A stretch of DNA of 64,000 bases, taken from the NCBI GenBank assembly GCA_043815185.1, contig JBDRJF010000024.1, positions 64,533-128,532 on the forward strand, given 5' to 3'. The stretch's first letter is position 1; the number at the start of each line of letters is the position of its first letter. Position numbers and translations under genes: made by a program. Source of the stretch: Candidatus Omnitrophota bacterium. GTDB lineage: Bacteria > Omnitrophota > Gorgyraeia > Duberdicusellales > 4484-171. The notes below the pieces were generated by a model. That model was not told the origin of the DNA. It searched no databases and was given only the letters and a program-made list of their open reading frames with translations. Below, piece after piece: positions 1 to 64,000 of the stretch.

Positions 1-78
1 TTCCCAACAAACATTTTTCTGTTTGATAAACTTTATTCTGTATTTTTCCCAAACACCGTTAAAGTTTATTACTTTCAT
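1..78 (-). CDS. ABC transporter ATP-binding subunit, N-terminal fragment cut by window edge
   Basis: Reverse-strand ATG at 78..76 overlaps the permease stop (ATGA). The frame stays open to base 1 (MKVINFNGVWEKYRIKFIKQKNVCWE). Permease-then-ATPase order is usual for ABC-2 exporters. Too short to see Walker motifs. Confidence 0.4.
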   Translation of the reverse strand, partial: MKVINFNGVWEKYRIKFIKQKNVCWE

Positions 79-857
79 AACTTCTTAAATAATGCTGACT
101 CTCTCTTTATAAAGAACCCGTAACCCCCAATGAAAAAGACTGTTGAAACCAAGAATGATATGAATATGAGCTGTAAAGAAGGTATGTTTCCCTCATACAA
201 AACTTGACGGTATAGCATAACATAGTAGGTTAAAGGATTGAGTAAACAAACCCAACGGTAAGGAAACTTTAGCATCTGGGGAGAATAGAATATCGGAGTA
301 ACCCAAAACCATAACATTAAGCCGACAGACAAAAAATGCATCAGATCGTCAGAGAAAGCGTTGAGAGTTGAAAAAATCATCCCTAAACCTAAAAGAAAAA
401 ATAAATGCAATAAAAAAATCAGCATCAGGAATGGTAAAGTTTTAATCATCTGGGGATTAGCAATAAAGAAAAAAGGCAAAAGAAGAATCATCCCTATTAT
501 GAAAATTAAAGAATTTGCAAAAACACAAGAGGCTGGAACAAATTCGCGCGGAAATATACTTTGCCTCAAAATTGCAGAATCAGCAGTAAAAGAAGTGGTT
601 ACTTCATTTATGGTATTGGAAAAGAATAGCCAGGGAATAATTCCCGAAAGTACGAACAGAGTAAAATTAGGAATTTTAACTTCAAAAACATGGGTAAAAA
701 TGATATCTATACTAAAAGCTAAAATTAAAGGTATAGCAACTGCCCACCAGAAACCAAACATTGCTCCGGAATACTTAGCTTTAAACTTCTTAACCACCAT
801 TCCCTTAAGCACAGCTCTCATCTGAAATGCTTTTGTTACTCGGTCTTTAACAATCAT
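75..857 (-). CDS. ABC-2 type transporter permease (Wzm/TagG-like)
   Basis: 260 aa with a multi-span hydrophobic profile typical of ABC-2 permeases. AAAGGAG SD upstream of the ATG at 857. Confidence 0.8.
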   Translation of the reverse strand: MIVKDRVTKAFQMRAVLKGMVVKKFKAKYSGAMFGFWWAVAIPLILAFSIDIIFTHVFEVKIPNFTLFVLSGIIPWLFFSNTINEVTTSFTADSAILRQSIFPREFVPASCVFANSLIFIIGMILLLPFFFIANPQMIKTLPFLMLIFLLHLFFLLGLGMIFSTLNAFSDDLMHFLSVGLMLWFWVTPIFYSPQMLKFPYRWVCLLNPLTYYVMLYRQVLYEGNIPSLQLIFISFLVSTVFFIGGYGFFIKRESALFKKL

Positions 858-1072
858 AATATGCTCCTTTGGGTATTCTTTATCTTAAGAATAACATCTT
901 CCATAGACAAGTACCACAGGGCGCGGTGTCGACAGCAACATATCGTATTGTTCTGGAATAAAGAGTCGATGATGGTTCTACGAGCTGACTTATAGTTCTT
1001 ATCATAAACCAGATAGCAACCAGTTGTGAGCCTATAAAAACAGTATTTACGTAAAATAGAGACCTCTTCTTT

Positions 1073-1642
1073 TTAAAGGTTCGCTATTTTACTTATAACC
1101 TTTTGGGCGATATTTGCGTAACTATCAGCCTTCTCTATATTATCTACCTGAGCAAAAATAACTCTTACTTTACTTTTGTGGAAAAGTCTTACCCCTTTAG
1201 AGAATACTTTATCGGTTCCGTAAATTCTGGCTGCAATTACTGGAACTCCGGCTTTTTTACAAAGAAAGCCTACGCCGTTATTGGTTACCTCAAAACTCTC
1301 CCCCCGTGTGCCTTGAGGAAAAACAAGCAACGGCTTGACTTTAAGTGTTTTTAAAGCTAAGCGCATAGCCTTGATGTCACTCTTTCCTCTCTTTAAAGGT
1401 ATTGCACCTACATCCTTAAGGTATAAAATAGCTAGCTTATTTTTAAATAGCTCCTCTTTAGCCAAAAAACCTACTTTTCGAGGAGAACCAATAACTAAAA
1501 AAATCGGGTCTAAATTACTTAAGTGATTTGAGGCTAAGATAAAGGGTCCCAACTTCGGAATAGCTTCTCTCCCCTCTATTTTTAACTCACAGAATAGCTT
1601 TGAAAAACAGTATACTAAAAAATTTGAGAGTCTATAAAGCAT
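1073..1642 (-). CDS. plsC: 1-acyl-sn-glycerol-3-phosphate acyltransferase
   Basis: 189 aa with the HX4D acyltransferase motif (SNHLSNLDP) and an FPQGTR block. Confidence 0.85.
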   Translation of the reverse strand: MLYRLSNFLVYCFSKLFCELKIEGREAIPKLGPFILASNHLSNLDPIFLVIGSPRKVGFLAKEELFKNKLAILYLKDVGAIPLKRGKSDIKAMRLALKTLKVKPLLVFPQGTRGESFEVTNNGVGFLCKKAGVPVIAARIYGTDKVFSKGVRLFHKSKVRVIFAQVDNIEKADSYANIAQKVISKIANL

Positions 1643-3050
1643 AAACCTTATTTTTCCCTAAGGTAACCAGACTCTTGGCCTTTTTTCGGCTTTTACTCTC
1701 GGCATAAACTCTTACAATGGGTTCGGTTCCTGACTTTCTGAACATCAACCAGCTATCTTTAGCTATCAGCTTTATCCCATCAAGAGTATTTATCCGCTCA
1801 ACTTTTTGACCGCAAAGATAGGTAGGTAATTTCATATCCGACAAACTCCGCTTGACACTTTTTATCGGAATAGCTGTACGGCTATAGTAATAACGGCCGT
1901 ATTGTTTGTAAAACTTAGCTAACAACGTGCTAAATTTTTTACCTTCAAACGCAACCATCTCTAAAAGAAGAAGGAAGGCTGCTGATCCGTCTCTTTCGGG
2001 AATATATCCTTTAAAACCAATTCCTCCGGCTTCTTCTCCGCCAATACAAATAAGTTTATCTTTAAATAGTCTGGATATGTATTTAAATCCTACCGGAGTT
2101 TCATAGCAAGCGACCCCTAAAGAAAAAGCGACCTTATCAACCAGATTGCTGCCGACAACAGTCTTAGCAATTCCTCCTTTAATCTTTCTATTTTTGATCA
2201 TATGTATAGCTAAAAGAGGTAAAATAACCTGGGCGTTAATGTAATTACCTCGCTCATCAATCATAGCAATTCTATCAGCATCACCATCTAAGACTATCCC
2301 CATATCGTATTTTCCCGTCTTCACCTTATATATAAGCTCTCCTAAATTGCTGGCTATCGGCTCAGGGTGAATCCCGCCAAAAGAAGGATTAAACTCATTA
2401 TGAAGGTAATCTACCTTTAGATTACTGGAGCCTAAGATTCTCTCGACAAAATTGTTTCCAGAACCATACATTACATCTACTAAAACTTTTAACTTCAGTT
2501 GCTTTACGCGTTTTATGTTTATAAATTTTCTTAAGAATCCGATATAATCCTGAGTTAAGTCTCTTGATTGTATTAAATTCTTCTTCTTGGCCAAAGTTAT
2601 ATCCATATACTTAGGCTTACGTCTGCCTAAAAGGCGTTCTACTTTATCGGTCAGTGATTTATCAGCTGAACCACCTTCAGAAGTTTTAATCTTTAAACCA
2701 TTAAATTTAGCCGGGTTATGAGATGCCGTAATCATAATGCCCAAATCATAACTCTTGTTGTAGCAGTGGTAACTCACTGCCGGAGTAGGAACATCTTGGT
2801 CAGATAGGCTAACCTTTATTTTATTTGCAGCCAGTACGCAACCTACGGTTTCAGCAAACTCCCGGGATAAGAATCGGCGATCATAACCAATAACAACTTT
2901 TTTTCTTTTAGCGGTTTTATTGCTCCTGTCCCTAAAGGGATGGCTGCGCCTAAGATGATCAGCAATTGCCTGAGAAACTATTTTTAGGTTTTCGAAAGTA
3001 AAATCCTCGGCTATAACTGCTCGCCATCCATCTGTGCCAAACTTAATCAT
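1632..3050 (-). CDS. phosphoglucomutase/phosphomannomutase family protein
   Basis: 472 aa with motifs TASHNPAKFNG (catalytic Ser), DGDADR (Mg), GGEEAGG and RKSGTEP. Confidence 0.9.
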   Translation of the reverse strand: MIKFGTDGWRAVIAEDFTFENLKIVSQAIADHLRRSHPFRDRSNKTAKRKKVVIGYDRRFLSREFAETVGCVLAANKIKVSLSDQDVPTPAVSYHCYNKSYDLGIMITASHNPAKFNGLKIKTSEGGSADKSLTDKVERLLGRRKPKYMDITLAKKKNLIQSRDLTQDYIGFLRKFINIKRVKQLKLKVLVDVMYGSGNNFVERILGSSNLKVDYLHNEFNPSFGGIHPEPIASNLGELIYKVKTGKYDMGIVLDGDADRIAMIDERGNYINAQVILPLLAIHMIKNRKIKGGIAKTVVGSNLVDKVAFSLGVACYETPVGFKYISRLFKDKLICIGGEEAGGIGFKGYIPERDGSAAFLLLLEMVAFEGKKFSTLLAKFYKQYGRYYYSRTAIPIKSVKRSLSDMKLPTYLCGQKVERINTLDGIKLIAKDSWLMFRKSGTEPIVRVYAESKSRKKAKSLVTLGKNKVYAL

Positions 3051-3059
3051 TACTCCTCC

Positions 3060-3623
3060 TTACATTTTATAAAGTTCATGTTGTTGGATATACTTAGCGA
3101 CATTTTCAGTAACCAAATGCCTTATAGAACAGCCGTTTTTTACTAATTCCCGTATTTGAGATGAAGATGCTTCTATCTGCCGAATATTTACCGTATGGTA
3201 AAACTCATTGTCATCCAAAGGGTATTCCCTGCGTTTCCCAACTACTATTTTGACTTCTTTTTTTAAATCTTGATAATTCCTCCAAGTGGATAATGTCTCT
3301 GTTAAATCTGAACCGACAATGAGATAAAATTCATCTTCGGGAAATTTCTTTTTTAATTCCCGGATAGTATCAATAGTAAAAGAGACGCCTTCTCTTTTTA
3401 TCTCTAAATCCAAAACTTCAAATTTCTTATTGCCAAAAGTTGCTAATTTTGCCATTTCGAGCCGCAGTTTCGCATCAGCTTCTAAAGCCTCTTTATAGGG
3501 AGAGATATTGGTGGGAATAAAAAAAACTTTATCCAAGCTCAGTATCTCTGAAATGTCTTGAGCTAAGGTTAAATGCCCGATATGCGGAGGATTAAATGCT
3601 CCTCCCAATACGCCTATCTTCAT
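3060..3623 (-). CDS. nadD: nicotinate-nucleotide adenylyltransferase
   Basis: 187 aa with the N-terminal GGAFNPPHIGH nucleotidyltransferase motif. Confidence 0.9.
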   Translation of the reverse strand: MKIGVLGGAFNPPHIGHLTLAQDISEILSLDKVFFIPTNISPYKEALEADAKLRLEMAKLATFGNKKFEVLDLEIKREGVSFTIDTIRELKKKFPEDEFYLIVGSDLTETLSTWRNYQDLKKEVKIVVGKRREYPLDDNEFYHTVNIRQIEASSSQIRELVKNGCSIRHLVTENVAKYIQQHELYKM

Positions 3624-3628
3624 CTTTT

Positions 3629-4879
3629 TTATGTTCTTACCTGCCCGTTTCCTTTAGCTATATACTTATAAGTAGTTAGCTCTTCTAAACCCATAGGGCC
3701 TCGGGCATGCAGTTTGTCAGTAGAAATACCTATCTCTGCCCCTAATCCAAATTGGTAACCGTCACTAAAGCGAGTAGAGATATTTATGAAGCAGCAAGCA
3801 GAATCTACTTCTTTTACGAATTTACTAGCATTCTTAAAATTCTTAGTGAGAATACTCTCAGTATGCCTTGAGCCGTAAGTGTTAATATGTTTGATTGCCT
3901 CACCAACATTCTTGACTATCTTAATCGAAACAATCAGATCTAAATACTCTTTAGACCAATCAGCAGCGCTTGCTTTAGCCACTCCCGGTAGTATTTTCCT
4001 GCTTTGCTTATCAGCCCTTATCATAACTCCTAAGGAATCAAATTTCTTCTTCAAAACAGGCAAGAAACTCCTGGCAACCCCCTTATGGACAAGGATTGTC
4101 TCTACGGCATTACAAACCGAAGGCCTTTGAACCTTAGCATTAACGCATATTGTTAAAGCTTTTTTAAAATCAACTTGGCCATCGACGAATATATGGCAGA
4201 CTCCTTTATAGTGCTTTATCACCGGAATCTGCGAGATCTTAACTACTTTTCGTATCAAAGCCTCTCCGCCCCGGGGAATAACTAAATCAATGTATTTATC
4301 CTGTATCAAAAGTTCATCTACTATTTTGCGATCGACTCTATCAACTACGAAAAATACCGGAAAGTTAATGCCGTTCTTTCGGCAAGCTGTGGTTAACACC
4401 TTAGCGATAGCTTTATTAGAATTTATAGCATCCCCCCCGCCTCTTAGTATCCCTATATTCGAAGTTTTAAATAATAAGCCCACACAGTCGCTGGTAACAT
4501 TCGGCCTTGCTTCGTAAACAATCAATACCACCCCTATCGGGACTCTGACTCTCTGGACTGTTATTCCATTAGGCCTTTTGTTAGTTGATATAATTTGTCC
4601 GACCGGATCAGCTAAATTCGCTACTGTCATCAGAGAGGTACTCATCTCTTTAAGGCGCTTATCGTTTAGAGTTAATCTGTCGATAAAGCTTAAATTTAAG
4701 TTCTTCTTCCTGGCCAAAGCAATATCTTTTTTATTGGCCTGGATAATAACTCCTTTATTTTTTATCAAGGCCCGGGCCATATTTTGAAGAGCCCTGTTTT
4801 TCTGAGCAGTAGTTAGGTTGGCTAACTTATAGCTAGAGTCCTTGGCGTCTTTTACTAATTTTTTGACGTAGTTACTCAT
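3629..4879 (-). CDS. proA: gamma-glutamyl phosphate reductase
   Basis: 416 aa aldehyde-dehydrogenase-fold protein directly downstream of proB, with a ProA-typical sequence pattern throughout. Confidence 0.9.
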   Translation of the reverse strand: MSNYVKKLVKDAKDSSYKLANLTTAQKNRALQNMARALIKNKGVIIQANKKDIALARKKNLNLSFIDRLTLNDKRLKEMSTSLMTVANLADPVGQIISTNKRPNGITVQRVRVPIGVVLIVYEARPNVTSDCVGLLFKTSNIGILRGGGDAINSNKAIAKVLTTACRKNGINFPVFFVVDRVDRKIVDELLIQDKYIDLVIPRGGEALIRKVVKISQIPVIKHYKGVCHIFVDGQVDFKKALTICVNAKVQRPSVCNAVETILVHKGVARSFLPVLKKKFDSLGVMIRADKQSRKILPGVAKASAADWSKEYLDLIVSIKIVKNVGEAIKHINTYGSRHTESILTKNFKNASKFVKEVDSACCFINISTRFSDGYQFGLGAEIGISTDKLHARGPMGLEELTTYKYIAKGNGQVRT

Positions 4880-4892
4880 AAAAACCTTGCAA

Positions 4893-5984
4893 TCATTTCC
4901 TATTCTTATGGTAAGACCAATCTTGAGCTATTTTAACAAAGTTATCTCGATGTATTACCTCTTTAGAAAAAGGTTTGGATTGAGATTTTCTTAAATCATC
5001 AGAACTATAGTTAACTAAACCGCAGCCTAAAGCTGCTTCCTCTTTATCAACTACTATCACTGCATCACCTTTATTAAAGCTCGCTGTAACTTTTACAATA
5101 CCAACTGCTAATAGGCTCTTGCCTTTATTTAGCAAAGCCGCCTTAGCCCCATCATCTATGACGATTTTACCTTTTATCTGTTTGCTATCAATCCATCTCT
5201 TGCGTGACTTCTCAATCTCCTTAGAAGGTAAGAAAAGTGTGCCGATATCCTCACCGCTAACTATCCGAGAAATAACTCTCATCTCCCTGCCATTAGCAAT
5301 TCTTACTGTTATCCCCGAAAGATTAGCTTTAGTTGCCGCTGCAAGCTTAGTATCCATACCGCCTTTAGTGTGGGTTTTATCCTGCTTTTTGACTAAAGCC
5401 TTTACTTTATCGTTTATCTGCACAACTTCCTTAACTAACTTTTTTTCATCTAGCAGCCCATCGATATCAGAAAGAATTATTAACTGCTCAGCCCCAATTA
5501 AATCTGCGACTAAGGCGGCTAAACGGTCGTTATCTCCAATACCAATCTCTTCGTGTGATACAGCATCATTTTCATTGATTATCGGTATTGCTTTAGCCAT
5601 CAAAAGCTTCTCTATGGTTTTGCGGATATTTATAAAGCGCTGGCGAATATCAAAATCATCCCAGGTAAGGAGAACCTGAGCACACATTCGTCGATACTTT
5701 TTAAACTTCGCGTTAAAAACATCCATTAATATAATTTGTCCTAATGAAGATATGGCCATAAGCCTGTGTATGTCATTCGGTCTTTTTCTTAATTTGAGCT
5801 GGTTTAGACCACAAGCAATTGCCCCTGAGCTTACTACAATAACCCTATAGCCTTTTTTTTCAACTAAAAGGATATCCTTTACAATCTGCGCAACCAACTT
5901 TGAATCCAGCTTGCCGTAAGGCGCAATAACGCTGCTGCCAATTTTTACGACGATTTTTTTTGCTTCTTTTGCCATAGTGCCCAC
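4893..5984 (-). CDS. proB: glutamate 5-kinase with PUA domain
   Basis: 363 aa with an amino-acid-kinase N-terminus (VVKIGSS...) and a C-terminal PUA-like segment, in proB-proA order. Confidence 0.9.
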   Translation of the reverse strand: MGTMAKEAKKIVVKIGSSVIAPYGKLDSKLVAQIVKDILLVEKKGYRVIVVSSGAIACGLNQLKLRKRPNDIHRLMAISSLGQIILMDVFNAKFKKYRRMCAQVLLTWDDFDIRQRFINIRKTIEKLLMAKAIPIINENDAVSHEEIGIGDNDRLAALVADLIGAEQLIILSDIDGLLDEKKLVKEVVQINDKVKALVKKQDKTHTKGGMDTKLAAATKANLSGITVRIANGREMRVISRIVSGEDIGTLFLPSKEIEKSRKRWIDSKQIKGKIVIDDGAKAALLNKGKSLLAVGIVKVTASFNKGDAVIVVDKEEAALGCGLVNYSSDDLRKSQSKPFSKEVIHRDNFVKIAQDWSYHKNRK

Positions 5985-5990
5985 CTTAAA

Positions 5991-6908
5991 TTATAATTCT
6001 TCCAGACTCTTAGATATCTTAAGTTTAAGAGTCGCAATGGTCTCCGGCTTATTAACGGATATTGTCATGTATTCTTTGCTTGTAACTTTCTTATCCATTG
6101 TATCAATTTTAGTCAACAAGTAAAAATTTTTTTTTGCTCCTAATAAACAGCTATCATAAAGGGAAATTTCCTTCTTCAAATTCCTAAAATCTTCCTCAAA
6201 TGACCTTTTATCGCTTAATAATAACAATATTTTACTACGAAAAACATGTATTAGGAATGTATTTTCTGCTAAATTTAAAGGATCCTTACCTCTTTTAAAA
6301 GGAGGCGTATCTAAAACCCTGAATCGTTGGAATTCATGCTCGCCATTTGCCCAAAAACAAGAAGTAGTAGTAAACGGATACTCGGCAACCTTACGACACT
6401 GATTAGTCAATGCATTAAAGAGGGCGGTTTTGCCGCTATTAGCAAATCCCAAAATCGCTACATCATTAGGAATGCGGTAATCTAAGGTTATTTCTCTCTC
6501 TTGAGACCCTTGAGCCGATATAGTATAACCGCGTTTATGGTTTCCTTTCCCGCCCCGGCCCCCCTGACATATTAAGAATTCCTCTCCTTGACCGACTAAA
6601 TCGGCAACCAATTGATCATGATTTAAAACCCTGGTTCCTGGAGGAAGATTAACGATTAAATCTTGAGCGTCTTTACCTTTCTTGTTTCTGGCTTTACCCT
6701 TTTCTCCGTCGGAAGCAATAAATTTTTTGCTGCCCCTGAATTTACTTAAATCATAGAGATGGGGGTTTACTCTTAAGATAACATTTCCGCCCCGGCCTCC
6801 GTCTCCGCCAGAAGCAACTATTTTACGGGAAGAAAGCTTGGTGACAGCCGAACTTCCTTCTCCGCCTTTGCCTGAACGAAGATAGATTGTTACTTTATCA
6901 ATTATCAC
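5991..6908 (-). CDS. obg: GTPase Obg (short form)
   Basis: 305 aa. Gly-rich Obg fold (GGDGGRGGNV, GGRGGKGN) followed by a GTPase domain. G1 reads GFANSGKT and G4 reads TKID. No C-terminal extension. Confidence 0.8.
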   Translation of the reverse strand: MIIDKVTIYLRSGKGGEGSSAVTKLSSRKIVASGGDGGRGGNVILRVNPHLYDLSKFRGSKKFIASDGEKGKARNKKGKDAQDLIVNLPPGTRVLNHDQLVADLVGQGEEFLICQGGRGGKGNHKRGYTISAQGSQEREITLDYRIPNDVAILGFANSGKTALFNALTNQCRKVAEYPFTTTSCFWANGEHEFQRFRVLDTPPFKRGKDPLNLAENTFLIHVFRSKILLLLSDKRSFEEDFRNLKKEISLYDSCLLGAKKNFYLLTKIDTMDKKVTSKEYMTISVNKPETIATLKLKISKSLEEL

Positions 6909-7255
6909 TTTGCCGGACTTGGAGAAGATGAACTAACAATGCGGGTAATTTTAATAGCGGTATAAATTTGACGATGCCCTTGTTTTCTTCGGTATTTCTT
7001 TCTCCGGTTAAACTTATAGACTATGACTTTTTTGCTCTTCTTCTCTCCTATTAGCTGGGCTTCTACTTTTACCTTTTCAAGATAAGGATTGCCTATCTTT
7101 ACTTTTTTGCCGTCGGCCAAGAGAAGAACCTGATTAAAGACAATTTTGTCCCTGTCTTCCGGCAGGCAGGTTTCTGGCTTTATGCGCTGAACCTCCAGAA
7201 TATCGCCTTTCTCTACCAAATATTGTTTTTTATTAATCTCTACTACTGCTAACAT
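6905..7255 (-). CDS. rplU: 50S ribosomal protein L21
   Basis: 116 aa with the L21-type N-terminus MLAVVEINKKQYLVEKGD, a basic C-half and a Ser/Pro-rich tail. Confidence 0.9.
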   Translation of the reverse strand: MLAVVEINKKQYLVEKGDILEVQRIKPETCLPEDRDKIVFNQVLLLADGKKVKIGNPYLEKVKVEAQLIGEKKSKKVIVYKFNRRKKYRRKQGHRQIYTAIKITRIVSSSSPSPAK

Positions 7256-7263
7256 AGGCTAAA

Positions 7264-7292
7264 ATATTAACATATTGGCCAAAGTGCGTCAA
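7264..7292 (-). promoter_or_regulatory. sigma-70-like promoter of rplU, near-leaderless geometry
   Basis: On the minus strand: TTGACG (7292..7287), 17 nt, TAATAT (7269..7264). The ATG lies 8 nt further on and there is no SD. Confidence 0.45.
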
Positions 7293-7300
7293 GCAATAAG

Positions 7301-7322
7301 AAAAGGGGGATTCCCCCCTTTT
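7301..7322 (-). terminator. rho-independent terminator after the RRM gene
   Basis: G5/C5-6 stem (AAAAGGGGGATTCCCCCCTTTT) followed on the minus strand by TTTTCTTATT. Confidence 0.7.
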
Positions 7323-7375
7323 CTTCTTATTTTTTCTGTAAATTCAAAAAGTATCTCTATTTATTTAAGCTAGCC

Positions 7376-7675
7376 TTAGAATCTCGGTCGGCTTCCACCC
7401 TGGTTAAATCCTTGTTGTCTTGGCGGTCTAGCTTTATTGGCCTTAAGAGTTCTGCCATTCAGTTCCTGGCCATCTATAGCCTCAACTGCTTTCTGAAGTG
7501 CTTCTGCAGATTCTACCTCTACAAATCCGAACCCCTTAGATCTTCCTGTATATTTATCATTTATCACTTTTACATCAGTTGCCTTTATGTCTTTGCTTTC
7601 CAGAAAGCTCCTCAGCGTAGCTTCGTCTACGCTATACTCTAGGTTACCTACGTAAATTTTGTTCTCGTCACTCAT
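7376..7675 (-). CDS. RRM-type RNA-binding protein
   Basis: RNP-2 IYVGNL and RNP-1 KGFGFVEV with a Gly/Arg-rich tail. I moved the start to the ATG at 7675 because the tracked GTG start lies inside the SD GGTGAGGG. Confidence 0.85.
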   Translation of the reverse strand: MSDENKIYVGNLEYSVDEATLRSFLESKDIKATDVKVINDKYTGRSKGFGFVEVESAEALQKAVEAIDGQELNGRTLKANKARPPRQQGFNQGGSRPRF

Positions 7676-7800
7676 TCTTACCCTCACCTTTTTAGTTTGA
7701 AATCACCTATCCTAAATAAACTCACAAACCATCGTTTCCTTATTCTATTGCCTCTTTTCACCCCTCCTCCTTTAGAATAAGTTGTTAATTTGAAAAAAAT

Positions 7801-7827
7801 AAGCTAAACACCAAGTTCGCTTAGCTT
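7801..7827 (-). terminator. rho-independent terminator after the metH/nifU-like operon
   Basis: Stem AAGCTAA/TTAGCTT (7801..7807 with 7821..7827), followed on the minus strand by ATTTTTTT. Confidence 0.55.
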
Positions 7828-7896
7828 TTTCAGCCGCCGTGTTATATTATATTTGATTTTAAAAAATCTGCAATTTAAATTTTCGCCGCCGGATAA

Positions 7897-8121
7897 TTAT
7901 CCGACCTGCTCAACCTCTTTTATCGCTGGTATCGCTTCTTTTAATTTCTGTTCTATCCCCATCTTGAGGGTATAGGTACTCATCGGACAATGACCGCAGG
8001 CACCAGTCAAACGCACCTTGACTATCCCATCTTCGGTAACATCAACCAGCTCGACATTTCCTCCGTCTGCTTGGAGAGCCGGCCTTATTTGGTCTAATGC
8101 TTTTTCAACTTTCTCGCGCAT
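7897..8121 (-). CDS. NifU-like C-terminal domain protein (Fe-S scaffold/carrier)
   Basis: CGHCPMS CxxC motif and typical NifU-C length. The ATG at 8121 follows a GGAGG SD; the tracked start at 8133 is inside that SD. Confidence 0.8.
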
Positions 8122-8133
8122 ATTTACCTCCAT

Positions 8134-10518
8134 TTAACTTATTTTTTTAGCTACTCGAACAGCTTCTACGCTATCGCCAGCATATTCAGCGCCTAAGGAA
8201 CGAGCATAAGCTCGAGTTACTACTGCTCCGCCGACTACAAATTTACAATTTAACCTTTGTTTTTTGACCTTGTCAACAACTTCTTTCATATTAATCATTG
8301 TGGTAATCATCAGCGAAGAAAGCCCCACTATCGATGATTTATGACACTTGATCGCCTTAATAATCCTCTCCGCAGAGACATCTTTTCCTAAATCAACGAC
8401 CTTAAAACCATGGTTTTTCAACATCAGAGCTACAATATTCTTACCAATATCATGGATATCCCCTTTTACTGTAGCTAAAATAATCACGGTTCTTTTGCCC
8501 TTCTGCGGCTGCTTACCTTTTAGATAAGGTTTAAGCTGCCCAAAGGCTATCCGCATCGTTTCAGCACTGGCGATAAGCTGAGGTAGAAAATATTCCTTTT
8601 TGTCAAATAAATCTCCGACTTTATTAATCGCTGGTATCATTAGCTGAGAAATAAGTGTCTCGGCAACCAGGCCTGAAACAATAGCCTCTTCAATAAACCC
8701 CTTAATATCTTCCCGATTGCCTTCGATAATGGCTTGGGAAATTTTTTGTTCTGGCGAAAGAAAAGTTGACCTCTTTGGCTTTTGGCCGGAAGTCTTGCTA
8801 AAATGTGTTAAAAAGGCCTGAGCATCTTTATCCTTATTCAGTAAAAGATTCTCGGCCGGTTTAGAAAATCTAAGCTTGAGTTGCGAAGGATTGGCAATAG
8901 CTAAATTCAAGCCTTTATCTTTAGCTATAGCAAGAAAAGTAGCGTTAATCAATGGACGCCGAGGCAGGCCAAAAGAAATATTAGAAAGACCGATAAGGCT
9001 ATTGGACTTAAAACTACCTGAAGACCAGGATATTGTCTTTAAAGTCTCCAGGGCTGCCGTGGGTTTTGATGAGATAGCCAAAACCATTGCATCGATGATA
9101 ATATCCTGCTTAGAAAAACCAAAGGCTTCTGCCTGCTTAAAGATATATTTAATAATCTCCCTTCGTTCAGGAAAGGTTTCCGGTATATCCTTCCCCTTAA
9201 GGGGAAGGATGATAAACATAGCTCCATATTTAGCAGCCAGAGATAGCATTTTATTTAACTTATTCTTTTCACCGGTTATAGAGTTAATTAAAGCCCGGCC
9301 GGGATAAATCCGTAAAGCCGCTTCTACTGCTTCGACCTTTGAAGAATCAATAACTAAAGGAAGCCTAGAACTAACTGCCAGCATATTGATAACCTTCTTA
9401 AGTGTTTTAACTTCATCAATACCGCCTACCCCCACGTTAACATCCAAAAGAGAAGCTCCTGAGGCTTCCTGCTCTTTTGCCAGGTGACGAATCAATGAAG
9501 TCTTCCCTTGGCCTAATTCTTTCTGGAGAATCTTCTTGCCGGTAGGATTAATTCCTTCTCCGATAACAACCAAAGGCTTAGCCCTCTTGAAAATAACACT
9601 TCCTCTGACCGAACTTACCGCACTGAGGGATTTATTTGAGGAAAGAAGCGGTTTTAAACCGGCGACTTTCTTTTTTAAGCTCTCGATATGCTCTGGTCTG
9701 GTACCACAGCATCCACCAAGCATATTTGCTCCGGCTAAAACTAATTTTTTAGCAAAAGAAGCAAATTCTTTGGGGCCCATGTCAAAAGAGGTCTTACCCT
9801 TTACCAATCTAGGCATGCCAGCATTAGGTTTTGCGATCAGCGGGACTTTTGCGTAGGGTTTAATTGTTTTAATAAACTTCAAGATATGTTGAGGCCCAAC
9901 AGAACAATTGTAACCGAAAGCATCGGCACCGAGGCTTTGTAAGGTGATTAAGGCAGCCAAGGGGTCAGTTCCATTGAGCGTCCGTCCATCTAACTCATAG
10001 GTCATAGTCACCATGGTGAATTTATTAGTAATTTCTTTTACGGCTATAAGTGCTGCCCGGGCCTCCTGAATATCCATCATAGTCTCAATAACAAAAAGAT
10101 CTACCCCTCCGGAAAGTAAACCCTTTACTTGTTCTTTAAAAATTTCAACCGCTTGTTCAAATTTGAGCGGGCCAAAGGGTTCGACAAACTCACCAGTAGG
10201 GCCGATATCACCGGCTACCAGGGTCTTACCTTTAGCGGCTTTTTTAGCTACGAGAGCAAGCTCTTTATTTACTCTGCCAACATTATAATTACCGTAAGGC
10301 TTGAGCTTGAGGCGGTTAGCGCCAAAGGTAGAGGTATAAATTATATCGGCTCCAGCCTTACAATAATCAGCATGAACTGCTGAAAGAATCTGAGGATTCT
10401 TAAGACAGAAGTCTTCCGGACAAGCGCCGCCGGGCATACCTTGTTTCTGCAGCTCGGTTCCAGTAGCACCATCAAGAACTAAAACTTTATTTTTTAAGAG
10501 GTTACTTATCTTTTTCAC
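8134..10518 (-). CDS. metH: cobalamin-dependent methionine synthase core (Hcy-, pterin- and B12-binding domains, no activation domain)
   Basis: 794 aa. GGCCGT zinc site in the Hcy domain, a central pterin-binding region, and a C-terminal DxHxxG (GDIHDIGK) B12 motif. The protein ends after the B12 domain. Confidence 0.9.
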   Translation of the reverse strand: MKKISNLLKNKVLVLDGATGTELQKQGMPGGACPEDFCLKNPQILSAVHADYCKAGADIIYTSTFGANRLKLKPYGNYNVGRVNKELALVAKKAAKGKTLVAGDIGPTGEFVEPFGPLKFEQAVEIFKEQVKGLLSGGVDLFVIETMMDIQEARAALIAVKEITNKFTMVTMTYELDGRTLNGTDPLAALITLQSLGADAFGYNCSVGPQHILKFIKTIKPYAKVPLIAKPNAGMPRLVKGKTSFDMGPKEFASFAKKLVLAGANMLGGCCGTRPEHIESLKKKVAGLKPLLSSNKSLSAVSSVRGSVIFKRAKPLVVIGEGINPTGKKILQKELGQGKTSLIRHLAKEQEASGASLLDVNVGVGGIDEVKTLKKVINMLAVSSRLPLVIDSSKVEAVEAALRIYPGRALINSITGEKNKLNKMLSLAAKYGAMFIILPLKGKDIPETFPERREIIKYIFKQAEAFGFSKQDIIIDAMVLAISSKPTAALETLKTISWSSGSFKSNSLIGLSNISFGLPRRPLINATFLAIAKDKGLNLAIANPSQLKLRFSKPAENLLLNKDKDAQAFLTHFSKTSGQKPKRSTFLSPEQKISQAIIEGNREDIKGFIEEAIVSGLVAETLISQLMIPAINKVGDLFDKKEYFLPQLIASAETMRIAFGQLKPYLKGKQPQKGKRTVIILATVKGDIHDIGKNIVALMLKNHGFKVVDLGKDVSAERIIKAIKCHKSSIVGLSSLMITTMINMKEVVDKVKKQRLNCKFVVGGAVVTRAYARSLGAEYAGDSVEAVRVAKKIS

Positions 10519-11122
10519 TTCTGGCCTCGCCTGGTTCCTTTAATCTAATTCCAGCAACTGCCGTGACTGTTTTTTCGGGAATAAGTAGATAATTATCGCT
10601 TAAGCTAACTCCCAGCTGTTTTAAATCTAAAAGGTCATAGATAATTTTCTGATTCTCCAATAAAAAATCACCATATCCGGCAGAAAAACGCCGGGCAGTA
10701 AATTGTTTATTTTCGCGGGTAAGCTGGTGATTAAAATAATTCATAATCCAGTTAAGAGCACCATCGGCCATTTCACTGGCTACAGCATCAAAGACCACTG
10801 CTCTAGTCACATCTTTACCGCTGGAGTCTTGGGAAATACTATCAACTATTTTGTTGCCGGCGGTAGCTGCCATAAGCATGGCCTCCTGACAACCGGTTAA
10901 TAACTCGGATAAAGACTTACTTTCAAAAGGTAAGTCTTTTTTTGGCATAATCGCCCCGGCACCCTTTAGTTCAATAAGAGTTAAAGCTTCTTCGATGTAA
11001 TGCGCAAGCTCCTGCCTCTGTTTGCCTTCAAGTTTAGTAACTCCCTTGGCATAACCAAGCCGGCTATATATCCGATCTCTGGGAAGTAAAAGGTTTATCG
11101 GGTCAAAGAATTTTACCTTCAT
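10502..11122 (-). CDS. stand-alone methionine synthase activation (AdoMet-binding) domain protein
   Basis: RRFSAGYGDF motif. The start is reset to the ATG at 11122 (MKVKFFDP) because the tracked 29-codon TTG extension is a tRNA. Confidence 0.75.
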   Translation of the reverse strand: MKVKFFDPINLLLPRDRIYSRLGYAKGVTKLEGKQRQELAHYIEEALTLIELKGAGAIMPKKDLPFESKSLSELLTGCQEAMLMAATAGNKIVDSISQDSSGKDVTRAVVFDAVASEMADGALNWIMNYFNHQLTRENKQFTARRFSAGYGDFLLENQKIIYDLLDLKQLGVSLSDNYLLIPEKTVTAVAGIRLKEPGEARSEKDK

Positions 11123-11136
11123 ACCTAAAAATTTAA

Positions 11137-11208
11137 TTGCCCCGTCTGGACTCGAACCAGAAATAGCTGATCCAGAATCAGCCGTGTTACCGATTACACC
11201 ACGGGGCA
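11137..11208 (-). tRNA. tRNA-Gln (anticodon CUG)
   Basis: Full cloverleaf. Acceptor TGCCCCG/CGGGGCA; D stem GTGT/ACAC; anticodon stem GCTGA/TCAGC with loop TTCTGGA; T stem TCTGG/CCAGA with loop TTCGAGT; discriminator A; no encoded CCA. Confidence 0.9.
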
Positions 11209-11218
11209 AGTTCCTATT

Positions 11219-11247
11219 ATTGTAGTATTTTCAATAGATTCTGACAA
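11219..11247 (-). promoter_or_regulatory. sigma-70-like promoter upstream of tRNA-Gln
   Basis: On the minus strand: TTGTCA (11247..11242), 17 nt, TACAAT (11224..11219). The tRNA 5' end lies about 10 nt downstream. Confidence 0.5.
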
Positions 11248-11312
11248 GGGCAATTTTACTTTCCTTACACCCATCAGCATTTGTGGCTATAATAGCATTG
11301 AATATTATAAAT

Positions 11313-11996
11313 TTATTTGCTATCCCTTACCGTTGCGTTAGCCAAACGATGCAATTCAGAGTTTGCTAAAGCCAGGACTTTCTTCTTAACTACCCTAGAA
11401 AAATACTCTCTTTCTGTTTTACTCATCTTCTCGCCTCTAAATTTCTTTAAAAAAAGTTCTTTTTGCCTAGGTGTGAAAAGTTGCGACATCGCATATTCCA
11501 AGGATAAATTGTCTCTCCTGACTCTTAAATCCTTAACACCTAACTCATCTTTTTTAAAATAATTATTAAAAACATGTTTCATTCTTTCTAAATTTAGTCT
11601 TCGTTCAGACACTACAACATCTTGGTTCTTTTTAAAATATTCGAGAAAAGAATTAAGCATTTCCTTATCTGAGTCTAAAAATACCGATTGTCTGAGAAGC
11701 TTATCCGCCCAGCCAAATTTTAGATGTAAATATTTATAAAAAGCAAGCGACACCAAAACAAGGCCTTTAAACAAAAGACTATAAAAGTTACTTTCTAACA
11801 TTCTAGTAACTTCCTTATAACTAAATTCATTTCTTTTACTAGCATTAGCTAACAAAAGAGGAAAACTCTCCCATAAACGGACATTTTTACTCCTTACTGT
11901 ATCAGAAAGCACTTTGTTTACGTCAAGATACATTTCTGTCTGAAACAAAGGGAGCCCTAAACGAGACAACCGTTCTAATAACTCTTTATCTTCCAT
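11313..11996 (-). CDS. hypothetical protein, partner of the NTase (possible C-terminal HTH)
   Basis: 227 aa. Own SD GAAGGAAGGA. Overlaps the upstream gene by 11 nt. C-terminal FTPRQKELFLKKF...VKKKVLALAN resembles a sigma-70 region-4/LuxR HTH. I recognise no family. Confidence 0.6.
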   Translation of the reverse strand: MEDKELLERLSRLGLPLFQTEMYLDVNKVLSDTVRSKNVRLWESFPLLLANASKRNEFSYKEVTRMLESNFYSLLFKGLVLVSLAFYKYLHLKFGWADKLLRQSVFLDSDKEMLNSFLEYFKKNQDVVVSERRLNLERMKHVFNNYFKKDELGVKDLRVRRDNLSLEYAMSQLFTPRQKELFLKKFRGEKMSKTEREYFSRVVKKKVLALANSELHRLANATVRDSK

Positions 11997-12573
11997 ATAT
12001 TCCTTCCTTCATCACTAATCGTAGAAATGAATCTAGATTTTTATTCACCTTATCTTGTGCAATTTCATACCAAGAAGTTTCTAAAAAACGCTCTTTGAGC
12101 ACTTCTAAATTAATATCTTTTCTCTTGAATTTAACCAAACCTAAACAATCCTCAAAATCAACCCCTGTGCCCCTAAATAGTTTACTTATGATGATGTCAT
12201 AGTAGTTTAATATTCCAACATAAATATAAGTAAATTCTTTAAGTAATATATTGTTGCCTTTTTCAAGAGGAGATTCTAATAACTTTGTTGTGTGTACTTT
12301 ATCGCCTCTAAATAAATCAAACGTATACTCTTCCTCCCTGCTCCAACCTACACCACTGGTGTTTCTGTATCCTAGATTTTTTAAAATATTGATTAAGTAA
12401 TCATATTCTTTCTCGATAGGAATAACAAAATCAATATCCTTAGTGGAATCTTTTACTCCTATTAAAGTTAATGCTGTTCCCCCACAAGCTATTAGATGAA
12501 CTTTTCTCTTTAAGAAACCATTCCACATACTCATATTTCCTAACAACCCTTCTTTATCTAATCTATATTCCAT
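11986..12573 (-). CDS. Pol-beta superfamily nucleotidyltransferase, AbiEii-like
   Basis: 195 aa with G-G-x13-D-x-D (ACGGTALTLIGVKDSTKDIDFVIP), spelled like AbiEii/DUF1814-type NTases. Confidence 0.6.
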   Translation of the reverse strand: MEYRLDKEGLLGNMSMWNGFLKRKVHLIACGGTALTLIGVKDSTKDIDFVIPIEKEYDYLINILKNLGYRNTSGVGWSREEEYTFDLFRGDKVHTTKLLESPLEKGNNILLKEFTYIYVGILNYYDIIISKLFRGTGVDFEDCLGLVKFKRKDINLEVLKERFLETSWYEIAQDKVNKNLDSFLRLVMKEGIYGR

Positions 12574-12591
12574 AAGACAATTTGTACATAT

Positions 12592-12632
12592 ATATACAAT
12601 AGATTGTATATTTTAATACAATTTATTGTATT
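12592..12632. promoter_or_regulatory. two perfect palindromic operator-like sites in the NTase leader
   Basis: ATATACAAT-AG-ATTGTATAT (12592..12611) and AATACAAT-TT-ATTGTATT (12615..12632), with extra ATTGTA/TGTACA half sites nearby. Confidence 0.6.
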
Positions 12633-12647
12633 ATCTCGTACAATTCA

Positions 12648-12676
12648 AATATACAATATATATATAGATTTGTCAA
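12648..12676 (-). promoter_or_regulatory. sigma-70-like promoter of the NTase pair
   Basis: On the minus strand: TTGACA (12676..12671), 17 nt, TATATT (12653..12648). Confidence 0.5.
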
Positions 12677-12699
12677 GCCTATTTATTCTCTGGATTTTA

Positions 12700-12856
12700 G
12701 GGGACGGTTCTCGTTGCTCTATCCTTTACTCGCACAACAAGTTATAAACGCAGTATTATAAGTCTTTTTAATTAAGGAAATAAGGCATAAGGGATAATAA
12801 TTGTCTGTTCATAATTAATTGGTGTGTAAGGGGTTACAGGCAAGAGAACCGTCCCC
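12700..12856. mobile_element. MITE-like element, repeat family R1 copy 1 (intact)
   Basis: 157 bp with no ORF. 13-bp perfect terminal inverted repeats GGGGACGGTTCTC / GAGAACCGTCCCC (17 of 18 if extended). Flanked by a direct TTA on both sides (12697..12699 and 12857..12859). Confidence 0.7.
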
Positions 12857-12990
12857 TTAAACATCATTAAGACCTTAGCCAATAAATAATTTCAGACTAA
12901 GAATTTGAATCGAATCGGGATACATCCTATTTGAATTTCTCTTACCAGGCTTAGCTTTTTTAAGTGGGATGTGTCCTGAAATAACTGATT

Positions 12991-13164
12991 CTACCAGTAA
13001 TTCTCCCGGAACCACTCATCGGCCTTGTTGACTGCCTGCCAGGTATTATAAGCATCATCCGCTAAGCCTTTGCCGATTCCTAATACGCCATTTTTTACTG
13101 TCTGGCACCCGGTTATGCTAATAAAAAACACAAGAGACAATAACCCTAAAATCACCTTAGACAT
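12991..13164 (-). CDS. small lipoprotein (57 aa), below the ORF-track cutoff
   Basis: MSKVILGLLSLVFFISITGCQTVKNG...: signal peptide plus lipobox I-T-G-C. Its ATG overlaps the gltX stop (AATGTCTAA). Confidence 0.55.
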   Translation of the reverse strand: MSKVILGLLSLVFFISITGCQTVKNGVLGIGKGLADDAYNTWQAVNKADEWFRENYW

Positions 13165-14455
13165 TAGGCCCTCCTTGTTTCCAGTAACTAATCAATTTAT
13201 TTAATCTCTGAGAAACTCTATCTTTACCTAAAACTTCCATTGTTTCAAACAACCCCGGGCCGACTCTTCTCCCGGTTAAGGCAACACGAGTAGGGTGGAC
13301 TAAATCCCGCAGCTTCAATCCTAGATCCCCGATTATAGCCCGAAAATCACGCTCAATCTCAATATGATTAAAATCCTTAATTGAATTTAATTTATCAATC
13401 AAAGTTTTAACTGCTTCTGATAAATCCTTTTTGAGAATATCTTTTGTATCCTGGCTATAAGTAAAATCATCCTGGAAGCAAAATTTAGCCCAGTCGCTTA
13501 AATCAGCCAGTTTGGTAATCCTTCCCTTAAAAAGGCCGACTACCTTTTCCAAATATTTCCGGTCCACCTCAGAAGAAAAAAAGTTTTTGGTAGCTAAATA
13601 ATCTTGAATAATATCAGTAAGTTCTTTTATGTCCAGGTTATTCAGGTATTCGGTATTTACCCAATTCAGCTTATCAATAGAGAATACTGCTCCGGTCTTA
13701 TTAACATTTTTTATTTCAAAGATATCTTTAGCCGCAGCTAGAGAAATTATTTCCCGGTTATCTCCGGGCGACCAACCTAAAAGTAAAAGGTAATTAGCAA
13801 TCGCCGGGGACAAATAGCCTAGCGCTTTATATTCACCTATCGAAGTAGCTCCGAAGCGCTTAGAAAGCCTTCCTCCCCCGGGAGCGAGAATTAAAGGCAA
13901 ATGGGCAAACTCCGGCAGCTTAAACCCCAGGGCCTGATAGATCAGAATCTGCTTGGGGGTATTAGATATATGGTCTTCACCTCTTACTACGCAGCTTATT
14001 TGAGTTAAGGCATCATCGATACAACAGCTAAAATTATAGGTCGGCGAATTATCACTCTTTATAATTACTTCTTCACTTTTGGGCAGCTCGGTAAAAACAA
14101 TCTTGCCGCGGATTAAGTCGTTTATCTCCACCCGCTCAAAATCATACTTAAAGAATATCGCCCCCTCTTTATGGTAAGCTTTACCTTCCTGGACTAACCT
14201 TTTTGCATATTTCTGATAGAGTTCAAAACGCTGAGATTGATAGTAAATTTCATCCCAATTCATACCCAGCCACTTTATACTTGCTAGTATCTCCTCCAAA
14301 TATTCCTTTTTCGAACGTTCCAGGTCAGTATCCTCGATTCTTAAGATGAACTTACCTCCCAGATGTTTGGCATAAAGCCAATTGAACATGCAGGTACGCG
14401 CACCGCCGATATGCAAATACCCGGTAGGAGAAGGTGCAAATCTGACTCTTAACAT
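13157..14455 (-). CDS. gltX: glutamyl-tRNA synthetase
   Basis: 432 aa with class I motifs HIGG (PSPTGYLHIGGAR) and KMSKS-like RLSKR. Confidence 0.9.
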   Translation of the reverse strand: MLRVRFAPSPTGYLHIGGARTCMFNWLYAKHLGGKFILRIEDTDLERSKKEYLEEILASIKWLGMNWDEIYYQSQRFELYQKYAKRLVQEGKAYHKEGAIFFKYDFERVEINDLIRGKIVFTELPKSEEVIIKSDNSPTYNFSCCIDDALTQISCVVRGEDHISNTPKQILIYQALGFKLPEFAHLPLILAPGGGRLSKRFGATSIGEYKALGYLSPAIANYLLLLGWSPGDNREIISLAAAKDIFEIKNVNKTGAVFSIDKLNWVNTEYLNNLDIKELTDIIQDYLATKNFFSSEVDRKYLEKVVGLFKGRITKLADLSDWAKFCFQDDFTYSQDTKDILKKDLSEAVKTLIDKLNSIKDFNHIEIERDFRAIIGDLGLKLRDLVHPTRVALTGRRVGPGLFETMEVLGKDRVSQRLNKLISYWKQGGPNV

Positions 14456-15015
14456 TTACCACCTCTTTTTTCACGAGGCACCAGGGTTTGTCCCTTATCT
14501 AAAGCCTTTAAGTTCTGAACTAATATATCTTTGCGTTTGAATATTGATGCTATTATTTCAATCAAAGTCTTCTTATTGAAAAGATTTGGCATCAAAACAG
14601 TCAGCACACCTAAAACAACCACATTTGCTACCTTGATGTTACCGCAATCAAGAGCTATTTTAGTGAAAGGCAGGCTAACTTCTTTAGTATTACCAAGAGA
14701 AGGGTTACCGCTGATAAGATCAGAATTAACAATAACCAGCCTGGCTCGTTTAAGTTTCTGCTTAAACTTATCTAAAGAAGGCTGATTAAAAATTATGGCT
14801 ATATCCGGATAGTCGATAAAAGGCGAAGCGATTGGTGAATTAGAAATCTTTACAAAACAATGGGCAGTCCCTCCCCGCATTTCAGCGCCATAAGAAGGAA
14901 ACCAGGTTGTATGTTTTCCTGCACTTAAAGCTGCTCTTGCTAGGACTTTGCCTAAGCTCAACAGACCCTGGCCACCAAAGCCGGAAATTAAAATCTCTGT
15001 TTGGCCCTTCATCAC
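14449..15015 (-). CDS. 2-oxoacid:ferredoxin oxidoreductase gamma subunit
   Basis: 188 aa with the N-terminal GFGGQG motif; last gene of a delta-alpha-beta-gamma set with overlapping junctions. Confidence 0.85.
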   Translation of the reverse strand: MMKGQTEILISGFGGQGLLSLGKVLARAALSAGKHTTWFPSYGAEMRGGTAHCFVKISNSPIASPFIDYPDIAIIFNQPSLDKFKQKLKRARLVIVNSDLISGNPSLGNTKEVSLPFTKIALDCGNIKVANVVVLGVLTVLMPNLFNKKTLIEIIASIFKRKDILVQNLKALDKGQTLVPREKRGGKC

Positions 15016-15749
15016 TTATCTTTTATTACCCCTAATGGAAATTCTTTTACCATTTCGTCATCAATCCACTTTACTGCCTCAGGCGGCGTCTTTTTCCAAA
15101 TAGTAGGACAAGGGCTTAAGACTTCTACCAGGGAAAAACCCTTTTTCTCTATTTGATTAATAAATGCCCTCTTGATATATTGATAAGTTTGCCTAACCCC
15201 TTGAGGTTTACTTATTGAGCTACGAACAAGATAATTTACGCCTTCCAGAGGCGCTAACAACTCACTTACCTTCAAAGGCCAACCTTCACCAAAATCGGGA
15301 TTTCGGCCCCAAGGGGTAGTGGTTGTCTTCTGCCCAATGATGGTAGTAGGGGCCATTTGTCCACCAGTCATGCCATAGCAGGCATTATTTACAAAAATAC
15401 AGGTCAAGTTTTCTCCTCTATTGGCAGTATGCAAGGTTTCCGCAATACCAATAGAAGCGAGATCCCCATCACCTTGATAGGTAAATACTACTGAGTTAGG
15501 CAAGCACCTTTTCATTCCGGTAGCAACAGCTAAAGCCCGGCCATGGGCAGCTTCAGAAACATCAAAATCCCAGTAATCATAAGCTAAAACTGCACAGCCA
15601 ACCGGAGCAACCCCAATTGTCTTCTCTCTTAAATCCAACTCATCTATGGCTTGGGCAACTAAACGATGCAAAATTCCGTGTCCGCAGCCAGAACAATAGT
15701 GGGTGGCCAAATCACGCAGTGATTTAGGGGGACAAAATTTCTTTTTCAT
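15012..15749 (-). CDS. 2-oxoacid:ferredoxin oxidoreductase beta (TPP-binding) subunit
   Basis: 245 aa with an N-terminal Cys cluster (CSGCGHG) and GDGD TPP-binding block. Confidence 0.85.
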   Translation of the reverse strand: MKKKFCPPKSLRDLATHYCSGCGHGILHRLVAQAIDELDLREKTIGVAPVGCAVLAYDYWDFDVSEAAHGRALAVATGMKRCLPNSVVFTYQGDGDLASIGIAETLHTANRGENLTCIFVNNACYGMTGGQMAPTTIIGQKTTTTPWGRNPDFGEGWPLKVSELLAPLEGVNYLVRSSISKPQGVRQTYQYIKRAFINQIEKKGFSLVEVLSPCPTIWKKTPPEAVKWIDDEMVKEFPLGVIKDK

Positions 15750-16828
15750 AAGTTCTTCTTTATCAGCCCTACAATCTCCTTAACCTGAGGTATTCCTCCC
15801 CCGGTTTTGCCGAAAAAACAAACTTCTTTACCGGGTAAGGCTAACCGCACATCTTCAACCATCTGGCCTAAGGATTGTTCTACTACTAATATTTTTTTTA
15901 CTCCCTGGGAAAAGCTCTTCAAGCCCTTCTCGGGATAAGGCCAAAGCGTTATTGGCCGAAACAAACCGGCTTTTATATTTTGTTTCCTTAAAATATCCAC
16001 TGCATCAAAAGTAATTCTGGCCTGAGACCCGTAAGAAACAATTAAATATTCAGCTCCTTTAGCCTTGTGGGCAGAAAATCTTTGTTCTGCTCTTCTTATC
16101 TTATCCCATTTTTCGCCTAATTTCCGATTATGCTCCTGGAGCACGCCATCTTTTAAGAGTAAAGACATTATAGCCCTGGCCGGTCTTTTTCCGGCTCCGC
16201 TTAAAACCCACTTCTTGGGAGGGAGTTTTTTCTTAAATTCGTTACGGAAAGACAAATTTACCGGTTCCATCATCTGACCGATTATTGCATCAGCCAAAAC
16301 TAAGACCGGGTTACGGTAGTAATCAGCTAAATCAAAAGCTAACTTAATTAACCCTACGGCTTCCTCTACACTCCAGGGAGCCAATACTGGTGTATAATAA
16401 TCACCGTGCCCGCCGCCGCGGGTAGCCTGAAAATAATCACTTTGGCTGGAAGAAATATTCCCCAGGCCCGGGCCTCCCCGCATTACATTGATTATAACTG
16501 CCGGGAGTTGGCAACCAGCTAAGTAAGAAATGCCCTCTTGTTTTAAAGAAATTCCCGGGCTGGAAGAAGAGGTCATGGCTCTGGCTCCGGTAGCGGCCGC
16601 TCCAAAGACCATATTAATAGCTGCCAGTTCACTCTCGGCCTGAATAAATGGCCGCTGCTCTTCCCGCATCCTCTTAGCCATATAAGCTGTTAACTCATTC
16701 TGAGGAGTTATCGGGTATCCGGCATAAAAATTACAACCAGCTAAAATAGCAGCTTCAGCCATAGCCTCATTTCCACTCATTAATACTTTCTGAAACTTTG
16801 GTTTTATCATATTATTCCTTACCCTCAC
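15746..16828 (-). CDS. 2-oxoacid:ferredoxin oxidoreductase alpha subunit
   Basis: 360 aa. The N-terminal pattern GNEAMAEAAILAGCNFYAGYPITP is typical of POR/KOR alpha subunits. Confidence 0.85.
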   Translation of the reverse strand: MRVRNNMIKPKFQKVLMSGNEAMAEAAILAGCNFYAGYPITPQNELTAYMAKRMREEQRPFIQAESELAAINMVFGAAATGARAMTSSSSPGISLKQEGISYLAGCQLPAVIINVMRGGPGLGNISSSQSDYFQATRGGGHGDYYTPVLAPWSVEEAVGLIKLAFDLADYYRNPVLVLADAIIGQMMEPVNLSFRNEFKKKLPPKKWVLSGAGKRPARAIMSLLLKDGVLQEHNRKLGEKWDKIRRAEQRFSAHKAKGAEYLIVSYGSQARITFDAVDILRKQNIKAGLFRPITLWPYPEKGLKSFSQGVKKILVVEQSLGQMVEDVRLALPGKEVCFFGKTGGGIPQVKEIVGLIKKNL

Positions 16829-17068
16829 CTATCGGCAAACCTCTTGGTCATCTTTACCGCACTCATATATCTCAATACAGCTATCAGGACAAATGATAAA
16901 ACAAAAACCGCACCCGCTGCAGGAGGCTCCTTTTTTAAAACTAACCGGCTTAACCCCTCTTTTGTTTAAAGAAGAAGAAAGCACTAAACTCTTTAAAGGA
17001 CAATAAAGAATACAAAGTTCACAGCTCTTACACCTATCTTGCTTTATCTTTAGTTTAGGTTTAGGCAT
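16829..17068 (-). CDS. 2-oxoacid:ferredoxin oxidoreductase delta subunit (2x[4Fe-4S] ferredoxin)
   Basis: 79 aa with two CxxCxxCxxxCP motifs (CKSCELCILYCP, CSGCGFCFIICP). Confidence 0.85.
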   Translation of the reverse strand: MPKPKLKIKQDRCKSCELCILYCPLKSLVLSSSLNKRGVKPVSFKKGASCSGCGFCFIICPDSCIEIYECGKDDQEVCR

Positions 17069-18923
17069 TCTCTTTTAATAGTTTCTTTATCTTCACAGTT
17101 AAAGAAGAGGTATTCAGGCCGTAAATATCAAATAACTTCTCTCGCTTAGCTGCCGGAATAAATTGATCAGGGAAACCTACTCTGGTTACCTTGATTTTAT
17201 TGAGAAGATTTTCCTGCTCGTAAAACTCTAAAACTGCTGCCCCAAATCCACAATCGAGGCTGCTTTCCTCAAGAGTAATAATTAAACTAAATTTATCAGC
17301 TAAATTTTTAAGTAAGTCTTGATCTAATGGTTTTATAAAGCGGGCATTTATTAATTGAACACTAATGCCCTCTTTTTTTAATAACTCAGCACACTCACTG
17401 GCTGTCTTGACCATCGATCCTAAAGCAATCAAGCACAACTTCTCTCCTTCACAGATAATCTGCGATTTGCCTAAGCTAATTGATTCCTGCGGGCCCAAAG
17501 AATAAGCTTCGCCCTTAGGATAACGAATACTTACTGGGGAAGAAAGCTTTAGTGCAAACTCTAACATATCTTCCAGCTCTTCCTTATCCTTGGGAGCCAT
17601 ACAGACTATATTGGGAATTAATCTTAAATAACCTACATCAAAAGTACCGTGATGAGTCGGGCCATCTTCTCCTACTACACCGGATCGATCTACGGCAAAA
17701 ACAACGCCTAAATCCTGTAAGGCAACATCATGAATTATTTGATCGAATGCCCGTTGCAAGAATACAGAATAAATAGCCACAACCGGCTTTAGGCCTTGTT
17801 TGGCCAGACCACTGGCAAAACCCACTGCATGAGATTCAGCAATACCTACATCGAAGAACCTCCGGGGAAACTCTTTCTGGAATAAACAAAGTCCTGTTCC
17901 TTGGGGCATGGCCGCGGTTATAGCAATAATTTTCTGATCATCCCTTGCTAAACTTATCAGCTTCTTGGCAAAAATCTCATTAAAATCATCTTTTATCTTT
18001 TCTTTAGGCTGGCCAGTAGCAACGTCAAAACAAGTAACTCCATGAAAACTCTCCGGATTCTCCTCGGAAAACTTATAACCCTTCCCCTTCTTGGTGATTA
18101 CATGAAGAATACGCGGGCCTTTTAAGGAAAGAACATTTTTTAAAGTAGGAATTAACACATCCGGGTTGTGACCATCGATGGGGCCAAAATAACGAAAACC
18201 CAGCTCCTCAAAGAATAAACCCGGTATAATTAAACCTTTTACTGTCTCTTCAAACTTCTTTGCTTTCTGAACTAACCTTTTAATCAAGGCAAAGTGAGCT
18301 AAAAACCTATCCAATTCATCCTTGATTCGATTATAAACTGGTGCCGATATAAATTTAGTAAGATGATTACTCAAAGCACCCACAGAAGGAGAAATGCTCA
18401 TCTCATTATGGTTAACCACTACCAGGATATTACTTTGAGCATGTCCGCAGGAATTTAAAGCTTCAAAACACATCCCTCCGGTTAAAGACCCATCCCCAAT
18501 TACAGCTACGGTCTTAGAATTATCCTCCCGCAATCGTTTTGCCTCAGCTATACCCTGACCCCAGGAAATAGCTGTTGAAGCGTGTCCGGATATATAGAGA
18601 TCATAAGTTGACTCCTTGTGGTTGGGGAAACCGCTAATACCTTTATACTCACGCAAACTAGAAAAAGCGTCTCTTCTGCCGGTAATGATCTTATAGGCAT
18701 AAGTTTGATGACCAACATCGAAAATCAGTGAATCCTGGGGAAGATTAAGACAAACCCCTAAAGCAACACTTAACTCGACTGCTCCTAAAGACGAGGCAAG
18801 GTGGCCTCCTTTAGTAGAAACCACCTTAACAATTAAATCTCTTATCTCTTGATTAAGTGTTTTTAACTCTTCCCGGGTTAATTTTTTCAAATCATCGGGT
18901 GAGTTAACTCTTTCCAAAATCAT
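17061..18923 (-). CDS. dxs: 1-deoxy-D-xylulose-5-phosphate synthase
   Basis: 620 aa with the TPP motif IGDGSLTGGM and a transketolase-like C-half. Confidence 0.92.
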   Translation of the reverse strand: MILERVNSPDDLKKLTREELKTLNQEIRDLIVKVVSTKGGHLASSLGAVELSVALGVCLNLPQDSLIFDVGHQTYAYKIITGRRDAFSSLREYKGISGFPNHKESTYDLYISGHASTAISWGQGIAEAKRLREDNSKTVAVIGDGSLTGGMCFEALNSCGHAQSNILVVVNHNEMSISPSVGALSNHLTKFISAPVYNRIKDELDRFLAHFALIKRLVQKAKKFEETVKGLIIPGLFFEELGFRYFGPIDGHNPDVLIPTLKNVLSLKGPRILHVITKKGKGYKFSEENPESFHGVTCFDVATGQPKEKIKDDFNEIFAKKLISLARDDQKIIAITAAMPQGTGLCLFQKEFPRRFFDVGIAESHAVGFASGLAKQGLKPVVAIYSVFLQRAFDQIIHDVALQDLGVVFAVDRSGVVGEDGPTHHGTFDVGYLRLIPNIVCMAPKDKEELEDMLEFALKLSSPVSIRYPKGEAYSLGPQESISLGKSQIICEGEKLCLIALGSMVKTASECAELLKKEGISVQLINARFIKPLDQDLLKNLADKFSLIITLEESSLDCGFGAAVLEFYEQENLLNKIKVTRVGFPDQFIPAAKREKLFDIYGLNTSSLTVKIKKLLKENA

Positions 18924-19285
18924 TTTTGATTGGAGATGATAGCATCTACAAAATTGCCGATTATCTTCTTATCTCTTTCAGCAATTTCATAAAACTCTAT
19001 ACCGGTATCCCAGATGTTGGACTGAGTATTATCAGACCCGGATCTCTCTACTACCCAGACTATTCTACCTTTACAAATTATCTGTGTACCGCCTAAAAAA
19101 AGCTCTAAACCGACAAGGGAAGAAATATCTAAACTCTCTTCAATGATAATTCTTACTCCTCCAACTGCTATATTCTCGGTATGAGAAACAATAGTATACT
19201 CTCGAGGAGTATAAATAATTATTTTACAGGGAAAGTTAGCTCGTACAAAATTTCGCTTTTCTATACCGTCCCAATCCATAGCCAC
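18920..19285 (-). CDS. PilZ domain protein
   Basis: 121 aa with RxxxR (KRNFVR) and an N-x-A-x-x-G variant (TENIAVGG) of the c-di-GMP-binding motifs. Confidence 0.7.
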   Translation of the reverse strand: MAMDWDGIEKRNFVRANFPCKIIIYTPREYTIVSHTENIAVGGVRIIIEESLDISSLVGLELFLGGTQIICKGRIVWVVERSGSDNTQSNIWDTGIEFYEIAERDKKIIGNFVDAIISNQK

Positions 19286-19298
19286 CTCACCTTTTAAG

Positions 19299-20084
19299 TT
19301 AAGCAGTTTCTTTTTGATACTCTAATCTTTTTATCGATAGAGCCTTTCCGTTTTCTTCATCTACTTCAACTAATACTGCCTGCATTCGCACATCCGTCTG
19401 AGCCAAATTAAAACGTACCGGCATATTAGTAACAAACCGTTCAATAATCTGATGCTTCTCTCTACCCAAAACCGAGTCAAAACTACCAGTCATCCCAACA
19501 TCAGTAATATAGGCAGTAAAATTATCGATTATTCTCTCATCAGCCGTGGGTATATGAGTATGAGTTCCAATAACTGCACTTACCTTTCCCGAAAGAAAGT
19601 AGCCCATAGCTAACTTTTCGCTAGTGGCCTCAGCATGCATATCTACAAAGATTATCTTAGCTCCTTTTCTTACTCCTTCAATGATATTTTTTACGGCTTT
19701 AAAAGGGCAATCAATCGGTTGCATAAAAACTCGGCCTAAAAGATTTATAACACCTATCTTCACCCCCTTAACCTCTTTGACTAAATACCCTTTACCAGCT
19801 GCTAGCTCTCCATAATTCAAAGGCCTTATGAGGTCCTTGGTGTTTAAAACCTCTCTTGACTCTTGCTTCTTAAAAATATGGTCTCCGCTGGTAATTAAGT
19901 CTATTCCGCAGTTAAAAAGGTCATCAGCTGTATTAGGAGTTATGCTTGAACCACCAGCAGCATTTTCACCGTTAGCTATAATGAAATCTAAGCCTAAATC
20001 TTCTCTTAATAAAGGAAGAATCTCGCTGAGGTAGATTCGGGCAGGCTTCCCAACAATATCACCGATAAAAAGTACTCGCATCAC
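19299..20084 (-). CDS. ymdB: YmdB-family metallophosphoesterase (2',3'-cyclic-nucleotide phosphodiesterase)
   Basis: 261 aa starting MRVLFIGDIVGKPAR with GENAAGG. Conserved position downstream of rny. Confidence 0.85.
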   Translation of the reverse strand: MMRVLFIGDIVGKPARIYLSEILPLLREDLGLDFIIANGENAAGGSSITPNTADDLFNCGIDLITSGDHIFKKQESREVLNTKDLIRPLNYGELAAGKGYLVKEVKGVKIGVINLLGRVFMQPIDCPFKAVKNIIEGVRKGAKIIFVDMHAEATSEKLAMGYFLSGKVSAVIGTHTHIPTADERIIDNFTAYITDVGMTGSFDSVLGREKHQIIERFVTNMPVRFNLAQTDVRMQAVLVEVDEENGKALSIKRLEYQKETA

Positions 20085-20152
20085 GATTCACCTATTTTAT
20101 ACCTTATTTATCAGTTCGACAAACAAATAATCAAAAGGTCTCCGGGCTCCTT

Positions 20153-21709
20153 TTATTTCGCGTAATCTACGGCTCTGGTCTCCCTAATAACAGTGATTTT
20201 TATGTTTCCCGGATAATCTAACTCCTGTTCTAGCTTTTTCTTTATCTCATGAGCAAGAAGGTTAATTTCATTGTCCTTTACCTTATTGGGCTGGACAATT
20301 ACTCTTATCTCTCTGCCGGCCTGGATGGCAAAGCTCTTCTCTACCCCTTCAAAGGAAGTAGCAGTTGTCTCCAGTTGCTTTAAACGTTTTACATAGGTCT
20401 CGAGTGTTTCCCGACGGGCTCCCGGGCGAGAAGCTGAAATTGCATCAGCAACTAAAGCCAGGAGAGAAATTAAAGATTTAAACTCTGCTTCCTCATGGTG
20501 AGCTTCAGCTGCATTTATAATCAGATCATTCTCCCCATAGCGCCTTAACAAATCTGCTCCGATTTGAGCATGAGTGCCTTCTACTTGATGATCAATGGCT
20601 TTCCCGATATCATGAAGCAATCCGGCCCTCTTGGCAGTTCGAGCGTCCAGGTCTAATTCTGAAGCTAAAATACCCATGATAATAGCTACCTCTTTTGAAT
20701 GCTGAAGGGCATTTTGGCCAAAACTGGTACGATATTTCAGTTTACCTAATAACTTTATTAACTCCGGATGCAAGTTGTGAATTCCTACATCAAATGCTGC
20801 AGATTTTCCTTCCTCTACCAGTTTTTTATCAAATTCTTGCTTAGTTTTCTCCACTATCTCCTCTATCCTGGCCGGATGAATTCTACCATCCTGAACTAAT
20901 TTTTCCAAGGAAAGACGAGCAATTTCTCTCCGTATAGGATCAAATCCTGATACACTCACTGCCTCAGGAGTATCATCGATAATTAAATCCACACCGGTAG
21001 CCAGCTCAAAGGTCCTTATATTACGCCCTTCCCTGCCAATAATTCTTCCCTTTATCTCATCATTAGGCAAAGGTACCACACTCACGGTAGTCTCGGTAGT
21101 ATGCTCCACAGCGCACCTCTGAATGGCTTGAGAAACTATCTCTTTTGCTGTCGCTTCAGACTCTTCTCTCACAGCCTCCTCCATATCTCGAATCATCTTT
21201 GCTTTTTCACCCCGTAGTTCCTCCTCATATCGCTTAAGTAAAAGCTCTCTTGCCTCCTGAGGGGTCAACGAAGAGATTCTCTTTAACTTTTCTTTTTCCT
21301 CTTCGATTAAGTTATTTAGGGCTTGGTTTTGCCTGTCTACTTCCCCGGATACCTTCCGTAGGTTTTCCTCGCTCCGACGCAGTTCTCTTTCTTTGGTTTC
21401 GATAAAGCCTAATCTCTTATCTAAATTCTCTTCTCGCTGCAAGAGACGCTTCTCCAGCTGGCCCAGCTCATCTTTCTTAGAAGAATTCTCTTTCTCAAAG
21501 TCAACTCTTAACTTATAAAGCAGCTCTTTACCATCTAATTCTGCTTTCCTTCTAATTTCCTCGGTCTTAAACTTAGCTTCTTTTAGTATTTTTTCTGCAT
21601 CCTCTTTAGACTTCTTTAACTTCCTTTTCTCAAAAATTTCACCTAAACACCACCCTAAAAATAACCCCACAACTACACCTGCAAATATGTAAATGATCGT
21701 AGCAATCAT
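20153..21709 (-). CDS. rny: ribonuclease Y
   Basis: 518 aa: N-terminal TM helix, coiled-coil region, KH domain and HD domain (LLHDIGK). Confidence 0.92.
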
Positions 21710-21778
21710 ACAGCCTCCTTCTATCTTTGTAGACGAATATTAGTGCTATTGATTTTTTGATTAGCGCTGATCTGTATC

Positions 21779-22360
21779 TTAGATGACAAGTCTTTCGCTA
21801 ACGACCGTATCGACCTTCTGGTCCCAGGGAAGATTTATAGGAAGGTTTTCTAGGATTTGGAATTCAAAGGCAATACCCACTTTTTTAGTGGGCGGATTTA
21901 TGTTTCTTAAGAAGCGGTCATAGAAACCAGCTCCTCTCCCTAGCCTGTTGTTTTGCCGGTCAAAAGCCAGGCCAGGAACGATTACCACATCTATATCTCT
22001 GATATCCACTTCTTTTGTTCTTTTCGTATCTGGTTGCATTACTCCCCAAGGTCCTAAACACAAATCTGTATCTAAGTTGGTGCTTTCAAAGATACGTAAA
22101 TTTTTTGCCTCTAAATCCATCACTGGGAAACAGAACCGTTTGCTTCCTATATCTTCTCTAATCTTATCCAAAATATCTACTTCCCCTGGTAAAGGATAGT
22201 AGACCATAATAGCTTTCGCCTCTTTATATACAGGTAACTCTGATAATCTATCTGCAACATTTTTACTCCTCCTTTTTATCTCATCTTTAGTTAAAGATAA
22301 AAGACGTTTAAGCAGTTTCTGTCTTATTTCCTGTTTTTCGCGCTCTAAGACCATCGCCAT
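21779..22360 (-). CDS. 5-formyltetrahydrofolate cyclo-ligase
   Basis: 193 aa with an MTHFS-family pattern (VVPGLAFDRQNNRLGRGAGFYDR). Confidence 0.85.
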   Translation of the reverse strand: MAMVLEREKQEIRQKLLKRLLSLTKDEIKRRSKNVADRLSELPVYKEAKAIMVYYPLPGEVDILDKIREDIGSKRFCFPVMDLEAKNLRIFESTNLDTDLCLGPWGVMQPDTKRTKEVDIRDIDVVIVPGLAFDRQNNRLGRGAGFYDRFLRNINPPTKKVGIAFEFQILENLPINLPWDQKVDTVVSERLVI

Positions 22361-22558
22361 AATTTTTTATTAATTGGTTGCTTTTAAACTTGTTTTAAAA
22401 TTATACCACCTAAACTTTTAAAAATCTATGGAAATTTTCTCCCAAAAACCGCTGCTTTTGCCCTTTTCCCTCGTAAAATCAAGCTTTTTTGCCTCCCAAA
22501 ACCGGAATAGGTAGGTAAATCAAGGCGATTTTGGGCCAAAAAAATATATTTAATTTCC

Positions 22559-22586
22559 TTGACAACTAGCCCTTCAGCTATAAAAT
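22559..22586 (+). promoter_or_regulatory. sigma-70-like promoter of hup
   Basis: TTGACA (22559..22564), 16 nt, TAAAAT (22581..22586). AGAAGGAGG SD before the ATG at 22636. Confidence 0.5.
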
Positions 22587-22635
22587 ATAAAAGTAGTTGA
22601 AAATATTAACTTTTTAAACAGAAGGAGGTGCCCAG

Positions 22636-22902
22636 ATGAACAAAGCTCAGCTAGTTGAAGCAATTGTTGCGAAAACAGCTACCAAAAAAGAGGCTCAAGA
22701 GATAGTAGACACTATTTGGTGTACAATCAAGGCTAGCCTTAAAAAGCAAGAAGATGTTGCTATTTCTGGTTTTGGTACTTTCAAAGTAAAACAAACTAAA
22801 GCAAGAATGGGAAGAAATCCTAAAACTGGTGAAACAATCCAGATTCCTGCCAAAAAGAAAATAGCCTTTAGAGTATCTAAAGAATTAAAATCCCTTCTAT
22901 AA
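22636..22902 (+). CDS. hup: DNA-binding protein HU
   Basis: 88 aa: MNKAQLVEAI... GFGTFKV... RMGRNPKTGETIQIPA. Confidence 0.92.
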   Translation: MNKAQLVEAIVAKTATKKEAQEIVDTIWCTIKASLKKQEDVAISGFGTFKVKQTKARMGRNPKTGETIQIPAKKKIAFRVSKELKSLL

Positions 22903-22920
22903 TAAGGGTTTTATAAAAAA

Positions 22921-22951
22921 GAAGGCGTACTGAACAGTACGCCTTCTTTTT
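22921..22951. terminator. bidirectional rho-independent terminator between hup and the convergent methyltransferase gene
   Basis: Perfect 12-bp stem GAAGGCGTACTG / CAGTACGCCTTC. The central AA gives at most a 2-nt loop if fully paired, so the apical pairs probably stay open. Flanked by an A-run upstream and TTTTT downstream. Confidence 0.85.
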
Positions 22952-22967
22952 ATGCCACTCTCTCACC

Positions 22968-23915
22968 TTATACAGAAATTTTCTTTAACTTAGCTACGAA
23001 AAACCCTTCCATTGAAGCATCAGGAATAATTCTCTTAGTTAACCGCAAAGACAGAGAAAATCTCTTATCTTTCCACTGTAATAAACCTTCTCTTGCATTC
23101 TTGAAAGAAAGTTCTATCGGTAGAATCTCTACCTTTTCTTTGAATTTATTAATAAACCAATCAATAATACCTTCATTCTCCTCGGGAGAAAAGGTGCAGG
23201 TAGAGTAAATTAAGATTCCTCCTTCCTTTAAGGCAAAAAATGCCGAATGAAGAAGCTTTTTCTGTTTATGCACCATCTCTTTAACTTTGCGCTGTTTCCA
23301 GTATTTAAAACTCTTGGGGTTAGTGGTCAGGAATCGTCCTTCGGCCGAACAGGGAACATCAGCTAAAATCTTGTCAAAGTACTCGGGAAACTTTTTTCTA
23401 ACCCAAATACCATCAATTAGCATAGCTTTAGCTGATTCAACACCTTGGGCCTTAAGATTAGCTAAAAGTTTATAGTAGCGGTTACGGGCATTATCAATAG
23501 CCACAATCTCAGCTCCCGGAGCAAGCGAAGAAATCTGAGTGGTCTTAGCCCCTGGTGCAGCACATAAATCAAGGATTCTATCCTCATTGGCCGGTGCAAG
23601 ACAAAGTACCGGCAGCATACTGGATAAGTTTTGCACATAAATTAAACCTTTTTGATAAACTTCAGTTCTTTGAAACTCTCTTAAGGGAGTCTTGAGTAAA
23701 AAGGCACCTCGGGGAAAAGGTAGCTCTTGATGTTTTACCCTTTGATTTATTAGGAGCTTTCTAAGGCCCTGTAAATCTGTCTTTAAATAATTTACCCGAA
23801 AAGTAGTATTTTTCTTAACCAAGAAGGTACTGGCTATCTGAGCATAGGAAAAGGGATAAATCTTCTTTAACTTATGTAAGAATTCCTGAGGTAACTTATA
23901 AATTCCTTCTCGCAT
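22968..23915 (-). CDS. rRNA cytosine-C5 methyltransferase, NOL1/NOP2/Sun (RsmB/RsmF-like)
   Basis: 315 aa with DLCAAPGAKT (SAM), DVPCSAEG and YSTCTFSPEENE catalytic Cys motifs. Confidence 0.85.
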   Translation of the reverse strand: MREGIYKLPQEFLHKLKKIYPFSYAQIASTFLVKKNTTFRVNYLKTDLQGLRKLLINQRVKHQELPFPRGAFLLKTPLREFQRTEVYQKGLIYVQNLSSMLPVLCLAPANEDRILDLCAAPGAKTTQISSLAPGAEIVAIDNARNRYYKLLANLKAQGVESAKAMLIDGIWVRKKFPEYFDKILADVPCSAEGRFLTTNPKSFKYWKQRKVKEMVHKQKKLLHSAFFALKEGGILIYSTCTFSPEENEGIIDWFINKFKEKVEILPIELSFKNAREGLLQWKDKRFSLSLRLTKRIIPDASMEGFFVAKLKKISV

Positions 23916-23943
23916 CTCTCCTCCTGACTATAGAGGCTACAGC

Positions 23944-24966
23944 CTAAACCGAATAAACAGCTCTTAACTGACCGCAGGCGGCGTTGATATCGCTGCCGCG
24001 GGATTTTCTAAGAGTAAAAAATACGCCTCTTCTCTTTAGTTCTTGGCTAAAGATATCTACTTCCTCTTGAAGCGGAGCTTTAAATTTAGAAGAAACTCCA
24101 TTATAAGGAATTAAATTAGCTTTGCCATTAACTCTATTAAGCAGCTTTGCTAACTTTTTAGCATCATCTCTACTAATGTTTATACCCCGGATTAAAACAC
24201 ATTCAAAGGTAACCAGGTCTTTAGAAGCCTTACTGAATTCTCTAATTGCCGGCATTAACTTATCTAAGGGATATTTTTCATTAACTGGCATTAGTTTATT
24301 ACGTATGCTATTATCAGCTGAATGCAAGGACACTGAGAGTTTTATCCCTAATTTCAATTTAGCCAATTTCTTAATCTCCGGTATCAGGCCACAGGTAGAT
24401 AGGGATATCCGCCGCTTTGAAAAATTAATCCCGGCTGGATTCATTAATATATTGATACTCTTAATGGTATTTTCAAAATTATCTAAGGGCTCTCCAATGC
24501 CCATAAAAACTAAATTAGTTATCTTAGGAGAAGCCTTTAAGCTAGAGGTACTCAAATACTGATTTATAATCTCACCGGCAGTTAAGTTTCTCTTAAAGCC
24601 TTTCTCTCCGCTGGCGCAAAAAAGGCACCTGAACTTACACCCAACTTGAGTTGAAACACAAAGAGTACTTCTCGCCGCCTCAGGAATTAATACCGCCTCA
24701 ATTACTGAGTCATCTCCTAACTTAAATAAAAACTTCTCGGATTTATCCGATGACTTTTCTTTCTTTATCAGGCTTAAACTTGAAATAGAGAAATTCTCCT
24801 TTAAAAACTCTCTTAACTCCTTAGAAAGATTGCTCATTAAATCAAAATCTTGTACTCTCCTCTTGTAAACCCATTCAAAAATTTGCCGGGCAGTATAGCC
24901 GGGAAAACCATTTGAGGTAAGTTTATCTTTTAACTCATTTTCGCTAAAATTATATATCGCTTCCAT
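23944..24966 (-). CDS. rlmN: 23S rRNA/tRNA adenine-C2 methyltransferase, radical SAM
   Basis: 340 aa with CKFRCLFC (CxxxCxxC) and a C-terminal catalytic Cys region (INAACGQL). Confidence 0.9.
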   Translation of the reverse strand: MEAIYNFSENELKDKLTSNGFPGYTARQIFEWVYKRRVQDFDLMSNLSKELREFLKENFSISSLSLIKKEKSSDKSEKFLFKLGDDSVIEAVLIPEAARSTLCVSTQVGCKFRCLFCASGEKGFKRNLTAGEIINQYLSTSSLKASPKITNLVFMGIGEPLDNFENTIKSINILMNPAGINFSKRRISLSTCGLIPEIKKLAKLKLGIKLSVSLHSADNSIRNKLMPVNEKYPLDKLMPAIREFSKASKDLVTFECVLIRGINISRDDAKKLAKLLNRVNGKANLIPYNGVSSKFKAPLQEEVDIFSQELKRRGVFFTLRKSRGSDINAACGQLRAVYSV

Positions 24967-24974
24967 TTGGTGAT

Positions 24975-25002
24975 ATTATAGAGAAAAACTTATATAATAC
25001 AA
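24975..25002 (-). promoter_or_regulatory. sigma-70-like promoter of rlmN, near-leaderless geometry
   Basis: On the minus strand: TTGTAT (25002..24997), 16 nt, TATAAT (24980..24975). The ATG lies 8 nt downstream and there is no SD. Confidence 0.45.
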
Positions 25003-25065
25003 GGATTTTTTAATTCGGACCTGTCCCGGATTGAGGGGTTAATGAATATAGCAGGGTGTACCTTT

Positions 25066-25103
25066 GTAGACGTCCTACTTTACCCCCAAAATAGGACGTC
25101 TAC
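25066..25103. repeat. perfect 12-bp hairpin abutting R1 copy 2
   Basis: GTAGACGTCCTA, 14-nt loop, TAGGACGTCTAC. Shares the ACGTCTA core with the conserved R1 segment ...TTTTTACGTCTATTATA. Confidence 0.6.
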
Positions 25104-25117
25104 TTTATTATGTTTTA

Positions 25118-25240
25118 GGGGGACGGTTCTCACTGCACTATCCTTTACCGACACAATAAGTTATAATCACACCATTATAAATTTCTAATTTAATTGAAAG
25201 AAAAATCCTTCTTTTTACGTCTATTATAGTAGAGAAAGGA
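25118..25240. repeat. repeat family R1 copy 2 (left end plus conserved body; right TIR not found)
   Basis: Begins with TTA then (G)GGGGACGGTTCTC as in copy 1. About 110 nt are near-identical by eye to copy 3 (CTATCCTTTAC... CATTATAAAT... CTAATTTAATTGAAAGAAAAA... CTTTTTACGTCTATTATA). Confidence 0.65.
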
Positions 25241-25273
25241 AACTCTTGAATATAATAGGCCACAAATAATAGT

Positions 25274-25303
25274 TTGACAAAAACTTCTAAAATATGGTAT
25301 ATT
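25274..25303 (+). promoter_or_regulatory. promoter of the phd/relE cassette with extended -10
   Basis: TTGACA (25274..25279), 18 nt, TGgTATATT (-10 at 25298..25303). AAAGGAGGT SD before the ATG at 25361. Confidence 0.5.
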
Positions 25304-25360
25304 TAAAGTAGTCAGATTAAATGACCGGTCTACTAAATTGACCATTAAAAGGAGGTAAAA

Positions 25361-25639
25361 ATGACTACTTTAACAACTACTACAACAAGCAACGCAAAAG
25401 CACATTTTATTGCGATGGTGAGAAAAGCTCATGAATTAGGGCAAACCTACTTAATCACACACCGTGGCGAAGAATCAGCAGTTCTCTTGAGCAGCGAAGA
25501 TTATGAGGGGCTTTTGGAAACTTTGGATATTTTGAAAGACAATAAAGTTGTTGCTTCAATTATGGAATCTCTAAAAGATTTAAAGAGAGCTGAAATCTAT
25601 TCTTTTGAAGATGTTGTTGGACGAAAACAAAAGAAATGA
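25361..25639 (+). CDS. type II antitoxin, Phd/YefM family
   Basis: 92 aa with pattern AKAHFIAMVRKA...TYLITHRGEESAVLLSSEDYEGLLETL. Overlaps the toxin gene by ATGA. Confidence 0.85.
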   Translation: MTTLTTTTTSNAKAHFIAMVRKAHELGQTYLITHRGEESAVLLSSEDYEGLLETLDILKDNKVVASIMESLKDLKRAEIYSFEDVVGRKQKK

Positions 25640-25929
25640 GCCGCTATAATATCTACACCATTTGTTTCACTCGTACCTCAAAAAAACAATTTGAATCTCT
25701 TCCTTCTAAAATCAAAAAGGAAATCGCAAAAATATTAGAGGAAGAAATAGCTCACAATCCTCTATTGGGTAAACCATTACAGGGAGCATTAAAAGGACTT
25801 CGTTCTCAACGAATCGGAAATTTGCGAATAATCTATCAAATTATAAAGAATGAATTGGTCATAATAGTTATAAACCTTGAGCATCGAAAAAAAGTATATC
25901 AAGGGCTTAAATTAAAGAAAAAATGTTAA
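25636..25929 (+). CDS. type II toxin, RelE/ParE (StbE-like) family
   Basis: 97 aa with RIGNLRIIYQI...LVIIVINLEHRKKVY, typical of the RelE/ParE fold. Confidence 0.8.
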   Translation: MSRYNIYTICFTRTSKKQFESLPSKIKKEIAKILEEEIAHNPLLGKPLQGALKGLRSQRIGNLRIIYQIIKNELVIIVINLEHRKKVYQGLKLKKKC

Positions 25930-26954
25930 GGCTTGTGGGGTTGGATTATTACTTTAAGCGAATCTTCCCCCTTAGCAACAAGACTAAAACCTAGTCCTGC
26001 CTGGGCGAGACTAATTCTATGAGTAATCATCTTACCCACAGGCACTGTGCCACTACGAATCCACTCTATTGCTGCAATGGCATCCTGGGGACTATTGCCG
26101 TAAGAATGCCTAATCGTTATACCGTTACGCCAAAAATCATTAATCGGAACAGCCAGAGCAGCTCCCGGCTCTGTAGGCGCAAAACACAATACAGTGCCTC
26201 CCCGGTCAACAGATTTAAATGCCTGCTCAAAGGCTGACAAGGCCGATGTACAAACGATTACAAGATCAGCAAGCCTATCTTCATTGACCTGACCCAAACG
26301 AACCGGAATATTTTCTTTGGCAGATATTACTGAATCTGCTCCAAATTCCTCTGCCATCTTTAAGCGATATTCGCTTATATCGGTAACGATTATGCGCTCA
26401 GCCCCTGTGGCACGGGCTAATAACAAGTGAATTAGCCCTGAGATACCGCCTCCGAGAATTAATACATGCTGACCAGGCTTTAGGTTAACTTCCCTTTGAC
26501 CTCGCACTACACAGGCTAAAGGTTCAATAAAGGTTGCTTCTTCAAATGATACCTCTTCGGGCAGGAGAAAAGTTCCTCTATCAACATTAATTGCCGGCAG
26601 CCGTATGTACTCGGCAAAACCGCCGGGGAAAAAGTTGGTGGTATGCAGAGTTTGACAAGCAGTATGGTGTCCGTTTAGGCAATAGCGACAAGTATTACAG
26701 GGAACATGGTGGGAAACGCAAACTCTATCCCCTTGTTTAAAGCGAGTGACACCTTCTCCTACTCCGATTACCTCACCAGCAACCTCATGGCCTAAAACAA
26801 GCGGGGCTTTTTTAATCCGGTACCACTGCATGACATCACTGCCGCAAATACCGCTGGCTTGTACCTTTATTAAGAGTTCCCCAACTCCAATTTCTGGCAG
26901 AGGAAACTCCTCTACCCTGATATCATTATTGTTGTAGTACATTGCTACCTTCAT
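25926..26954 (-). CDS. zinc-dependent alcohol/polyol dehydrogenase (MDR family)
   Basis: 342 aa with GHEVAGEV zinc site, a structural-zinc Cys cluster (CNTCRYC) and GGGISG NAD fold. Its stop overlaps the relE stop by 4 nt. Confidence 0.85.
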   Translation of the reverse strand: MKVAMYYNNNDIRVEEFPLPEIGVGELLIKVQASGICGSDVMQWYRIKKAPLVLGHEVAGEVIGVGEGVTRFKQGDRVCVSHHVPCNTCRYCLNGHHTACQTLHTTNFFPGGFAEYIRLPAINVDRGTFLLPEEVSFEEATFIEPLACVVRGQREVNLKPGQHVLILGGGISGLIHLLLARATGAERIIVTDISEYRLKMAEEFGADSVISAKENIPVRLGQVNEDRLADLVIVCTSALSAFEQAFKSVDRGGTVLCFAPTEPGAALAVPINDFWRNGITIRHSYGNSPQDAIAAIEWIRSGTVPVGKMITHRISLAQAGLGFSLVAKGEDSLKVIIQPHKP

Positions 26955-26983
26955 CTTAACCCCTTAGTGCTGATAAACTCCTT

Positions 26984-27772
26984 TTAGCTATTTTTAATCT
27001 GATTAAATAATTCCTGGGCTTCCTTAACCGTAGCTCCTTGGTGGATAATAGCTTGCAAACTCTTAGCCATGGCCACCGGATGAATATTCTGCCAAACATT
27101 TCGGCCTAAGTTTATGCCGATAGCTCCTTTCTGCATACCATCGTAAACAAATTCAAAAACCTCCAGTTCATTTTTACACTTTGGCCCACCGGCCATAACC
27201 ACCGGAACCGGGCAGCCATTCACAACTTTATCAAAATCTTCACACCAATAGGTCTTAACTATTCGCGCACCCAACTCAGCAGCAATGCGGCAGCATAAAC
27301 CAAGGTAACGGGCATCCCGTTTGGCTAACTCCTTACCCACAGCAGTAACTGCCATAACCGGAATCCCATACCTCTCGCATTGATTCACAAGATTGGCAAG
27401 ATTTAGCAGAGTTTGACGTTCATAGTCGCTACCGATAAAAATCGAAATTCCTACCGCAGCAGCATTAAGCCGGATAACCTCCTCTAGGGAAGTAGTGATC
27501 TCCTCATTAGCTAAATCTTTGCCGACTATGCTTGTACCTCCGGATACCCTGAGAATAATCGGTTTAGCATTATCAGGATCGACGGCTGAACGTAATACTC
27601 CCCGGGTCACAAACAGGGCATCACAAAAAGGGAGAAGGGGTTTAATTGTCTCCCCGGGTTTTTCCAAACAGCGGGTCGGTCCCTGAAAATAACCGTGGTC
27701 TATCGGTAAGTAAAAACAGTGACCATCGGGTTTGATAACTTGATTAAGCCGGTTTTTCATTCCCCAATCCAT
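26984..27772 (-). CDS. class I aldolase, DhnA/FbaB/LsrF family
   Basis: 262 aa with PIDHGYFQGP near the N-terminus and an IVKTYW Schiff-base lysine region. GAGGAGGTG SD. Confidence 0.75.
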   Translation of the reverse strand: MDWGMKNRLNQVIKPDGHCFYLPIDHGYFQGPTRCLEKPGETIKPLLPFCDALFVTRGVLRSAVDPDNAKPIILRVSGGTSIVGKDLANEEITTSLEEVIRLNAAAVGISIFIGSDYERQTLLNLANLVNQCERYGIPVMAVTAVGKELAKRDARYLGLCCRIAAELGARIVKTYWCEDFDKVVNGCPVPVVMAGGPKCKNELEVFEFVYDGMQKGAIGINLGRNVWQNIHPVAMAKSLQAIIHQGATVKEAQELFNQIKNS

Positions 27773-27779
27773 ATTTACA

Positions 27780-27957
27780 CCTCCTCAATGAGACTTACGT
27801 TTTCTAAAAGAAAACGTGTAGCCGAATTGACTCCGACGAGCGTTGTAAAATTATGGAACACCCTCTGGAATTTTTTATAAAAAATTCCGAGGACCAAGTC
27901 CCGGGAATTTTGTGAATTCCTCGGGGGAATTTTACAACATCTTCTGCGAGCCGGAGT
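27780..27957 (-). repeat. structured intercistronic element, repeat family R2 copy A
   Basis: Helices: ACTCCG/CGGAGT (27830..35 with 27952..57); GTTGTAAAATT/AATTTTACAAC (27842..52 with 27928..38); hairpins at 27862..27892, 27900..27925 and 27797..27817. Ends in CCTCCTCAATGA, the complement of the downstream SD. Confidence 0.7.
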
Positions 27958-27967
27958 ATAAATAAAC

Positions 27968-29458
27968 TTATCCATACCAATAATTTACTAACGGTTTTGC
28001 ATCTTGGGTAGTGTCTACCACAATATTTTTAAGATGGGTATATTCTAATAAACCTTGATCACCCAATTCTTTACCAAACCCGCTTTGCTTAAACCCACCA
28101 TAAGTGAGCTGATTAAAAAACATACCATAAGTATTAATCCAAATTGTTCCGGCATTAATTTTTGTAGCTATATTTTTGGCTTTTTCAATGTCTTGCGTCC
28201 AAATACAGCCGGCAAGAGCAAAATCACTTTTATTGGCTAAGGCAATCGCTTCTTCCACCGTTGAAAACTTACTGACACAAACTATCGGCCCAAAAATTTC
28301 TTCTTGAAAAATTGGCTCCTGAGGCGAAACTTCGGCAAACACTGTAGGTTCAAAAAAGAATCCTTTTTTTAATTCATTTTGCAAAGGGATCTTACCTCCT
28401 GCCAATAACTTCACACCACGAGCCTTGGCCTTCTTTACATAATTAATAACTTTTTCTCTTTGCCATGGTGAAGCCAAGGGGCCCATTTGAGTCTCAAAGT
28501 CCAGGCCGTTACCTAGCTTAATCCGTTTGACTTTATCAAGGAAATTTTTGATAAATTGATTATAAATACTCTCCTGCACTAAAATTCTTGACATTGCTGT
28601 GCACATCTGTCCCTGGTTTAAAAATATAGAACACAGCGAACCATTTACCGCTAGCTCTAGATCGGCATCTTTCAAAATAATACTGGCAGATTTTCCCCCT
28701 AGCTCCATAATCAACTTCTTTACATTCTTAGATGAATACTCTAAAATCTTTTTCCCGACAATATTTGATCCGGTAAATGAAATCATATCTACTCGTTTAT
28801 CGGAACATAACGGCTTACCTACCCCCTCTCCTGTGCCAGAAATGATATTCACTACCCCCTTAGGCAAACCTGATTGGCCAATAATCCGGGCTAATTCCAA
28901 AACGGTAAGAGGAGTTAAGCTTGCGGGCTTTAAAATAACTGTATTTCCGGCTGCTAAACCTTGTGCCAGTTTCCAAGAAGCAATCAAAAGCGGATAGTTC
29001 CAGGGGACGATTAAACCTACTACTCCTCTTGCCTGAGGCAAGAGCTGAGCTTCTGCGGAGGAGCTTTGAAACTGCACCCTTAAAGTTTTGGCTTTTAAGA
29101 TTCTCTCCAGGTTATTACCAAAATATTTAAAAGTTTCAGCAGCAGAAGGTATATCCATAAAAGTTGATTCCTTAAGCGGCTTGCCGGTATTTAAAGTCTC
29201 CATTTCCGCCAGCTCAGCAGCTTTATCTAATATCCCTTTAGATATCTTAAGAAGAAATTCTTTCCTTTGAGTTAAGGAGATATCAGGCCAAGGCCCTTGA
29301 TCAAAAGCAGATCGCGCAGCTTCGATTGCTAAATTTACATCTTCTCGGGAAGCCAAACTAACCTCGGCTATAATTTCTCCGCTGGCAGGATTAATTATCT
29401 TATTTTTCAATTTCGAATCCCTAAATTCTCCGTTGATCCATAGACTATAGGTCTTCAT
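27968..29458 (-). CDS. NAD(P)-dependent aldehyde dehydrogenase
   Basis: 496 aa with a catalytic Glu block (MELGGKSA) and a Cys block (GQMCTAMSR). Confidence 0.9.
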   Translation of the reverse strand: MKTYSLWINGEFRDSKLKNKIINPASGEIIAEVSLASREDVNLAIEAARSAFDQGPWPDISLTQRKEFLLKISKGILDKAAELAEMETLNTGKPLKESTFMDIPSAAETFKYFGNNLERILKAKTLRVQFQSSSAEAQLLPQARGVVGLIVPWNYPLLIASWKLAQGLAAGNTVILKPASLTPLTVLELARIIGQSGLPKGVVNIISGTGEGVGKPLCSDKRVDMISFTGSNIVGKKILEYSSKNVKKLIMELGGKSASIILKDADLELAVNGSLCSIFLNQGQMCTAMSRILVQESIYNQFIKNFLDKVKRIKLGNGLDFETQMGPLASPWQREKVINYVKKAKARGVKLLAGGKIPLQNELKKGFFFEPTVFAEVSPQEPIFQEEIFGPIVCVSKFSTVEEAIALANKSDFALAGCIWTQDIEKAKNIATKINAGTIWINTYGMFFNQLTYGGFKQSGFGKELGDQGLLEYTHLKNIVVDTTQDAKPLVNYWYG

Positions 29459-30462
29459 TTTGTTTTAACCTGTTTAAATAACTCAAATAAACGTTTAAAC
29501 GGCACATACCAGCGAGACAGCTGCCCTAACTGACCGTTTAGCTTCATTTTTCCTTGAGTAACAGCTACAAAGGGGTCTAACTTTCCCAGAAAAACTAACT
29601 CCCAAATGTCCTCTGAAGCTGAAATTATAAAAGGTGCATTATGATCAAATTCTAATTTTTTTATCTTCCCTTTTTCAAAAATAAATCTATAAGATTTGTT
29701 GTCTTCATTTAGGCTTATGGCTAACTCTAGAGTTAAATCTAATTCTTGGCCTTTTTTACTAATAAATTCATCTTTATTAATCAAATCTACAATTGCCTCT
29801 ATATGTTCCCTGGAAAACATCTTGTAAACATTAGTTTTTTGGGTTAAGTCTTGTTTTAAGGCTATATCTAAATCATCTAAAACTGCCTTATCAAATAATC
29901 TGGCAACACTAGCAACTTTTACTGCCTCTTCTAGGGTTTCGATTAAATCAAAGCTCTCTTTAAAGTTTTGGCCAATACTAACTACACCATGATTTTTAAT
30001 TACTACCAGGTTATTTGCCTTTAAGGCTTCGATTACTAATTCTGGTTTGGTTATGCTGGGAGTCTCCTGCAAAACAACACCCAGATCCCCTAGATAAACT
30101 TGGGATTCAAAGGTTAGGTTCTTAAGCTCAGAACATACAGAAAAATAGCCATTTACTAAAGGCGGGTGGCAATGGATTATTGTATTGGTTTTAAAACTCT
30201 CATAAATTAATCTATGCACAGGAAATTCCGTACTCAGACGATTATTTCTTAAATCTTTTTCGTTCCGAAGATTAATTTTAATTATAGCTTCGGGTTTTAA
30301 TTGGCCCAGAGATGCTCCGGTAGCAGTAATAAGAATATTATTTTTGTCTAATCGGGCGCTTAAATTTCCCGAATTAGCAACTACTAAATGTCCATCTTGC
30401 AACTTCTTGCCAATAGCAATTATTTTCTGCTTTAATTGTCCCGCTCGGCTCAATATCATCAT
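29455..30462 (-). CDS. class II aldolase/adducin-family protein fused to a C-terminal SCP2 domain
   Basis: 335 aa. The N-terminal ~200 aa carry HCHPP and IKNHGVVSIG motifs. The C-terminal ~110 aa show an SCP2 pattern (GKLDPFVAVTQGKMKLNGQLGQL). Confidence 0.75.
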   Translation of the reverse strand: MMILSRAGQLKQKIIAIGKKLQDGHLVVANSGNLSARLDKNNILITATGASLGQLKPEAIIKINLRNEKDLRNNRLSTEFPVHRLIYESFKTNTIIHCHPPLVNGYFSVCSELKNLTFESQVYLGDLGVVLQETPSITKPELVIEALKANNLVVIKNHGVVSIGQNFKESFDLIETLEEAVKVASVARLFDKAVLDDLDIALKQDLTQKTNVYKMFSREHIEAIVDLINKDEFISKKGQELDLTLELAISLNEDNKSYRFIFEKGKIKKLEFDHNAPFIISASEDIWELVFLGKLDPFVAVTQGKMKLNGQLGQLSRWYVPFKRLFELFKQVKTK

Positions 30463-31409
30463 CTTACCTCTAAGTATATATGCTTAGTAATAAACTTACT
30501 AGGAGTAATATCAAAGGCCGGATAATAAGCTTTTGAACCTTTGGGAGCAAGACCCAACCCCTGATAAACCAGAAGTTCCTTATCCGGCCTTATCTCAATC
30601 TTTATATCCTTTCCGGTTTTTGCACCGGATAGTGGAGCACAAAGCACATAAAAAGGAATTTTAAAGTATTTAGCTATTAGGGCTATCTGATAAGTCCCAA
30701 CTTTATTAGCAATGTCTCCATTTTGAGCCAAATTATCTGAACCAACTATGACTTTATTGATTTTACCTTCTTCCATTACCTGGGCAACCATATTATCAGT
30801 TATTACTGTAACATCAAAGCCTCCAAGCATAAGCTCCCAGGCAGTAAGCCTTGAGCCTTGTAAATAAGGCCGGGTCTCAGTAACAAAAAAACTTATCTTT
30901 TTACCCTTAGCCCGGGCAAAAGCAGCTATCAGAGGCAAGAGACCGCTAACATTACAGTGAGTAAGAATTACATCGCCGCCTTTAACTAACTTAAAGGCTT
31001 GTTTTGCTTGTTTAACCCGGGAATTTTTTAGCATCTCTAAAAAACCTAATATGGCCCTTTCTAGGGGCATACCTGCTTTATGCCAACCCAAAACCATATT
31101 AGTCAAATACTTGAATGAAAGAGTAGGCCGAGTTGAATTTATTGCTTTAGCAACCTTAACTAATACAGGAAGAAGATTCTTCTTATTTCTATTATTCCTG
31201 ATAACCATAAGAAAGGTATACATAACCAATATGACCTGTCCCACAGCCCGGGTTTTCATCTGGCTTATTGCCAAGCAAGCTTGTAAATAGTTTTTAGCCT
31301 TTATGTATTTCTCTTTATGCGGTAATAAAGTCTCATCAAGTATATGAATCACATTACCGGTTAATTTAATCGGCCAGAAAAGGGGTGAAAATTTAATATT
31401 TTTTCCCAT
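30459..31409 (-). CDS. eIF-2B alpha/beta/delta-family sugar-phosphate isomerase (MtnA / 5-deoxyribose-1-P isomerase-like)
   Basis: 316 aa with the family signature GSDNLAQNGDIANKVGTYQIALIAKYFKIPFYV. Confidence 0.75.
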   Translation of the reverse strand: MGKNIKFSPLFWPIKLTGNVIHILDETLLPHKEKYIKAKNYLQACLAISQMKTRAVGQVILVMYTFLMVIRNNRNKKNLLPVLVKVAKAINSTRPTLSFKYLTNMVLGWHKAGMPLERAILGFLEMLKNSRVKQAKQAFKLVKGGDVILTHCNVSGLLPLIAAFARAKGKKISFFVTETRPYLQGSRLTAWELMLGGFDVTVITDNMVAQVMEEGKINKVIVGSDNLAQNGDIANKVGTYQIALIAKYFKIPFYVLCAPLSGAKTGKDIKIEIRPDKELLVYQGLGLAPKGSKAYYPAFDITPSKFITKHIYLEVR

Positions 31410-31410
31410 T

Positions 31411-32295
31411 TTAAAACAGCGTTGTGAAGTTCTTATAAATAATCTTTTCTTTTACCTCAAGACCAAATTCATCTAAGGCCTTAAGATTACTCTCTAGATC
31501 AGCATTAACTGGATAGTCCGAGCCCCAAAGAATATGGTCTTGGCCAAATAAATCTAAAGCCAATTTAATATTGCCGAAAGATGCCCCGGATGTATCTACA
31601 TATACTTCTTGTAAAATCTGAGAAGGCAACCTGCCTAAATCTTTGACTATCTCTCTTTTACGTAACATTGTATAAACTCGATCAAACCTATCCTTCAAGA
31701 AAGGAACAACCCCGCCTAAAGATGCCAGAAGAAACTTGACCTTAAACTTATCCAGCACCCCCTGCATCATCAGAAGCCCTAGAAAAATAGAGGTATCAAA
31801 ACTATATTCTAAGACCGGCGTAAGCAAGGGGTCTTTTACGCGACTATAGCCAATAGGATTAATTGTTTGCGAATGAACAAAGATTGGTAAGTTGTGCTTT
31901 TCGGCTGCTTCAAATAAGGGGAAAAGTTTATCAACTATAAACTTGCCACTATAACTTGAAGCCAGATTTATTGCTCGAAACCCTCTGTTCTTTAATTCAG
32001 CTAACTCTGAGGAGATATTGTTTAAGTTCTCTACATCAACCAGACAAGTTGCAATTATCTTGGAATTCTCCTTTAAAATCTTCTCTAATTCCCTATTGTA
32101 AATTTCACTGACCCTTTTAAAGCCACCTAATTTAAGGTGAGCATCAGTAGAAGGATAAACCAAAAGAGCCTTATCAATGTTGTTACTATCTAAGAACTCA
32201 TAAAGCTTATCCTTATTGGCCCATATGCCCTTATAAAAGGTAGTGTGCTCTGAGAGCTCCTGGGGGATAAAATGAATATGGCTATCGCATAGCAT
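31411..32295 (-). CDS. amidohydrolase-2 (metal-dependent hydrolase/decarboxylase) family protein
   Basis: 294 aa with an N-terminal DSHIH metal motif and TIM-barrel-like length. No SD seen. Confidence 0.7.
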   Translation of the reverse strand: MLCDSHIHFIPQELSEHTTFYKGIWANKDKLYEFLDSNNIDKALLVYPSTDAHLKLGGFKRVSEIYNRELEKILKENSKIIATCLVDVENLNNISSELAELKNRGFRAINLASSYSGKFIVDKLFPLFEAAEKHNLPIFVHSQTINPIGYSRVKDPLLTPVLEYSFDTSIFLGLLMMQGVLDKFKVKFLLASLGGVVPFLKDRFDRVYTMLRKREIVKDLGRLPSQILQEVYVDTSGASFGNIKLALDLFGQDHILWGSDYPVNADLESNLKALDEFGLEVKEKIIYKNFTTLF

Positions 32296-32421
32296 AGTTT
32301 TAAAAAATTCGAAATTCTAAATCCGAAGCACGAAACAAACTCGAAATCCTAATTTTCAAAATATTAATTTCTCTATTGATGTTTCTTTTTTCGAATTTCG
32401 ATATTCGGATTTCGTATTTAT
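32296..32421 (-). other. 126-nt intercistronic spacer packed with CGAAAT/ATTTCG motifs
   Basis: About eight copies of (T)TCGAAAT / CGGATTTCG-type words in both orientations. Complementary blocks occur in X-Y...X'-Y' order. Confidence 0.4.
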
Positions 32422-33882
32422 CTATATGTGCTTTTCTCCCTTAACAGCACCTTCTTCCCATTTGCTTACCCCGCGCATTACGTCTTGAAAGCATAATTTT
32501 GCTAAAGGGTCAAAGTTACTAGTCATAATTCTCTGGATTCGCCCGGGTTTTGAGAAGAACTCTCGCATGCACCAAGCGCCTAATCTTCCGTAATCCTCCA
32601 AGGTGAGATGTTCTGTGGCCATTACCGGGTGTAAGAAATCCCACTTAAGAAAATCTATTTTTTTAGGATCAATCTCACCCTTCTTTATCCTCTGCCTCCA
32701 AATTGGAGAGTTCGGCGCCGGAGTAACATAGCCTACCCACAAAATATCCGGGTCAACCTGATCAGTAAATTCAAATCTCTGCTTTATGATAGCTTCGGTA
32801 TCATCATCAAAACCCATCATAATATCAGCAACAATAGCAATATTGTTCTTTCGCAAGATTTCAATGGTCTTTTTTATCTGTTCGATGGTTATTCCTTTAG
32901 CAATCTTCTTTAACTCTGAAGCAGTAGTAACTTCTATACCGAATACGCCGGTAAATAACCCGGACTCTTTCATCAAAGGCAGAATTTCCTCACAATTGGT
33001 CCAATCAATTGCCCGGCCTAAGGAAACCCACTTAATCGGGTTCTTTTTCTCCAGCTTCATCCGGCAGAATTTCTCTACCCGCTTAGGATCAACATTAAAA
33101 TTATCATCCTGGATTACTACTACCTTTACTCCGTATTCACGATAAAGTAATTCTAACTCCTCAATTACCCTCTCCGGAGATTTCGCCCGCCACTTTAGGA
33201 AATCCTCAGGATGCCGGGGGTCATATTGATCCCACTCATAACAAAAGGTGCAAGCCGAAGGGCAACCCCGGGAAGTTACCATTTCAACAAACGGCTTCCA
33301 ATGAGTGTGACCGACATACTTGTCCATGGGGAATAAATTATAAGCCGGAAGCGGTAATTTATCTAAATCTCTATTGAGGGCCCGGTGGGGGCCCATAACA
33401 GCTTTACCGTCTATACGCGAACTTACCCCGGCAATATCTCTGATGTCTTTTAATTGATCGATAGCTTCAATCAAATCATAGAATGCCTCCTCCTCGCCCA
33501 TAACTACATAGTCAATTGCCGGGTTACTCTCTAAAGTAAAAACTGGCATTGAAGAATACCACAAGCCCCCGACGATTATCTTTGTATTAGGAAGAGCTTG
33601 TTTTATTAATTTTGCCGCTTGATTAAAATAATGAAGAATAGCAAAGCCTCCGTAAGAGTGAAGAATATCACCGATAGTAACCACATCGGGATTCTTTTCT
33701 TTTACCTTGGCAACCAGCTCATCCATCTCTATCTCTAAGGCCTTACAATCTAAGACTTCTAATTCTTTATAACCCTTTTCGCGAATGTAGGCTGCCCATT
33801 GAGCATAAAGCTGATTGGGCCCAAGGTGTTTACCATGAGTTGCCCAAGCTCCCAACTTTGGCGTCACAAACAAAACTTTCAT
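32422..33882 (-). CDS. B12-binding domain radical SAM protein (class B)
   Basis: 486 aa with an N-terminal Rossmann-like B12-binding region and the CxxxCxxC motif CPSACTFC. Confidence 0.85.
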   Translation of the reverse strand: MKVLFVTPKLGAWATHGKHLGPNQLYAQWAAYIREKGYKELEVLDCKALEIEMDELVAKVKEKNPDVVTIGDILHSYGGFAILHYFNQAAKLIKQALPNTKIIVGGLWYSSMPVFTLESNPAIDYVVMGEEEAFYDLIEAIDQLKDIRDIAGVSSRIDGKAVMGPHRALNRDLDKLPLPAYNLFPMDKYVGHTHWKPFVEMVTSRGCPSACTFCYEWDQYDPRHPEDFLKWRAKSPERVIEELELLYREYGVKVVVIQDDNFNVDPKRVEKFCRMKLEKKNPIKWVSLGRAIDWTNCEEILPLMKESGLFTGVFGIEVTTASELKKIAKGITIEQIKKTIEILRKNNIAIVADIMMGFDDDTEAIIKQRFEFTDQVDPDILWVGYVTPAPNSPIWRQRIKKGEIDPKKIDFLKWDFLHPVMATEHLTLEDYGRLGAWCMREFFSKPGRIQRIMTSNFDPLAKLCFQDVMRGVSKWEEGAVKGEKHI

Positions 33883-33912
33883 TATCCTATCCTCCTTGCC
33901 TAAATTATTAAA

Positions 33913-34707
33913 CTATTTTTTGGGATGATCTTGTTGAAACGGTATAACCGGCTTTTTCCAAGGTGTTTGCTGATTTATTACTGCCAATTCTAAAAGGCAA
34001 GTATTTTTGCTCTGGGTAAGAGCAAATAAAACTGCATCAGCTACTGCCTCAGGATCCATTAATCTTCCCTGCTCTTCTGATATATCCTTTAACTTACCAG
34101 TTAAGGGAGTTTTGGTCACTCCCGGGAATATGGAAGTAATTTTAATCCCAAAATCCCGCATCTCCCAAAATAATCCCTTAGCAAAAGCTCGTAAAGCCAC
34201 TTTCAACGAAGTATAAACTATAAAATTCCGCGGTGGAGGGTCAACCATAACTGAACCACTGGTAATATTTACAATCTGTCCTCCTCCGGCTTCCTTCATC
34301 GGGTTGACAACCAGACGGGCGAGCATAACATAGCTGTAGTAATTTGTATAGATGATTTTCTCAACATCCTCTACCGGCTGTTGCCAAAAAGGGTGTTGGC
34401 TGGAAACACCGGCTCCATTAACCAAAATATCGATTCTTTTAAACTTCTCTAAGGTTTTGTTGACTAAATTCTCTAAATCCTTCTGTTTAGTGACATCACA
34501 CTTAAGGCAAAGCACTTTATCCTTATCAGGAAGCGTTTCTTTTAACTCCTGAAGAACTTCTTCTCTTCGGGCAGCCAGAATCAACTTAGCGCCCTCCCCG
34601 GCCAATTTCTTAACTACACTCTTGCCGATTCCGCCGCTTGCCCCGGTTATAACGCATACTTTACCTTCTAACTTAGCCATAGCTCTCCTTTTTAATAAAT
34701 CTATCAC
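33913..34707 (-). CDS. short-chain dehydrogenase/reductase
   Basis: 264 aa with TGASGGIG cofactor motif and YTSLK (YxxxK) catalytic motif. Confidence 0.88.
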   Translation of the reverse strand: MIDLLKRRAMAKLEGKVCVITGASGGIGKSVVKKLAGEGAKLILAARREEVLQELKETLPDKDKVLCLKCDVTKQKDLENLVNKTLEKFKRIDILVNGAGVSSQHPFWQQPVEDVEKIIYTNYYSYVMLARLVVNPMKEAGGGQIVNITSGSVMVDPPPRNFIVYTSLKVALRAFAKGLFWEMRDFGIKITSIFPGVTKTPLTGKLKDISEEQGRLMDPEAVADAVLFALTQSKNTCLLELAVINQQTPWKKPVIPFQQDHPKK

Positions 34708-34721
34708 TAAAAATTAATTCC

Positions 34722-36215
34722 TCACTGTCCAGCATCTTGAGCCCTAATTATGTTTTTGATCTCATTCCGGGACAAAGCAATCGTTCCCCAGGATTTTCCT
34801 GCCTGTACCTCTAAAACCACTTTTTCGTTGGTTTCCTTTAATATAATTCCCTCGATCATCCGTCCATTGTTCAAGTAAATTTTATCAAAAAAGGCGGTTC
34901 TTCCAGTTACTACAACAGCCATTTCCTTTAAACGGATGATATCTTTATCGATAAAACCTGATTGAGTGGACAGGGATTTTGCCTTAGTTAAAGCCGCCAA
35001 AGCTTTACTATTATCCCCGATTTCTTGTTCAATTTTAGCAAGAGTTAAATAAGCTTGCCGGAAGCGGGGATACCGCTTTATAACTTCTCCGATTATCTCT
35101 TTGGCCTTATTATGGTTACCGACCTTATTATAAGCATAAGCCATATCGTCAAGAATATTGACATCATCGGGATTAACCGTAAGCTTCCTGCGGCAATTTT
35201 CTATTTCCCGGTAATATTCTTCAGCCGCAGCTTCTGTTTTGCCTTGCTGAGCATAAATATCCCCTAAATCATTATGAATATGCGGGTATCCCGGCAGGCG
35301 CTCAAGTATTTTTTTATATTCTAATACCGCCTGATCAAGTAACCCGTTATCGCGATAAAGACTGGCCAAGCTGTAATGAATATTAAGATTATCGGGAGAA
35401 ATTTTCAAGGCTATTTTTAAATGGGCGATTGCTTCATCGTAACTTTCCATATTCATAAAGCTAAGGCCCACGCTATTATGAAGATAGCTATTGTCAAAGT
35501 CTATAAGCAACCCGGCCTTATATTGAGTAATGGCTTTTTGATAATCGCCTTTTTCATAATGGAGGTTACCCAAAAGTATCTGCGCCGGGAGAAAATCGGG
35601 TTTTAACCGTAAAGCTTCCTTTAGTGAGGTTTCAGCCTGAGAGTAATTCTCGTCAGCAATATAGAAATAGCCCAAAATATAATAAGGGTAGGCATTGTTT
35701 GGGTCGATTTCCAATGCCTTATTTAGTAAGGCATAAGCCTCTGCTGTGTCACCAGCTAGATATGCATCGGTTCCTTTATTTATACTCTCAAGCATATATC
35801 CCAGAGAAACTTCTTTATGTATCTTACTTATTGTTAGGTCAGCCGGGAACTTAATTTCCGCCCGCTTAAGTAGATTAAGTGCCTCGTCATACATCTGCCG
35901 GTCCAAATATATTTGACTAAGGGCAAGGTAGGGGCCAGCATTCTCAGGCCCAGCTTGGATTGAATTTTTATGCTCTTTGACCGCTATATCTTCTTTTTTT
36001 AATTTCGTGTAAGTATTAGCTAAATTGTAATAAGTGATGGAAGAAGGTTTGATTTTCAAGGATTTCTCAAAATAAGCTATTGCTTCCTTATATTGGTCAC
36101 GATTGAAATAGTCAAAGCCTTTGTTGTTGTAGAAAGCAGACAGTTTCGGCCGGCCGAAATATATTAAAACTGCTATTGAGGCAAAAAGAATTAACAGGTC
36201 GATTACTTTACGCAT
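34722..36215 (-). CDS. membrane-anchored TPR repeat protein
   Basis: 497 aa with an N-terminal TM helix and many 34-aa TPR-like repeats (A..Y/F..AL...P). Confidence 0.8.
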   Translation of the reverse strand: MRKVIDLLILFASIAVLIYFGRPKLSAFYNNKGFDYFNRDQYKEAIAYFEKSLKIKPSSITYYNLANTYTKLKKEDIAVKEHKNSIQAGPENAGPYLALSQIYLDRQMYDEALNLLKRAEIKFPADLTISKIHKEVSLGYMLESINKGTDAYLAGDTAEAYALLNKALEIDPNNAYPYYILGYFYIADENYSQAETSLKEALRLKPDFLPAQILLGNLHYEKGDYQKAITQYKAGLLIDFDNSYLHNSVGLSFMNMESYDEAIAHLKIALKISPDNLNIHYSLASLYRDNGLLDQAVLEYKKILERLPGYPHIHNDLGDIYAQQGKTEAAAEEYYREIENCRRKLTVNPDDVNILDDMAYAYNKVGNHNKAKEIIGEVIKRYPRFRQAYLTLAKIEQEIGDNSKALAALTKAKSLSTQSGFIDKDIIRLKEMAVVVTGRTAFFDKIYLNNGRMIEGIILKETNEKVVLEVQAGKSWGTIALSRNEIKNIIRAQDAGQ

Positions 36216-36237
36216 AATAAACTAATTATACCTTCAA

Positions 36238-37389
36238 TTAAGCTAAACTTTGTTGAACTACCCTTTTTAAATTAAACCCTAACAAAAAGACACCTAAACC
36301 CACGATAACAAATAAGGCTTTAAAGCCGGCTTGAGATACTAAGACTCCTCCTAAAAAAGCCCCGAGAGCTCCGAAACTAAAGCGTAAAGCACTATTTAGG
36401 CTGGAAGCATCGCGGAGAATCCGATCGGGAAACTGAGTAAGATGCGATGACAGGCCGACATGGGTTAAAGCCCAACCACAGCCCCATAAAGTTATTAGTA
36501 AAAAGATTGATTGATATTTTTGTATAAAGATAAGAAAAAAAGCAAAGATGCTCATCAAGATAAACCCAATACTGCTTATCCTGATGTTACCGAAGCGGGA
36601 ACTTAAAAACCCTCCCATGAATTCAAATATTATTGCGCTTAAAGTAGCTACGGTAAAAATTGAACTTATAACTACCTGATTTAAAGAAAAACTCTCACTT
36701 AAATATATGCCCAGCCGCTGCTGCAGGCTATGGTAGAGGAAACTACCAAGCATAATCACCAGAAAAAAATTAATTGCTTTTTTATCTTTTAAAGTATCAA
36801 AATAACTTATCCTAAGCTTTTCTACCCGGAAGTCAAAATCATCTAAGTGAGTCATTACCAGGATAAACACCAGAAGGCTTAAACTAGCCGGTATCAGATA
36901 AAGTAGCAGGGGAAAACTGGCGAAGAATCCACTCAAAAAAACACTGATTAAGTTTGAAAGATAGGAAAGAGTGAAAAATATCCCAATATACTTTGATTTA
37001 TCCTGGGTTGAGATAACCTTACCTATAGTAATAAGCACCAGGGGTACGAAGCTGCAGCCAAAACAACCCATTAAAAATCTAAATAGGAAAGCTTCGGTGA
37101 TACTCCTGGAAAGCGAAAAAAATAAAGCTGTCAGAAAGAACCCCAGAGTTGTAAAAAGAAGTAACTTTCTTACCTTAACTACCCGGGTAAAGGGGGCCCA
37201 GATAAGGGCAAATACTCCGTAAGGAAGCATATAGAGCCAGGTGAGCGGCAAGGCCGCGCTCTTAGCTATCCCAAAATAGATTGCGATTGATGGTATTAAA
37301 GCAGCCATAGCCGCAACACCAAAAGAAACTGCAAAAAACATCAAACAGAAGATATAGAAACTTAACTTAGGCATTAGCCTCCTGCTCAA
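36238..37389 (-). CDS. MFS transporter
   Basis: 383 aa with about 12 hydrophobic spans. Confidence 0.8.
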   Translation of the reverse strand: MSRRLMPKLSFYIFCLMFFAVSFGVAAMAALIPSIAIYFGIAKSAALPLTWLYMLPYGVFALIWAPFTRVVKVRKLLLFTTLGFFLTALFFSLSRSITEAFLFRFLMGCFGCSFVPLVLITIGKVISTQDKSKYIGIFFTLSYLSNLISVFLSGFFASFPLLLYLIPASLSLLVFILVMTHLDDFDFRVEKLRISYFDTLKDKKAINFFLVIMLGSFLYHSLQQRLGIYLSESFSLNQVVISSIFTVATLSAIIFEFMGGFLSSRFGNIRISSIGFILMSIFAFFLIFIQKYQSIFLLITLWGCGWALTHVGLSSHLTQFPDRILRDASSLNSALRFSFGALGAFLGGVLVSQAGFKALFVIVGLGVFLLGFNLKRVVQQSLA

Positions 37390-37804
37390 TTATCTCCTTA
37401 AATAGCTTTAAGTTATCCTGGGAGTGTTTATTTATTAACTCCTCAACTTGAGAATCAACATATTTAGCCTGGCTATCCATCTTAAAGTCCTGAATCCAGG
37501 TCATCTCAACACCAGCGGTAACTTCACGGTAGAGCCAGATAATCTTCATATACTCAAAAGGAAACATCGGCTCTAACCTACAAGCATAAGCAAATTTATC
37601 TTCCTTAAACAGCAGGCGATAGGACTTCCAGCTATTCCCGTTCTTATGGGTGAGTTGAAAAATAATCTTATTACCTTGGGTCTCCAAAACATCGGATGCG
37701 GTATATTCTTCAAATAGTTCCTTCCAGCGCGAAATATCATTGCTAATATCAAAAATCAACTCAAAAGGTGCATTAATCACAATCGAGTTTACTGTATGTG
37801 CCAT
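37367..37804 (-). CDS. SRPBCC-superfamily protein (polyketide cyclase/aromatase-like)
   Basis: 145 aa. Starts MAHTVNSIVINAPFELIFDISNDISRW, typical of the polyketide_cyc2/START-like fold. Confidence 0.7.
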   Translation of the reverse strand: MAHTVNSIVINAPFELIFDISNDISRWKELFEEYTASDVLETQGNKIIFQLTHKNGNSWKSYRLLFKEDKFAYACRLEPMFPFEYMKIIWLYREVTAGVEMTWIQDFKMDSQAKYVDSQVEELINKHSQDNLKLFKEIIEQEANA

Positions 37805-37825
37805 AACTACCCCCTTTTTTTAAAA

Positions 37826-38623
37826 TTACAAAACTGCTACTACCCTGGCCCAGGCAGCACCGGTCTTCTTTATTCTTACTGGGAAACAAATAACCTTAAA
37901 TCCCCAATCCGGCAGCTTAGCCAAATTAGCTAATCTCTCAATATGGATAAACTCCCGCTTTCGGCCATGAAAATGGGCCGGCCAAAGGTGTTTAGGGTCT
38001 TTTGTTTTCAAAAAATCCCCAATCATAAATTTATAAGGCCGGTCAATACCCATAGTATCTACTCCCAATATCTTTACCCCCCGATCAAGAAGGTAGTCAA
38101 TTGCTGAAGGGTCTACTCCCGGATAATCAGAAAAATACTCAGGGCTTCCGAAAAGACGATCTGAACCGGTATAAAAAAGAACGATATCCCAAGGCTTGAG
38201 CAAATAATCAATCTTTTTCAAGGCTTCTTCGATGTCTTGACTTGTAATGACCTGATCAGCTCCTTTGTAACTAAAGTCAAGTTTGACTGCGTCTTGATAA
38301 CACCACTCCAGAGGGATTTCATCGGCCGTCTTCGATGGTTTACCTTCAGATTTACTTCCGTAGTGAAAAGAATAGTCAAGATGAGTTCCGCTATGAACCG
38401 AAGAATGCACTATCTCTAAAGATAAAAACTCTTGATCAGGCAAATCCTCCTTCCTGATTATCCGTTGCCCCAGAAAATACTTAATCTTACCCTTAAAAGT
38501 TTTACCCATCAAAACTCTATTTAACTTGGCAACTCCCTCCTGATGAGACACCCGTTCGATCTTTAAATCATGGACCTCAAAAGCTTTATCATCAATCAAT
38601 AAGCTTAAATCTACTATCTTCAT
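37826..38623 (-). CDS. cyclase-family protein (PF04199-like, kynurenine formamidase/polyketide cyclase fold)
   Basis: 265 aa with an HxGTHxD motif (HSGTHLD). Confidence 0.7.
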   Translation of the reverse strand: MKIVDLSLLIDDKAFEVHDLKIERVSHQEGVAKLNRVLMGKTFKGKIKYFLGQRIIRKEDLPDQEFLSLEIVHSSVHSGTHLDYSFHYGSKSEGKPSKTADEIPLEWCYQDAVKLDFSYKGADQVITSQDIEEALKKIDYLLKPWDIVLFYTGSDRLFGSPEYFSDYPGVDPSAIDYLLDRGVKILGVDTMGIDRPYKFMIGDFLKTKDPKHLWPAHFHGRKREFIHIERLANLAKLPDWGFKVICFPVRIKKTGAAWARVVAVL

Positions 38624-38641
38624 GGTTCTGCTGGTTAATAC

Positions 38642-38890
38642 TTAGCTTAGGCTACCCTCTTTCTTGTTAATTACCTCAACAATCTCATTAAGGGTAGAGA
38701 ATTTTGTAATCTCATTAGTTTCAAGCTTAATACCAAAGCGCTTATTAAAAGCGACTACTAACTCTACCATCTCGGTTGAGTCAACTCCGATAGAGTCATA
38801 TAATTTCTGGCCTTCTTTTATCTCGCTTTCTTCTATATCCAAAGTCTTGCTTATGATTCCAAGGACCTCTTCCTTCAACTCCATAAACAC
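38642..38890 (-). CDS. acyl carrier protein
   Basis: 82 aa with the phosphopantetheine attachment motif GVDSTEMVEL. Confidence 0.88.
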   Translation of the reverse strand: MFMELKEEVLGIISKTLDIEESEIKEGQKLYDSIGVDSTEMVELVVAFNKRFGIKLETNEITKFSTLNEIVEVINKKEGSLS

Positions 38891-38893
38891 CTC

Positions 38894-40129
38894 CTATTCT
38901 TTCTCAATAGCCAAAACAACATTTATCCCGCCCCGCCCTCTGGCAATAATCAAAGCTTTGGTAATTTCTTTCTCTTTCAGTTTATTGGGAGTATAGTCTA
39001 AATCACAATAAAGGTCTCTCATCTCCTGGTTAATCGTCGGCAGAACGATTGAGTATTTCATTGAAAAAAGTGTAACAATTAAATCTAAAGCGCTCTGGGC
39101 CCCGAGAAGATTTCCGTACATGCTCTTAGGCGCACTGAGAACAATTTTGTTTATTTGCTTCCCAAATACATTTTTTAAAGCTGATGTTTCAAGATAATCC
39201 CCGATTACAGTTGCCTCACCATCTAAACAGATATAATCTATGTCTGGCTTATTCCAAGAAGCATCCTTTAGGCATTCCTCTATTGCGTATTCTAACTCCT
39301 CTGATTTAGGACTGTATCTTGAATAGTGTTGTCCGTCGGAAGAGAAACCAATTCCTTTTATAAATCCATAAATCGGCACACCTCTTTTTTTGGCCTTAGA
39401 TTCTTTCTCCAAAATAACTACTCCTGAGCCCTCGCCTAAAACAAAACCATCCCGGTTTAAATCATAAGGTTTGTATGCTGTTTTAGGATTAAGATTATTT
39501 TTTGATAAACTACCGCAAGTATTTGCACTCAATAGAGCATAAGGAGTAATCGGGGCTTCCATGCCTCCGGCTAATACGAAATCATTTTTATCCTGAGCTA
39601 TTATTTTAGAACCATACCATAAACTCAAGGCTGAAGAAGCCTTATCGGCAACAATAGTTTTGCTATAACCTTTGAAGCCGTAATATATAGTAATTTGGCC
39701 CTGGGGAGCTGCCGGAAACCAGGCTGAAGCCATATAAGGGGAAATACCTTCTCTTCCCTCTAGATACATATCTCTTAGCTCAGTCTCAGCAAAGAGCCAG
39801 CCGCCAATAGCATTGCCCATAAATACGCCGACTCGATCTTTATCGATTTTTTCCAAATCCATTCCGGCATCTTCTATGGCTTGTTCTGAGGCAACTAGAG
39901 CCATATGAGAAAACACATCTATTTTCTTAACTAACCTTCCTGAAACATGTGAGTAGTGATCAAGCTCATGGACTTGGCCGGCAATCCGAGAAGGATAAAG
40001 GCTAGCGTCAAACCTCTTGATTTCATCGACAAAAGATGCGCATTTTTTAAGGTTAGCCCAAAAGGTTTCTTTTTTTAATCCACAAGGTGAAACTACGCCG
40101 ACACCGGTTATTGCAACTCTCGGCCCCAT
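38894..40129 (-). CDS. ketosynthase beta / chain-length-factor-like (no active-site Cys)
   Basis: 411 aa, colinear with the adjacent KS, but with Lys at the Cys column (IVADKASSALS) and Asp at the second His column (ICLDGEAT). Confidence 0.75.
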   Translation of the reverse strand: MGPRVAITGVGVVSPCGLKKETFWANLKKCASFVDEIKRFDASLYPSRIAGQVHELDHYSHVSGRLVKKIDVFSHMALVASEQAIEDAGMDLEKIDKDRVGVFMGNAIGGWLFAETELRDMYLEGREGISPYMASAWFPAAPQGQITIYYGFKGYSKTIVADKASSALSLWYGSKIIAQDKNDFVLAGGMEAPITPYALLSANTCGSLSKNNLNPKTAYKPYDLNRDGFVLGEGSGVVILEKESKAKKRGVPIYGFIKGIGFSSDGQHYSRYSPKSEELEYAIEECLKDASWNKPDIDYICLDGEATVIGDYLETSALKNVFGKQINKIVLSAPKSMYGNLLGAQSALDLIVTLFSMKYSIVLPTINQEMRDLYCDLDYTPNKLKEKEITKALIIARGRGGINVVLAIEKE

Positions 40130-40132
40130 TAA

Positions 40133-41380
40133 TTACCTCCACTTCTTAAATACAATCGAAGAATGGATTCCCGAAAATCCACTGCTGGTCTTAAGTATAT
40201 ACTCCGGCATTAATTTCCTCTTTTTATTGGGAATATAATCTAAATCACACTTAGGATCAGGCTCTTCCTGGTTAATCGTCGGTGGAAGATATCCTTTTTC
40301 AAAAATCATACAACATAATACACTCTCTACAGCATTAGCAGCAGCTAAAGGATGGCCGATCATCGATTTAATCGAGCTTATCGGCACCTTATAAGCAAAA
40401 TCTCCTAAAACTTTTTTGTAAGCGTCAGTTTCAAAGACATCATTCTGCCGGGTCGATGAGCCGTGAGCATTTATATAACCAATATCCTCATTCTTTATCC
40501 CTGAATTCTTTATTGCTTCCCGTATAGAACGAGCCATCGGTTCACCGTCTTCAGGCAAATCAGTCATATGATAGGCATTACAACTTGTCCCATAACCAAG
40601 AATTTCAGCATAAATATGGGAGCCTCTCTTCTTAGCATGTTCTAACTCTTCCAATATAAGGATTCCAGCTGCCTCACTAATAACAAAACCATTCCGCTTG
40701 TTATCAAAAGGACGGCTGGCCTTATGAGGTTCCTGGTTATTCTTGGCTAAAACGCTTACCACGTCAAAAGCTCCGAAGGTAATCGGGGTAACCGGAGCTT
40801 CATTGGCTCCGGCAATAATTAGGTCCTGCCTTCCTTCCTGAATAAGCTCATAAGCAAAACCTAAAGAATCAGTTCCGGCAGTGCAACCGGTTGAGACTGT
40901 ACAATTCATTCCCTTGGTCCCATAAATAGCCCCTACCTCTGCGCTGGGAGTATTAAACATAGCAGCATCATAAAGATAAGGCCTTCCCTTCCGGGGATCA
41001 ATCGGGCTCTTACCCCAATCAGTGACTAATAAAAATTCTTCTTCCATAAAACGGGTCCCGCAAATAGCATTGGCTAAGATTACACCACATCTGCGGCGGT
41101 CCAACTTATTAAAATCTAATTTTGCATCTTCCACCGCTCCCTTAGCAGCGGCAATCCCGAATTGAACATACCGATCCATACGTTTATGGTCAGTTATACC
41201 AAACTTTAAAGGGTCGAAATTCAAATCTTGGGAAGCAATCTTTGAAAGGAATAAACTTACATCAAAGTTCTCAACCCTTTCAATACAAGATTTACCCTCA
41301 ATTAGATTGTTGTAAAATTCATTCTTATCTTCTCCGGCTGCGCAGATAACTCCAATTCCAGTAATCACCACTCTCTTCAC
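40133..41380 (-). CDS. ketosynthase alpha, type II PKS-like
   Basis: 415 aa with a GTG start after a GAGGAGG SD. Motifs VSTGCTAGTDS (Cys), CNAYHMT and INAHGSSTRQNDVFET (His/His). Confidence 0.8.
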   Translation of the reverse strand: MKRVVITGIGVICAAGEDKNEFYNNLIEGKSCIERVENFDVSLFLSKIASQDLNFDPLKFGITDHKRMDRYVQFGIAAAKGAVEDAKLDFNKLDRRRCGVILANAICGTRFMEEEFLLVTDWGKSPIDPRKGRPYLYDAAMFNTPSAEVGAIYGTKGMNCTVSTGCTAGTDSLGFAYELIQEGRQDLIIAGANEAPVTPITFGAFDVVSVLAKNNQEPHKASRPFDNKRNGFVISEAAGILILEELEHAKKRGSHIYAEILGYGTSCNAYHMTDLPEDGEPMARSIREAIKNSGIKNEDIGYINAHGSSTRQNDVFETDAYKKVLGDFAYKVPISSIKSMIGHPLAAANAVESVLCCMIFEKGYLPPTINQEEPDPKCDLDYIPNKKRKLMPEYILKTSSGFSGIHSSIVFKKWR

Positions 41381-41388
41381 TTCTCTTT

Positions 41389-41556
41389 CCTCCTCAATGA
41401 TCCGCCTTAGGCGGAGAATTGATCCCGACGAGCGTTACAAAATTGTCGAAGAGAATTTTGTAACATCTTCTGCCCTCTGGAATTTTCCACTGGAAAATTC
41501 CGAGGACTCAGTCCCTGAAATTTCAGCATGTGAAATTTCTAGGGGCGAGTCGGGAT
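41389..41556 (-). repeat. structured intercistronic element, repeat family R2 copy B
   Basis: Outer stem ATCCCGAC/GTCGGGAT (41422..29 with 41549..56) enclosing hairpins at 41434..41464, 41474..41505 and 41513..41544, plus a hairpin at 41401..41415 and CCTCCTCAATGA (41389..41400). Confidence 0.7.
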
Positions 41557-41562
41557 ATATTA

Positions 41563-42168
41563 TTAATCTTTCCTAGCAACTTTAAATACAATGTTCCCGC
41601 CATCCGGGCAGGTTACCGTATCTATAGAATTCTGATTATCCATAAACTGAAATTTTGCTCCAAAATTTAGGGCAAAGAGGGCTGGGAAAGCTGTGTGCCA
41701 GGCTGCTCCGCAGAATCCAGGAATACACTTAAGGCCTTCAATATCCCATTTATCACCAACCTGATACTTATAAAAACACTTAGGCGAAGCCATCCCTTTA
41801 GGGGTACCCTTAGCTTTAATAACCTCAATAACCATCCTCTTGGGGTTCGGGCCCTTATAGTTATGATCTTTAGGAATATTATCGATCTCACCCTGCTTAT
41901 TAAAAATTTCGGCCTTAAACTCTAGTTTCCCGCCATCGGGACAAGTTACTAACAATGACCTTTGATTATCCATAAAAGGGAATTTTGCTCCAAAACTTAA
42001 AGCGTAAATTACCGGAAATAAAGCATGGGCCAGGCCTAAGCAAAAGTGCTTGGGCGGATGGGTAAAATCCTCTAAAATTAATTCATCACCGGCCTTATAG
42101 CCATGGTAACAATCTCCATAAACATTAAGCACTGTTAATTTTAATTTTGGGAAAGGTGTTTTAACCAT
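41563..42168 (-). CDS. tandem-duplicated TIGR04076-like protein
   Basis: 201 aa. The two halves share FC..A....FP...AL.FGAKF.FMDNQ......TCPDGG...FK. The family call is from memory of the CPDG-containing TIGR04076 pattern. Confidence 0.5.
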   Translation of the reverse strand: MVKTPFPKLKLTVLNVYGDCYHGYKAGDELILEDFTHPPKHFCLGLAHALFPVIYALSFGAKFPFMDNQRSLLVTCPDGGKLEFKAEIFNKQGEIDNIPKDHNYKGPNPKRMVIEVIKAKGTPKGMASPKCFYKYQVGDKWDIEGLKCIPGFCGAAWHTAFPALFALNFGAKFQFMDNQNSIDTVTCPDGGNIVFKVARKD

Positions 42169-42169
42169 A

Positions 42170-43165
42170 TCAGATCTCCATTTCTTTTAATAATTCTCCC
42201 TTTTCAAAAAACTTTTTTGACTCCTCTACTCTATGAACTAATTCAACTATTTTACTATTTAGCCGGGCCTTAAGATTATTTTCAGAAGCTATTCTTACAA
42301 TTTCTCCGTTGATATAATCAATCTCTGAAGGCTTACCACTCTTTATGCTTTGTAATATTGAACCGTAGAGAGGTTCTTGGCTTAAAGAGGCCATTACTTT
42401 TGAAAAAATACCGGCAGCTTGTTCTATGTCCATTGAAACTAATCCCTCTAATCTGGCCTTAGGATAACTAGGCAAATCAGCTAACTCTATGCCGCTATTT
42501 TTAACAACATTGAATGCCTCTTTATTTAGTTTTATTGCCAGTTTTGCGAAATTTATATCAGCAAAGGCCTCCTGCATCGATAAACCTAAAATTGCCGGAA
42601 TACAATTATTGAGATTAATCAATAGCTTAAGGTATTTAGCCCCTTTTATTTTGTCTAAAACTGCTAGATCAAAAGCCGATTTTAAAAGGCCGGCTACCTC
42701 CTCTATATTGGCTACTTCTTGCTCAAAGATATTCCCTAATATTAAGTTACCTTTAAAATTATGAACTATTCTGTTCGGCCGGTAAAAAGTTGCTCCAAAC
42801 ATCACAATACCGGTTATAATCTTCTCTTTAGGAAAATACTCACTCAATATATAATCAGCTCTTATTCCGTTCTGAGTACTAAGAATAGTCGCATCTTTTA
42901 AATATTTTAAATTTTCCTTTATTAAAGCCTCTAAATCACCTAACTTGCTGGCGAGAATAGCCAGGCCTACTCTCGCTCCAAGTTTATTATCAACTCTTAC
43001 CTTATAGGTATCTTTACCTCTTGAGCCCTCAATGAGTAAACCCTTCTTAAGTAAAGGCTCCTTCTGGTAATCCTTAACTATACCAATAACATCAATATTC
43101 GCTCCGGAGAGATAGCCTAAAAATAATCCGCCAATTGCTCCACAACCTAAAACTGCTACTTTCAT
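42170..43165 (-). CDS. 2-dehydropantoate 2-reductase (PanE/ApbA) family oxidoreductase
   Basis: The Rossmann N-terminus MKVAVLGCGAIGG sets the start at 43165; the tracked start at 43204 adds 13 unlikely residues. Confidence 0.75.
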   Translation of the reverse strand: MKVAVLGCGAIGGLFLGYLSGANIDVIGIVKDYQKEPLLKKGLLIEGSRGKDTYKVRVDNKLGARVGLAILASKLGDLEALIKENLKYLKDATILSTQNGIRADYILSEYFPKEKIITGIVMFGATFYRPNRIVHNFKGNLILGNIFEQEVANIEEVAGLLKSAFDLAVLDKIKGAKYLKLLINLNNCIPAILGLSMQEAFADINFAKLAIKLNKEAFNVVKNSGIELADLPSYPKARLEGLVSMDIEQAAGIFSKVMASLSQEPLYGSILQSIKSGKPSEIDYINGEIVRIASENNLKARLNSKIVELVHRVEESKKFFEKGELLKEMEI

Positions 43166-43169
43166 TTTT

Positions 43170-43448
43170 CTACTTCTCTTGACTAATATATTGTGAATAA
43201 TCAATATTTAATTGGCTAAGTAGCCTCACAAGCATACCTTTGAAGGCCGGAGGAACCTCCTGGAAGAAGGCAACAATTAAATCTTTATCCTCAACTTCTT
43301 TAGAATCTCTTGCCTTAGCTAACTGTTCAGACTTTTGCTTAATAAGTTGCTCAGCAATTGTTCTATGAAATTGCGGTAAATTCTCAATTATCCGATCAAA
43401 CTTACTCTTGGTTTCTCGGTTCCAGTTAACTTCCATAATACCTTCCAC
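43170..43448 (-). CDS. small helical protein, PCP_red-like (protochlorophyllide reductase B C-terminal-like) domain
   Basis: 92 aa. The W-x2-E...LPQFHR...E..A pattern resembles PF08369. Tentative. Confidence 0.35.
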   Translation of the reverse strand: MEGIMEVNWNRETKSKFDRIIENLPQFHRTIAEQLIKQKSEQLAKARDSKEVEDKDLIVAFFQEVPPAFKGMLVRLLSQLNIDYSQYISQEK

Positions 43449-43454
43449 TCCTTC

Positions 43455-44189
43455 TTATAATTTATCAACAACACCGAATGCTAAATCAGCCATTTTCATC
43501 TCAGCCTCAAAGAATCTATAGTCGGCAAACCCTAATCTTCCGGTAATAAGGTTATCAGATACTGCTAAAACAGCTGCGGCCTTTCTCTTATAAATATTGG
43601 CTACAGTTACAAACGGTGAAGTTACCATATCCACGGCAATCGCACCTTTCTCAATATAAGGATTAACTATCTCTTTAGTCTCTCTAAATAAAGCATCGGT
43701 TGTCCACACTCCTCCGCGATGTAAGGTGCCAGCATTTTTAAAAACCGCTTCTATCTTCGATGTCAATTGGTTATCTACCTTAGATACATAATTATCATCT
43801 ACGTAGTACTTAGTTGCCCCGTCTCCCCGGATAATATCAGTAGCTAAGATGTAATCTCCGACATTTATATCTTCTCTCAAGGCTCCGCAAGAACCAAGCC
43901 TGACCAAAGTATTGATCCCGCCGACACATAAAAACTCAGTAACAAAGGCTGAATCAGGAGCATAAAATCCGCCATTACCAACAGTTACTTTTCTGCCTTT
44001 GTAAAAGCCGGTCCAAAAAGTATAGCCAAGAAAGGTAAAATTCTTTACTGAATTCTCTAATCTCTCTAAACACATCTTTGCCCTGTGCTGCTGGCCGCTG
44101 ACTAAAGCAATTTCGCCAAAATCACCATCTTTAAACTGCAAAGAGTAAAGAAGCTCTTTGGGGCTTAGATGAAGCTCTCTCTGCATCAT
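43455..44189 (-). CDS. PNP/UDP-1 family nucleoside phosphorylase
   Basis: 244 aa with a family pattern (LVRLGSCGAL..., AVDMVTS). Confidence 0.7.
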   Translation of the reverse strand: MMQRELHLSPKELLYSLQFKDGDFGEIALVSGQQHRAKMCLERLENSVKNFTFLGYTFWTGFYKGRKVTVGNGGFYAPDSAFVTEFLCVGGINTLVRLGSCGALREDINVGDYILATDIIRGDGATKYYVDDNYVSKVDNQLTSKIEAVFKNAGTLHRGGVWTTDALFRETKEIVNPYIEKGAIAVDMVTSPFVTVANIYKRKAAAVLAVSDNLITGRLGFADYRFFEAEMKMADLAFGVVDKL

Positions 44190-44191
44190 AG

Positions 44192-45703
44192 CTAAGCTCC
44201 TCCTTTAACTAATTTTTGCTTATCAATTTTGCCAGTTCTATTCTTAGGTAAATCTTCTACAAATTCAAAGTGATGGGGAACTTTAAAGTGAGCTATCCGT
44301 TCTTTTAAGAAGTCCTTTATCTCGTCCGCATCTAAGCTCGCCTGCTGCCGGGTGACGATAAATGCTTTGGGTACCTCACCGCGCAAATTATCAGCTACAC
44401 CAATAATCGCAACCTCTTTTACTTTGGGATGTTCTTGTATTTTCTCTTCCACTTCAGCCGGAGAAACTATCTCCCCTGCCACTTTAATCATATCTTTTTT
44501 TCTTCCTACTATATAATACAGACCCTCCTGGTCTTGTTTAACGATATCGCCGGTCTTAAGCCAGCGGTCTTGGGTCAACACCTCTTGGGTTAGGGCCGGT
44601 TCTTTAAAGTAGCCGCGCATTATCGCCTCACCCTTAACCCATAACTCTCCTTTTTTTCCCCTGCTTACACTTTCTCCAGCTTCATTGACAATCTTAGCTT
44701 CCATCTTAGAGTCAAAAGAACCGATACTGGAAATCTTGGCTTCATCAGGCGGTGAAAAAGTATTGGGGGCTGCTGTTTCAGTCATTCCCCAGCCATTTAA
44801 AACTACTGCATTAGGGCATAGTTTATGAAATCGCTCCAGAAGCAGCGGCGATGAAGGAGCACCAAAGACAACCGCAAACCGTAGCGAAGAAAGGTCAAAC
44901 TTCTCATATTCTTTTAAACCGAGAATCGCCACATACATTGCCGGAACAATGCAGAATATAGTAACTTTATGCCGCTCTATATTCCTTAAGAACTCTAAAG
45001 GATGAAATCTCTCCATAAGGATAAGGGGAGAGGAGAAATAAATCATCAGGAGTATATAACCTAAGCCTCCGATATGGGAAAATGGCACACCGCCGCATAA
45101 AAACCGATCTTCTCCAGATATACCTAAGAAGCGGTCGATAGTTTTCGGAGAATTATCTAAGTGCCGGAATTCTAAGCTTACTCCCTTGGGATGACCGGTA
45201 GAGCCGGAAGTATAAAATATCGAACAAAGGCCGCGCTCATTGTGTTTTAAGCTAATTTCATCAGAATTTCCTTGAGTTAAGGCTGAATCCCAGGTTGAAA
45301 AACTCTCCGAATTCTCTAGGCAGACGATTATTTCTTTTAAACTTTTACACTTACTCTTAATGTTTAGCAGGTTTAATTCCTTCTTAGGGTGGATCACTAA
45401 AACTTTAGCCTGGCTGTGATTTATGAAATTAATAATTTCACTTTCAGTTAACATGAAATCCAAAGGTACTATTGCTGCCTGGGCGCTAAATACACCTAAG
45501 AAGGTAAACAGAGCCTCAAGGCCGTTAGGAAGAAACATGGCTACTTTATCTTCCTGCCTAATACCTAAACTGAGAAGATAATTAGCCAGCTTAAAAGAGG
45601 TTTCTTTAAGCTCGCGGAAGGTAACTGTCCTATCTTGAAATAATACTGCCTTCTTCTGAGGACAATTCTTGGCTTTGTCTTTGAGTAATTCCCCAATATT
45701 CAT
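44192..45703 (-). CDS. AMP-dependent synthetase/ligase (acyl-CoA or acyl-ACP ligase)
   Basis: 503 aa with YTSGSTGHPKGV (A3), GWGMTE and TGDIV motifs and a C-terminal lysine block (RTGKIDK). Confidence 0.9.
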   Translation of the reverse strand: MNIGELLKDKAKNCPQKKAVLFQDRTVTFRELKETSFKLANYLLSLGIRQEDKVAMFLPNGLEALFTFLGVFSAQAAIVPLDFMLTESEIINFINHSQAKVLVIHPKKELNLLNIKSKCKSLKEIIVCLENSESFSTWDSALTQGNSDEISLKHNERGLCSIFYTSGSTGHPKGVSLEFRHLDNSPKTIDRFLGISGEDRFLCGGVPFSHIGGLGYILLMIYFSSPLILMERFHPLEFLRNIERHKVTIFCIVPAMYVAILGLKEYEKFDLSSLRFAVVFGAPSSPLLLERFHKLCPNAVVLNGWGMTETAAPNTFSPPDEAKISSIGSFDSKMEAKIVNEAGESVSRGKKGELWVKGEAIMRGYFKEPALTQEVLTQDRWLKTGDIVKQDQEGLYYIVGRKKDMIKVAGEIVSPAEVEEKIQEHPKVKEVAIIGVADNLRGEVPKAFIVTRQQASLDADEIKDFLKERIAHFKVPHHFEFVEDLPKNRTGKIDKQKLVKGGA

Positions 45704-45712
45704 CTGTGAAAA

Positions 45713-45744
45713 ATAGTAAAATTTTAATAGTAAAATTTTACTAT
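45713..45744. promoter_or_regulatory. operator-like palindrome at the head of the supercluster
   Basis: Perfect 18-bp palindrome ATAGTAAAATTTTACTAT (45727..45744), preceded by a direct copy of its first 14 nt (45713..45726). It lies 10-41 nt upstream of the AMP-ligase ATG. Confidence 0.55.
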
Positions 45745-45779
45745 CAATAGCTATTTAGTCAAGTTTTTTAAGCTAAAAT

Positions 45780-46928
45780 TTAATTGTTCCGCTTAAGGAA
45801 ACTTAAGCACTCCAGGTGGGGGGTATGAGGGAAAAAGTCAAAAGGCTCAATAAAATCAAGGCTATATTGGCCTAAGAACCCTTCTAAGTCTCCGAAGAAA
45901 GCCTCAGGATTACAGGATGAATAGATAATATTTTTAGGTTCCAGCCTTAAAATAGCTCTTATTATCTTGGGCGAGAGCCCGCAGCGGGGAGGGTTTACAA
46001 CTAAGAAATCAGTATTCTTATAGAATGCGCCTTGGGTGTTGAGGAACTTTCGGGAGTCAGCAGTAAAAAAGGAAATATTATCTATCCGGTTAAGCTTAGC
46101 ATTCTGCCAAGCTAGATCAACAATTTCCTCTTCTCTTTCTACGCCCCAAACAAATTTTGCATCCCGGGCAAGAAACATCCCGATAGAACCTACTCCGCAA
46201 AAAAGATCCAATACCTGCTCAGCGGAAGAAGCTCTGGCATAATCTCTGATCTTCTTGTAAAAATCTACTATAGCATAAGGATTAACCTGGAAGAATGTAT
46301 CAATCCCGATTCTAAAAGTTAGCTCATCTAATCTCTCCTCGATAAAAGCCTGGCCATACAAGAGCTCTTTTTTGTCAAAGACTACCGCATCGGAGAATGA
46401 ATCGCTAACAATCTGATAAATAGATTTAATAGTCGATTTTAATTTTAATGAAGTTAAAACTTTTATAAACCCTTTAACATCCAGGGCTTCACTGCTGCTG
46501 GTAACTATACCGATCATCATCTCTTGGGTGAATTTTGTTTCCCGGATGATTAAGTAACGCAGGAACCCTTGATGCGAATACTTATCATATACCGAGTGCT
46601 TTTTTTTCTTAACAAAATCCTTAATTGCTTTTATCAGCGCTCCTAAATCCGGAGAAAAAATCAGACACTCTTCTATGTCTACTACCTTTCGCTTCTCTCT
46701 CTTGCTGTAAAGGCCGCAAACAACTCCCTCCTGATCAGCAAAACTAAACTCCATTTTGTTGCGGTAATACTCGGGGGGAAAGGAATTAATCGGTTTTAGC
46801 TCGGTATCAATTTTATGGAAGGTGGCTAAATCCCTAACCTTAGCTTCTTTTGTGGCCAGCTGCTGTTTATAAGGAATATCCTGGAAGCGGCATCCGCCGC
46901 ACTCAGAGAAGTGCTTACAAATCTTCAT
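45780..46928 (-). CDS. 23S rRNA (uracil-C5)-methyltransferase, RlmD/RumA-like
   Basis: 382 aa with an N-terminal Fe-S Cys cluster (CKHFSECGGC), the SAM motif DLFCGVGSIG and a catalytic Cys (YSSCNP). Confidence 0.85.
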   Translation of the reverse strand: MKICKHFSECGGCRFQDIPYKQQLATKEAKVRDLATFHKIDTELKPINSFPPEYYRNKMEFSFADQEGVVCGLYSKREKRKVVDIEECLIFSPDLGALIKAIKDFVKKKKHSVYDKYSHQGFLRYLIIRETKFTQEMMIGIVTSSSEALDVKGFIKVLTSLKLKSTIKSIYQIVSDSFSDAVVFDKKELLYGQAFIEERLDELTFRIGIDTFFQVNPYAIVDFYKKIRDYARASSAEQVLDLFCGVGSIGMFLARDAKFVWGVEREEEIVDLAWQNAKLNRIDNISFFTADSRKFLNTQGAFYKNTDFLVVNPPRCGLSPKIIRAILRLEPKNIIYSSCNPEAFFGDLEGFLGQYSLDFIEPFDFFPHTPHLECLSFLKRNN

Positions 46929-47419
46929 CTTATGATTAAATCCTTTAATTTCTTTCGCCTTGCTCCCCGGGGAGAATCAAGAGGATATCCCAGGGCTAAA
47001 ACTGCTGCTAACTCTAAGTTTTTAGGGGTTTTTAAGAGTTTGTGGATTTGGGTTTTTTGATTTAAAATTTCACCTAGCCAACAAGCTCCTAGTCCTTTGG
47101 AGTGGATAGAAATAAGCATATTCTCAATACAAGCGCCGATTGCCATTAAATCCTTGTCGCGATTATAAGAGTTTTCTTGATCAAAAAATACCAATATAAG
47201 CTTATCGGCATTCTTTACTATCTGGGAATACTTTGTGCACTCGGCCAAGGAATTTTTTCTCTCTGCTTCCAGGATCATAAACTTCCAAGGCTGATTGTTT
47301 AACCCGGAAGGCGCCCAACGCCCAGCTTCCAGGATATCATTGATGATCTCTCGGCTAACATCTTTATTCTTAAATTTCCTTACTGAACGCCGAGTTTTTA
47401 TTAATTCTAGTATATCCAT
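46925..47419 (-). CDS. nitroreductase family protein
   Basis: Starts MDILELIKTRRSVRKF. The start is reset to the ATG at 47419 because the tracked 10-codon extension translates a hairpin. Confidence 0.8.
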   Translation of the reverse strand: MDILELIKTRRSVRKFKNKDVSREIINDILEAGRWAPSGLNNQPWKFMILEAERKNSLAECTKYSQIVKNADKLILVFFDQENSYNRDKDLMAIGACIENMLISIHSKGLGACWLGEILNQKTQIHKLLKTPKNLELAAVLALGYPLDSPRGARRKKLKDLIIR

Positions 47420-47430
47420 CCCCTTCTTCC

Positions 47431-47451
47431 GGTTGAGGCTTAGCCTCAACC
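47431..47451 (-). other. GC-rich hairpin just upstream of the nitroreductase SD
   Basis: GGTTGAGGC, TTA loop, GCCTCAACC (9-bp perfect stem). Confidence 0.5.
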
Positions 47452-47469
47452 GCTATTTACTTTGCTGCC

Positions 47470-47498
47470 ATTGTAGTACAATTACCACCCTCAATCAA
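47470..47498 (-). promoter_or_regulatory. sigma-70-like promoter of the nitroreductase/rlmD-like operon
   Basis: On the minus strand: TTGATT (47498..47493), 17 nt, TACAAT (47475..47470). Confidence 0.5.
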
Positions 47499-47547
47499 GG
47501 TGATTCTTCCTCCGATAAGGTAAAATAAAGTGCCTAATCCAGACACC

Positions 47548-47587
47548 TACGCGGTGCAGATAAAAGAATTACTCTACCCACCGCGTA
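47548..47587. repeat. 9-bp hairpin abutting R1 copy 3
   Basis: TACGCGGTG, 22-nt loop, CACCGCGTA. It holds the same position relative to the R1 left end as the hairpin at 25066..25103. Confidence 0.5.
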
Positions 47588-47592
47588 TCTCA

Positions 47593-47735
47593 GGGGACGG
47601 TTCTCGTTACCCTATCCTTTACCCGCACAACAAGCTGTAAACACACCATTATAAATATCTAATTTAATTGAAAGAAAAAACTTTCTTTTTACGTCTATTA
47701 TAATAAGAGAGGTAAAAAAGAGGAGGGGCGTCCCC
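47593..47735. mobile_element. repeat family R1 copy 3 (left TIR intact, right TIR reduced to CGTCCCC)
   Basis: Starts GGGGACGGTTCTC and ends ...GGGGCGTCCCC. Flanks are TCA and TAA (both TNA). The body is near-identical by eye to copy 2. Confidence 0.65.
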
Positions 47736-47773
47736 TAAGATAGATTTTGGGTGTTAGAACGATAAAATATAAT

Positions 47774-47802
47774 TTGACTTAGCTAGATTTATGGTATATA
47801 TT
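47774..47802 (+). promoter_or_regulatory. promoter of the NYN gene
   Basis: TTGACT (47774..47779), 17 nt, TATATT (47797..47802). An alternative TGgTATATA extended -10 is also present. The spelling around -35/-10 resembles the phd promoter. Confidence 0.5.
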
Positions 47803-47825
47803 TTAGGTAGAAATGAAACTACTAC

Positions 47826-47868
47826 CCTTGGGTTTCGACCCAAGGTGCGGGGCTGCCTTAGGCAGCCC
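47826..47868 (+). promoter_or_regulatory. two GC-rich hairpins in the NYN 5' leader
   Basis: CCTTGGGT-TTCG-ACCCAAGG (47826..47845) and GGGCTGCC-TTA-GGCAGCCC (47850..47868). Only a weak AGG precedes the ATG. Confidence 0.6.
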
Positions 47869-47885
47869 TCGCTTATTTATAGGCA

Positions 47886-48509
47886 ATGAAAAGAACTTAC
47901 GTTTACATTGACGGGTTTAATTTATACTACCGCGCTATTAAAAATACCCCTTATAAATGGCTTGATTTAAAAGTTCTTTGCCAAAAGCTTCTTACTAAAG
48001 ATCATAGAATTGATGCACTTAAATATTTTACTGCAATCGTATCGGGTAAAAAAGACTCCCAAAAACCTATCCGACAACAGACTTATATTAGAGCGCTTGA
48101 GAAATATAACCCAGAAGTATCTGTATACTACGGCCAATTTCGTAGCCATAGGCAAAAAGCACTTCTTGCTTACCCAACTAAAAAAAAGAAATTTGAATAC
48201 ATCATTAAAACGGAAGAGAAAGGTTCTGATGTCAATCTTGCTGTACATCTTTTAAATGATGGCTGGCTTAATAAATATGACTGTGCGGTGCTAATTTCAA
48301 ATGATAGCGACCTTGCAGAGGCAATAAATCTTGTTAAAAAAGAACATAGCAAGTTAATAGGTTTGCTTCTACCTACGAATTGTTACCCGTCAAAAGAATT
48401 AATGCCTTTGGTTGATTTTGTTAAAACTATAAGAAAAGGTGTGCTGGCGATATCACAGTTGCCAAATTTGATACCAGGAACAAAAATACATAAGCCAATA
48501 ACATGGTAA
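47886..48509 (+). CDS. NYN (LabA/PIN-like) domain protein, predicted ribonuclease
   Basis: 207 aa with acidic motifs YIDGFNLYY, EKGSDVNLA and SNDSDL in the NYN order. Confidence 0.75.
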   Translation: MKRTYVYIDGFNLYYRAIKNTPYKWLDLKVLCQKLLTKDHRIDALKYFTAIVSGKKDSQKPIRQQTYIRALEKYNPEVSVYYGQFRSHRQKALLAYPTKKKKFEYIIKTEEKGSDVNLAVHLLNDGWLNKYDCAVLISNDSDLAEAINLVKKEHSKLIGLLLPTNCYPSKELMPLVDFVKTIRKGVLAISQLPNLIPGTKIHKPITW

Positions 48510-48537
48510 AGTTTTTTGGTTGAGAATAAACTTTACC
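48505..48537. terminator. bidirectional hairpin between the convergent NYN and era genes
   Basis: Perfect 10-bp stem GGTAAAGTTT / AAACTTTACC with a 13-nt loop. AT-rich, so probably weak. Confidence 0.45.
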
Positions 48538-48539
48538 GA

Positions 48540-49448
48540 TTAATCCCACCAATAGCCTAATTCTTTTAATATCCGCGGCCGGTCCTGCCAATCCTTTAAA
48601 ACCTTAACCCAAATATCCAAAAAGACTTTTTTATTATAAATCTTCTCAATCTCCGGACGCGAGCGGCTCCCTACTTCCTTCAGTACTTCTCCTCCCTTAC
48701 CAATAACAATTCGCTTTTGAGAATTTCGCTTAACATAGATATTGGCTTTTATCGAAACTATCTTTTTCTTATTATTTATCTCTTCAATCTCAACTGCTAT
48801 AGAGTGTGGCAATTCTTTCTTAAGTTGTAAGAATAATTTCTCCCTGATGATATCAGCAACCCGGAATTTAGGCGGGAAATCAGTTAAAGAATCAGTATCA
48901 TAGTAAGGGTGGGCCTCTGATAAGTTCTCTAAAATAGAATCTCGTAACTTATCAACATCTTTTCCGGTCTTAGCTGATAAAGGTAGGTAATAAATTAAAG
49001 GGTTTCTCTTACCCTCTACTTTCTCGGCCCATAAATCAATGTAAGCGTTAAGATACTTAAGCCCTAAGTCAATCTTATTTAAAACCATAATTGTTTTAAC
49101 TTTTTGTCCGCTAATAATCCGCATCAGCTCTTGCTCTTCCTTACCGGGGCGCCGGGATATATCAACCACATAAATGACCAGGTCACAGCCCTCTAAGGCT
49201 CTTTTAGCAACTGTATTCAAGTGCGAAGCTAACTTATCCTCAAAAGAATGAATACCCGGCGTATCCACAAAAACAACCTGAGCATTTTCCAGATTTAGAA
49301 TTCCTTTTATCTGATGACGGGTTGTCTGGGGGATGGGCGAAATAATACTTATTTTATTGGCTACTAAAGCATTAAGCAAGGTAGACTTGCCGACATTAGG
49401 CCGGCCTAGGATAGTTACGAATCCTGATCTAAATTTTGTTTTCCCCAT
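48540..49448 (-). CDS. era: GTPase Era
   Basis: 302 aa with GRPNVGKST (G1), DTPG, NKID and a C-terminal KH domain. Confidence 0.92.
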   Translation of the reverse strand: MGKTKFRSGFVTILGRPNVGKSTLLNALVANKISIISPIPQTTRHQIKGILNLENAQVVFVDTPGIHSFEDKLASHLNTVAKRALEGCDLVIYVVDISRRPGKEEQELMRIISGQKVKTIMVLNKIDLGLKYLNAYIDLWAEKVEGKRNPLIYYLPLSAKTGKDVDKLRDSILENLSEAHPYYDTDSLTDFPPKFRVADIIREKLFLQLKKELPHSIAVEIEEINNKKKIVSIKANIYVKRNSQKRIVIGKGGEVLKEVGSRSRPEIEKIYNKKVFLDIWVKVLKDWQDRPRILKELGYWWD

Positions 49449-49465
49449 TTTAGAAGTAAATTTGG

Positions 49466-51463
49466 CTATCCCTTTTGATAACGTTTTTTCAAAGATAAAT
49501 CCAAAAACTCTCCCTTTAAAGGATTATAGCCGTAATAGGCGAGCAGAAAACAGGCTGTTGAAGCAAGGGAACCGGTTCTACTCCCCTTAGGAGTCCGCCA
49601 ACCGTGTCCGGTATCAACAAAGGGGCTAGAAGCATAAGGAAGACAAGGATCTTCCCGGCCGGCAGGCGAAGGAGAAGTTATAAGCATTTTCTGCAATTCA
49701 TTAAAATAAAAGAGCGCCTTGGCTAAATATTCTTTAGATTTATTAGGGTTTTTATCTTTAAAATAATCAGCCATAACCTCAAAGGCTAAAATCATCTGGG
49801 AGGTCCACTCGCTTGACACTACACCGCCTCGAGAAGCATTTTTTAGTTTAGCAAAATCAAACCCTTCTAACTCTACCTCACCTTTCTTACGCTTAAACTT
49901 TACCCCCACCTTACAATGCTCGACAGCAAACTTTAAGATTGTCTCAGGATTCATTTTTAGGCTAAAAAGCTCCTCGGGACCAAAAGCAGTTATTGACCAA
50001 GCATAAGTATCAGTAGCAATAGTAGAATCACCCTTACCTCTTTTAACCGGAGGGCCGTAATCGGTATAGGAGTAGCGGCAGACCCAGCTCTTTATCTTCT
50101 GGGCCGCATTTAAATACTTTTTTTCACCGCTTAACTGATAGAAGAGGTTAAAAAAACTAAAGACATCCAGATTGTGTTCGGTAGAATACCAAGACTCATC
50201 AGGGCCTCCCTTTATTCCGCCTTCGACATCCATCAAACCCAGGAGAAAATTACTTACTCCTCTTGCAATCGGTAAATATTTTCCATCACCGGTTTCCTTA
50301 GTATAACAAAGAGCAGCTAAGCCAAGCCAGGCGTTCGGCCCACTATGGAGTACATACTCAAAGACATCTCCCTGAGTAAAGTAGGCGTTATAAATACCCT
50401 TGCCTTCATTGGCCTTCTTAAGGTAAAAATCCAGTATTTTCTCAGCTCTTGGTTGATCCCCGGAAACGAGAAACACAATCGTGGCCAAAGCTTGGTCATA
50501 GGTAAAACAGACCCGGTCTAGACTATTATCCCCTTCATAGCTAAGCACTAACCCCCTTTGCAAATCTTGACGGTTCTTTATCCAATTATACATACCTCCG
50601 ATTACTTCTTGTGAAGACTTCAGCTCTTCCTGCTGAAGGTTTTCTACTTCTTCTTGGATCTTTAATGTAGCGGCTTTGCTCTCTTTTTCTTTCACCTTTA
50701 AGAACTCGTTTTCCCGTTTTAAGCCGGCTAACTCTAGTCTCAACACCGAAAGCTTCGCTTTAAGCTTCCCGGCTTCTTCCAAGTTAGCGCTATCCGCGCT
50801 TTGGCTTTGAAGTAACGCATCGTACTTGCCCTGCCCAAGAATGACCTCTTTGCTCAATGAATCAATGGACTTAGTTAAATTTAATTGACTTTCTCTAAAG
50901 AATGTCTTGCTGTTAGCCTCTTTCGCTAAAATATCTTCAAGGGCCGACTTCTTTTCCAAGATACTCACATAATTACTTACTAACCGGATATTTTTCCTCG
51001 CTAAGGAGCTCACTCGCCAGAATAAAGAAAAAGAAAGAAATAAAAGAATCGTTATGACTCCGGTTACAACCGCTGGTGTGTATTTCTTAACCAGAGCATA
51101 TTTAAATAAAAATTTTGCTTTCTGCTTGTCGTCGTCCATGAATCTTAAGCCTACTGCATAACGATTAAAATCCTTTAATCTTTGTTGCCTTAACCAACTT
51201 ATCTCGGCCTTTAAACAAACAGCTTGAGATTTAAAAGGCAGTTCAATGCACAGGGAGAGTTGAGCTCCCGGGTAACTTAGGCGGTCGGCAAAACCCCACC
51301 AAAGGTCATTAATTAAAAGGCAGATACCGCCTTTTCCGATATCATGGGTAAATCCTTGAAGCCAAGGTGTCATTTTCTCGCCCTTAACATCAAGGATGAA
51401 AAACTCAACCGGCAAAACAGTAGAAGTCCTTATATATCTTCGCTGGTCCTTCCTGTTTTTCAT
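49466..51463 (-). CDS. PilZ / TM / coiled-coil / (alpha/alpha)-toroid-like domain protein
   Basis: 665 aa. PilZ motifs RRYIR and DIGKGG; one TM span (VVTGVITILLFLSFSLFW); a heptad-rich segment of roughly 130 aa; and a ~370-aa C-terminal region with toroid-like repeats. Confidence 0.65.
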   Translation of the reverse strand: MKNRKDQRRYIRTSTVLPVEFFILDVKGEKMTPWLQGFTHDIGKGGICLLINDLWWGFADRLSYPGAQLSLCIELPFKSQAVCLKAEISWLRQQRLKDFNRYAVGLRFMDDDKQKAKFLFKYALVKKYTPAVVTGVITILLFLSFSLFWRVSSLARKNIRLVSNYVSILEKKSALEDILAKEANSKTFFRESQLNLTKSIDSLSKEVILGQGKYDALLQSQSADSANLEEAGKLKAKLSVLRLELAGLKRENEFLKVKEKESKAATLKIQEEVENLQQEELKSSQEVIGGMYNWIKNRQDLQRGLVLSYEGDNSLDRVCFTYDQALATIVFLVSGDQPRAEKILDFYLKKANEGKGIYNAYFTQGDVFEYVLHSGPNAWLGLAALCYTKETGDGKYLPIARGVSNFLLGLMDVEGGIKGGPDESWYSTEHNLDVFSFFNLFYQLSGEKKYLNAAQKIKSWVCRYSYTDYGPPVKRGKGDSTIATDTYAWSITAFGPEELFSLKMNPETILKFAVEHCKVGVKFKRKKGEVELEGFDFAKLKNASRGGVVSSEWTSQMILAFEVMADYFKDKNPNKSKEYLAKALFYFNELQKMLITSPSPAGREDPCLPYASSPFVDTGHGWRTPKGSRTGSLASTACFLLAYYGYNPLKGEFLDLSLKKRYQKG

Positions 51464-51469
51464 TTATTT

Positions 51470-53839
51470 TTATTTAGCTGGGGAAGGCTTAGACGATACT
51501 TCTAAAATAATTTCTTCCCGCAAAAGATAGAGCGCTTCTTTAAAATGGGCTTTAAATTCCTCATACTCGCTCTTGTCTACAAATCTCTTCTTCACCCTGA
51601 ATAACTGCTGAAATTTAATCTGATTGGACTCCTGTTCATAAGATAGGTTTAATTTAAACCAGGAATTTTCTAAACTGGTAGAAGGAGGTAGATATTGAAC
51701 TCTTAGATTCTCGGGCAAGCTTATCTTTATTTTAACTCCCAGATTATACATCCCATCAAAATCCAGAGGATAATCCCTTTTTTCTTTGCTGATTAAAGCA
51801 TGGTCAAGGTCTATTTGGTCTAGGATTGGCACAATTCTTAAATTCCCTGCTGGATTAAGGAATTTCTCGGCGGCAAACTTATATTTAAGTGTCGGGGTGG
51901 TATCAAAATTATCGGCATCTTTTATCTCGTAATCAATAAGCTGGGAAAGGGATGATATCTCGGTCATCTTTTGCTGGATTTCTTCTTTGATTGTGGCCGG
52001 ATGGGTATGTTTTAGATACCAGCGATAAGAGGCAGCATGGAATCCGCGGGTTTCTACCTTCCGGGTAATTATCGCGTTCTCTTTATTATCAATTGCTATA
52101 TCCATTGTATAAATAATACCGTTATCTTCTTGATCACCGATCTTAGTTATCCGCCAGGTATCATCCAAAAATACCAAAACTTCTCTATCCTGGTCTCCCA
52201 GTGGAATATTTTTGAATACAACCGTTTCAGCTGTGGGATCCATAAAAATTAACTCCCCGTCTATTTCTACAGCCGCAATCGCATGGTTAAAAAGAACCGT
52301 GGGAAAATCTTTATCTAAGGGGTAGGCGGCGCGAGTAGGGATAAGTACCGGGTAAGCTTTTAAACCCGCACTTCTTAGCATCGCTACTAAAAGAATCGCT
52401 TGGTCTTTACAGTCACCGTATCTATTAATAAATACATCGTTGGCGTAGTGCGGTTCATAGCCGCTATCGCCATACTCTATAGCGACATAGCGGATATTTT
52501 TAGCTACGAATTCATGTATTTTCTTAGCTTTATCCTGGCTATCAGAAATATCTTTAGTGAGTTCTCTGGTGAAATTTTCTATTTCCTGGCTTAGTTGAAC
52601 CTTATCCTGATAAAGAGATTTCCACCATTGATAGATTTCATCCCAGGAACCAAAACTGGAGATTGCGAATGCCGGATTGATATAGGAAGTAGTTGGCATG
52701 CTATACTCGGGAATAATCGGGGCTATCTGACTGAAATTCCAGGTATATATCTTCTTTGCTTGCTCCTGCCTTAAGTTAGGTTCAAAAATAATACTCTCGG
52801 CATAGTCTTGATTAAAAATTTTAAACTTAGCTTCTCGGCCTTCAGGAATGATCAGGGTAAAGTCAGCTTTAAACACCGGGTATTTTTCCCTCAAGCGATA
52901 GATCTGGCTAAAATCATCCTGGTTGATTAACTTCGAGGAATAAACCTTTATCTTATATTCAATGAATGACCCCACCTCTACTGAGGGCATTGAAACAATA
53001 AATACCCGGGAATTACTATAAAGAGGGAAATTCTGATAAAGCCCTATATTGCGGATACTTTCACCGCCGGCATAGATAACTTTACCTTCTTTGGTAACCG
53101 TACGGGCAAATTCTAATTCTACCCGCTCATAGGTAGAATCATAGCCCACTTGGACCTCAGCCAGTTCTTTGCCGCGCTCTTTTAACACCTTCTCTAGGAC
53201 ATGTATGGTAGAAAGTGATCTATTATCTGATGTAATTTCCACACTTTCCTCAACTAACAAATATATCGCGGCATCGTCTTTTAACTGGTTAATATAGCCT
53301 TTAGCCTCCTCGGAGATTACGGTTATTTCATCAGGAATACTATCTTCTACTTTTGCTTTAATAAATTCTATTCTCGCTTGGGCTCCCGTCTTAAAAGAGC
53401 CGCCTGCTTTAGCATATATTTCAAGAGCTTTAGGAAACAAATTCTTTTCTTCCAAAACTTGGCCGTGAAGATAGAGGCATTCATCATCCTGAGGTGTCGA
53501 CTTTAATTGTTCAAATATTTCAATAGCATAATCGTAATCTTTGGCCCTCGCTAAAGCTTTAGCCAGAATTATTTTTGCACTTTCAGTATCGATACCATCG
53601 AGAAGCTCTTTTACTTGCAGATAATCTTTAAACCCATAGTAAGCTTTAGCTAGATTTAACTTTAACTCTAAATTAGCGGGTTCAGCGTTTATTAATCCTT
53701 GGTAATGTTCGACTAGCTCTTGGTATCGTCCTTTTAGTTCTTCTAAAGAATCAGCATCCCCCTTAGGGCTTGGTGAACACCCAAGAAGATTAAACAGGAC
53801 AATTATAGTGATTAGTTTAGACAATAATCTTAAGTACAT
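51470..53839 (-). CDS. lipoprotein with TPR, DUF3857-like, transglutaminase-core and DUF3858-like regions
   Basis: 789 aa. Lipobox LLGC. Transglutaminase triad context GDCKD ... NHAIA ... MDPT. Confidence 0.7.
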   Translation of the reverse strand: MYLRLLSKLITIIVLFNLLGCSPSPKGDADSLEELKGRYQELVEHYQGLINAEPANLELKLNLAKAYYGFKDYLQVKELLDGIDTESAKIILAKALARAKDYDYAIEIFEQLKSTPQDDECLYLHGQVLEEKNLFPKALEIYAKAGGSFKTGAQARIEFIKAKVEDSIPDEITVISEEAKGYINQLKDDAAIYLLVEESVEITSDNRSLSTIHVLEKVLKERGKELAEVQVGYDSTYERVELEFARTVTKEGKVIYAGGESIRNIGLYQNFPLYSNSRVFIVSMPSVEVGSFIEYKIKVYSSKLINQDDFSQIYRLREKYPVFKADFTLIIPEGREAKFKIFNQDYAESIIFEPNLRQEQAKKIYTWNFSQIAPIIPEYSMPTTSYINPAFAISSFGSWDEIYQWWKSLYQDKVQLSQEIENFTRELTKDISDSQDKAKKIHEFVAKNIRYVAIEYGDSGYEPHYANDVFINRYGDCKDQAILLVAMLRSAGLKAYPVLIPTRAAYPLDKDFPTVLFNHAIAAVEIDGELIFMDPTAETVVFKNIPLGDQDREVLVFLDDTWRITKIGDQEDNGIIYTMDIAIDNKENAIITRKVETRGFHAASYRWYLKHTHPATIKEEIQQKMTEISSLSQLIDYEIKDADNFDTTPTLKYKFAAEKFLNPAGNLRIVPILDQIDLDHALISKEKRDYPLDFDGMYNLGVKIKISLPENLRVQYLPPSTSLENSWFKLNLSYEQESNQIKFQQLFRVKKRFVDKSEYEEFKAHFKEALYLLREEIILEVSSKPSPAK

Positions 53840-54107
53840 CTTTTATCGCTTGGCCTTTATGAATCCCCAGTCGTTTTGCCATGAAGGTTGCCGAATGAAC
53901 TTTTGCCCGGAGAGCATCTTTGATCGTAGATACGCCGGTAATCTTTACTGCAACATCCTTGAATGCATTGGCGGCTCTTAAGTTTAGATAACCACACATG
54001 ATGTATCCTTTCTGCCCAGCTAGGACGATTAAGTTCTTGGTGGACAGCTTAAAACAAAGCCCCAGAACACTTTTTTTCCCTACTTTAATTTTACGAGAAT
54101 TTAACAT
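53817..54107 (-). CDS. DUF1805 (YunC-like) protein
   Basis: KGYIMCGYLN core. I prefer the ATG at 54107 (96 aa) over the tracked GTG at 54161. Confidence 0.6.
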   Translation of the reverse strand: MLNSRKIKVGKKSVLGLCFKLSTKNLIVLAGQKGYIMCGYLNLRAANAFKDVAVKITGVSTIKDALRAKVHSATFMAKRLGIHKGQAIKDVLKIIV

Positions 54108-54169
54108 GAATCCATTGCGGCCGAAAGCTGTAAACTTCGTTAGAACACTACGCCTTCTCACGAAGCCAA

Positions 54170-55318
54170 TTACAATTTGCTCAAGAATCTCTCAATCCTT
54201 ATTATCGCCTCTTTTAAATTATCTAAAGAGCTAGCATAAGAAATTCTTATGTAAGATCCAAATTCTTTTCCGAATGCCCCTCCGGGGACTACAGCAACCT
54301 TTTCTTGTATCAATAGTTTCTTAGCAAAATCTAAAGCGCCTATTTTATACCGCTTTAAAGAAGAGAAACAATAAAATGCACCTTGGGGGTTAACTGTTGA
54401 CAGTCCCAGACGGTTTAGCTCCTTAACCACAAAAATCCTTCGCTGATTATATTCCCGTTGCATTTGTTGAACTTCCCTTTTTGCTAACAAAGCCTCACAA
54501 GAAGCTACCTGAGATATAGTCGGCCCGCAGAGTGCCGAATATGAGTGTATTTTAGTCATTGCTGAAATAATCTCACTCCCCCCGCAGGCAAAACCCACTC
54601 TAAATCCGGTCATTGCATAGCCTTTGGAAAATCCGTTGAGTAGAATTGTCTTCTCTTTTGCTCCTCTCCCTAAAGATGCAAAGCTAATGTGTTCTTGGGA
54701 GTAGGTTAACTGATCATAGGTCTCATCGCTGATGATAACTATATCTTCACTAGCTAAAACTTTCCAAATCTGCTTTAGTTCATTATAGCTATAGGTTATG
54801 CCGGTAGGGTTGCAAGGATAATTTAATATTATGGCTTTGGGCTTCCGGAGAAGTAACCCCTTAAGATTCTTAAGGTTAATCTTAAAACCTTCTTCCTCTT
54901 GGGTGGGTAAATAAAGCACCTTTCCGTGGGATATCTCAACTAAAGCCGGATAAGCAACATAGTAGGGGCTTACCACAATAACCTTATCACCGGGTTCTAT
55001 AATCGCCCGGAGAGCTAAATCCAGCCCCTCGCTAACCCCAACCGTAATCAAAATTTCTTCTTGGGGATTATAATTTAAAGAGTATTTTTTGGTAAGCAGC
55101 TCAGAAATTCCCTGGCGTAAAAGGAGCAGGCCTTGGTTGGAAGTATAAGAGGTAATGCCCTCCTCTAAAGCAGTAATTGCCTTCTCCCTAATCCTCCAAG
55201 GCGTAATAAAGTCCGGCTCGCCTACACCTAGAGAAATTACCTCCGGCATCCCTAAAACTAAATCAAAAAATTCCCTGATTCCCGAAGGTGGTAACTTTTT
55301 TATCTGTTTTGCAATCAT
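54170..55318 (-). CDS. class I/II pyridoxal-phosphate aminotransferase (aspartate/alanine type)
   Basis: 382 aa with the PLP-lysine block NGFSKGYAMTGFRVG. Confidence 0.88.
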   Translation of the reverse strand: MIAKQIKKLPPSGIREFFDLVLGMPEVISLGVGEPDFITPWRIREKAITALEEGITSYTSNQGLLLLRQGISELLTKKYSLNYNPQEEILITVGVSEGLDLALRAIIEPGDKVIVVSPYYVAYPALVEISHGKVLYLPTQEEEGFKINLKNLKGLLLRKPKAIILNYPCNPTGITYSYNELKQIWKVLASEDIVIISDETYDQLTYSQEHISFASLGRGAKEKTILLNGFSKGYAMTGFRVGFACGGSEIISAMTKIHSYSALCGPTISQVASCEALLAKREVQQMQREYNQRRIFVVKELNRLGLSTVNPQGAFYCFSSLKRYKIGALDFAKKLLIQEKVAVVPGGAFGKEFGSYIRISYASSLDNLKEAIIRIERFLSKL

Positions 55319-55319
55319 A

Positions 55320-55802
55320 TTAATAAGTTATCGGCAAACGTTTATTCTTTTCATCCTTTACCAAAACTACTCCGTCTTCCTTATACTTCTTAAGCATAAA
55401 ATGGGTAGCTGTACCTCTTACGGAACTTAAGGGAGCTAACTTCTCTGAGACAAAACTTGCTACCGTCTGTATATCTTTCCCGCAAACCTCCAGAAGCAAA
55501 TCATAAGTGCCAGAAAGAAGATAACAGTTCTTTACCTCGGGAAACCGATAGATCCTTTGGGCAACCATATCAAAACCTACGTCTTTCTGGGGAGCCACTT
55601 TAACTTCAATTAAAGCACCTACTCCCGCTTCACCCTTAATCTTTCGTTTATTTATAATTGTTTTATACTTTATAATTACTCCTTTCTTCTCATAACTTTT
55701 TATCGCCTGCTCAATTTCCTTCTTATTCTTACCAGTTAATTTCTGCAAATCCTCTAAGGAAATTCTTGCATTGCTCTCTAAAATCTCTAATATATCATCC
55801 AT
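55320..55802 (-). CDS. Lrp/AsnC family transcriptional regulator
   Basis: 160 aa with an N-terminal HTH and a C-terminal RAM-like domain. Adjacent to the aminotransferase gene. Confidence 0.8.
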   Translation of the reverse strand: MDDILEILESNARISLEDLQKLTGKNKKEIEQAIKSYEKKGVIIKYKTIINKRKIKGEAGVGALIEVKVAPQKDVGFDMVAQRIYRFPEVKNCYLLSGTYDLLLEVCGKDIQTVASFVSEKLAPLSSVRGTATHFMLKKYKEDGVVLVKDEKNKRLPITY

Positions 55803-55896
55803 TGCCAGCCTCCTTTGTGTTTCGCCTGCCTATTTTAGCTGGGTTAAAATATATAGCTAAAACATTTAATTTATTTTATCAAAATAACCTTTAAAT

Positions 55897-56739
55897 TCAT
55901 AGCAAATTAATTATCTGGGGCGGGGGTTCCCCTACCTTAAGGATACGATTCAGCTTTAGACGGCAGGAAGCTTCACCCTCTCCCTGATATAAAAGATAAG
56001 AATACTTGCCTTCCTGGAAAATACTCAGCGGCAGGATTTTCTCTTCCTTTAATCTGTTGGAAGAAGAAAAATATCTTATCGCTAAGGTAGTCTTACTATC
56101 CATCGCCTCTTTGAAAAGAAGTGTTTTATGATCTTCTCCGGCCCGGAAAATTTCATTATCCAGGCCATAGAGAGAGATGAACTCGTTTAACTTCTCTATT
56201 CGTTTCTCCTTAAAAATATCAATTAGCTTTAAAAAAATTCTATAAGCAACGAAAGCATCACCAACCGCCCGATGTAAGCCTCGGCTACAATCGATATTAA
56301 AAAACTTAGCGGTTGCCTCTAGATTGTATCGTGGTAATTTAAGGCCGTCCCTGGCCATAGAGAGAACATCTATGGCTGGCCCCTCAAGATACGAACGCCC
56401 CATCCTCCGTAACTGGTGGTTAATAAATCCCATATCAAATCCCACGTTGTAAGCACAGATTACACAGCCATTTAAGAATCTAATCAGCCTATCAGCTATT
56501 TCCTCGAAGCAAGGAGCATCTTTTAGCTCCTCATCCGATATCTTATGGACTTCATAAGCTTGAGCAGGCATTTTTTTTCTGGGATTAACCAGGCTATGAA
56601 ATTTATTAATAACTTTCCTCTCCCGGACTTTGAGCGCCCCCACCTCGCATAAAGAATCTCCAGTCACCACATCTAGGCCGGTAGTCTCCAAATCAAGGAA
56701 AACTAAATCAAAATCTTCGATGTTTTTGGTTAAATCCAT
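55897..56739 (-). CDS. DEDDh 3'-5' exonuclease (DnaQ-like) with a WYL-like C-terminal domain
   Basis: 280 aa with Exo I FLDLETTG, Exo II AYNVGFDMGF and Exo III HRAVGDA. The C-terminal ~80 aa (LAIRYFSS...EKILPLSI...YSYLLYQ...RLKLNRILKV) show a WYL-like pattern. Confidence 0.7.
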   Translation of the reverse strand: MDLTKNIEDFDLVFLDLETTGLDVVTGDSLCEVGALKVRERKVINKFHSLVNPRKKMPAQAYEVHKISDEELKDAPCFEEIADRLIRFLNGCVICAYNVGFDMGFINHQLRRMGRSYLEGPAIDVLSMARDGLKLPRYNLEATAKFFNIDCSRGLHRAVGDAFVAYRIFLKLIDIFKEKRIEKLNEFISLYGLDNEIFRAGEDHKTLLFKEAMDSKTTLAIRYFSSSNRLKEEKILPLSIFQEGKYSYLLYQGEGEASCRLKLNRILKVGEPPPQIINLL

Positions 56740-56748
56740 CTTAGCTAA

Positions 56749-57159
56749 TTAGGCAATTATCTTGGCTACAATCTTTCTATCCCGGGAACGAGTATCGAAA
56801 TCAATTAAAACTACCTGTTGCCAAGTTCCTAAATCGAGTTTACCTCCGGTTACCGAAACAAATAAGTGCGTTTTAATAAAAGAACTCCTCAAATGAGAGT
56901 GCCCATTATCATCTGCCCAGGTAAAATTATGGCTATAATCACCTTTATAAGGCAAGAGCTTCTCCAAGGCGTTTTTTAGATCTTTTATCAGGCCTCCTTC
57001 ATACTCCATTGTAGTAAGTGAGGCTGTCGAGCCAATAACCGATAAAAATAGTACAGCTTCCTTTATCTTAGCATCAGCTATGATCTTCCTCAAATCAGAG
57101 GTGATATCAATAATATCACTATTTCCTTTAGTTTTTACTCTTATGTATTTAGTTACCAT
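56749..57159 (-). CDS. YjbQ/UPF0047 family protein (secondary thiamine-phosphate synthase)
   Basis: 136 aa with the family pattern ...TTASLTTMEYE...GHSHLRSS.... Confidence 0.75.
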   Translation of the reverse strand: MVTKYIRVKTKGNSDIIDITSDLRKIIADAKIKEAVLFLSVIGSTASLTTMEYEGGLIKDLKNALEKLLPYKGDYSHNFTWADDNGHSHLRSSFIKTHLFVSVTGGKLDLGTWQQVVLIDFDTRSRDRKIVAKIIA

Positions 57160-57177
57160 AGTTTATACCAGAAAAAT

Positions 57178-57498
57178 TTATTTTATTGTACTCCCTACAG
57201 ATACTTCTTTATCTAAAATTACCAAGCTAAGATCATCTTTACCCTGAGCCGCCAACACCATACCTTCAGATAGAACGCCTCTAACATCTTTTGGTTCTAA
57301 ATTGGCTAAAACAACTACAAGCTTATTCTCTAACTGCTCAGGCGAATAAAAAGGCTTGATACCGGCCACGACCTGTACAATCTTATCCCCTAGGTCGACT
57401 TTTAGTAAATAAAGCTTCGCGGCGTCAGGATGAATATTAACCTCTAAAATCTTTCCTGCTTTTAAATCCAGTTTAGAAAAATCATCGAAACTAACCAT
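57178..57498 (-). CDS. tRNA-binding (CsaA/EMAP-type OB-fold) domain protein
   Basis: 106 aa: FSKLDLKAGKILEV..HPDA.KLYLLKVDLG....QVVAGI. Confidence 0.8.
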   Translation of the reverse strand: MVSFDDFSKLDLKAGKILEVNIHPDAAKLYLLKVDLGDKIVQVVAGIKPFYSPEQLENKLVVVLANLEPKDVRGVLSEGMVLAAQGKDDLSLVILDKEVSVGSTIK

Positions 57499-57546
57499 TT
57501 TTTGCTCCTTTTTTAAAGTTTTAAACCGCTGGAGGGAGGTCGCCTA

Positions 57547-57864
57547 TTAACCACCAAAGGCAATATCTTTTATTATTACCCAAAGCAGAACGACAATTAT
57601 TATTGCCGAGACAAGATAAAAGTCATTAAAATAAACAAATTCTCTTGCCCCTTCCAAAACCTGACCTTTTTTTTCGGGGAGATTATATTTTTTCTTTATT
57701 TTCGGCTTGACCTTTGCTATATCCTCTTTCTTGAATCGTAAGAACTCTCCAGCCACTTTAAAGTGGGGGATAAGGTTCTTATTGGCTAGCTCGATTATAT
57801 CCTTTTCAGAAATACCCAAAACCTGCGACATTTCTCTGGTAGTAAAAAGTTTCTCTTTCATCAC
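57547..57864 (-). CDS. excisionase-type HTH protein with a C-terminal TM anchor
   Basis: 105 aa. HTH_17-like N-terminus (TTREMSQVLGISEKDIIELANKNLIPHFKV) and a hydrophobic C-terminus (YLVSAIIIVVLLWVII). Confidence 0.6.
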   Translation of the reverse strand: MMKEKLFTTREMSQVLGISEKDIIELANKNLIPHFKVAGEFLRFKKEDIAKVKPKIKKKYNLPEKKGQVLEGAREFVYFNDFYLVSAIIIVVLLWVIIKDIAFGG

Positions 57865-57929
57865 TTGGTTATAATAATCTTTAAACCTTGTAAAGTTTTA
57901 CTTCAGCAAGATTGAAGTCTAAAATAATC

Positions 57930-58430
57930 TTAAGATTTATGGGCAACCCAGTTATCTACTTCCCTGCGGTCAAAAAATAGCTTGTTACCTTCTTTCTCTA
58001 CGGGAATTTTTCCACCTTCAACCCACTCTACAATTTTCTTCTCTTCAACCGAAAGATAGTCTGAGAGCTCTTCTAAGGAAATTCTGGCCTCAGCTGTCCG
58101 GCACTTACCGTTAAAAATTGCTCCCTCATCAATAGAAACCTTAGGGACTTCTATATCCCCAATAACCTGGGCTGTGGAAAGAAGCTTAATACTCTCCATT
58201 GCTTTAATATTCCCTTTGACTGTACCGGCAATAGTTACCCTTTCTCCGATAATATTAGCCTTTACCGTTGCAGCCTGGCCAATAATAAGGTTACCCTTTG
58301 TGTCCAGACTACCCTCAAACTTACCATTTATTCGTAAATTCACAGGGTCGGAGAAAATCAAGCTCCCTTTCATTGCTGCGCTTACATCAAGAACTTTTTC
58401 CTCTTCTTTTCGTCTAGCCATCTTTTTCAC
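57930..58430 (-). CDS. bactofilin fused to a C-terminal excisionase-type HTH
   Basis: 166 aa. Beta-helical bactofilin repeats (INGKFEGSL.TKGNLIIG..A.VKANI.GERVTIAG.VKGNI) followed by LEELSDYLSVEEKKIVEWVEGGKIP...FDRREVDNWV. Confidence 0.7.
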   Translation of the reverse strand: MKKMARRKEEEKVLDVSAAMKGSLIFSDPVNLRINGKFEGSLDTKGNLIIGQAATVKANIIGERVTIAGTVKGNIKAMESIKLLSTAQVIGDIEVPKVSIDEGAIFNGKCRTAEARISLEELSDYLSVEEKKIVEWVEGGKIPVEKEGNKLFFDRREVDNWVAHKS

Positions 58431-58446
58431 CCCCTAATAATTACTA

Positions 58447-58872
58447 CTAAATAGTTTCTTTTTCTATTTTCTTTAAAAACGAAAGAACCAAATAAGAAAT
58501 GCCGGTAACAATTATTGCTCCGCTAATATACCCACAGCCTATAGCTAACCCAATTGCTGCACTAACCCAGATACTTGCCGCTGTAGTCAATCCGTGAACT
58601 CCTTCTTTACTTCGTATAATCGTTCCAGCACCCAAGAAACCAATGCCGGTAATTACTCCGGCAGCAATTCTTCCGGGATCAACAGTAGCTGCTTCTTGAT
58701 AAATACCATAAATATAAAGCGAAGTCAACATTATTAGGGTTGAACCCACAGTAACTAAGATATGGGTCCTTAAACCGGCTCCTCCGCCTTTTTTTTGGCG
58801 CTCGAACCCAATTATACTGCCTAAAATAAAGGCAATTATTAAACGTAATGCTGTAGAGAATAAGTTTACCAT
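58447..58872 (-). CDS. MgtC/SapB family membrane protein
   Basis: 141 aa with four or five TM spans and the pattern GFERQKKGGGAGLRTHILV. Confidence 0.8.
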   Translation of the reverse strand: MVNLFSTALRLIIAFILGSIIGFERQKKGGGAGLRTHILVTVGSTLIMLTSLYIYGIYQEAATVDPGRIAAGVITGIGFLGAGTIIRSKEGVHGLTTAASIWVSAAIGLAIGCGYISGAIIVTGISYLVLSFLKKIEKETI

Positions 58873-58873
58873 A

Positions 58874-59863
58874 TTAGTTGGCCTGAGCTTTTAAGTTTAA
58901 ACCGCTTTCCTTCCCTGTTTTATTATACAGGTAAAATCCTAATCCTGCAACTATTGCGGCATTATCCCCAGTATACTCAAGCGGCGCCATAAGAACCTCG
59001 ATTCCTTGCTTTTCCTCCTGTTTAAGCCGCCGGCGTAAGTATTTATTGGCAACAACCCCACCGCCACAGACTATTCTTTTAATTTTTAGCTTATCTTTAG
59101 CCTCCAGGATTGTCTTAATGATTGTCTCGATAACCGCATATTGGAAAGAAGACATAAGCTTTTTCTTCATCTTTGAATCAAAAATACCTTTTTTCTCCAA
59201 TTCCTTCTTTTTATAAATAAGCCCGGTCTTTATCCCGCTAAAACTTAAATCCAGCCCTATTTTCCCGCACTTAAAGTTAAAATCATCTTTATACCGGAGG
59301 TTAAAAAGCCTATCGATAACTGGTCCTCCAGGATAACCTAGATTGTAAGCTTTAGCTATCTTATCAAAGACCTCTCCGCAAGCATCATCACGAGTCTGTC
59401 CTAAAATCTTTATTTTGTCAAAATCGCCTACTCGATAGATCTCAGTATGACCACCGGAAACCACTACTCCCAAAAAAGGAAATTTTAATCTTCGCTGATA
59501 ATCTAAAAAGGGAGCAAAAATATGGGCATGAAGATGATTAATTCCAATAAAAGGCTTCTTAAGAGCTAAAGATAAAGCTTTAGCAAAGTTTAGCCCAACA
59601 ACCAGGGCTCCCAGGAAGCCAGGTTTATAGGTCACCGAAATTAAATTCAATCTTTTTAAAGATATACCGGCAACTTTACAGGCAGTTGTTAAGACTTTAT
59701 CGATATTTTTAAGGTGGGCCCGGGTAGCTATCTCAGGAACTATCCCCCCGTATTTCTTATGCTCGCTTAAAGAAGACAAGGTAATGTTGGAGAGGACCCG
59801 ATAATTTTTTAAGATTGCACAGGAAGTTTCGTCACAAGAAGTCTCAATGCCTAGGGTATACAT
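58874..59863 (-). CDS. tsaD: tRNA N6-adenosine threonylcarbamoyltransferase
   Basis: 329 aa starting MYTLGIETSCDETS, with the HLHAHI metal site. Confidence 0.92.
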   Translation of the reverse strand: MYTLGIETSCDETSCAILKNYRVLSNITLSSLSEHKKYGGIVPEIATRAHLKNIDKVLTTACKVAGISLKRLNLISVTYKPGFLGALVVGLNFAKALSLALKKPFIGINHLHAHIFAPFLDYQRRLKFPFLGVVVSGGHTEIYRVGDFDKIKILGQTRDDACGEVFDKIAKAYNLGYPGGPVIDRLFNLRYKDDFNFKCGKIGLDLSFSGIKTGLIYKKKELEKKGIFDSKMKKKLMSSFQYAVIETIIKTILEAKDKLKIKRIVCGGGVVANKYLRRRLKQEEKQGIEVLMAPLEYTGDNAAIVAGLGFYLYNKTGKESGLNLKAQAN

Positions 59864-59881
59864 ATTTTATATTATCGTAGG

Positions 59882-59945
59882 GGGCAGGACTTGTTCCTGC
59901 CCGATATAAGATTTAGATTAAAATGGATGGCCACAAGGGCCATCC
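59882..59945 (-). terminator. pair of GC-rich hairpins between ctp and tsaD
   Basis: GGATGGCC/GGCCATCC (59925..59945) starts right after the ctp stop and is followed on the minus strand by ATTTTAAT. A second hairpin GGGCAGGA/TCCTGCCC lies at 59882..59902. Confidence 0.45.
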
Positions 59946-61157
59946 CTACCGTCTTAAAATAAGGATGCCTTTGATTAAATCTAAGGCTCTTACTATCTGT
60001 GAATCTTTTTTGTAATCAAAGTCTTGTTTTCTGTCTAATTCCTTAAAGACATCATCTTTTGACTTCTCAATTACTTCTTTAACCATTTTAATATCGGGTT
60101 CTATTCCTTTCTCATGAATGCTTATTCCGGCCGGAGTGTAATATTTAGAAGTAGTAAGACGCATGGCCGAGCCGTCCGATAAAGGCAGTATTGTTTGAAC
60201 TGAGCCCTTACCAAAAGTTGCCTCACCAACAAGAATTGCCCGGTTGTTGTCACGCAAGGCTGCAGCAAGAATCTCACTTCCCGAAGCGCTGCCTTTATTG
60301 ATCAATACTACTATCGGAATATCAATATACTTTTTTCTAAACGGCGCAGTTTTATATATTCTCTCGTCTTCGTTCCGGGAGTCAGTGGACACTACTGTTG
60401 TTCCATCGTCTAAGAATTTACTGGATATGTCTATAGCCGAGTTAAGTAACCCTCCGGGGTTATTTCTTACATCAATAACCAGAGCTTTTAGGCCTTCTTC
60501 TTCCAACTCCTCTAAAGCTTTGCATAGGTCTTTGTAGGTAGATTCTCTAAACTCCCCTATTTTTATGTACCCGACACCATCTTCAAGAATAAGCGATCTT
60601 TTTATGTCTTTTATTTTTATTATATCCCTTACAATAGTTATATCCTCGACCAATCCATTTCCTTCTCGAAATACAGTTAAAATAACTTCGGTCTCGGGAT
60701 CGCCGCGTAATTGTTTAACTGCTTCGTTTAAAGTAATATCTTTGGTTGATTCACCGTCGATCTTAATAATAATATCTCCGGCTTCAATGCCGGCTCGCCA
60801 GGCTGGTGTGTCTTCTATCGGAGAAATAATAGTAAGAAGGCTATTTCTTAGGGTGATTTCAATACCTAAACCGCCAAATTTGCCTTCTGTTTCAACAAGA
60901 AGGTTCTTGTAGTCATCAGGAGTCAGAAATTGGCTGTAAGCATCTAAAGATGAGGCCAATCCTCTCATCGCTCCGTAGACTAAATCTTCAGGATTTTTTT
61001 CTTCTACGTATTTTCCTTCAATGACCGCTAACCCCTCAGCAAATATCTCTAGATCCCGATACAAATCATCCTTGTCGTTACTAAAAGAAATTCCGATCTT
61101 ATAAGAGGAAATGGCTATTGTTAAAACGACTGCAATAATAATAAATCTTCTTCTCAT
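59946..61157 (-). CDS. carboxyl-terminal processing protease (S41)
   Basis: 403 aa with an N-terminal anchor, a PDZ region, the catalytic Ser block GSASGSEI and the Lys block TFGKGSVQ. Confidence 0.9.
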   Translation of the reverse strand: MRRRFIIIAVVLTIAISSYKIGISFSNDKDDLYRDLEIFAEGLAVIEGKYVEEKNPEDLVYGAMRGLASSLDAYSQFLTPDDYKNLLVETEGKFGGLGIEITLRNSLLTIISPIEDTPAWRAGIEAGDIIIKIDGESTKDITLNEAVKQLRGDPETEVILTVFREGNGLVEDITIVRDIIKIKDIKRSLILEDGVGYIKIGEFRESTYKDLCKALEELEEEGLKALVIDVRNNPGGLLNSAIDISSKFLDDGTTVVSTDSRNEDERIYKTAPFRKKYIDIPIVVLINKGSASGSEILAAALRDNNRAILVGEATFGKGSVQTILPLSDGSAMRLTTSKYYTPAGISIHEKGIEPDIKMVKEVIEKSKDDVFKELDRKQDFDYKKDSQIVRALDLIKGILILRR

Positions 61158-62572
61158 TTCTCTATCCTCCTTTTTATCATCTCTCTCGCTACCTGGGGGT
61201 TGGCTTTCCCCTTACTCTTCTTCATTGCCTGTCCCACCAGAAACATTATTGCCTGATTCTTACCCTCTAAATACTCTTTGACCGGTTTAGGGTTTTCTTT
61301 AATAACCTCTTCAATAAAAATATCTATCTCGCCTTCGGCGGATAGCTGCTTAAGACCTTCTCTTTCGATAATCATATCTATATTTTCATTAGTAGTAATA
61401 CTCAAAAAAAGAGCTTTTTTCGCCGTAATATTGTTCAGCCTCCCCTCCTTGAAGTATTTTACTATTTGGGAAAACTTTTCCGCCGATATTTTTACCGAAC
61501 TGAATCCATTCTCTAAACTATTGATCTGCTCAAGAAACGGGCCGATCAGCCAATTAGATACCTCCTGTGGCTTAAGATAAAACTTAACCGCGGCTTCAAA
61601 AAAATCAGCTAGCCGGCGGTCAGACAGAAGTATATCTATTTCATCAGGGCCGATTCTGTAATCCTCTAAAAATCTCTTTCTCTTCTCCAAAGGTAACTCT
61701 CCTACCAAATCCTGCTCCCTTTTAATAAGCTCACCAGGGATAGCGAAATCTAGAAGATCGGGTTCGGGAAAATAACGGTAATCATGGGCCTCTTCTTTAC
61801 TGCGCATGACTATTGTCTTTAGTTTACCCACATCCCATAATCTTGTCTCTTGAGTTATCTTTTTTCCCTGCCCTATTACTTTAGCTTGCCTCTTTGTTTC
61901 AAATTCTAAAGCCGCCTTAACTCCCCTGAAGCTATTCATGTTTTTCAGCTCCACCTTGGTACCGAGTGCAGTATCTCCCCGCTTGCGCAGAGAAATATTG
62001 GCATCGCAGCGTAAAGACCCTTTCTCCATATCACAGTCAGAAGCATTGATGTATTGAAGGATTAACTTCAAAGAAGACAGATATTCAAAAGCTTCCTCAG
62101 GACTCCTTATATCCGGTTCAGTTACAATTTCTAACAACGGTGTGCCAGCACGATTAAAATCTATCCAGGAATAACCTTCTTTGTGGATAAGTTTGCCGGC
62201 ATCCTCTTCCATATGTACTCTGTTTATATTTATTTTTTTGCCGGAAGAGAGTTCGAAGAATCCTGCCTCACCCAAAGGCATCTTATACTGAGAAATTTGA
62301 TAATTTTTAGGCAGGTCGGGATAAAAATAGTTCTTCCGCTCAAAATATATACTTTTATTAATCTTACAATTCACGGCCAACGAAACCCTTATAGCCAATT
62401 CTAAAACTTTTTTGTTGAAGACCGGTAACACTCCGGGGTACCCGCAACAAACCGGACAAATATTAGTATTGGGAAGGCTCTGAGATTTCGTAGAGCAAGA
62501 ACAGAAAATCTTTGACTCTGTCTTCAACTGAGTGTGAACTTCCAAACCAATTATAACTTCAAAATCACTCAT
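61154..62572 (-). CDS. gatB: aspartyl/glutamyl-tRNA amidotransferase subunit B
   Basis: 472 aa with a GatB-typical N-terminus [13 protein letters not shown] and a C-terminal YqeY-like tail. Confidence 0.93.
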
Positions 62573-63998
62573 GATTAATCTTGGGTATTTTCGTATGAAA
62601 GTCCGTACTAGTTTGAAAAGCCGAACCTAAGCTCACCAGAGTAAACTCATCAAATTCCTTTCCAATCAGCTGGGCTCCAATCGGTAACTTATCATTAGAG
62701 AATCCGCAAGGAAAAGATACAGCTGGTAACCCGGCTAGATTTGCAGAAATAGTATAAATATCTGATAAATACATGCTTAAAGGATCACTTGCTTTCTCAC
62801 CAATTTTAAAAGCAGTTGTTGGCGAGGTCGGTGTAAAAATAGCGTCAACGTTTTCGAAGGCCTGATCAAAATCGCCTTTGATCAGCCTCCTCACTTTAAG
62901 AGCTTTTAGGTAGTAAGCATCGTAGTAGCCGCTGGAAAGGCTGTAGGTGCCTAAAAATATTCTCCTCTTTGACTCAGTGCCAAAACCTTGCCCCCGGCTC
63001 TGATCATAAAGGTCTTCTAAATTGCTGCTCTTTGCTCTTAACCCATACCTTATTCCGTCAAATCTCTGGAGGTTAGAACTTGCCTCTGAAGAAGCAATGA
63101 TATAATAAGTAGCCACAGCATATTCGGTGTGTGGCAAACTCACTTCGATGAACTTTACCCCCTTGGCCTCAAAAACCTTCTTGGCCCTATTGACTGCCTC
63201 TCTGACTTCTTGACTTAATCCCTGTTGAAAATACTCTTTAGGTATTCCTATTTTTATGCCGTCAATATCGCTACCTAGAGCTTGCTTAAAATCAGGTACC
63301 TTAAAAGATACTGATGTCGAGTCTTGATCGTCCTGACCGCAAATGATGTTGAGAAGATGCGCGCAGTCGGGGAAATTGGTAGTTATCGGCCCAATCTGAT
63401 CTAAGCTTGAACCAAAAGCAATTAAACCCCAGCGGGAAACCCGGCCATAAGTGGGCTTAAAACCGACTACCCCACAAAAACAAGCTGGTTGCCGGATTGA
63501 GCCTCCGGTATCAGAACCCAAGGCAAAAGGAACTAAGCGAGCTGCAACTGCTGCTGCAGAACCTCCACTAGAACCACCGACAACTCTAGTTATATCCCAA
63601 GGATTTTTTGTCGGCCCGTAACAAGAATTCTCAGTAGATGAGCCAAAAGCAAACTCATCCATATTTGTAGTCCCGATAATGCTTAAGCCGGCGCGCTTTA
63701 ATCTTCTTATAACTTCGGCATCATAGACGGCTAAGTGGGTAGAAAGAATTCGGGAAGCACAGGTAATTTTCTTTCCCTTTATGCAGATATTATCTTTTAT
63801 CGCAATCGGCAAATTGGCGAGCGGGGAACTTCCCTCTCCGATAATTGGTTGTTTATAAACTTCTACGAAACTCCCCAGAGAAGAATCGTACTTTTTGATT
63901 CTTTCTTTGAAGAAAGAGTGGACTTCTTCCAGTTTTAATTGGCCAGAGCTAATTCTTTCTCCGATTGTGCTGGCTGTCAGATTAATTAAGTCTTCCAT
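62565..63998 (-). CDS. gatA: glutamyl-tRNA(Gln) amidotransferase subunit A
   Basis: 477 aa with the amidase signature [12 protein letters not shown] and the catalytic Ser-cisSer-Lys context. Confidence 0.93.
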
Positions 63999-64000
63999 CT

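Follow-up and report, generated by a model that had tools for sequence, protein, structure and literature searches.

A predicted aromatic polyketide synthase core at the centre of an operon conserved across Omnitrophota

Gene content of the operon

The window examined is a 64,000-nucleotide stretch of a Candidatus Omnitrophota MAG. Five of its genes, at 37367-41380, encode a ketosynthase (KS) pair, an acyl carrier protein (ACP) and two cyclase-like proteins; this polyketide synthase (PKS) core occupies the middle of an operon that comprises about 17 genes (27968-45703). The features are listed below with their domain matches or diagnostic residues.

27968-29458, reverse strand: NAD(P)-dependent aldehyde dehydrogenase (Aldedh, 7e-163)
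29455-30462, reverse strand: class II aldolase fused to an SCP2-like domain (Aldolase_II, 1.6e-31; SCP2, 5e-5)
30459-31409, reverse strand: IF-2B family, MtnA-like sugar-1-phosphate isomerase (IF-2B, 1.4e-55)
31411-32295, reverse strand: Amidohydro_2 protein, candidate aromatic-acid decarboxylase or hydrolase (PF04909, 9e-18)
32422-33882, reverse strand: B12-binding radical SAM enzyme, BchE/HpnJ-like (B12-binding and Radical_SAM)
33913-34707, reverse strand: SDR oxidoreductase, candidate ketoreductase or tailoring reductase (adh_short, 1.5e-47; KR, 9e-14)
34722-36215, reverse strand: TPR protein (TPR families)
36238-37389, reverse strand: MFS transporter, putative exporter (MFS_1, 4e-24)
37367-37804, reverse strand: mono-domain TcmN/WhiE-type aromatase/cyclase (SRPBCC), 145 aa (TcmN ARO/CYC match)
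37826-38623, reverse strand: PF04199 "cyclase family" metal-dependent protein, 265 aa, putative later-ring cyclase (motif HSGTHLDYSFH)
38642-38890, reverse strand: discrete ACP, 82 aa (PP-binding; GVDS Ser attachment motif)
38894-40129, reverse strand: chain-length factor (CLF; non-condensing KS-beta), 411 aa (Lys163, His268, Asp303; RGRGG replaces GFGG)
40133-41380, reverse strand: KS-alpha (condensing ketosynthase), 415 aa, GTG start (Pfam ketoacyl-synt N and C; Cys166/His271/His306/Lys338)
41563-42168, reverse strand: tandem-duplicated TIGR04076 family protein (TIGR04076, 2.7e-27, two matched stretches)
42170-43204, reverse strand: ApbA/PanE-type NAD(P)H-dependent reductase (ApbA and ApbA_C; TIGR00745, 147.6 > 141.35)
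43170-43448, reverse strand: small DUF2621 protein (PF11084, 6e-8)
43455-44189, reverse strand: PNP_UDP_1 family nucleoside phosphorylase or nucleosidase (PF01048, 2e-33)
44192-45703, reverse strand: acyl-AMP/CoA ligase (AMP-binding, 1.3e-80)

The core ORFs, with gaps of 3, 3, 18 and 21 nt in the order KS, CLF, ACP, PF04199 and SRPBCC, agree exactly with those given in an earlier, sequence-only reading of this DNA, and the strings quoted there (VSTGCTAGTDS, CNAYHMT, INAHGSSTRQNDVFET, IVADKASSALS, ICLDGEAT, GVDSTEM and HSGTHLD) were all found in the translations. Pfam likewise matched its domain calls for all five core proteins, far beyond chance. The extent that it gave, 37367-45703, was too short, since the operon is much larger; the reductases in the operon and its conservation across the phylum had been missed. 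Its remark that no KR is adjacent holds for the immediate flanks but not for the operon, in which the SDR, with its KR-domain match, and the ApbA-type reductase are found. No MCAT or PPTase adjoins the core, as had been noted; domain searches over part of the window's ORFs detected no MCAT, PPTase or FabH among those scanned.

Ketosynthase and chain-length factor

Both KS proteins matched Pfam ketoacyl-synt N and C (E 1e-43 to 4e-24), and scored 446 and 363 bits against the FabF model TIGR03150, below its cutoff of 494. The best solved relatives of the KS were AntD (6smo_B, 370 bits), the actinorhodin KS (1tqy_A, 353 bits) and Bacillus subtilis FabF (342 bits), in that order; the anammox heterodimer chains 9s5h_B and 9s5h_C, at 282 and 207 bits, fell below AntD or FabF, and Iga11 (6kxd) reached only 206 bits. 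By alignment, the KS carries the 5-residue insertion specific to KS-alpha together with the T.QND and SGFSGIHS motifs. Trees were built by neighbour-joining on 30 or 33 sequences, not by maximum likelihood with curated references, and in these the KS joined AntD and the actinorhodin KS in the KS-alpha clade at 100% bootstrap, or 89% once aryl-polyene KSs were added. From clade and motifs, the protein is a KS-alpha, as the sequence-only reading had proposed.

The 411-aa paralogue grouped in the CLF clade together with a gene that in Streptomyces lavendulae bears the annotation "ketosynthase chain-length factor" (100%; 91% with aryl-polyene KSs added), and shares the CLF-specific motifs AWF(P/Y)A..QG and RGRGG with a Streptomyces CLF. 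Both KS proteins branch apart from the FabF and aryl-polyene sequences in the neighbour-joining trees. By MAFFT, C166/H271/H306/K338 of the KS correspond to K163/H268/D303/K335 of the paralogue, so that the Cys/Lys column assignment stands; when aligned by HMMER with 1tqy_B, the CLF chain of actinorhodin, K163 falls opposite the Gln of VAEQAGG. AntE (6smo_C) was the best match of the active-site segment, AntE and the actinorhodin CLF having been compared with the window CLF over 80 residues only; at full length, FabF structures scored higher (276 bits) than the actinorhodin CLF (199 bits). The clade and alignments identify this protein as a non-condensing KS-beta/CLF with Lys in the Cys column and Asp in the second-His column.

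Textbook CLFs have Gln in the Cys column, as does the actinorhodin CLF, whereas the window CLF has Lys163. Among 121 close homologues this column was occupied by Lys in 80 and Arg in 41, and among 80 GTDB loci by Lys in 38 and Arg in 42. Every relative examined from other sources had Arg or Lys, those of other phyla and of a Bacillus plasmid having Arg. Apart from two relatives that keep His, K/R-type CLFs always carried an acidic residue in the second-His column.

ACP and cyclases

The ACP matched PP-binding in Pfam (E 1.6e-11) as well as ACP models in NCBIfam. For the PF04199 protein the Pfam Cyclase match was 2.4e-28; its solved relatives, all matched at weak E-values, were hydrolases only (isatin hydrolase and kynurenine formamidase) and included no PF04199 polyketide cyclase. 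The 145-aa protein matched Polyketide_cyc2 and Polyketide_cyc in Pfam (4e-6 and 1e-5), and aligned far more strongly with TcmN ARO/CYC (2rez/3tvq, E 6e-28) and WhiE ORFVI (3tvr, 8.5e-25). It retains equivalents of the pocket residues W28, E34, Y35, W65, S67, R69, W95, Q110 and N136, where the R69 column is the residue altered in the deposited mutant 2res. What had been called a SRPBCC cyclase/aromatase-like protein is therefore of the TcmN/WhiE type. Mono-domain cyclases of this type are known from chains unreduced at C-9. The SDR is generic, with no specific likeness to polyketide KRs, and is not recognizable as a C-9 ketoreductase.

Accessory enzymes

The B12-radical-SAM enzyme scored 210 bits against BchE and 141 bits against HpnJ, both below cutoff. 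The isomerase exceeded the TIGR00524 cutoff (196.8 > 185.85) and fell below the MtnA equivalog cutoffs, and the phosphorylase reached none of the NCBIfam equivalog cutoffs (DeoD, 97 bits). The AMP-ligase likewise reached none; its best solved relatives are 4-coumarate-CoA ligase (222 bits), anthranilate-CoA ligase (4wv3, 196 bits) and malonyl-CoA synthetases (about 175 bits). The Amidohydro_2 family includes decarboxylases, and by analogy with these the window protein is a candidate decarboxylase. A single-sequence AF2 model of the TIGR04076 protein had a pLDDT of 49 and was unusable.

Conservation across Omnitrophota

At least 120 homologous clusters with 72-92% identity were present among the matches listed. 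GTDB species genomes yielded 549 relatives, and the best 80 of these 549 were almost all labelled Omnitrophota. The host genome is non-actinomycete, as had been suspected from sequence. A 2023 catalogue names Omnitrophica among phyla with KS-CLF matches; beyond this entry, no literature on the Omnitrophota operon was found.

Gene presence was counted at 38 loci with full 10-kb flanks, 25 in a close group and 13 in a distant group. The ACP and the PF04199 protein were present at 38 of 38. The MFS transporter, SDR, DUF2621 protein and B12-radical-SAM enzyme (median identity 80% in the close group) were each found at 23 of 25 close and 13 of 13 distant loci, and the ApbA/PanE-type reductase at 24 and 13, respectively. 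Corresponding counts were 23 and 12 for the Amidohydro_2 protein, 22 and 12 for the isomerase, and 23 and 10 for the phosphorylase. The aldolase-SCP2 fusion was full-length at 41 of 45 loci and recurs at locus L061. All 13 distant loci contained the aldehyde dehydrogenase, as did 10 of the 25 close loci, where the gene sits right at the limit of the 10-kb flank. The AMP-ligase was present at 23/25 close loci; in the distant group, where the flank extends far enough, it was seen at the operon 5' end (L056 and L070, with further partial matches). The TIGR04076 protein was found at 25/25 close but only 2/13 distant loci, and the TPR protein, a lineage-specific insertion probably outside the pathway, at 2/25 and 0/13.

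Operon membership survives rearranged gene order between the two groups, which share about 60% CLF identity, and the operon is kept across, and inherited within, this uncultivated phylum. Flanking housekeeping genes and a uniform GC content speak against a recently acquired island.

The module of KS, R/K-type CLF, PF04199 and SRPBCC proteins recurs in clusters from other sources, where classic aromatic-polyketide tailoring genes (FAD monooxygenase, O-methyltransferase, cupin and PPTase) accompany it. The PF04199 gene adjoins R/K-type KS/CLF pairs there too, and an Amidohydro_2 protein occurs in an unrelated R-type cluster (L085). No AMP-ligase was seen near R/K-type CLFs from other sources among those with enough flank sequenced.

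Discussion

Clades, domains and the TcmN match agree on a type II PKS core, and we consider it likely that 37367-41380 encodes a working aromatic system. In such a system, KS-alpha would carry out all decarboxylative Claisen condensations on malonyl-ACP; the CLF, which has Lys163 in place of a nucleophile, would pair with it and only shape the product tunnel, the growing chain being carried on the discrete ACP. The TcmN/WhiE-type protein would fold the poly-beta-ketone and aromatize its first ring, and the PF04199 protein would probably close a further ring. The SDR, ApbA-type reductase, B12-radical-SAM enzyme and Amidohydro_2 protein may provide oxygen-independent tailoring (reduction, methylation or oxidative cyclization, decarboxylation) before export by the MFS protein. 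Malonyl transfer and phosphopantetheinylation would be borrowed from primary metabolism, and the AMP-ligase may either load the ACP or activate a primer acid.

A primer acid was the option favoured in the sequence-only reading, whereby a Lys CLF could not prime by malonyl decarboxylation and the ligase would load an acid on the ACP or KS, like EncN and AuaE/AuaEII. EncN and AuaEII are established adenylating primers of type II PKSs according to a review, the ligase is a conserved operon member, and the aldehyde dehydrogenase with the phosphorylase-isomerase-aldolase set could supply a carboxylic acid. A non-acetate starter is nevertheless doubtful. AntE, a characterized CLF from Photorhabdus, carries Asp in the column where the window CLF has Lys, so that a non-Gln CLF can function in a minimal PKS, and yet AntDEF makes the ordinary octaketide shunt products SEK4/SEK4b; for the CoA-ligase AntG, which boosts the Ant minimal PKS 13-fold, the role proposed is to charge the ACP, not to provide an unusual starter. 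R/K-type CLFs elsewhere have no AMP-ligase within the flanks sequenced, the solved relatives of the window ligase, spanning aryl-CoA to malonyl-CoA ligases, indicate no particular acid, and neither a priming KS of the FabH/DpsC type nor an editing acyltransferase turned up among the ORFs scanned for domains. Because Lys or Arg is usual in the clade and AntE has Asp, Lys alone is no sign of a non-acetate starter. The basic residue is not a starter-unit signature; it is a clade-wide replacement of the dead active site, and probably a structural one.

The other two alternatives concern the product class and the sugar-type enzymes. A FabF-derived heterodimer making an unusual reduced lipid (highly reducing type II PKS, aryl-polyene-like or ladderane-like) would explain the strong FabF-model matches and the FabFs as best full-length solved relatives of the CLF; ladderane clusters, like this operon, hold a B12-radical-SAM enzyme and an SDR, and surveys of the antiSMASH type list "ladderane" clusters for Omnitrophota. 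We regard it as very improbable, given that the pair falls in the KS-alpha and CLF clades, apart from FabFs and Escherichia coli ApeO/ApeR/ApeC, that the anammox and Iga11 scores are low, and that domain searches of the operon found two polyketide cyclases, one a close TcmN relative, and no dehydratase or enoyl reductase. The chances are even that the phosphorylase, the MtnA-like isomerase, the aldolase-SCP2 fusion and the aldehyde dehydrogenase only salvage 5'-deoxyadenosine or methylthioadenosine, detoxifying what the neighbouring radical SAM enzyme leaves behind, with no chemical connection to the polyketide. The "DHAP shunt" runs from phosphorylase through isomerase to class II aldolase, a logic that the domain set fits; a 5'-deoxyadenosine-releasing radical SAM enzyme is in the same operon, and housekeeping genes lie beyond it. 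Against this, the set keeps company with the PKS genes through rearrangement between the divergent groups, the aldolase always comes as a fusion with an SCP2-like lipid-binding domain that a small-sugar salvage enzyme could do without, the aldehyde dehydrogenase and acyl-AMP ligase are logical next steps from the aldolase product, and none of the three enzymes attains its salvage equivalog cutoff.

Genomes bearing the operon are as small as 1.27 Mb, and such phylum-wide conservation in small genomes is unusual for a specialised metabolite. With conservation this strong, the chemistry of the Omnitrophota core may differ from that of textbook aromatic polyketides.

Identification of the core genes

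The core genes were examined by ORF translation and Pfam searches (E-values from 1e-43 to 4e-6). Five ORFs, with every motif quoted for them, were found on the minus strand where the sequence-only reading had placed them, separated successively by gaps of 3, 3, 18 and 21 nt:

40133-41380, minus strand: KS, ketoacyl-synt domains (Pfam)
38894-40129, minus strand: CLF, paralog of KS, ketoacyl-synt domains (Pfam)
38642-38890, minus strand: discrete ACP, PP-binding domain (1.6e-11), GVDS motif
37826-38623, minus strand: PF04199 protein, Cyclase family (Pfam)
37367-37804, minus strand: SRPBCC protein of 145 aa, TcmN-type aromatase/cyclase (ARO/CYC)

KS (MFH1519780.1) and CLF (MFH1519779.1) lie on a 192-kb MAG contig and are labelled by NCBI only as "beta-ketoacyl-ACP synthase family protein."

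Assignment of KS as a KS-alpha

In MAFFT alignments, the Cys-His-His triad and conserved Lys of KS (C166/H271/H306/K338) could be matched to K163/H268/D303/K335 of the paralog; HMMER alignment to the actinorhodin CLF chain 1tqy_B set K163 opposite the Gln of that protein, and the assignment of Cys and Lys to one column is sound. The top solved-structure matches of KS were AntD (6smo_B, 370 bits), the actinorhodin KS (1tqy_A, 353 bits) and Bacillus subtilis FabF (342 bits). Despite this small margin, KS-alpha was favored over FabF because discrete characters back it: a 5-residue insertion, T.QND after the second His, and SGFSGIHS are common to KS, AntD and the KS-alpha proteins and are missing from FabF, FabB and the CLFs in the alignment. 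Scores against the FabF model TIGR03150 (NCBIfam) were 446 bits for KS and 363 bits for CLF, under its cutoff of 494.

Trees were built by neighbor joining (300 bootstraps) rather than maximum likelihood, with a small reference set of solved structures, Escherichia coli K-12, three plasmids and metagenomic relatives. In the first tree, KS fell in the KS-alpha clade and its paralog in the CLF clade, both with 100% support and with the FabFs outside. With ApeO, ApeR and ApeC of E. coli CFT073 added, support was 89 and 91%, respectively, and the aryl-polyene proteins were placed elsewhere. In these small neighbor-joining trees, therefore, neither protein branches inside a FabF or aryl-polyene clade, and the earlier call of a type II polyketide synthase (PKS) holds, with a KS-alpha, a CLF, an ACP and a TcmN-type cyclase.

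Among the window ORFs scanned, neither a dehydratase nor an enoyl reductase, a FabD or a FabH was found. The organism's own fatty acid synthase was rejected as an identity for the system on clade placement, on the presence of cyclases, and on the failure to find a dehydratase or enoyl reductase among these ORFs. A highly reducing, aryl-polyene or ladderane type was likewise set aside, as the Ape proteins branch apart and no dehydratase domain occurs among the scanned ORFs; KS scored 206 bits against Iga11 and 282/207 bits against the anammox structure 9s5h, versus 370 bits for AntD. Judged by its sequences, the system passes as an aromatic type II PKS on every feature tested except the canonical Gln of the CLF.

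The CLF carries Lys or Arg in place of Gln

Over its full length, CLF scored higher with FabFs (276 bits) than with the actinorhodin CLF (199 bits); for the active-site segment, the closest match was the CLF AntE. The paralog also carries AWF(P/Y)A..QG and RGRGG (replacing GFGG), which in the alignment are otherwise confined to CLFs, and its company in clade and motifs includes a gene of Streptomyces lavendulae that bears the annotation "ketosynthase chain-length factor." A search of a representative library with CLF was dominated by giant type I PKSs with summed scores, leaving about 12 single-domain relatives usable.

Gln is absent from the Cys column of CLF, where Lys is found instead. Across CLF and the 120 top-ranked relatives in the database (72-92% identity), all 121 have Lys (80) or Arg (41) at this position; 113 retain the first His, and 120 have Asp in place of the second. 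The best 80 of 549 GTDB relatives likewise all have Lys or Arg: 38 Lys and 11 Arg in the closer group, to which Lys is confined, and Arg in 31 of 31 loci of the distant group. Arg or Lys was also seen in CLFs of unrelated metagenomic clusters and of a Bacillus bombysepticus plasmid; the Streptomyces CLF has Gln. A literature search found no mention of Lys or Arg in this column. On these sequences, Lys is a feature of the clade and not a peculiarity of the window.

The sequence-only reading had taken the Lys, together with the upstream AMP-ligase, as a pointer to a non-acetate starter unit; the step from the Lys was not justified. AntE has Asp in the Gln column by HMMER alignment, as also stated in the Fig. 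S2 legend of PMC6638757, and AntDEF with its PPTase nevertheless yields the octaketide shunt products SEK4/SEK4b (PMC6638757). Because Lys/Arg is clade-wide and the Asp-bearing AntE serves an octaketide synthase, Lys-for-Gln alone does not predict a non-acetate starter.

Cyclases

The 145-aa protein is closely homologous to the aromatase/cyclase domain of TcmN (E = 6e-28) and to WhiE ORFVI (E = 8.5e-25). Equivalents of nine pocket residues, which we take from the TcmN literature to be the important ones, are kept (W28, E34, Y35, W65, S67, R69, W95, Q110 and N136); the R69 column is the position altered in the deposited mutant structure 2res. TcmN- and WhiE-type cyclases work on chains unreduced at C-9. 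The PF04199 protein carries the HxGTHxD metal motif; there are no solved polyketide cyclases of this kind for comparison, and only hydrolases matched, weakly. Its putative cyclase role follows from the family annotation and from its recurrent position beside KS/CLF pairs.

Content and conservation of the operon

To delimit the cluster, 22 window proteins were searched against homologous loci, which were divided into a close group (25 full-flank loci, CLF at least 66% identical to that of the window) and a distant group (13 loci, 57-62%). The extent of the cluster had been underestimated, as the conserved operon of about 17 genes (27968-45703) reaches well beyond 37367-45703. KS, CLF, ACP, both cyclases and a TIGR04076 protein are present in 25/25 close loci; the ApbA reductase in 24; the MFS transporter, SDR, B12-radical-SAM enzyme, Amidohydro_2 protein, DUF2621 protein, PNP_UDP phosphorylase and AMP-ligase in 23; and the MtnA-like isomerase in 22. 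The aldolase-SCP2 fusion was seen in 19/25, the remainder being cut off by the flank, and was full length in 41 of 45 loci. All 13 distant loci have KS, CLF, ACP, both cyclases, MFS, SDR, radical SAM, ApbA, DUF2621, aldolase-SCP2 and an aldehyde dehydrogenase, with the isomerase and Amidohydro_2 each in 12 and the phosphorylase in 10. A TPR gene (34722-36215) appears to be a lineage-specific insertion, being found in 2/25 close and 0/13 distant loci.

Gene order differs between the groups. The block of isomerase, aldolase, dehydrogenase and radical SAM lies downstream of the SDR in the window's group and upstream, between phosphorylase and DUF2621, in the distant group. A compact form occurs in the complete 3.36-Mb chromosome OY759724.1 (L061), in the order phosphorylase, isomerase, aldolase-SCP2, dehydrogenase, radical SAM, DUF2621, ApbA, KS, CLF, ACP, cyclase, ARO/CYC, MFS, SDR, Amidohydro_2; the operon was also found in a complete 1.27-Mb genome. 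The gene set has stayed together despite rearrangement, and chiefly from this we infer that its members are functionally linked. The sequence-only reading saw no PPTase directly adjacent, and none was found among the window ORFs scanned. Its claim that there is no KR was too strong, since an SDR and an ApbA reductase belong to the operon. An ActIII-type C-9 ketoreductase was ruled out for the SDR, whose similarity is at the generic SDR/FabG level only.

Several smaller features were observed alongside. The TIGR04076 protein (41563-42168, minus strand) contains an internal tandem duplication, with two matched stretches and repeated Cys/His-containing motifs, and is mostly missing from the distant group; its AlphaFold2 model, made without an alignment, had a mean pLDDT of 49, and the titles and abstracts matched in a literature search for TIGR04076 were unrelated to polyketide synthesis. 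A PHROGs search with two small proteins lacking an assigned function gave no matches. The homologous locus L001 has an Aminotran_4 gene inside the operon (17065-17877), and both L001 (18779-19255) and L061 (2013-2498) have a second, short IF-2B-like ORF of ~160 aa; the window has neither. In L061, an unrelated 156-aa ORF with no Pfam match (7091-7561) lies between DUF2621 and ApbA, and the 4.6 kb past the operon (16622-21224) is almost without ORFs of at least 70 aa and may be an RNA operon or a non-coding stretch. Just downstream of the window operon, a DeoC/LacD-family protein (26984-27772, minus strand) scored 360 bits against the NCBIfam cutoff of 297 for the LsrF-type 3-hydroxy-5-phosphonooxypentane-2,4-dione thiolase and adjoins a Zn-dependent alcohol dehydrogenase (25926-26954, minus strand); the DeoC/LacD-family protein is near the PKS in 2/25 loci, the closest relatives only, and was therefore excluded from the operon. 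An Rfam scan of the whole window found one tRNA and no riboswitch. Promoter and terminator counts were not above those of shuffled sequence, and a 10/12 promoter-like site a short way upstream of the ligase start is no evidence.

Distribution and genomic setting

Homologues of KS and CLF are labelled Candidatus Omnitrophota/Omnitrophica. Scanning a single genome for each GTDB species gave 549 relatives with the CLF motif, the best 80 of which (57-92% identity) are nearly all titled Omnitrophota; the closest named relative among these 80 is Candidatus Susulua stagnicola (91%). A minority of the 80 are TPA assemblies labelled "uncultured Planctomycetia/Planctomycetales/Victivallales" (L005, L008, L009, L014, L015 and others; 58-92% CLF identity), titles that look like coarse labels because the loci are syntenic with Omnitrophota-labelled ones. 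A 12.8-kb contig titled "Methanosarcinales archaeon" (L010, JAIWAR010000044.1) spans the genes from ligase to ARO/CYC with a CLF 89% identical to that of the window; it is most likely a mis-binned Omnitrophota contig and not an archaeal PKS.

Housekeeping genes flank the operon (MetH, GltX, 2-oxoacid:ferredoxin oxidoreductase, Dxs, RNase Y, Obg, Era, TsaD and GatB), and GC content is uniform across the window (0.35-0.45). A horizontally acquired island was rejected on these two grounds and on the parallel divergence of all operon genes. Almost all genes in the window (1-64000) are on the minus strand, with negative GC skew in 32/32 bins; the sole sizeable plus-strand gene seen encodes an NYN-domain protein (47886-48509). 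A 794-aa methionine-synthase-like protein (8134-10518, minus strand) has S-methyl_trans, Pterin_bind, B12-binding_2 and B12-binding domains, and no match to a C-terminal reactivation domain was found in it.

Comparison with known systems

By sequence comparison, the system would work like the aromatic PKSs of the AntDEF and TcmN/WhiE types. The ant PKS of Photorhabdus luminescens comprises AntD/AntE/AntF, the CoA-ligase AntG, the KR AntA, the ARO/CYC AntH and the cyclase AntC. It resembles the window system in its non-actinomycete host, in AntD (~47% identical to KS, with SGFSGIHS identical), in a CLF that also lacks Gln, and in encoding a reductase, two cyclases and an acyl-CoA/AMP ligase, the last of which enhances the minimal PKS of the ant system. 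However, AntE has Asp where the window CLF is of the Lys/Arg type, is 371 aa long with a short, divergent C-terminal third, and is not among the 60 matches listed for the full-length CLF search. AntH is described as a tri-domain cyclase, whereas the window ARO/CYC is a mono-domain protein; no homologue of the AntB PPTase or the AntI lyase was found among the window ORFs scanned, and the ant cluster is without radical SAM, sugar-phosphate shunt genes, ApbA and DUF2621.

The actinomycete minimal PKSs, represented by the actinorhodin KS/CLF (1TQY) and by tetracenomycin and WhiE with their TcmN/WhiE-ORFVI cyclases, share with the window the KS-alpha triad and motifs, AWF.A..GQ and RGRGG in the CLF, Asp in the second-His column, the KS-CLF-ACP order with 3-nt gaps or overlapping reading frames, and a closely homologous ARO/CYC. 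The window system differs in that KS identity is only ~40-43%, Lys/Arg replaces Gln, and the first His of the CLF is kept in the close group. The window host is AT-rich (39% GC), with the cluster amid housekeeping genes, and oxygenases of the actinomycete flavin or antibiotic-biosynthesis monooxygenase type are absent from the conserved operon genes, which include the B12-radical-SAM enzyme instead.

A non-actinobacterial KS/CLF clade was catalogued in 2023, with Candidatus Omnitrophica among 14 phyla having KS-CLF hits and no further analysis (PMC10132072), and the window system belongs to this largely unexplored clade. Other examples are a Bacillus bombysepticus plasmid (NZ_CP085408.1, L088) and the metagenomic clusters L003 and L085-L087, with which the window shares an Arg/Lys CLF and a KS-CLF pair beside PF04199 and 143-145-aa SRPBCC cyclases; L085 also has an Amidohydro_2 protein. 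In contrast, the tailoring genes of these clusters are oxygen-dependent (FAD oxidoreductase, cupin, O-methyltransferases) and a PPTase is encoded within them, whereas the set of ligase, phosphorylase, isomerase, aldolase, dehydrogenase and radical SAM enzyme is missing; the clusters also look sporadic and accessory (one being plasmid-borne) next to a phylum-wide syntenic operon. L088 (83986-95271) represents an uncharacterised type II PKS from Bacillus within this CLF clade and encodes a cupin, O-methyltransferase, FAD oxidoreductase, PF04199 cyclase, methyltransferase, KS, Arg-type CLF, AcpS and ACP; L087 is laid out alike.

Anammox FabF2/FabFmut (9S5H) and ApeO/ApeC are also KS/CLF-like heterodimers outside the actinomycetes, as is predicted for the window pair, and the ladderane cluster too holds B12-radical-SAM enzymes. 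The anammox proteins are, however, less similar to the window pair than AntD or FabF, the aryl-polyene proteins branch elsewhere, and both ladderane and aryl-polyene systems reduce the chain and are without aromatic cyclases. One survey has reported "ladderane"-type clusters in Omnitrophota MAGs.

Proposed pathway and priming

In the proposed pathway, malonyl-ACP units would be condensed by the KS-alpha, the tunnel being set by its non-catalytic partner, the CLF. Aromatisation of the first ring would fall to the TcmN-type cyclase, and closure of another to the PF04199 protein. Going by family membership, the SDR and ApbA enzymes may perform reductions, the Amidohydro_2 protein a decarboxylation, the B12-radical-SAM enzyme (210 bits against BchE and 141 bits against HpnJ, both under cutoffs) a methylation or an oxidative cyclisation without O2, and the MFS protein export of the product.

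Priming could proceed in either of two ways. It may occur by decarboxylation by KS, with the conserved ligase acting like AntG, without which product fell 13-fold and for which ACP loading was proposed (PMC6638757). Alternatively, the ligase may activate a starter acid, for which EncN and AuaEII are precedents in type II PKSs (review). Neither NCBIfam models nor solved relatives allowed a ligase substrate to be assigned by homology.

The operon's nucleoside phosphorylase, MtnA-like isomerase and class II aldolase, which may bear on the source of such an acid, together follow the known "DHAP shunt" logic for 5'-deoxyadenosine/methylthioadenosine. None of the trio reaches its equivalog cutoff: the phosphorylase and the aldolase, with its extra SCP2 domain, fall far under theirs, and the isomerase passes the subfamily model TIGR00524 only. 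We consider it about an even call that these genes serve plain salvage of the radical SAM by-product, and rather unlikely that they are a new way of making a PKS primer. Together, the aldehyde dehydrogenase and acyl-AMP ligase plausibly complete a route from nucleoside through aldehyde and acid to thioester. The nucleoside (5'-deoxyadenosine, methylthioadenosine, or an adenosylated intermediate from the B12-radical-SAM enzyme) would undergo phosphorolysis and isomerisation before cleavage by aldolase-SCP2; the aldehyde would then be oxidised and the acid loaded onto the ACP by the ligase, in place of the decarboxylative priming ascribed to Gln of the CLF. In its widest form, which we regard as rather unlikely, a phylum-wide, vertically inherited operon of about 17 genes would make a core metabolite from a SAM-derived-nucleoside primer unlike that of any known PKS, with O2-free tailoring by the radical SAM enzyme, reductases and decarboxylase; the product might be, for example, a redox-active or protective aromatic, core to mostly anaerobic bacteria with small genomes.

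Significance

To our knowledge, the Omnitrophota have no cultured member. In word searches, "polyketide" did not occur in the text of two wide-ranging genomic studies of the phylum (PMC10066038 and a preprint of 2026). The KS/CLF class itself had been catalogued, and Lys is nothing special within its clade; new here, as read from sequence, is what appears to be a Lys/Arg-CLF aromatic PKS in a phylum-wide operon with predicted O2-independent tailoring and sugar-phosphate shunt enzymes. The value of non-actinomycete KS/CLF pairs is that E. coli can produce them as soluble proteins, which is not so for those of Streptomyces; the Omnitrophota family supplies well over 100 natural variants, and with its Lys/Arg CLF clade the function of the CLF "active-site" residue can be tested directly. 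If true, the O2-free tailoring set and the possible SAM-derived primer would be new chemistry. Phylum-wide conservation in streamlined genomes, together with a testable priming question, lifts the operon above ordinary genome-mining hits, and the fact that a genome as small as 1.27 Mb has kept it suggests a product of importance to the cell, beyond occasional chemical warfare.

Follow-up and report, generated by a model that had tools for sequence, protein, structure and literature searches.

The approximately 170-nt element upstream of the ketosynthase (KS) gene, here called copy A, belongs to a mosaic repeat family that is dispersed through assemblies most of which are labelled Candidatus Omnitrophota. 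The family is probably a mosaic leader repeat that spreads and provides the gene behind it with its Shine-Dalgarno (SD) sequence, where we infer both the mechanism of spread and the function at the RNA level. On the best reading of our data, the element is a generic, spreading gene leader rather than a sensor for the ketosynthase pathway, and the family is previously undescribed, being akin in kind to REP, ERIC, BOX, and MIRU repeats.

Within the window, that is, the whole 64,000-nt stretch of DNA that was analysed, coding around copy A runs on the minus strand. As the sequence-only reading had held, the element fills the gap upstream of KS, occupying the entire spacer from the stop codon of a 201-aa ORF (41563-41565) to the KS GTG (41378-41380). 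An exact look-up of the 201-aa protein matched no recorded protein. The helices described in that reading were all located: an outer stem (ATCCCGAC 41422-41429 / GTCGGGAT 41549-41556), hairpin 1 (GTTACAAAATT 41434-41444 / AATTTTGTAAC 41454-41464), hairpin 2 (CCTCTGGAATTTTCCA 41474-41489 / TGGAAAATTCCGAGG 41491-41505), hairpin 3 (CCCTGAAATTTC 41513-41524 / GAAATTTCTAGGG 41532-41544), a small hairpin (TCCGCC 41401-41406 / GGCGGA 41410-41415), and the complement of the SD region (CCTCCTCAATGA 41389-41400). The minimum free energy (MFE) fold of the sense RNA consists of exactly this outer stem, the three inner hairpins, and the small hairpin, with an energy of -74.3 kcal/mol vs -45.2 +/- 4.3 kcal/mol for dinucleotide shuffles (z = -6.76), none of 200 of which folded as well. 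Read along the transcript, the parts of copy A are as follows.

41557-41565, minus strand: AT-rich 5' flank UAAUAAUAU, with the TAA stop of the upstream TIGR04076-type gene
41545-41556, minus strand: 5' arm of P1, AUCCCGAC plus UCGC, paired in the MFE fold
41473-41544, minus strand: nested twin-hairpin cassette, composed of P2 (41513-41544), the spacer ACUGAGU, and P3 (41474-41505)
41465-41472, minus strand: linker CAGAAGAU
41434-41464, minus strand: P4, an AT-rich hairpin GUUACAAAAUU / AAUUUUGUAAC with loop CUCUUCGAC, from the MFE fold
41422-41433, minus strand: 3' arm of P1, GCUCGUCGGGAU, from the MFE fold and family comparison
41416-41421, minus strand: CAAUUC, the 5' strand of P5 plus a UC internal loop, pairing with AUUGA in the MFE fold
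41401-41415, minus strand: HP2, a short GC hairpin, UCCGCC-UAA-GGCGGA
41394-41400, minus strand: UCAUUGA, the 3' strand of P5 and the conserved 3' end of the repeat
41389-41393, minus strand: GGAGG, the SD of the KS gene, directly 3' of P5
41378-41380, minus strand: GTG start of the FabF-family ketosynthase gene (40133-41380)

The 5' strand of P5, UCAAU, uses the last U of P1, and HP2 is not an intrinsic terminator because no U-run follows it on its 3' side. A flank resembling that of copy A, GAUUA(UUA)AUAAU, recurs 5' of copies elsewhere (loci L035, L043, L071, and L063), and the linker together with the first bases of P4 forms a subfamily motif, GAAGAUGUU, common to copy A, the second window copy, L035, L043, L049, L051, L056, L057, and L092. 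A possible pseudoknot between the GAAGA linker and the UCUUC of the P4 loop is confined to one subfamily.

The second copy that had been noticed in the same orientation and the same kind of position is real. Copy B occupies 27773-27967 of the minus strand, in the spacer that separates an aldehyde dehydrogenase gene from a DeoC/LsrF-type aldolase gene; its fold is again more stable than those of its shuffles (z = -5.98). The sequence-only reading needs one correction here, in that the modules of the two copies are not arranged alike: the GTTGTAAAATT/AATTTTACAAC stem follows the other two hairpins in copy A and encloses them in copy B.

27946-27957, minus strand: 5' arm of P1, ACUCCGGCUCGC, beginning 10 nt past the aldehyde dehydrogenase TAA stop (27968-27970)
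27928-27938 and 27842-27852, minus strand: the two arms of P4
27861-27927, minus strand: twin-hairpin cassette, nested in the P4 loop
27830-27841, minus strand: 3' arm of P1, GCUCGUCGGAGU, with positions 2-3 compensatory relative to copy A
27785-27829, minus strand: CAAUUC, a long-form HP2 (GGCUACACGUUUUC...GAAAACGUAAGUC, 27792-27823), and UCAUUGA
27770-27784, minus strand: SD GGAGG (27780-27784), a 7-nt spacer, and the aldolase ATG (27770-27772)

The HP2 class of copy B also occurs in L020, L068, L074, and L100. A covariance-model scan of the whole 64 kb window with filters off found copies A and B only, neither of which contains a terminator or a strong promoter. A hairpin at 32309-32419 was set aside as not significant (z = -0.78).

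The two multi-helix copies of the window, both of them immediately before an enzyme gene, had raised the idea of a riboswitch-like sensor shared by the ketosynthase cluster and the aldolase gene. Such a pathway-specific sensor is extremely improbable and already contradicted: the two downstream genes (FabF-type KS and LsrF-type aldolase) have no evident common pathway, the element stands before dozens of unrelated genes, housekeeping genes among them, and the same junction lacks it in the closest relatives. Its extra helices are a nested cassette inserted at varying positions. In the predicted folds of copies A and B, the SD lies outside all helices, and since it is thus not sequestered, no expression platform is evident. 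Comparison with Rfam 15 gave no match at the gathering score for the window and 17 loci holding more than 20 family copies, and a permissive scan (E<=10) of copy A returned noise only. A search of the literature on Omnitrophota repeats or RNA motifs likewise found nothing relevant.

The generic character of the leader is visible in its distribution. An exact-pattern scan of 185,579 species genomes returned 85 stretches, approximately 66 of which, in approximately 34 assemblies, show by inspection the P1 / CAAUUC / hairpin / UCAUUGAGG architecture; approximately 20 loci belong to the single MAG JAHJHM01. The seed pattern included UCAUUGAGG, so this retrieval was biased toward SD-bearing copies, and only the approximately 16 extra copies from a covariance model built without the SD speak to orientation free of that bias. 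This model gave 77 matches at E<1e-3 in 1.04 Mb, the extra ones being nearly all in sense and located either no more than ~100 nt upstream of an ORF or as the first of a tandem pair, and it detected no antisense family copies in the same 1.04 Mb. The genomic context of the matches was read in 8-kb blocks around them. Pattern matches in Nitrospira, Pelagibacter, Lachnospiraceae, and archaea were rejected, as they lack P1 and the SD context and look like coding-sequence or chance matches, and the single match among viral contigs lacks the family architecture. A MAG labelled Methanosarcinales carries five copies; these lie beside ORFs that match PFK and, judged from N-terminal sequence, Clp ATPase and acetylglutamate kinase.

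Copies precede the start codon of a gene and follow either a promoter region or the stop codon of the gene before it. The canonical unit consists of P1 and the AT-rich hairpin P4 (~61 nt), then P5 (UCAAU/AUUGA) around a variable HP2, then GGAGG and the start codon, so that the family ends in ...UCAUUGA / GGAGG-N5-12-AUG with the SD of the downstream gene immediately following the last helix. Behind 67 copies lies a complete ORF of at least 60 aa, and the start codon falls ~5-12 nt past the SD in nearly all Omnitrophota-type matches; a copy at L098:5789-5862, which is not in front of a protein gene, is the one exception. Among 75 unique copies, 45 (60%) are intercistronic between co-directional genes, at a median of ~20 nt from the upstream stop codon. 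At L091, copies on the plus and minus strands are each oriented with their own gene, and the tandem cases (L053, L068, L073, L091, L120, and L125) are all head-to-tail, with no inverted doublets seen. The genes behind the copies are unrelated (S9, L21, L35, SSB, HU, transaldolase, PPDK, YebC, Clp ATPase, IlvC, a radical SAM enzyme, FolD, PilT, ParA, ferredoxin, ASL, PFK, and FBA), and many are of types that are usually highly expressed.

Inside the unit, stems vary while core nucleotides are conserved across deeply diverged assemblies. P1 covaries in the family comparison (ATCCC/GGGAT, ATTCC/GGAAT, ACTCC/GGAGT, ACCCC/GGGGT), P4 shows compensatory changes in eight of nine pairs (44 copies), and the C-G pair of P5 is replaced by U-A or A-U in about nine copies. 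Paired cells amounted to 92.4% vs 75.4% in shuffles and double-change cells to 114 vs 38, the latter reached by 0 of 500 shuffles, in counts that, as in the ribosome-site statistics below, are inflated by the many copies from one MAG; slid controls were 31-59% paired. Random orientation relative to genes with no helix covariation, which the sequence-only reading had named as the pattern that would speak against it, is not what the family displays: orientation is locked to the gene, and P1, P4, and P5 covary. The sequence and length of HP2 are unrelated between copies, yet most of the 76 unique copies fold into a hairpin there, a few segments having been clipped by the script's delimiter so that they did not fold. 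The ~70-nt twin-hairpin cassette that copies A and B carry in addition to the canonical body is nested within the loop of P4 (copy B, L064, and L106) or in the 3' arm of P1 (L048, L065, and L031), and it also occurs outside the family, inverted, in L020. The hairpins could be under selection as DNA, for which the same covariation pattern would be expected, because G.U pairs are about equally frequent in sense and antisense folds (48 vs 43 and 19 vs 28) and the antisense strand folds slightly better, a difference attributed to loop and stacking composition.

Copies are gained, lost, or replaced at individual junctions and homogenised within a genome. Relatives whose KS is 92-93% identical have only ~35 nt at the KS junction. 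The window has the element there, as does L035 in a shorter version, and L001-L004 and L039 have an empty site; the sequence beyond the UCAUUGA of copy A is homologous to the empty site of the close relatives. Some genomes also carry a copy at two further junctions of the same cluster (J2 and J3) that are empty in the window, and in other lineages the same junctions are occupied by palindromes unrelated to the family. A filled junction is distinguished from an empty one in that the entire spacer from stop codon to SD has been replaced; neither a target-site duplication nor an excision footprint could be seen, and copy A, copy B, L035, and L043 show no duplicated flank. The pentamer CATTG was rejected as a target-site duplication, as it stands at both ends only in JAHJHM01 copies and not generally. 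An attC/integron reading was likewise rejected on inspection, with the flanking genes conserved and syntenic and the R'/R'' consensus absent. Copies at different genes of one genome had a mean element identity of 0.82, whereas copies at one gene compared across genomes reached 0.61 and unrelated pairs 0.60. In 10 of 11 comparisons, a copy from the same genome was a closer match than the one in the orthologous place. Because of this gain, loss, and replacement at junctions combined with homogenisation within genomes, we infer that the family behaves as a spreading repeat and not as a vertically inherited regulator.

A spreading repeat of this kind might be nothing more than a selfish DNA palindrome of the REP/REPIN or MITE type, whose hairpin DNA is recognised by a transposase or recombinase, with the SD incidental and the orientation a matter of survivorship. 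Near-perfect palindromes with wobble pairs lacking strand asymmetry, the homogeneity of copies within a genome, presence/absence polymorphism, the mosaic, nested architecture, and the unrelated palindromes at the same junctions in other lineages would all suit such an origin. We nevertheless consider it very unlikely, given that in nearly all copies UCAUUGA runs straight into GGAGG with a start codon at the proper distance, that orientation follows the gene even on opposite strands (as at L091), that no inverted doublets were seen, tandems running head-to-tail, and that 1.04 Mb held no antisense family copy. The suggestion of a REP/BIME-like unit that carries a ribosome-binding site nonetheless came close to what was found: the element is dispersed, multi-copy, variably present, and homogenised within genomes. 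Its orientation is locked, and no inverted doublets were seen.

Alternatively, the family could be a regulon-type leader in which the conserved P1/P5 junction and the invariant CAAUUC...UCAUUGA bind a trans-acting factor, a global RNA-binding protein or an sRNA, that co-regulates the translation or stability of many highly expressed genes. On that view, copies within a genome would be alike through co-evolution with that factor or through gene conversion. The core nucleotides kept across deeply diverged assemblies despite varying stems, the covarying helices, the strict orientation with an adjacent SD, and the many targets of usually highly expressed types agree with this explanation, as do the genes with a copy in more than one assembly (PPDK, transaldolase, ferredoxin, Polyketide_cyc2, and a radical SAM enzyme). 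However, copies at orthologous positions resemble each other no more than random pairs do, close relatives differ in whether a junction holds a copy, tandem copies with decayed SDs exist, the foreign cassette nests at several sites, including P1 and P4, regardless of any binding surface, and the target genes lack functional coherence. Taken together, these observations make a regulon unlikely, though not strongly so.

A spreading leader repeat is also consistent with the exposure of the ribosome-binding site. The mean unpaired probability of the SD and start codon was 0.48 vs 0.32 with the element shuffled, and it exceeded the shuffled value in 52 of 65 copies. In the mode of action that we propose, the element would be transcribed as part of the mRNA and would survive only where its self-contained fold replaces the native spacer and leaves a strong ribosome-binding site exposed, so that in effect it would serve as a portable leader or intercistronic junction. 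The helices may additionally act as processing or stability determinants.

That additional role could instead be the main one, with P1 and P4 forming an RNase III-type cleavage helix or a 3' protective hairpin for the upstream cistron, P5 and HP2 protecting the downstream 5' end, and the expression of neighbouring genes being uncoupled as a result. RNase III sites between phage T7 early genes, Correia elements, and REP stabilisers in malEFG are analogous intercistronic cases, and the analogy, along with two abutting stable helical domains with no terminator, the share of copies between co-directional genes, and a hairpin immediately 5' of the SD, would favour a processing or stability cassette. 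Set against this, promoter-like sites stand anywhere from 12 to 39 nt upstream of P1, which does not support a fixed 5'-terminal hairpin; CAAUUC was rejected as a single-stranded RNase E-type cleavage site, as it pairs with AUUGA and the pair covaries; and the helices are broken by loops and nested cassettes. We regard this explanation as unlikely. A bolder form of the leader reading, which we put forward as a possibility of doubtful standing, is that of a phylum-wide portable translation-initiation cassette that spreads by itself and overwrites the native spacer of a gene, between stop codon or promoter and SD, with a standard folded leader and a strong ribosome-binding site, and that is in turn parasitised by the twin-hairpin module. 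If this were true, many Omnitrophota housekeeping genes would share one exchangeable leader, which could double as a handle for a global post-transcriptional regulator or RNase.

Several known repeats resemble the family in part. MIRUs (mycobacterial interspersed repetitive units) are short repeats located at gene starts within operons, in one orientation, apparently mobile, and compatible with continued downstream expression (PMC12548453). The Omnitrophota family shares with them the intercistronic position, the single orientation relative to the operon, and an apparently mobile build that would keep the downstream gene expressed. MIRUs, in contrast, carry a small internal ORF that overlaps the flanking stop and start codons and is translationally coupled to the downstream gene, where the Omnitrophota family places an SD after a folded domain, and they are direct-repeat VNTRs from another host phylum rather than multi-helix palindromes. 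No conserved ORF was found in the canonical 61-nt body and HP2, and the start codon has GGAGG 5-12 nt before it. ERIC/IRU and Correia/NEMIS elements are imperfect palindromes of ~100-170 nt in transcribed intergenic regions that fold in mRNA, with ~70-bp insertions at fixed internal sites in ERIC. ERIC and Correia occur in both orientations with sequence-conserved terminal inverted repeats, Correia with a TA duplication, and do not end in an SD. The likeness extends to palindrome size class, predicted folding in mRNA, indel size variants, and presence/absence polymorphism, whereas the outer stem of the Omnitrophota family is short and covarying, its orientation is locked, and it ends in an SD with no duplication. 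Relative to MITEs, the family shows presence/absence polymorphism but no target-site duplication, and in place of IS-derived terminal inverted repeats of fixed sequence, it has an outer stem of 5-12 bp with compensatory changes.

REP/BIME (REPIN) sequences, which go with RAYT (Y1) transposases, are, like this family, dispersed extragenic palindromes with a mosaic modular build and within-genome similarity, often located just past stop codons, and many dispersed copies are present here as well; REPs, however, are single hairpins of 20-40 nt, often in inverted doublets, in either orientation and mostly 3' of genes, and neither both orientations nor inverted doublets were seen in the Omnitrophota family. 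BOX elements of Streptococcus pneumoniae have a modular boxA-boxB(n)-boxC structure, lie near gene 5' ends, and can affect expression. Their modules are comparable to P1/P4, the optional cassette, and P5/HP2, and they too have stable predicted RNA structure, but they have no sequence relation to the family, are not orientation-locked to a start codon, and do not provide a ribosome-binding site. Riboswitches and ribosomal-protein leaders share with the family a structured 5' leader by the SD, conserved junction nucleotides, and covarying helices, with compensatory changes of the structured-RNA type present in P1, P4, and P5. They differ in that the Omnitrophota copies have incoherent targets, track the genome rather than the orthologous gene, are gained and lost between relatives, and have neither an alternative fold that sequesters the SD nor a match in Rfam 15; a coherent gene set, orthologous conservation, a curated family, and an expression platform were thus all missing.

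For annotation, the family serves as a warning against taking multi-helix leaders in Omnitrophota biosynthetic clusters, which are generic repeats, for pathway sensors, and its conserved core (AUCCC...GGGAUCAAUUC-hairpin-UCAUUGAGGAGG) is a handy marker for calling start codons in Omnitrophota MAGs and possibly for checking bins. Intergenic repeats are usually seen as orientation-neutral passengers. Should the present reading be confirmed, the survival of this repeat would be tied to delivering the ribosome-binding site of the downstream gene, and as a natural exchangeable leader or intercistronic junction it would allow the spread and homogenisation of translation signals across a genome to be followed in an uncultivated phylum.

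Nearly all window ORFs of at least 100 aa are encoded on the minus strand, and in that reading a 182-nt gap separates the TAA of a 201-aa ORF from the GTG of a FabF-family ketosynthase (KS) gene. The relevant features are as follows.

41563-42168, minus strand: upstream 201-aa ORF with two tandem TIGR04076 domains
41389-41556, minus strand: copy A, the structured element upstream of the KS gene
40133-41380, minus strand: FabF-family ketosynthase gene with GTG start (domain search)
27773-27967, minus strand: copy B, flanked by genes for an aldehyde dehydrogenase and a DeoC/LsrF-type aldolase

All helices named in the sequence-only reading were located in this gap at their reported positions. 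Copy A folds at -74.3 kcal/mol, compared with -45.2 +/- 4.3 for shuffles (z -6.76), and its predicted structure comprises an outer stem, three internal hairpins, and a separate small hairpin with paired UCAAU/AUUGA flanks, GGAGG following directly 3' of this last helix. The second copy that had been claimed was confirmed as copy B (fold z -5.98), and a covariance-model scan of the window with filters off returned copies A and B only. The two share the same modules in a different order; GCAGAAGAUGUU-R-Y-AAAAUU follows both GGAAUU-type hairpins on their 3' side in copy A and precedes them on the 5' side in copy B. No intrinsic terminator or strong promoter was found within either copy. Within the 41563-42168 gene the sequence is duplicated in tandem, its DNA repeats lying 330 nt apart, and the gene product had no Pfam match at E<=0.001.

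The element is not locus-specific and belongs to a large family. Comparative loci (L numbers, with positions inside each locus) came from 41 related ketosynthase loci from metagenomes and from one exact-pattern scan (TCGGRRTCAATTC-N12-42-TCATTGAGG) of a 185,579-species genome collection. Among KS homologues at 75-91% identity, all source names given were Candidatus Omnitrophota/Omnitrophica. The scan yielded 85 stretches, about 66 of which, in about 34 assemblies, displayed the full architecture by inspection; about 20 loci derived from a single MAG, JAHJHM01. The remaining ~19 (Nitrospira, Pelagibacter, Lachnospiraceae, archaea, and others) had neither outer stem nor start-codon context, look like chance or coding-sequence matches, and were rejected. 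A covariance model built without the Shine-Dalgarno (SD) sequence from 44 canonical bodies gave 77 hits at E<1e-3 in 1.04 Mb of comparative sequence. Rfam 15 held no family match for canonical or window copies, and literature searches recovered no description; as far as could be found, the family is undescribed.

The carrier assemblies were labelled mostly Omnitrophota, with some Planctomycetia (several as 'uncultured Planctomycetia') and one Methanosarcinales. The last, the JAIWAR01 MAG ('Methanosarcinales archaeon'), has five copies (L057, L088, L099, L105) upstream of ORFs for PFK (Pfam match) and for a Clp-type ATPase and acetylglutamate kinase (N-terminal sequence only), and this bin looks mislabelled or contaminated. 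Four near-identical matches in Nitrospira/Nitrospiraceae MAGs (L052, L095, L101, L109), without SD/start-codon context and each followed by the same conserved sequence, are probably conserved, putatively coding Nitrospira sequence outside the family. Tandem units in Polaribacter sp. (Bacteroidota; NZ_CANNFH010000001.1, L061:1343-1524) with ATCCCGAAATAAATTCGGGATCAATTCG match the core of outer stem P1 plus CAATTC without SD context, and are either a chance match or a distant relative.

Canonical units are shorter than either window copy. The ~61-nt body consists of P1a (AUCCC/GGGAU), a small internal loop, the GC-rich P1b, a 7-9-nt linker (GAAGAUGUU or CUAAAUAUC), and the AT-rich hairpin P4 with a loop near CUCUUCGAU, followed 3' by CAAUUC, the variable hairpin HP2, UCAUUGA, GGAGG, and the start codon. 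Across the 44-sequence alignment, standard pairs made up 92.4% of cells versus 75.4% when shuffled, and double-sided changes occupied 114 cells versus 38, a count of 114 being reached by none of 500 shuffles; a slid-partner control left 31-59% of cells paired. Compensatory changes affected eight of the nine pairs in P4 and two of the five in P1a, and the window's own two copies provide an example (AUCCCGAC/GUCGGGAU versus ACUCCG/CGGAGU). The helix enclosing HP2, UCAAU/AUUGA in pattern-selected copies, becomes UUAAU/AUUAA at L013:5259, L030:3736, L048:5151, L050:5822, L053:2651, L065:4747, and L068:5629, and UAAAU/AUUUA at L028:3056 and L065:3455(-), with one U.G (L120:172) and one C.A (L053:2559). 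HP2 sequences, 15-69 nt long, form at least six classes that are unrelated to one another; most of the 76 unique copies have a hairpin there, the few unfolded segments having been clipped by the script delimiter. G.U counts in sense versus antisense folds (48 versus 43 and 19 versus 28) carried no strand signal; folding is slightly better on the antisense strand. The helices are clearly under selection, as RNA or as single-stranded DNA.

Two of the three inner hairpins described in the sequence-only reading constitute a ~70-nt twin-hairpin cassette, CCCC-hairpin-GGGG-ACUnnGUCCUC-hairpin-GAGGG, whose internal position varies from copy to copy: between the P1 5' arm and linker in copy A; within the P4 loop in copy B, L064, and L106; within the P1 3' arm in L048, L065, and L031; and, in L020, outside the family and running opposite to the operon. 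The cassette behaves as an independently inserting unit or freely recombining module, which explains why the modules of copies A and B are ordered differently.

Behind 67 copies lies a complete ORF of at least 60 aa, and the SD-to-start-codon distance is about 5-12 nt in nearly all Omnitrophota-type matches. Because the seed pattern included the SD flank, the ~16 extra covariance-model hits offer a fairer test of orientation; nearly all were sense and ~100 nt or less from the downstream ORF, or were the first of a head-to-tail pair, in which the SD of the first unit has decayed. L091 has copies on both strands, each aimed at its own gene. The sole exception, L098:5789-5862(-), adjoins an opposite-strand fragment resembling the 5' half of tRNA-Glu. 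Upstream, 45 of 75 unique copies begin a median of ~20 nt past the stop codon of a co-directional ORF, and the rest lie in leaders, with promoter-like sites at variable distance. The L098 copy (L098:5700-5900, minus) is the only one without a protein gene after it; the adjoining half is of the UUC type, ARAGORN found no intact tRNA in that interval, and the junction may be a recombination scar.

Pfam assignments revealed that the genes downstream of the copies are unrelated: ribosomal proteins S9, L21, and L35, SSB, HU, YebC, a Clp ATPase, transaldolase, pyruvate phosphate dikinase, ketol-acid reductoisomerase, FolD, argininosuccinate lyase, phosphofructokinase, fructose-bisphosphate aldolase, a B12-radical SAM enzyme, polyketide cyclase, PilT-type ATPase, ParA, nucleotidyltransferase, and ferredoxin. 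This diversity rules out a pathway-specific sensor, and the proposal of a riboswitch-like sensor shared by two genes of one pathway was abandoned; the coherent regulon and expression platform that define a riboswitch are absent from the family. A c-di-GMP-I-GGC riboswitch (RF03167; 62.1 bits versus a gathering score of 59) occurs at L091:6278-6359 (minus), just downstream of a ferredoxin gene that has its own family copy.

Junction comparisons uncovered gain, loss, and replacement. The KS junction holds only UAACUUUUAUAUUUUAAGGAGGAAAAAUAAGUG in the closest relatives (L001-L004, L039; KS identity 92-93%), a canonical unit without cassette in L035 (88%), and unrelated long palindromes in other lineages. 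At two more junctions of the cluster (cyclase to Polyketide_cyc2; 264-aa gene to radical SAM) family units are present in L013, L020, L021, L030, L043, L071, and L085, but the window has none. Sequence 3' of UCAUUG is homologous to empty sites, and what precedes P1 has been replaced, in some cases together with the stop codon; AT-rich GAUUA(UUA)AUAAU recurs 5' of P1 at different junctions, and no target duplication was visible at the filled and empty junctions compared. Mean pairwise element identity was 0.82 within a genome at different genes (n=197), 0.61 between genomes at the same gene (n=11), and 0.60 for unrelated pairs (n=2207), and in 10 of 11 comparisons the copy at the orthologous position was less similar than a same-genome copy. 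Such tracking of the genome rather than the gene is the hallmark of repeats that spread or evolve in concert and is not expected of an inherited regulator. In other Omnitrophota lineages, junctions upstream of the KS and Polyketide_cyc2 genes hold long palindromes of short tandem motifs unrelated to the family (GGATTAAG..., GTCGACAGTCGATAGTC..., ACGTGATACGTGA...; L010, L012, L015, L023, L026, L028, L029, L031, L036, L041), and filling the space between genes with hairpin-forming sequence seems to be general in the phylum.

ERIC, Correia, BOX, and REP/BIME elements are not orientation-locked and deliver no ribosome-binding site (RBS); they resemble this family in being transcribed, modular, and polymorphic palindromes. 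The suggestion of a REP/BIME-like unit carrying an RBS comes near to what was observed. The inverted doublets that define REP are absent here, as are the conserved terminal repeats and target duplication that define MITEs. Conceptually nearest are MIRUs, apparently mobile units that insert at start codons and keep the gene expressed through a coupled ORF (PMC12548453); the Omnitrophota family shares the apparent mobility, the start-codon location, and a build that would maintain downstream expression, but supplies an SD and has no coupled ORF. A second, unrelated repeat family occupies large intergenic gaps of the window at 12694-12861, with related copies at 25113-25231 and 47587-47705 and a weaker one at 1551-1618; the ~30-nt inverted termini (TTTAAGGGGACGGTTCTC...) of the about 168-nt 12694-12861 repeat lie 107 nt apart and give it a MITE-like look.

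The feature is genuine. Its family consists of dispersed repeats, locked in orientation and constrained in their helices, that fill the whole space up to the SD and are gained, lost, or replaced at single gene junctions. The element would be transcribed together with its gene, and may be tolerated or favoured because its own fold leaves a strong RBS exposed. This proposal draws on the accessibility of the SD and start codon (0.48 versus 0.32 with a shuffled element; higher in 52 of 65 copies) and on UGAGGAGG, which by our reasoning can form an extended pairing with the usual 3' end of 16S rRNA. The helices may also help to process or stabilise the cistrons on either side, or may serve a global regulator as a handle. 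The family is best classed among intergenic structured repeats, unusual in its strict orientation, built-in ribosome-binding site, and nested second module, and its interest would rise if the portable-leader or global-regulator reading were borne out experimentally.

Follow-up and report, generated by a model that had tools for sequence, protein, structure and literature searches.

What does a single gene for an NYN-domain nuclease do on the plus strand of a region in which all the flanking genes lie on the minus strand, and what is the GC-rich double hairpin in front of it? The gene is found in a stretch of 64,000 nucleotides from Candidatus Omnitrophota bacterium (the window), where its neighbours are a nitroreductase-like gene and the convergent era gene. 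An earlier note, made from the sequence alone, read the locus as an acquired ribonuclease whose leader gates its translation or stability, and which could be a solitary toxin, a defence effector or an RNA-processing factor. Here we propose that the leader is the gene of a partner RNA and that the locus is a type III-like module of an RNA antitoxin and an NYN toxin. Predicted from architecture, conservation and linkage, this reading has in our estimate a probability of roughly one half.

The 207-aa protein carries the motifs YIDGFNLYY, EKGSDVNLA and SNDSDL and matches the NYN family (Pfam: PF01936) over residues 3-162 with an E-value of 8e-11 and 43 bits, the curated cut-off being 24.2 bits; the earlier assignment to the NYN/PIN-like proteins and to the plus strand stands. 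It also matches the PADLOC model of the HEC-09 family (PDLC04163) with an E-value of 3.4e-40, residues 1-207 being aligned to positions 1-202 of the 203 in the model, and phrog_7929 with an E-value of 1e-57. The full-length HEC-09 match fits the idea of a toxin or defence effector. Only NYN-type models were matched in the Pfam, PADLOC and NCBIfam scans, two of them from PADLOC and none from NCBIfam; the protein is an NYN protein, and no membership in the ToxN/AbiQ, CptN or TenpN families was found.

In an alignment of the window protein with 21 homologues, the residues D9, E111, D115, N139, D140 and D142 are invariant, and the AlphaFold2 model (pLDDT 89) has its best fold matches, with a probability of 1.0, in 2QIP (LabA-like) and the NYN domain of MARF1. 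Based on the invariant acidic residues and the match of the predicted fold, the active site looks intact. Fold and acidic active-site residues are common to the window family and the LabA-like and MARF1 NYN domains (PF01936; PDB: 2QIP, 5YAA, 6FDL), but the sequence identity is about 14-16%, and a sequence search of solved structures with the window protein gave no close homologue. LabA and MARF1 are cellular regulators for which no partner RNA gene is known, whereas the window family has a dedicated RNA and a conserved C-terminal segment of its own (residues 160-207, ...SQLPNPIPGT.IHKP..W). The exact window protein has no record in the contig index. Several plasmid homologues are named 'HspA/NicB 6-hydroxy-3-succinoylpyridine monooxygenase' in GenBank. 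The 'HspA/NicB' name comes from a protein of Pseudomonas putida S16, for which a survey of the PIN superfamily assigns the activity, if real, to another domain; on the NYN family the name is best treated as an annotation artefact.

Bacterial PF01936 proteins are listed in the PIN-superfamily survey as functionally unstudied, and earlier literature has speculated on a role in tRNA or rRNA processing. Such a role would suit the position of the window gene, which in the window and its sister strains is convergent with the gene of Era, a ribosome-assembly GTPase; the gene could then code for a housekeeping nuclease of rRNA or tRNA maturation with an incidentally structured 5' UTR. The wider comparison makes this hardly credible. 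The era junction is found only in the sister strains (L309-L311), which are 91% identical and diverge upstream of 47760. In blastn, 47764-48510 of the window matches L312 and L313 at 77% and 47772-48509 matches L001 at 74%, and these homologues (77-78% identical at the protein level) stand in unrelated contexts beside transposase or folate genes. The homology with the distant copies starts at 47764 or 47772 and ends at 48509 or 48510, which is exactly the promoter, the RNA and the ORF, together ~745 bp. A core gene in lineage-wide synteny is ruled out by these differing contexts. Because the distant homologues occupy unrelated neighbourhoods and the era junction is limited to sister strains, the comparison supports what the earlier note had suggested, an accessory and acquired gene, here as part of a mobile module. 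GC content carries no compositional mark of acquisition, with 0.35-0.37 in the module and 0.35-0.44 in the flanks. The 'R1 element' behind which the gene had been placed is a real repeat, with three copies at 12.7k, 25.1k and 47.6k of the window.

The NYN family is very large. Among 8,000 scored candidates it accounts for at least 7,968 clusters (90% identity), and when clustered at 50% identity, 371 clusters have E <= 1e-30. It was found in at least 577 species genomes in the genome scan and matched 447 plasmid records, and 75 viral contigs carry a relative. Members from Omnitrophota, Ignavibacteria, Syntrophales and one Bathyarchaeia MAG share 60-78% identity, and such identity across phyla and with an archaeon therefore points to horizontal transfer. 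The family is found on small plasmids, conjugative elements and prophages, which again speaks against a housekeeping role, and the neighbours across the loci include relaxases, integrases, transposases, Hma-like genes and other toxin-antitoxin genes. In L053, for example, the NYN gene stands beside Hma-like helicase and methylase genes (named by eye); the window gene does not adjoin an Hma, BREX or restriction-modification defence system. All-against-all clustering of the ORFs of 81 loci gave no conserved protein partner, the only recurrent ORFs being NYN itself and antisense ORFs inside NYN.

The absence of a partner gene, as the earlier note had it, thus holds for proteins, but the gene is not solitary, as it has a conserved RNA partner. 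In the window, the leader (47805-47900) folds at -38.6 kcal/mol (z = -4.7), and none of 200 shuffles was as good. Two GC-rich hairpins, HP1 and HP2, are separated by a single U at 47846 (Table 1). Both had been described as 8 bp long, which is correct for HP1 with its UUCG loop, whereas HP2 has 11 bp. An intrinsic terminator was called by the terminator scan at 47849-47869 with the tail CGCTTATTTA. Taken alone, the sequence TTGACT-17-TATATT is no better than chance, as the region has 4 promoter-like sites against 4.0 expected; the promoter proposed earlier is borne out by identical boxes at the identical position in the homologues L001 and L312 and by the -35/-10 signal of the 83 RNA copies described below. 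The AGG noted as weak ends 2 nt 5' of the ATG, and the ribosome-binding site is therefore weak or absent. The single-stranded ACUAC before HP1 may be a processing or recognition site.

Table 1. Predicted features of the NYN locus, in positions of the window
Feature	Position	Strand	Remarks
Whole module (promoter, small RNA and NYN ORF)	47764..48510	+	Homology block common to copies in unrelated contexts
Sigma-70-like promoter, TTGACT-17-TATATT	47774..47802	+	10/12 positions match
Single-stranded ACUAC 5' of HP1	47821..47825	+	Family consensus A-Y-Y-M-C; A in 75/83 copies
HP1, 8 bp, CCUUGGGU-UUCG-ACCCAAGG	47826..47845	+	Leader fold; helix 1 of the family structure
HP2, 11 bp, GC-rich, bulged U at 47869, UUA loop; terminator stem	47847..47872	+	Leader fold and terminator scan; helix 2 of the family structure
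U-rich tail UUAUUUA, terminator tract	47873..47879	+	Terminator scan; ATG 6 nt later
NYN-domain nuclease gene	47886..48509	+	207 aa, HEC-09 / LabA-like family
A/U-rich inverted repeat where the convergent NYN and era genes end	48505..48537	.	9-bp stem, centroid only

The hairpin that had been thought to be shared with the era stop exists as the A/U-rich centroid stem in Table 1. It is weak (z = -1.9, and 7 of 200 shuffles were as good) and was not called by the terminator scan; it may be a bidirectional terminator, though the signal is not significant. A search for the leader hairpins in front of other genes of the window, using the covariance model with the filters off, gave no second copy, and the next best match had 12 bits. 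Rfam 15, searched with gathering and permissive thresholds, has no family for the RNA of the window, for the GC-rich copy of L014 or for the repeat array on E. coli plasmids described below, and returned only sub-threshold matches, mostly to sRNA and leader families. Two further candidates for the leader were rejected. A leader peptide is contradicted by L001, in which the out-of-frame ATG ORF that crosses the hairpins of the window is absent, and the substitutions keep the pairing and not the codons. For a tRNA-like or attC-like element, neither acceptor/T-arm geometry nor attC core sites were seen by eye. The only tRNA reported by ARAGORN for the window is a tRNA-Gln far from the module.

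The two-hairpin RNA adjoins the NYN gene in every genome locus with flanking sequence, in many phyla (the loci L006-L085 of 80 species genomes, apart from the 5'-truncated L039), so that the hairpins are present in the orthologues too. This count is based on an nhmmer profile, on the covariance model R1, which was built from 57 sequences, and on a variant form of the RNA in loci that R1 missed or scored poorly. For 75 of the loci, the motif beside NYN was found with nhmmer and R1, and the variant RNA of the missed or poorly scored loci has a GUG loop and a CUCAAAGG linker.

The model found 83 copies, the window copy included. In the model-fitted alignment, 93.6% of the cells are paired, and 335 cells are changed on both sides compared to 94 ± 11 after shuffling. 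The covariation score reaches 0.59, compared to at most 0.165 in the control with slid partners. Compensatory changes are also found in 14 of the 16 predicted pairs when the alignment is made by MAFFT only. In helix 1 (HP1), 8 of the 9 pairs are changed on both sides and the UUCG loop is kept in 60 out of 83 copies; in helix 2 (HP2), 97.6% of the cells are paired, 10 of the 11 pairs are changed on both sides and the bulged U is kept in 67 out of 83 copies. The L001 copy, for instance, has an HP1 identical to that of the window and an HP2 with compensatory changes. Strong sequence conservation is found at the helix junction (CCC/GGG, a single pyrimidine, GC...U-GC): the foot of HP1 has conserved C-rich and G-rich bases, the linker is one pyrimidine and the foot of HP2 is a GC clamp with the bulged U. 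An A five nt 5' of HP1 is conserved as well (Table 1). Among the pairs of the family helices there are 118 G·U and 22 A·C pairs, which indicates that the helices are selected as RNA of this polarity.

Signals of transcription accompany the structure at a fixed distance. The 83 copies have a -10-like AT-rich block at -20 to -14 and a TTG at -42 to -40 relative to HP1, the block ending 11-14 nt 5' of HP1 and the TTG lying ~22 nt further upstream, and at least five T occur within 9 nt 3' of HP2 in 68 out of 83 copies. The RNA is thus a well-supported structured RNA motif, absent from Rfam.

In 72 of the 83 model matches of the genome set, the window included, the order is RNA, terminator and NYN gene on the same strand. 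The distance from the end of HP2 to codon 1 of NYN is typically 13-18 nt in the family, so the ORF starts a few nt 3' of the HP2 tract, too close for a separate promoter to fit in. This layout is what one would also expect of a purely cis-acting leader, in which HP2 is an attenuator, HP1 is a protein-binding or stabilising hairpin and the RNA is not an inhibitor. Conditional read-through would then gate NYN, or NYN would autoregulate by cutting its own 5' UTR. A terminator before the gene is equally typical of a cis-acting attenuator, which counts against the type III-like reading.

The metagenomes show other layouts. A scan with a strict RNA pattern gave 120 loci, and the model confirmed 82 of them. 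The RNA is upstream and co-directional in 38 of the 82, convergent with NYN in 12, divergent in 7 and downstream of NYN in two; a further 13 have no NYN gene within a flank of at least 700 nt, and the remaining 10, also without NYN, have too little flank for a decision. About a third of the 59 linked pairs therefore have an inverted or downstream RNA gene, in a position that excludes a 5' UTR. L072, for example, has an inverted RNA gene. In three Acidobacteriota loci, the RNA gene diverges from NYN and has a TATAAT box and a terminator of its own, and it is divergent in L115 too, whereas in L068 and L129-L131 it is convergent just past the NYN stop codon. This indicates that the RNA is a separate transcription unit and not only a 5' UTR. 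Inspection by eye showed no conserved alternative antiterminator pairing, and the covariation of both hairpins is that of stable helices. Since, moreover, RNA copies persist without the NYN gene, and the tandem units of the plasmid relatives are unexpected for an attenuator, a purely cis-acting leader is in our view a minor possibility, and the simple gate on translation or stability that was first proposed does not describe an RNA with its own terminator that can be inverted, downstream or in tandem.

Copies of the RNA also occur in excess of the gene. L079 and L085 have extra RNA copies, and behind each of them comes a piece of the NYN 5' end, as in partial tandem duplications, and tandem RNA copies are found in L074 and L106. 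NYN genes cut off after 10-60 codons stand behind intact RNA copies, and some metagenomic RNA copies without an intact NYN keep stubs of 10-40 NYN codons. On viral contigs, the strict RNA pattern detected 21 loci, only one of which has a full NYN gene. One of the others keeps the first 19 NYN codons and one the last 16, one copy is located just upstream of a portal gene, and no neighbour gene is common to the viral copies. The reverse case, NYN without the RNA, was never seen among the examined loci with flanking sequence. This asymmetry fits the dependence of a toxin on its antitoxin; it could also be caused by target size, as the RNA has ~70 nt and the gene 620 nt, a tenfold difference.

The partial duplications, the tandem RNA copies, the truncated genes and the sharp homology boundaries of the module would also suit hairpins that act as DNA, serving as an attC-like or attB-like site for recombination or integration or as a single-strand origin. 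Around the orphan RNA copies no protein family recurs except for integrase fragments, which were found near three of them and would suit such a site as well. We regard such a site as very improbable. The strand-specific preference for G·U over A·C pairs reflects selection on RNA, and neither the fixed-distance promoter upstream nor the U-tract downstream would be expected of a DNA site. The R'/R'' core sequences of attC were not seen by eye, and no recombinase is consistently linked.

Plasmid relatives carry the RNA in other forms. The annotated genes of 4.6-kb mobilisable plasmids of E. coli (such as NZ_CP145651) and Salmonella are those for mobilisation, one hypothetical gene and one NYN gene (42% identity), and the order at the latter is promoter, 3.5 tandem repeats of 33 nt, a separate strong terminator, a Shine-Dalgarno sequence and the ATG. 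Each 33-nt repeat forms an HP1-like hairpin, and the repeats carry ACAAC or AACCC where the window has ACUAC. A 3.4-kb E. coli plasmid has two units, an ACUAC-hairpin and an ACAAC-hairpin-terminator. The ColE1 plasmids of Klebsiella and E. albertii have 2-3 units of a different RNA class, and the plasmids of Xanthomonas and Pseudomonas and the large ones of Klebsiella have one unit with a terminator. A C-rich-flanked hairpin and a terminator, followed by the gene, are found on viral contigs whose NYN is 28-34% identical. Each NYN subfamily keeps its own RNA, and the two appear to have diversified together as a cognate pair.

In type III toxin-antitoxin systems (ToxIN, CptIN, TenpIN), as in the module described here, a promoter is followed by a non-coding RNA, an intrinsic terminator and a promoterless endoribonuclease gene, here that of a predicted NYN nuclease. 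Both lack a protein antitoxin and are carried on plasmids and mobile elements. The inverted and downstream RNA genes and the tandem repeats of the plasmid relatives suggest that the partner RNA is a discrete one like those of type III systems. ToxI reportedly consists of 5.5 repeats of 36 nt, to which the 3.5 x 33 nt array of the E. coli plasmid relatives is comparable, and the tandem-repeat feature is partly present in L303 and L304. There are also differences that argue against the type III-like reading. The window and most relatives have one two-hairpin unit, in which the second hairpin also serves as the terminator, and not the tandem repeats which define the known type III antitoxins. The candidate toxin has an NYN/PIN-like fold, unrelated to that of ToxN (the ToxN/AbiQ type), CptN and TenpN. 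Furthermore, the RNA and nuclease genes can point in opposite directions. We would therefore class the module as type III-like, but not as a member of ToxIN, CptIN or TenpIN.

If this class is right, toxicity, neutralisation by the RNA, its processing and the trigger are steps that we infer as follows. A single promoter would give rise to a structured RNA of ~60-75 nt, with a 5' tail containing ACUAC, HP1, the pyrimidine, HP2 and the U-tract. Most transcripts would end at the HP2 terminator and only read-through transcripts would contain the NYN ORF, so that the RNA would be in large excess over the nuclease mRNA. As the cognate partner of NYN, the RNA would bind the RNase and hold it inactive; possibly, in an extra step, the nuclease would process the RNA near the conserved ACUAC. 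Recognition of hairpins by a related type of nuclease has an analogy in Regnase-1 (ZC3H12A), a PIN/NYN-like RNase which recognises short stem-loops and cleaves its own mRNA. The analogy is limited to hairpin recognition, as Regnase-1 is eukaryotic and its stem-loops lie in 3' UTRs, with no terminator or separate RNA gene. When the supply of RNA is lost, through loss of the plasmid or a shut-off of transcription induced by a phage, the nuclease would be freed and would cleave cellular or phage RNA, resulting in addiction or abortive infection.

A protein of the same family has been described as a defence candidate. HEC-09 is a one-protein NYN candidate described without an RNA; in the single published test, it was cloned together with its native upstream sequence and did not protect against the phages used (Payne et al., bioRxiv 10.1101/2024.01.29.577857). 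Like the window protein, it is a single NYN protein similar to the NYN domain of MARF1 and is found in defence or mobile contexts. In contrast to its description, the proteins here have a conserved partner RNA, and the window module, rather than being part of an Hma system, is located among housekeeping genes. Searches of the literature found no mention of an RNA that partners NYN or HEC-09.

The negative HEC-09 test counts against the type III-like reading, and no toxicity was reported for the construct, as would be expected if the RNA were a positive partner of the nuclease, that is, a cofactor, scaffold or sensor of a ribonucleoprotein nuclease that is needed for activity or targeting. A cofactor RNA would predict linkage as tight as that observed, in all arrangements, and would be compatible with the strong sequence conservation at the junction of the two helices. 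However, the RNA has no variable, guide-like segment, all its variation being compensatory and within the stems, and an RNA excess enforced by a terminator together with tandem repeats are hallmarks of antitoxins. The viral contigs with only the RNA also suit an inhibitor better than an activator. We therefore consider a positive partner rather improbable.

For the type III-like module, the phage copies without a nuclease lead to a further proposal, which we make tentatively and with somewhat more doubt than confidence: the locus would be the founding example of a very widespread type III-like family of toxin-antitoxin or abortive-infection systems, and the RNA-only copies of phages would be antitoxin mimics that disarm the nuclease.

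If the type III-like reading is true, the modules would form a fourth family of type III toxin-antitoxin systems, with an unrelated toxin fold and a far wider spread than the three known ones. The missing component of the PADLOC candidate HEC-09 would be supplied, and both the RNA and the nuclease would become variables in tests of it. A large uncharacterised branch of the bacterial NYN/LabA-like proteins would gain a testable function. Moreover, this reading may explain why tiny ColE1-type plasmids of E. coli, Salmonella and Klebsiella carry NYN as their only annotated cargo of a known type.

The R1 repeat, which lies upstream of the NYN module in the window, does not belong to it: the stretch homologous to other NYN loci begins at 47764. 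In the sister-strain contig L309 (91% nucleotide identity to the window), the breakpoint relative to the window is at 47760, and the R1 copy and the nitroreductase-like gene found upstream in the window give way to an apparently transposase-like ORF of 435 aa that matches HTH_29/HTH_32. Read on the minus strand, R1 consists of a TTATAAT box followed by a conserved segment of ~60 nt (…CTTGTTGTGCGGGTAAAGGATAGnGyAACGAGAACCGTCCCC), and in three cases a minus-strand ORF starts ~120-140 nt past the repeat. A stem-loop is predicted in R1, whose three copies are fewer than covariation testing needs, and no match for the repeat was found in Rfam.

The window also holds other repeats. A 25-nt inverted pair with 96% complementarity (CCCTAAAGGGATGGCTGCGCCTAAG) is found at 2930-2954 and 41779-41803, 38.8 kb apart. 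Three short direct repeat pairs, with 77-89% identity within the pairs, look like paralogous gene segments.

Coordinates of RNA motif copies, repeats and the L309 ORF (L-numbers are loci or contigs other than the window, with local positions)
Feature	Locus	Position	Strand	Remark
RNA copies	L079	3138-3213, 3529-3603, 3918-3992		
RNA copies	L085	3934-4008, 4679-4753		
RNA copies	L074	3818-3891, 3929-4004		
RNA copies	L106	3244-3311, 3312-3384		
RNA motif copy	L103	2180-2251		viral
RNA motif copy	L094	2322-2389		viral
RNA motif copy	L100	4083-4155		viral
R1 copy	window	47587-47705	-	
R1 copy	window	25113-25231	-	
R1 copy	window	12694-12761	-	
R1 copy	window	12832-12861		inverted, partial
R1 copy	window	1551-1618		weak
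Direct repeat pair	window	27824-27910, 41416-41523		short
Direct repeat pair	window	41582-41669, 41915-41999		short
Direct repeat pair	window	38981-39045, 40223-40287		short
435-aa ORF	L309	92-1399		upstream of module

Among the NYN proteins, three close homologues (P0014, P0022 and P0027; 269-272 aa; identity 67-71%) are extended at the C-terminus by ~62 aa that have no counterpart in the window protein. The plasmid homologues H34, H39, H63 and H69 have the GenBank product name '6-hydroxy-3-succinoylpyridine 3-monooxygenase HspA/NicB'. This monooxygenase name does not fit a NYN nuclease and was probably propagated from a Pseudomonas putida S16 protein.

The two-hairpin RNA adjoining the NYN genes is partially duplicated in tandem in four loci (L079, L085, L074 and L106). 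In L079 and L085 a degenerate piece of the NYN 5' end comes after every extra RNA copy, a pattern that points to repeated recombination or insertion where the RNA meets the 5' end of NYN. High-scoring copies of the RNA motif without a NYN gene are also present among the viral loci L086-L105; in L094 a phage portal gene lies directly downstream of the copy. The NYN remnants are limited to the last 16 codons in L103 and to the first 19 codons in L091. These viral RNA copies without NYN may be leftovers of decay, or else antitoxin mimics carried by phages.
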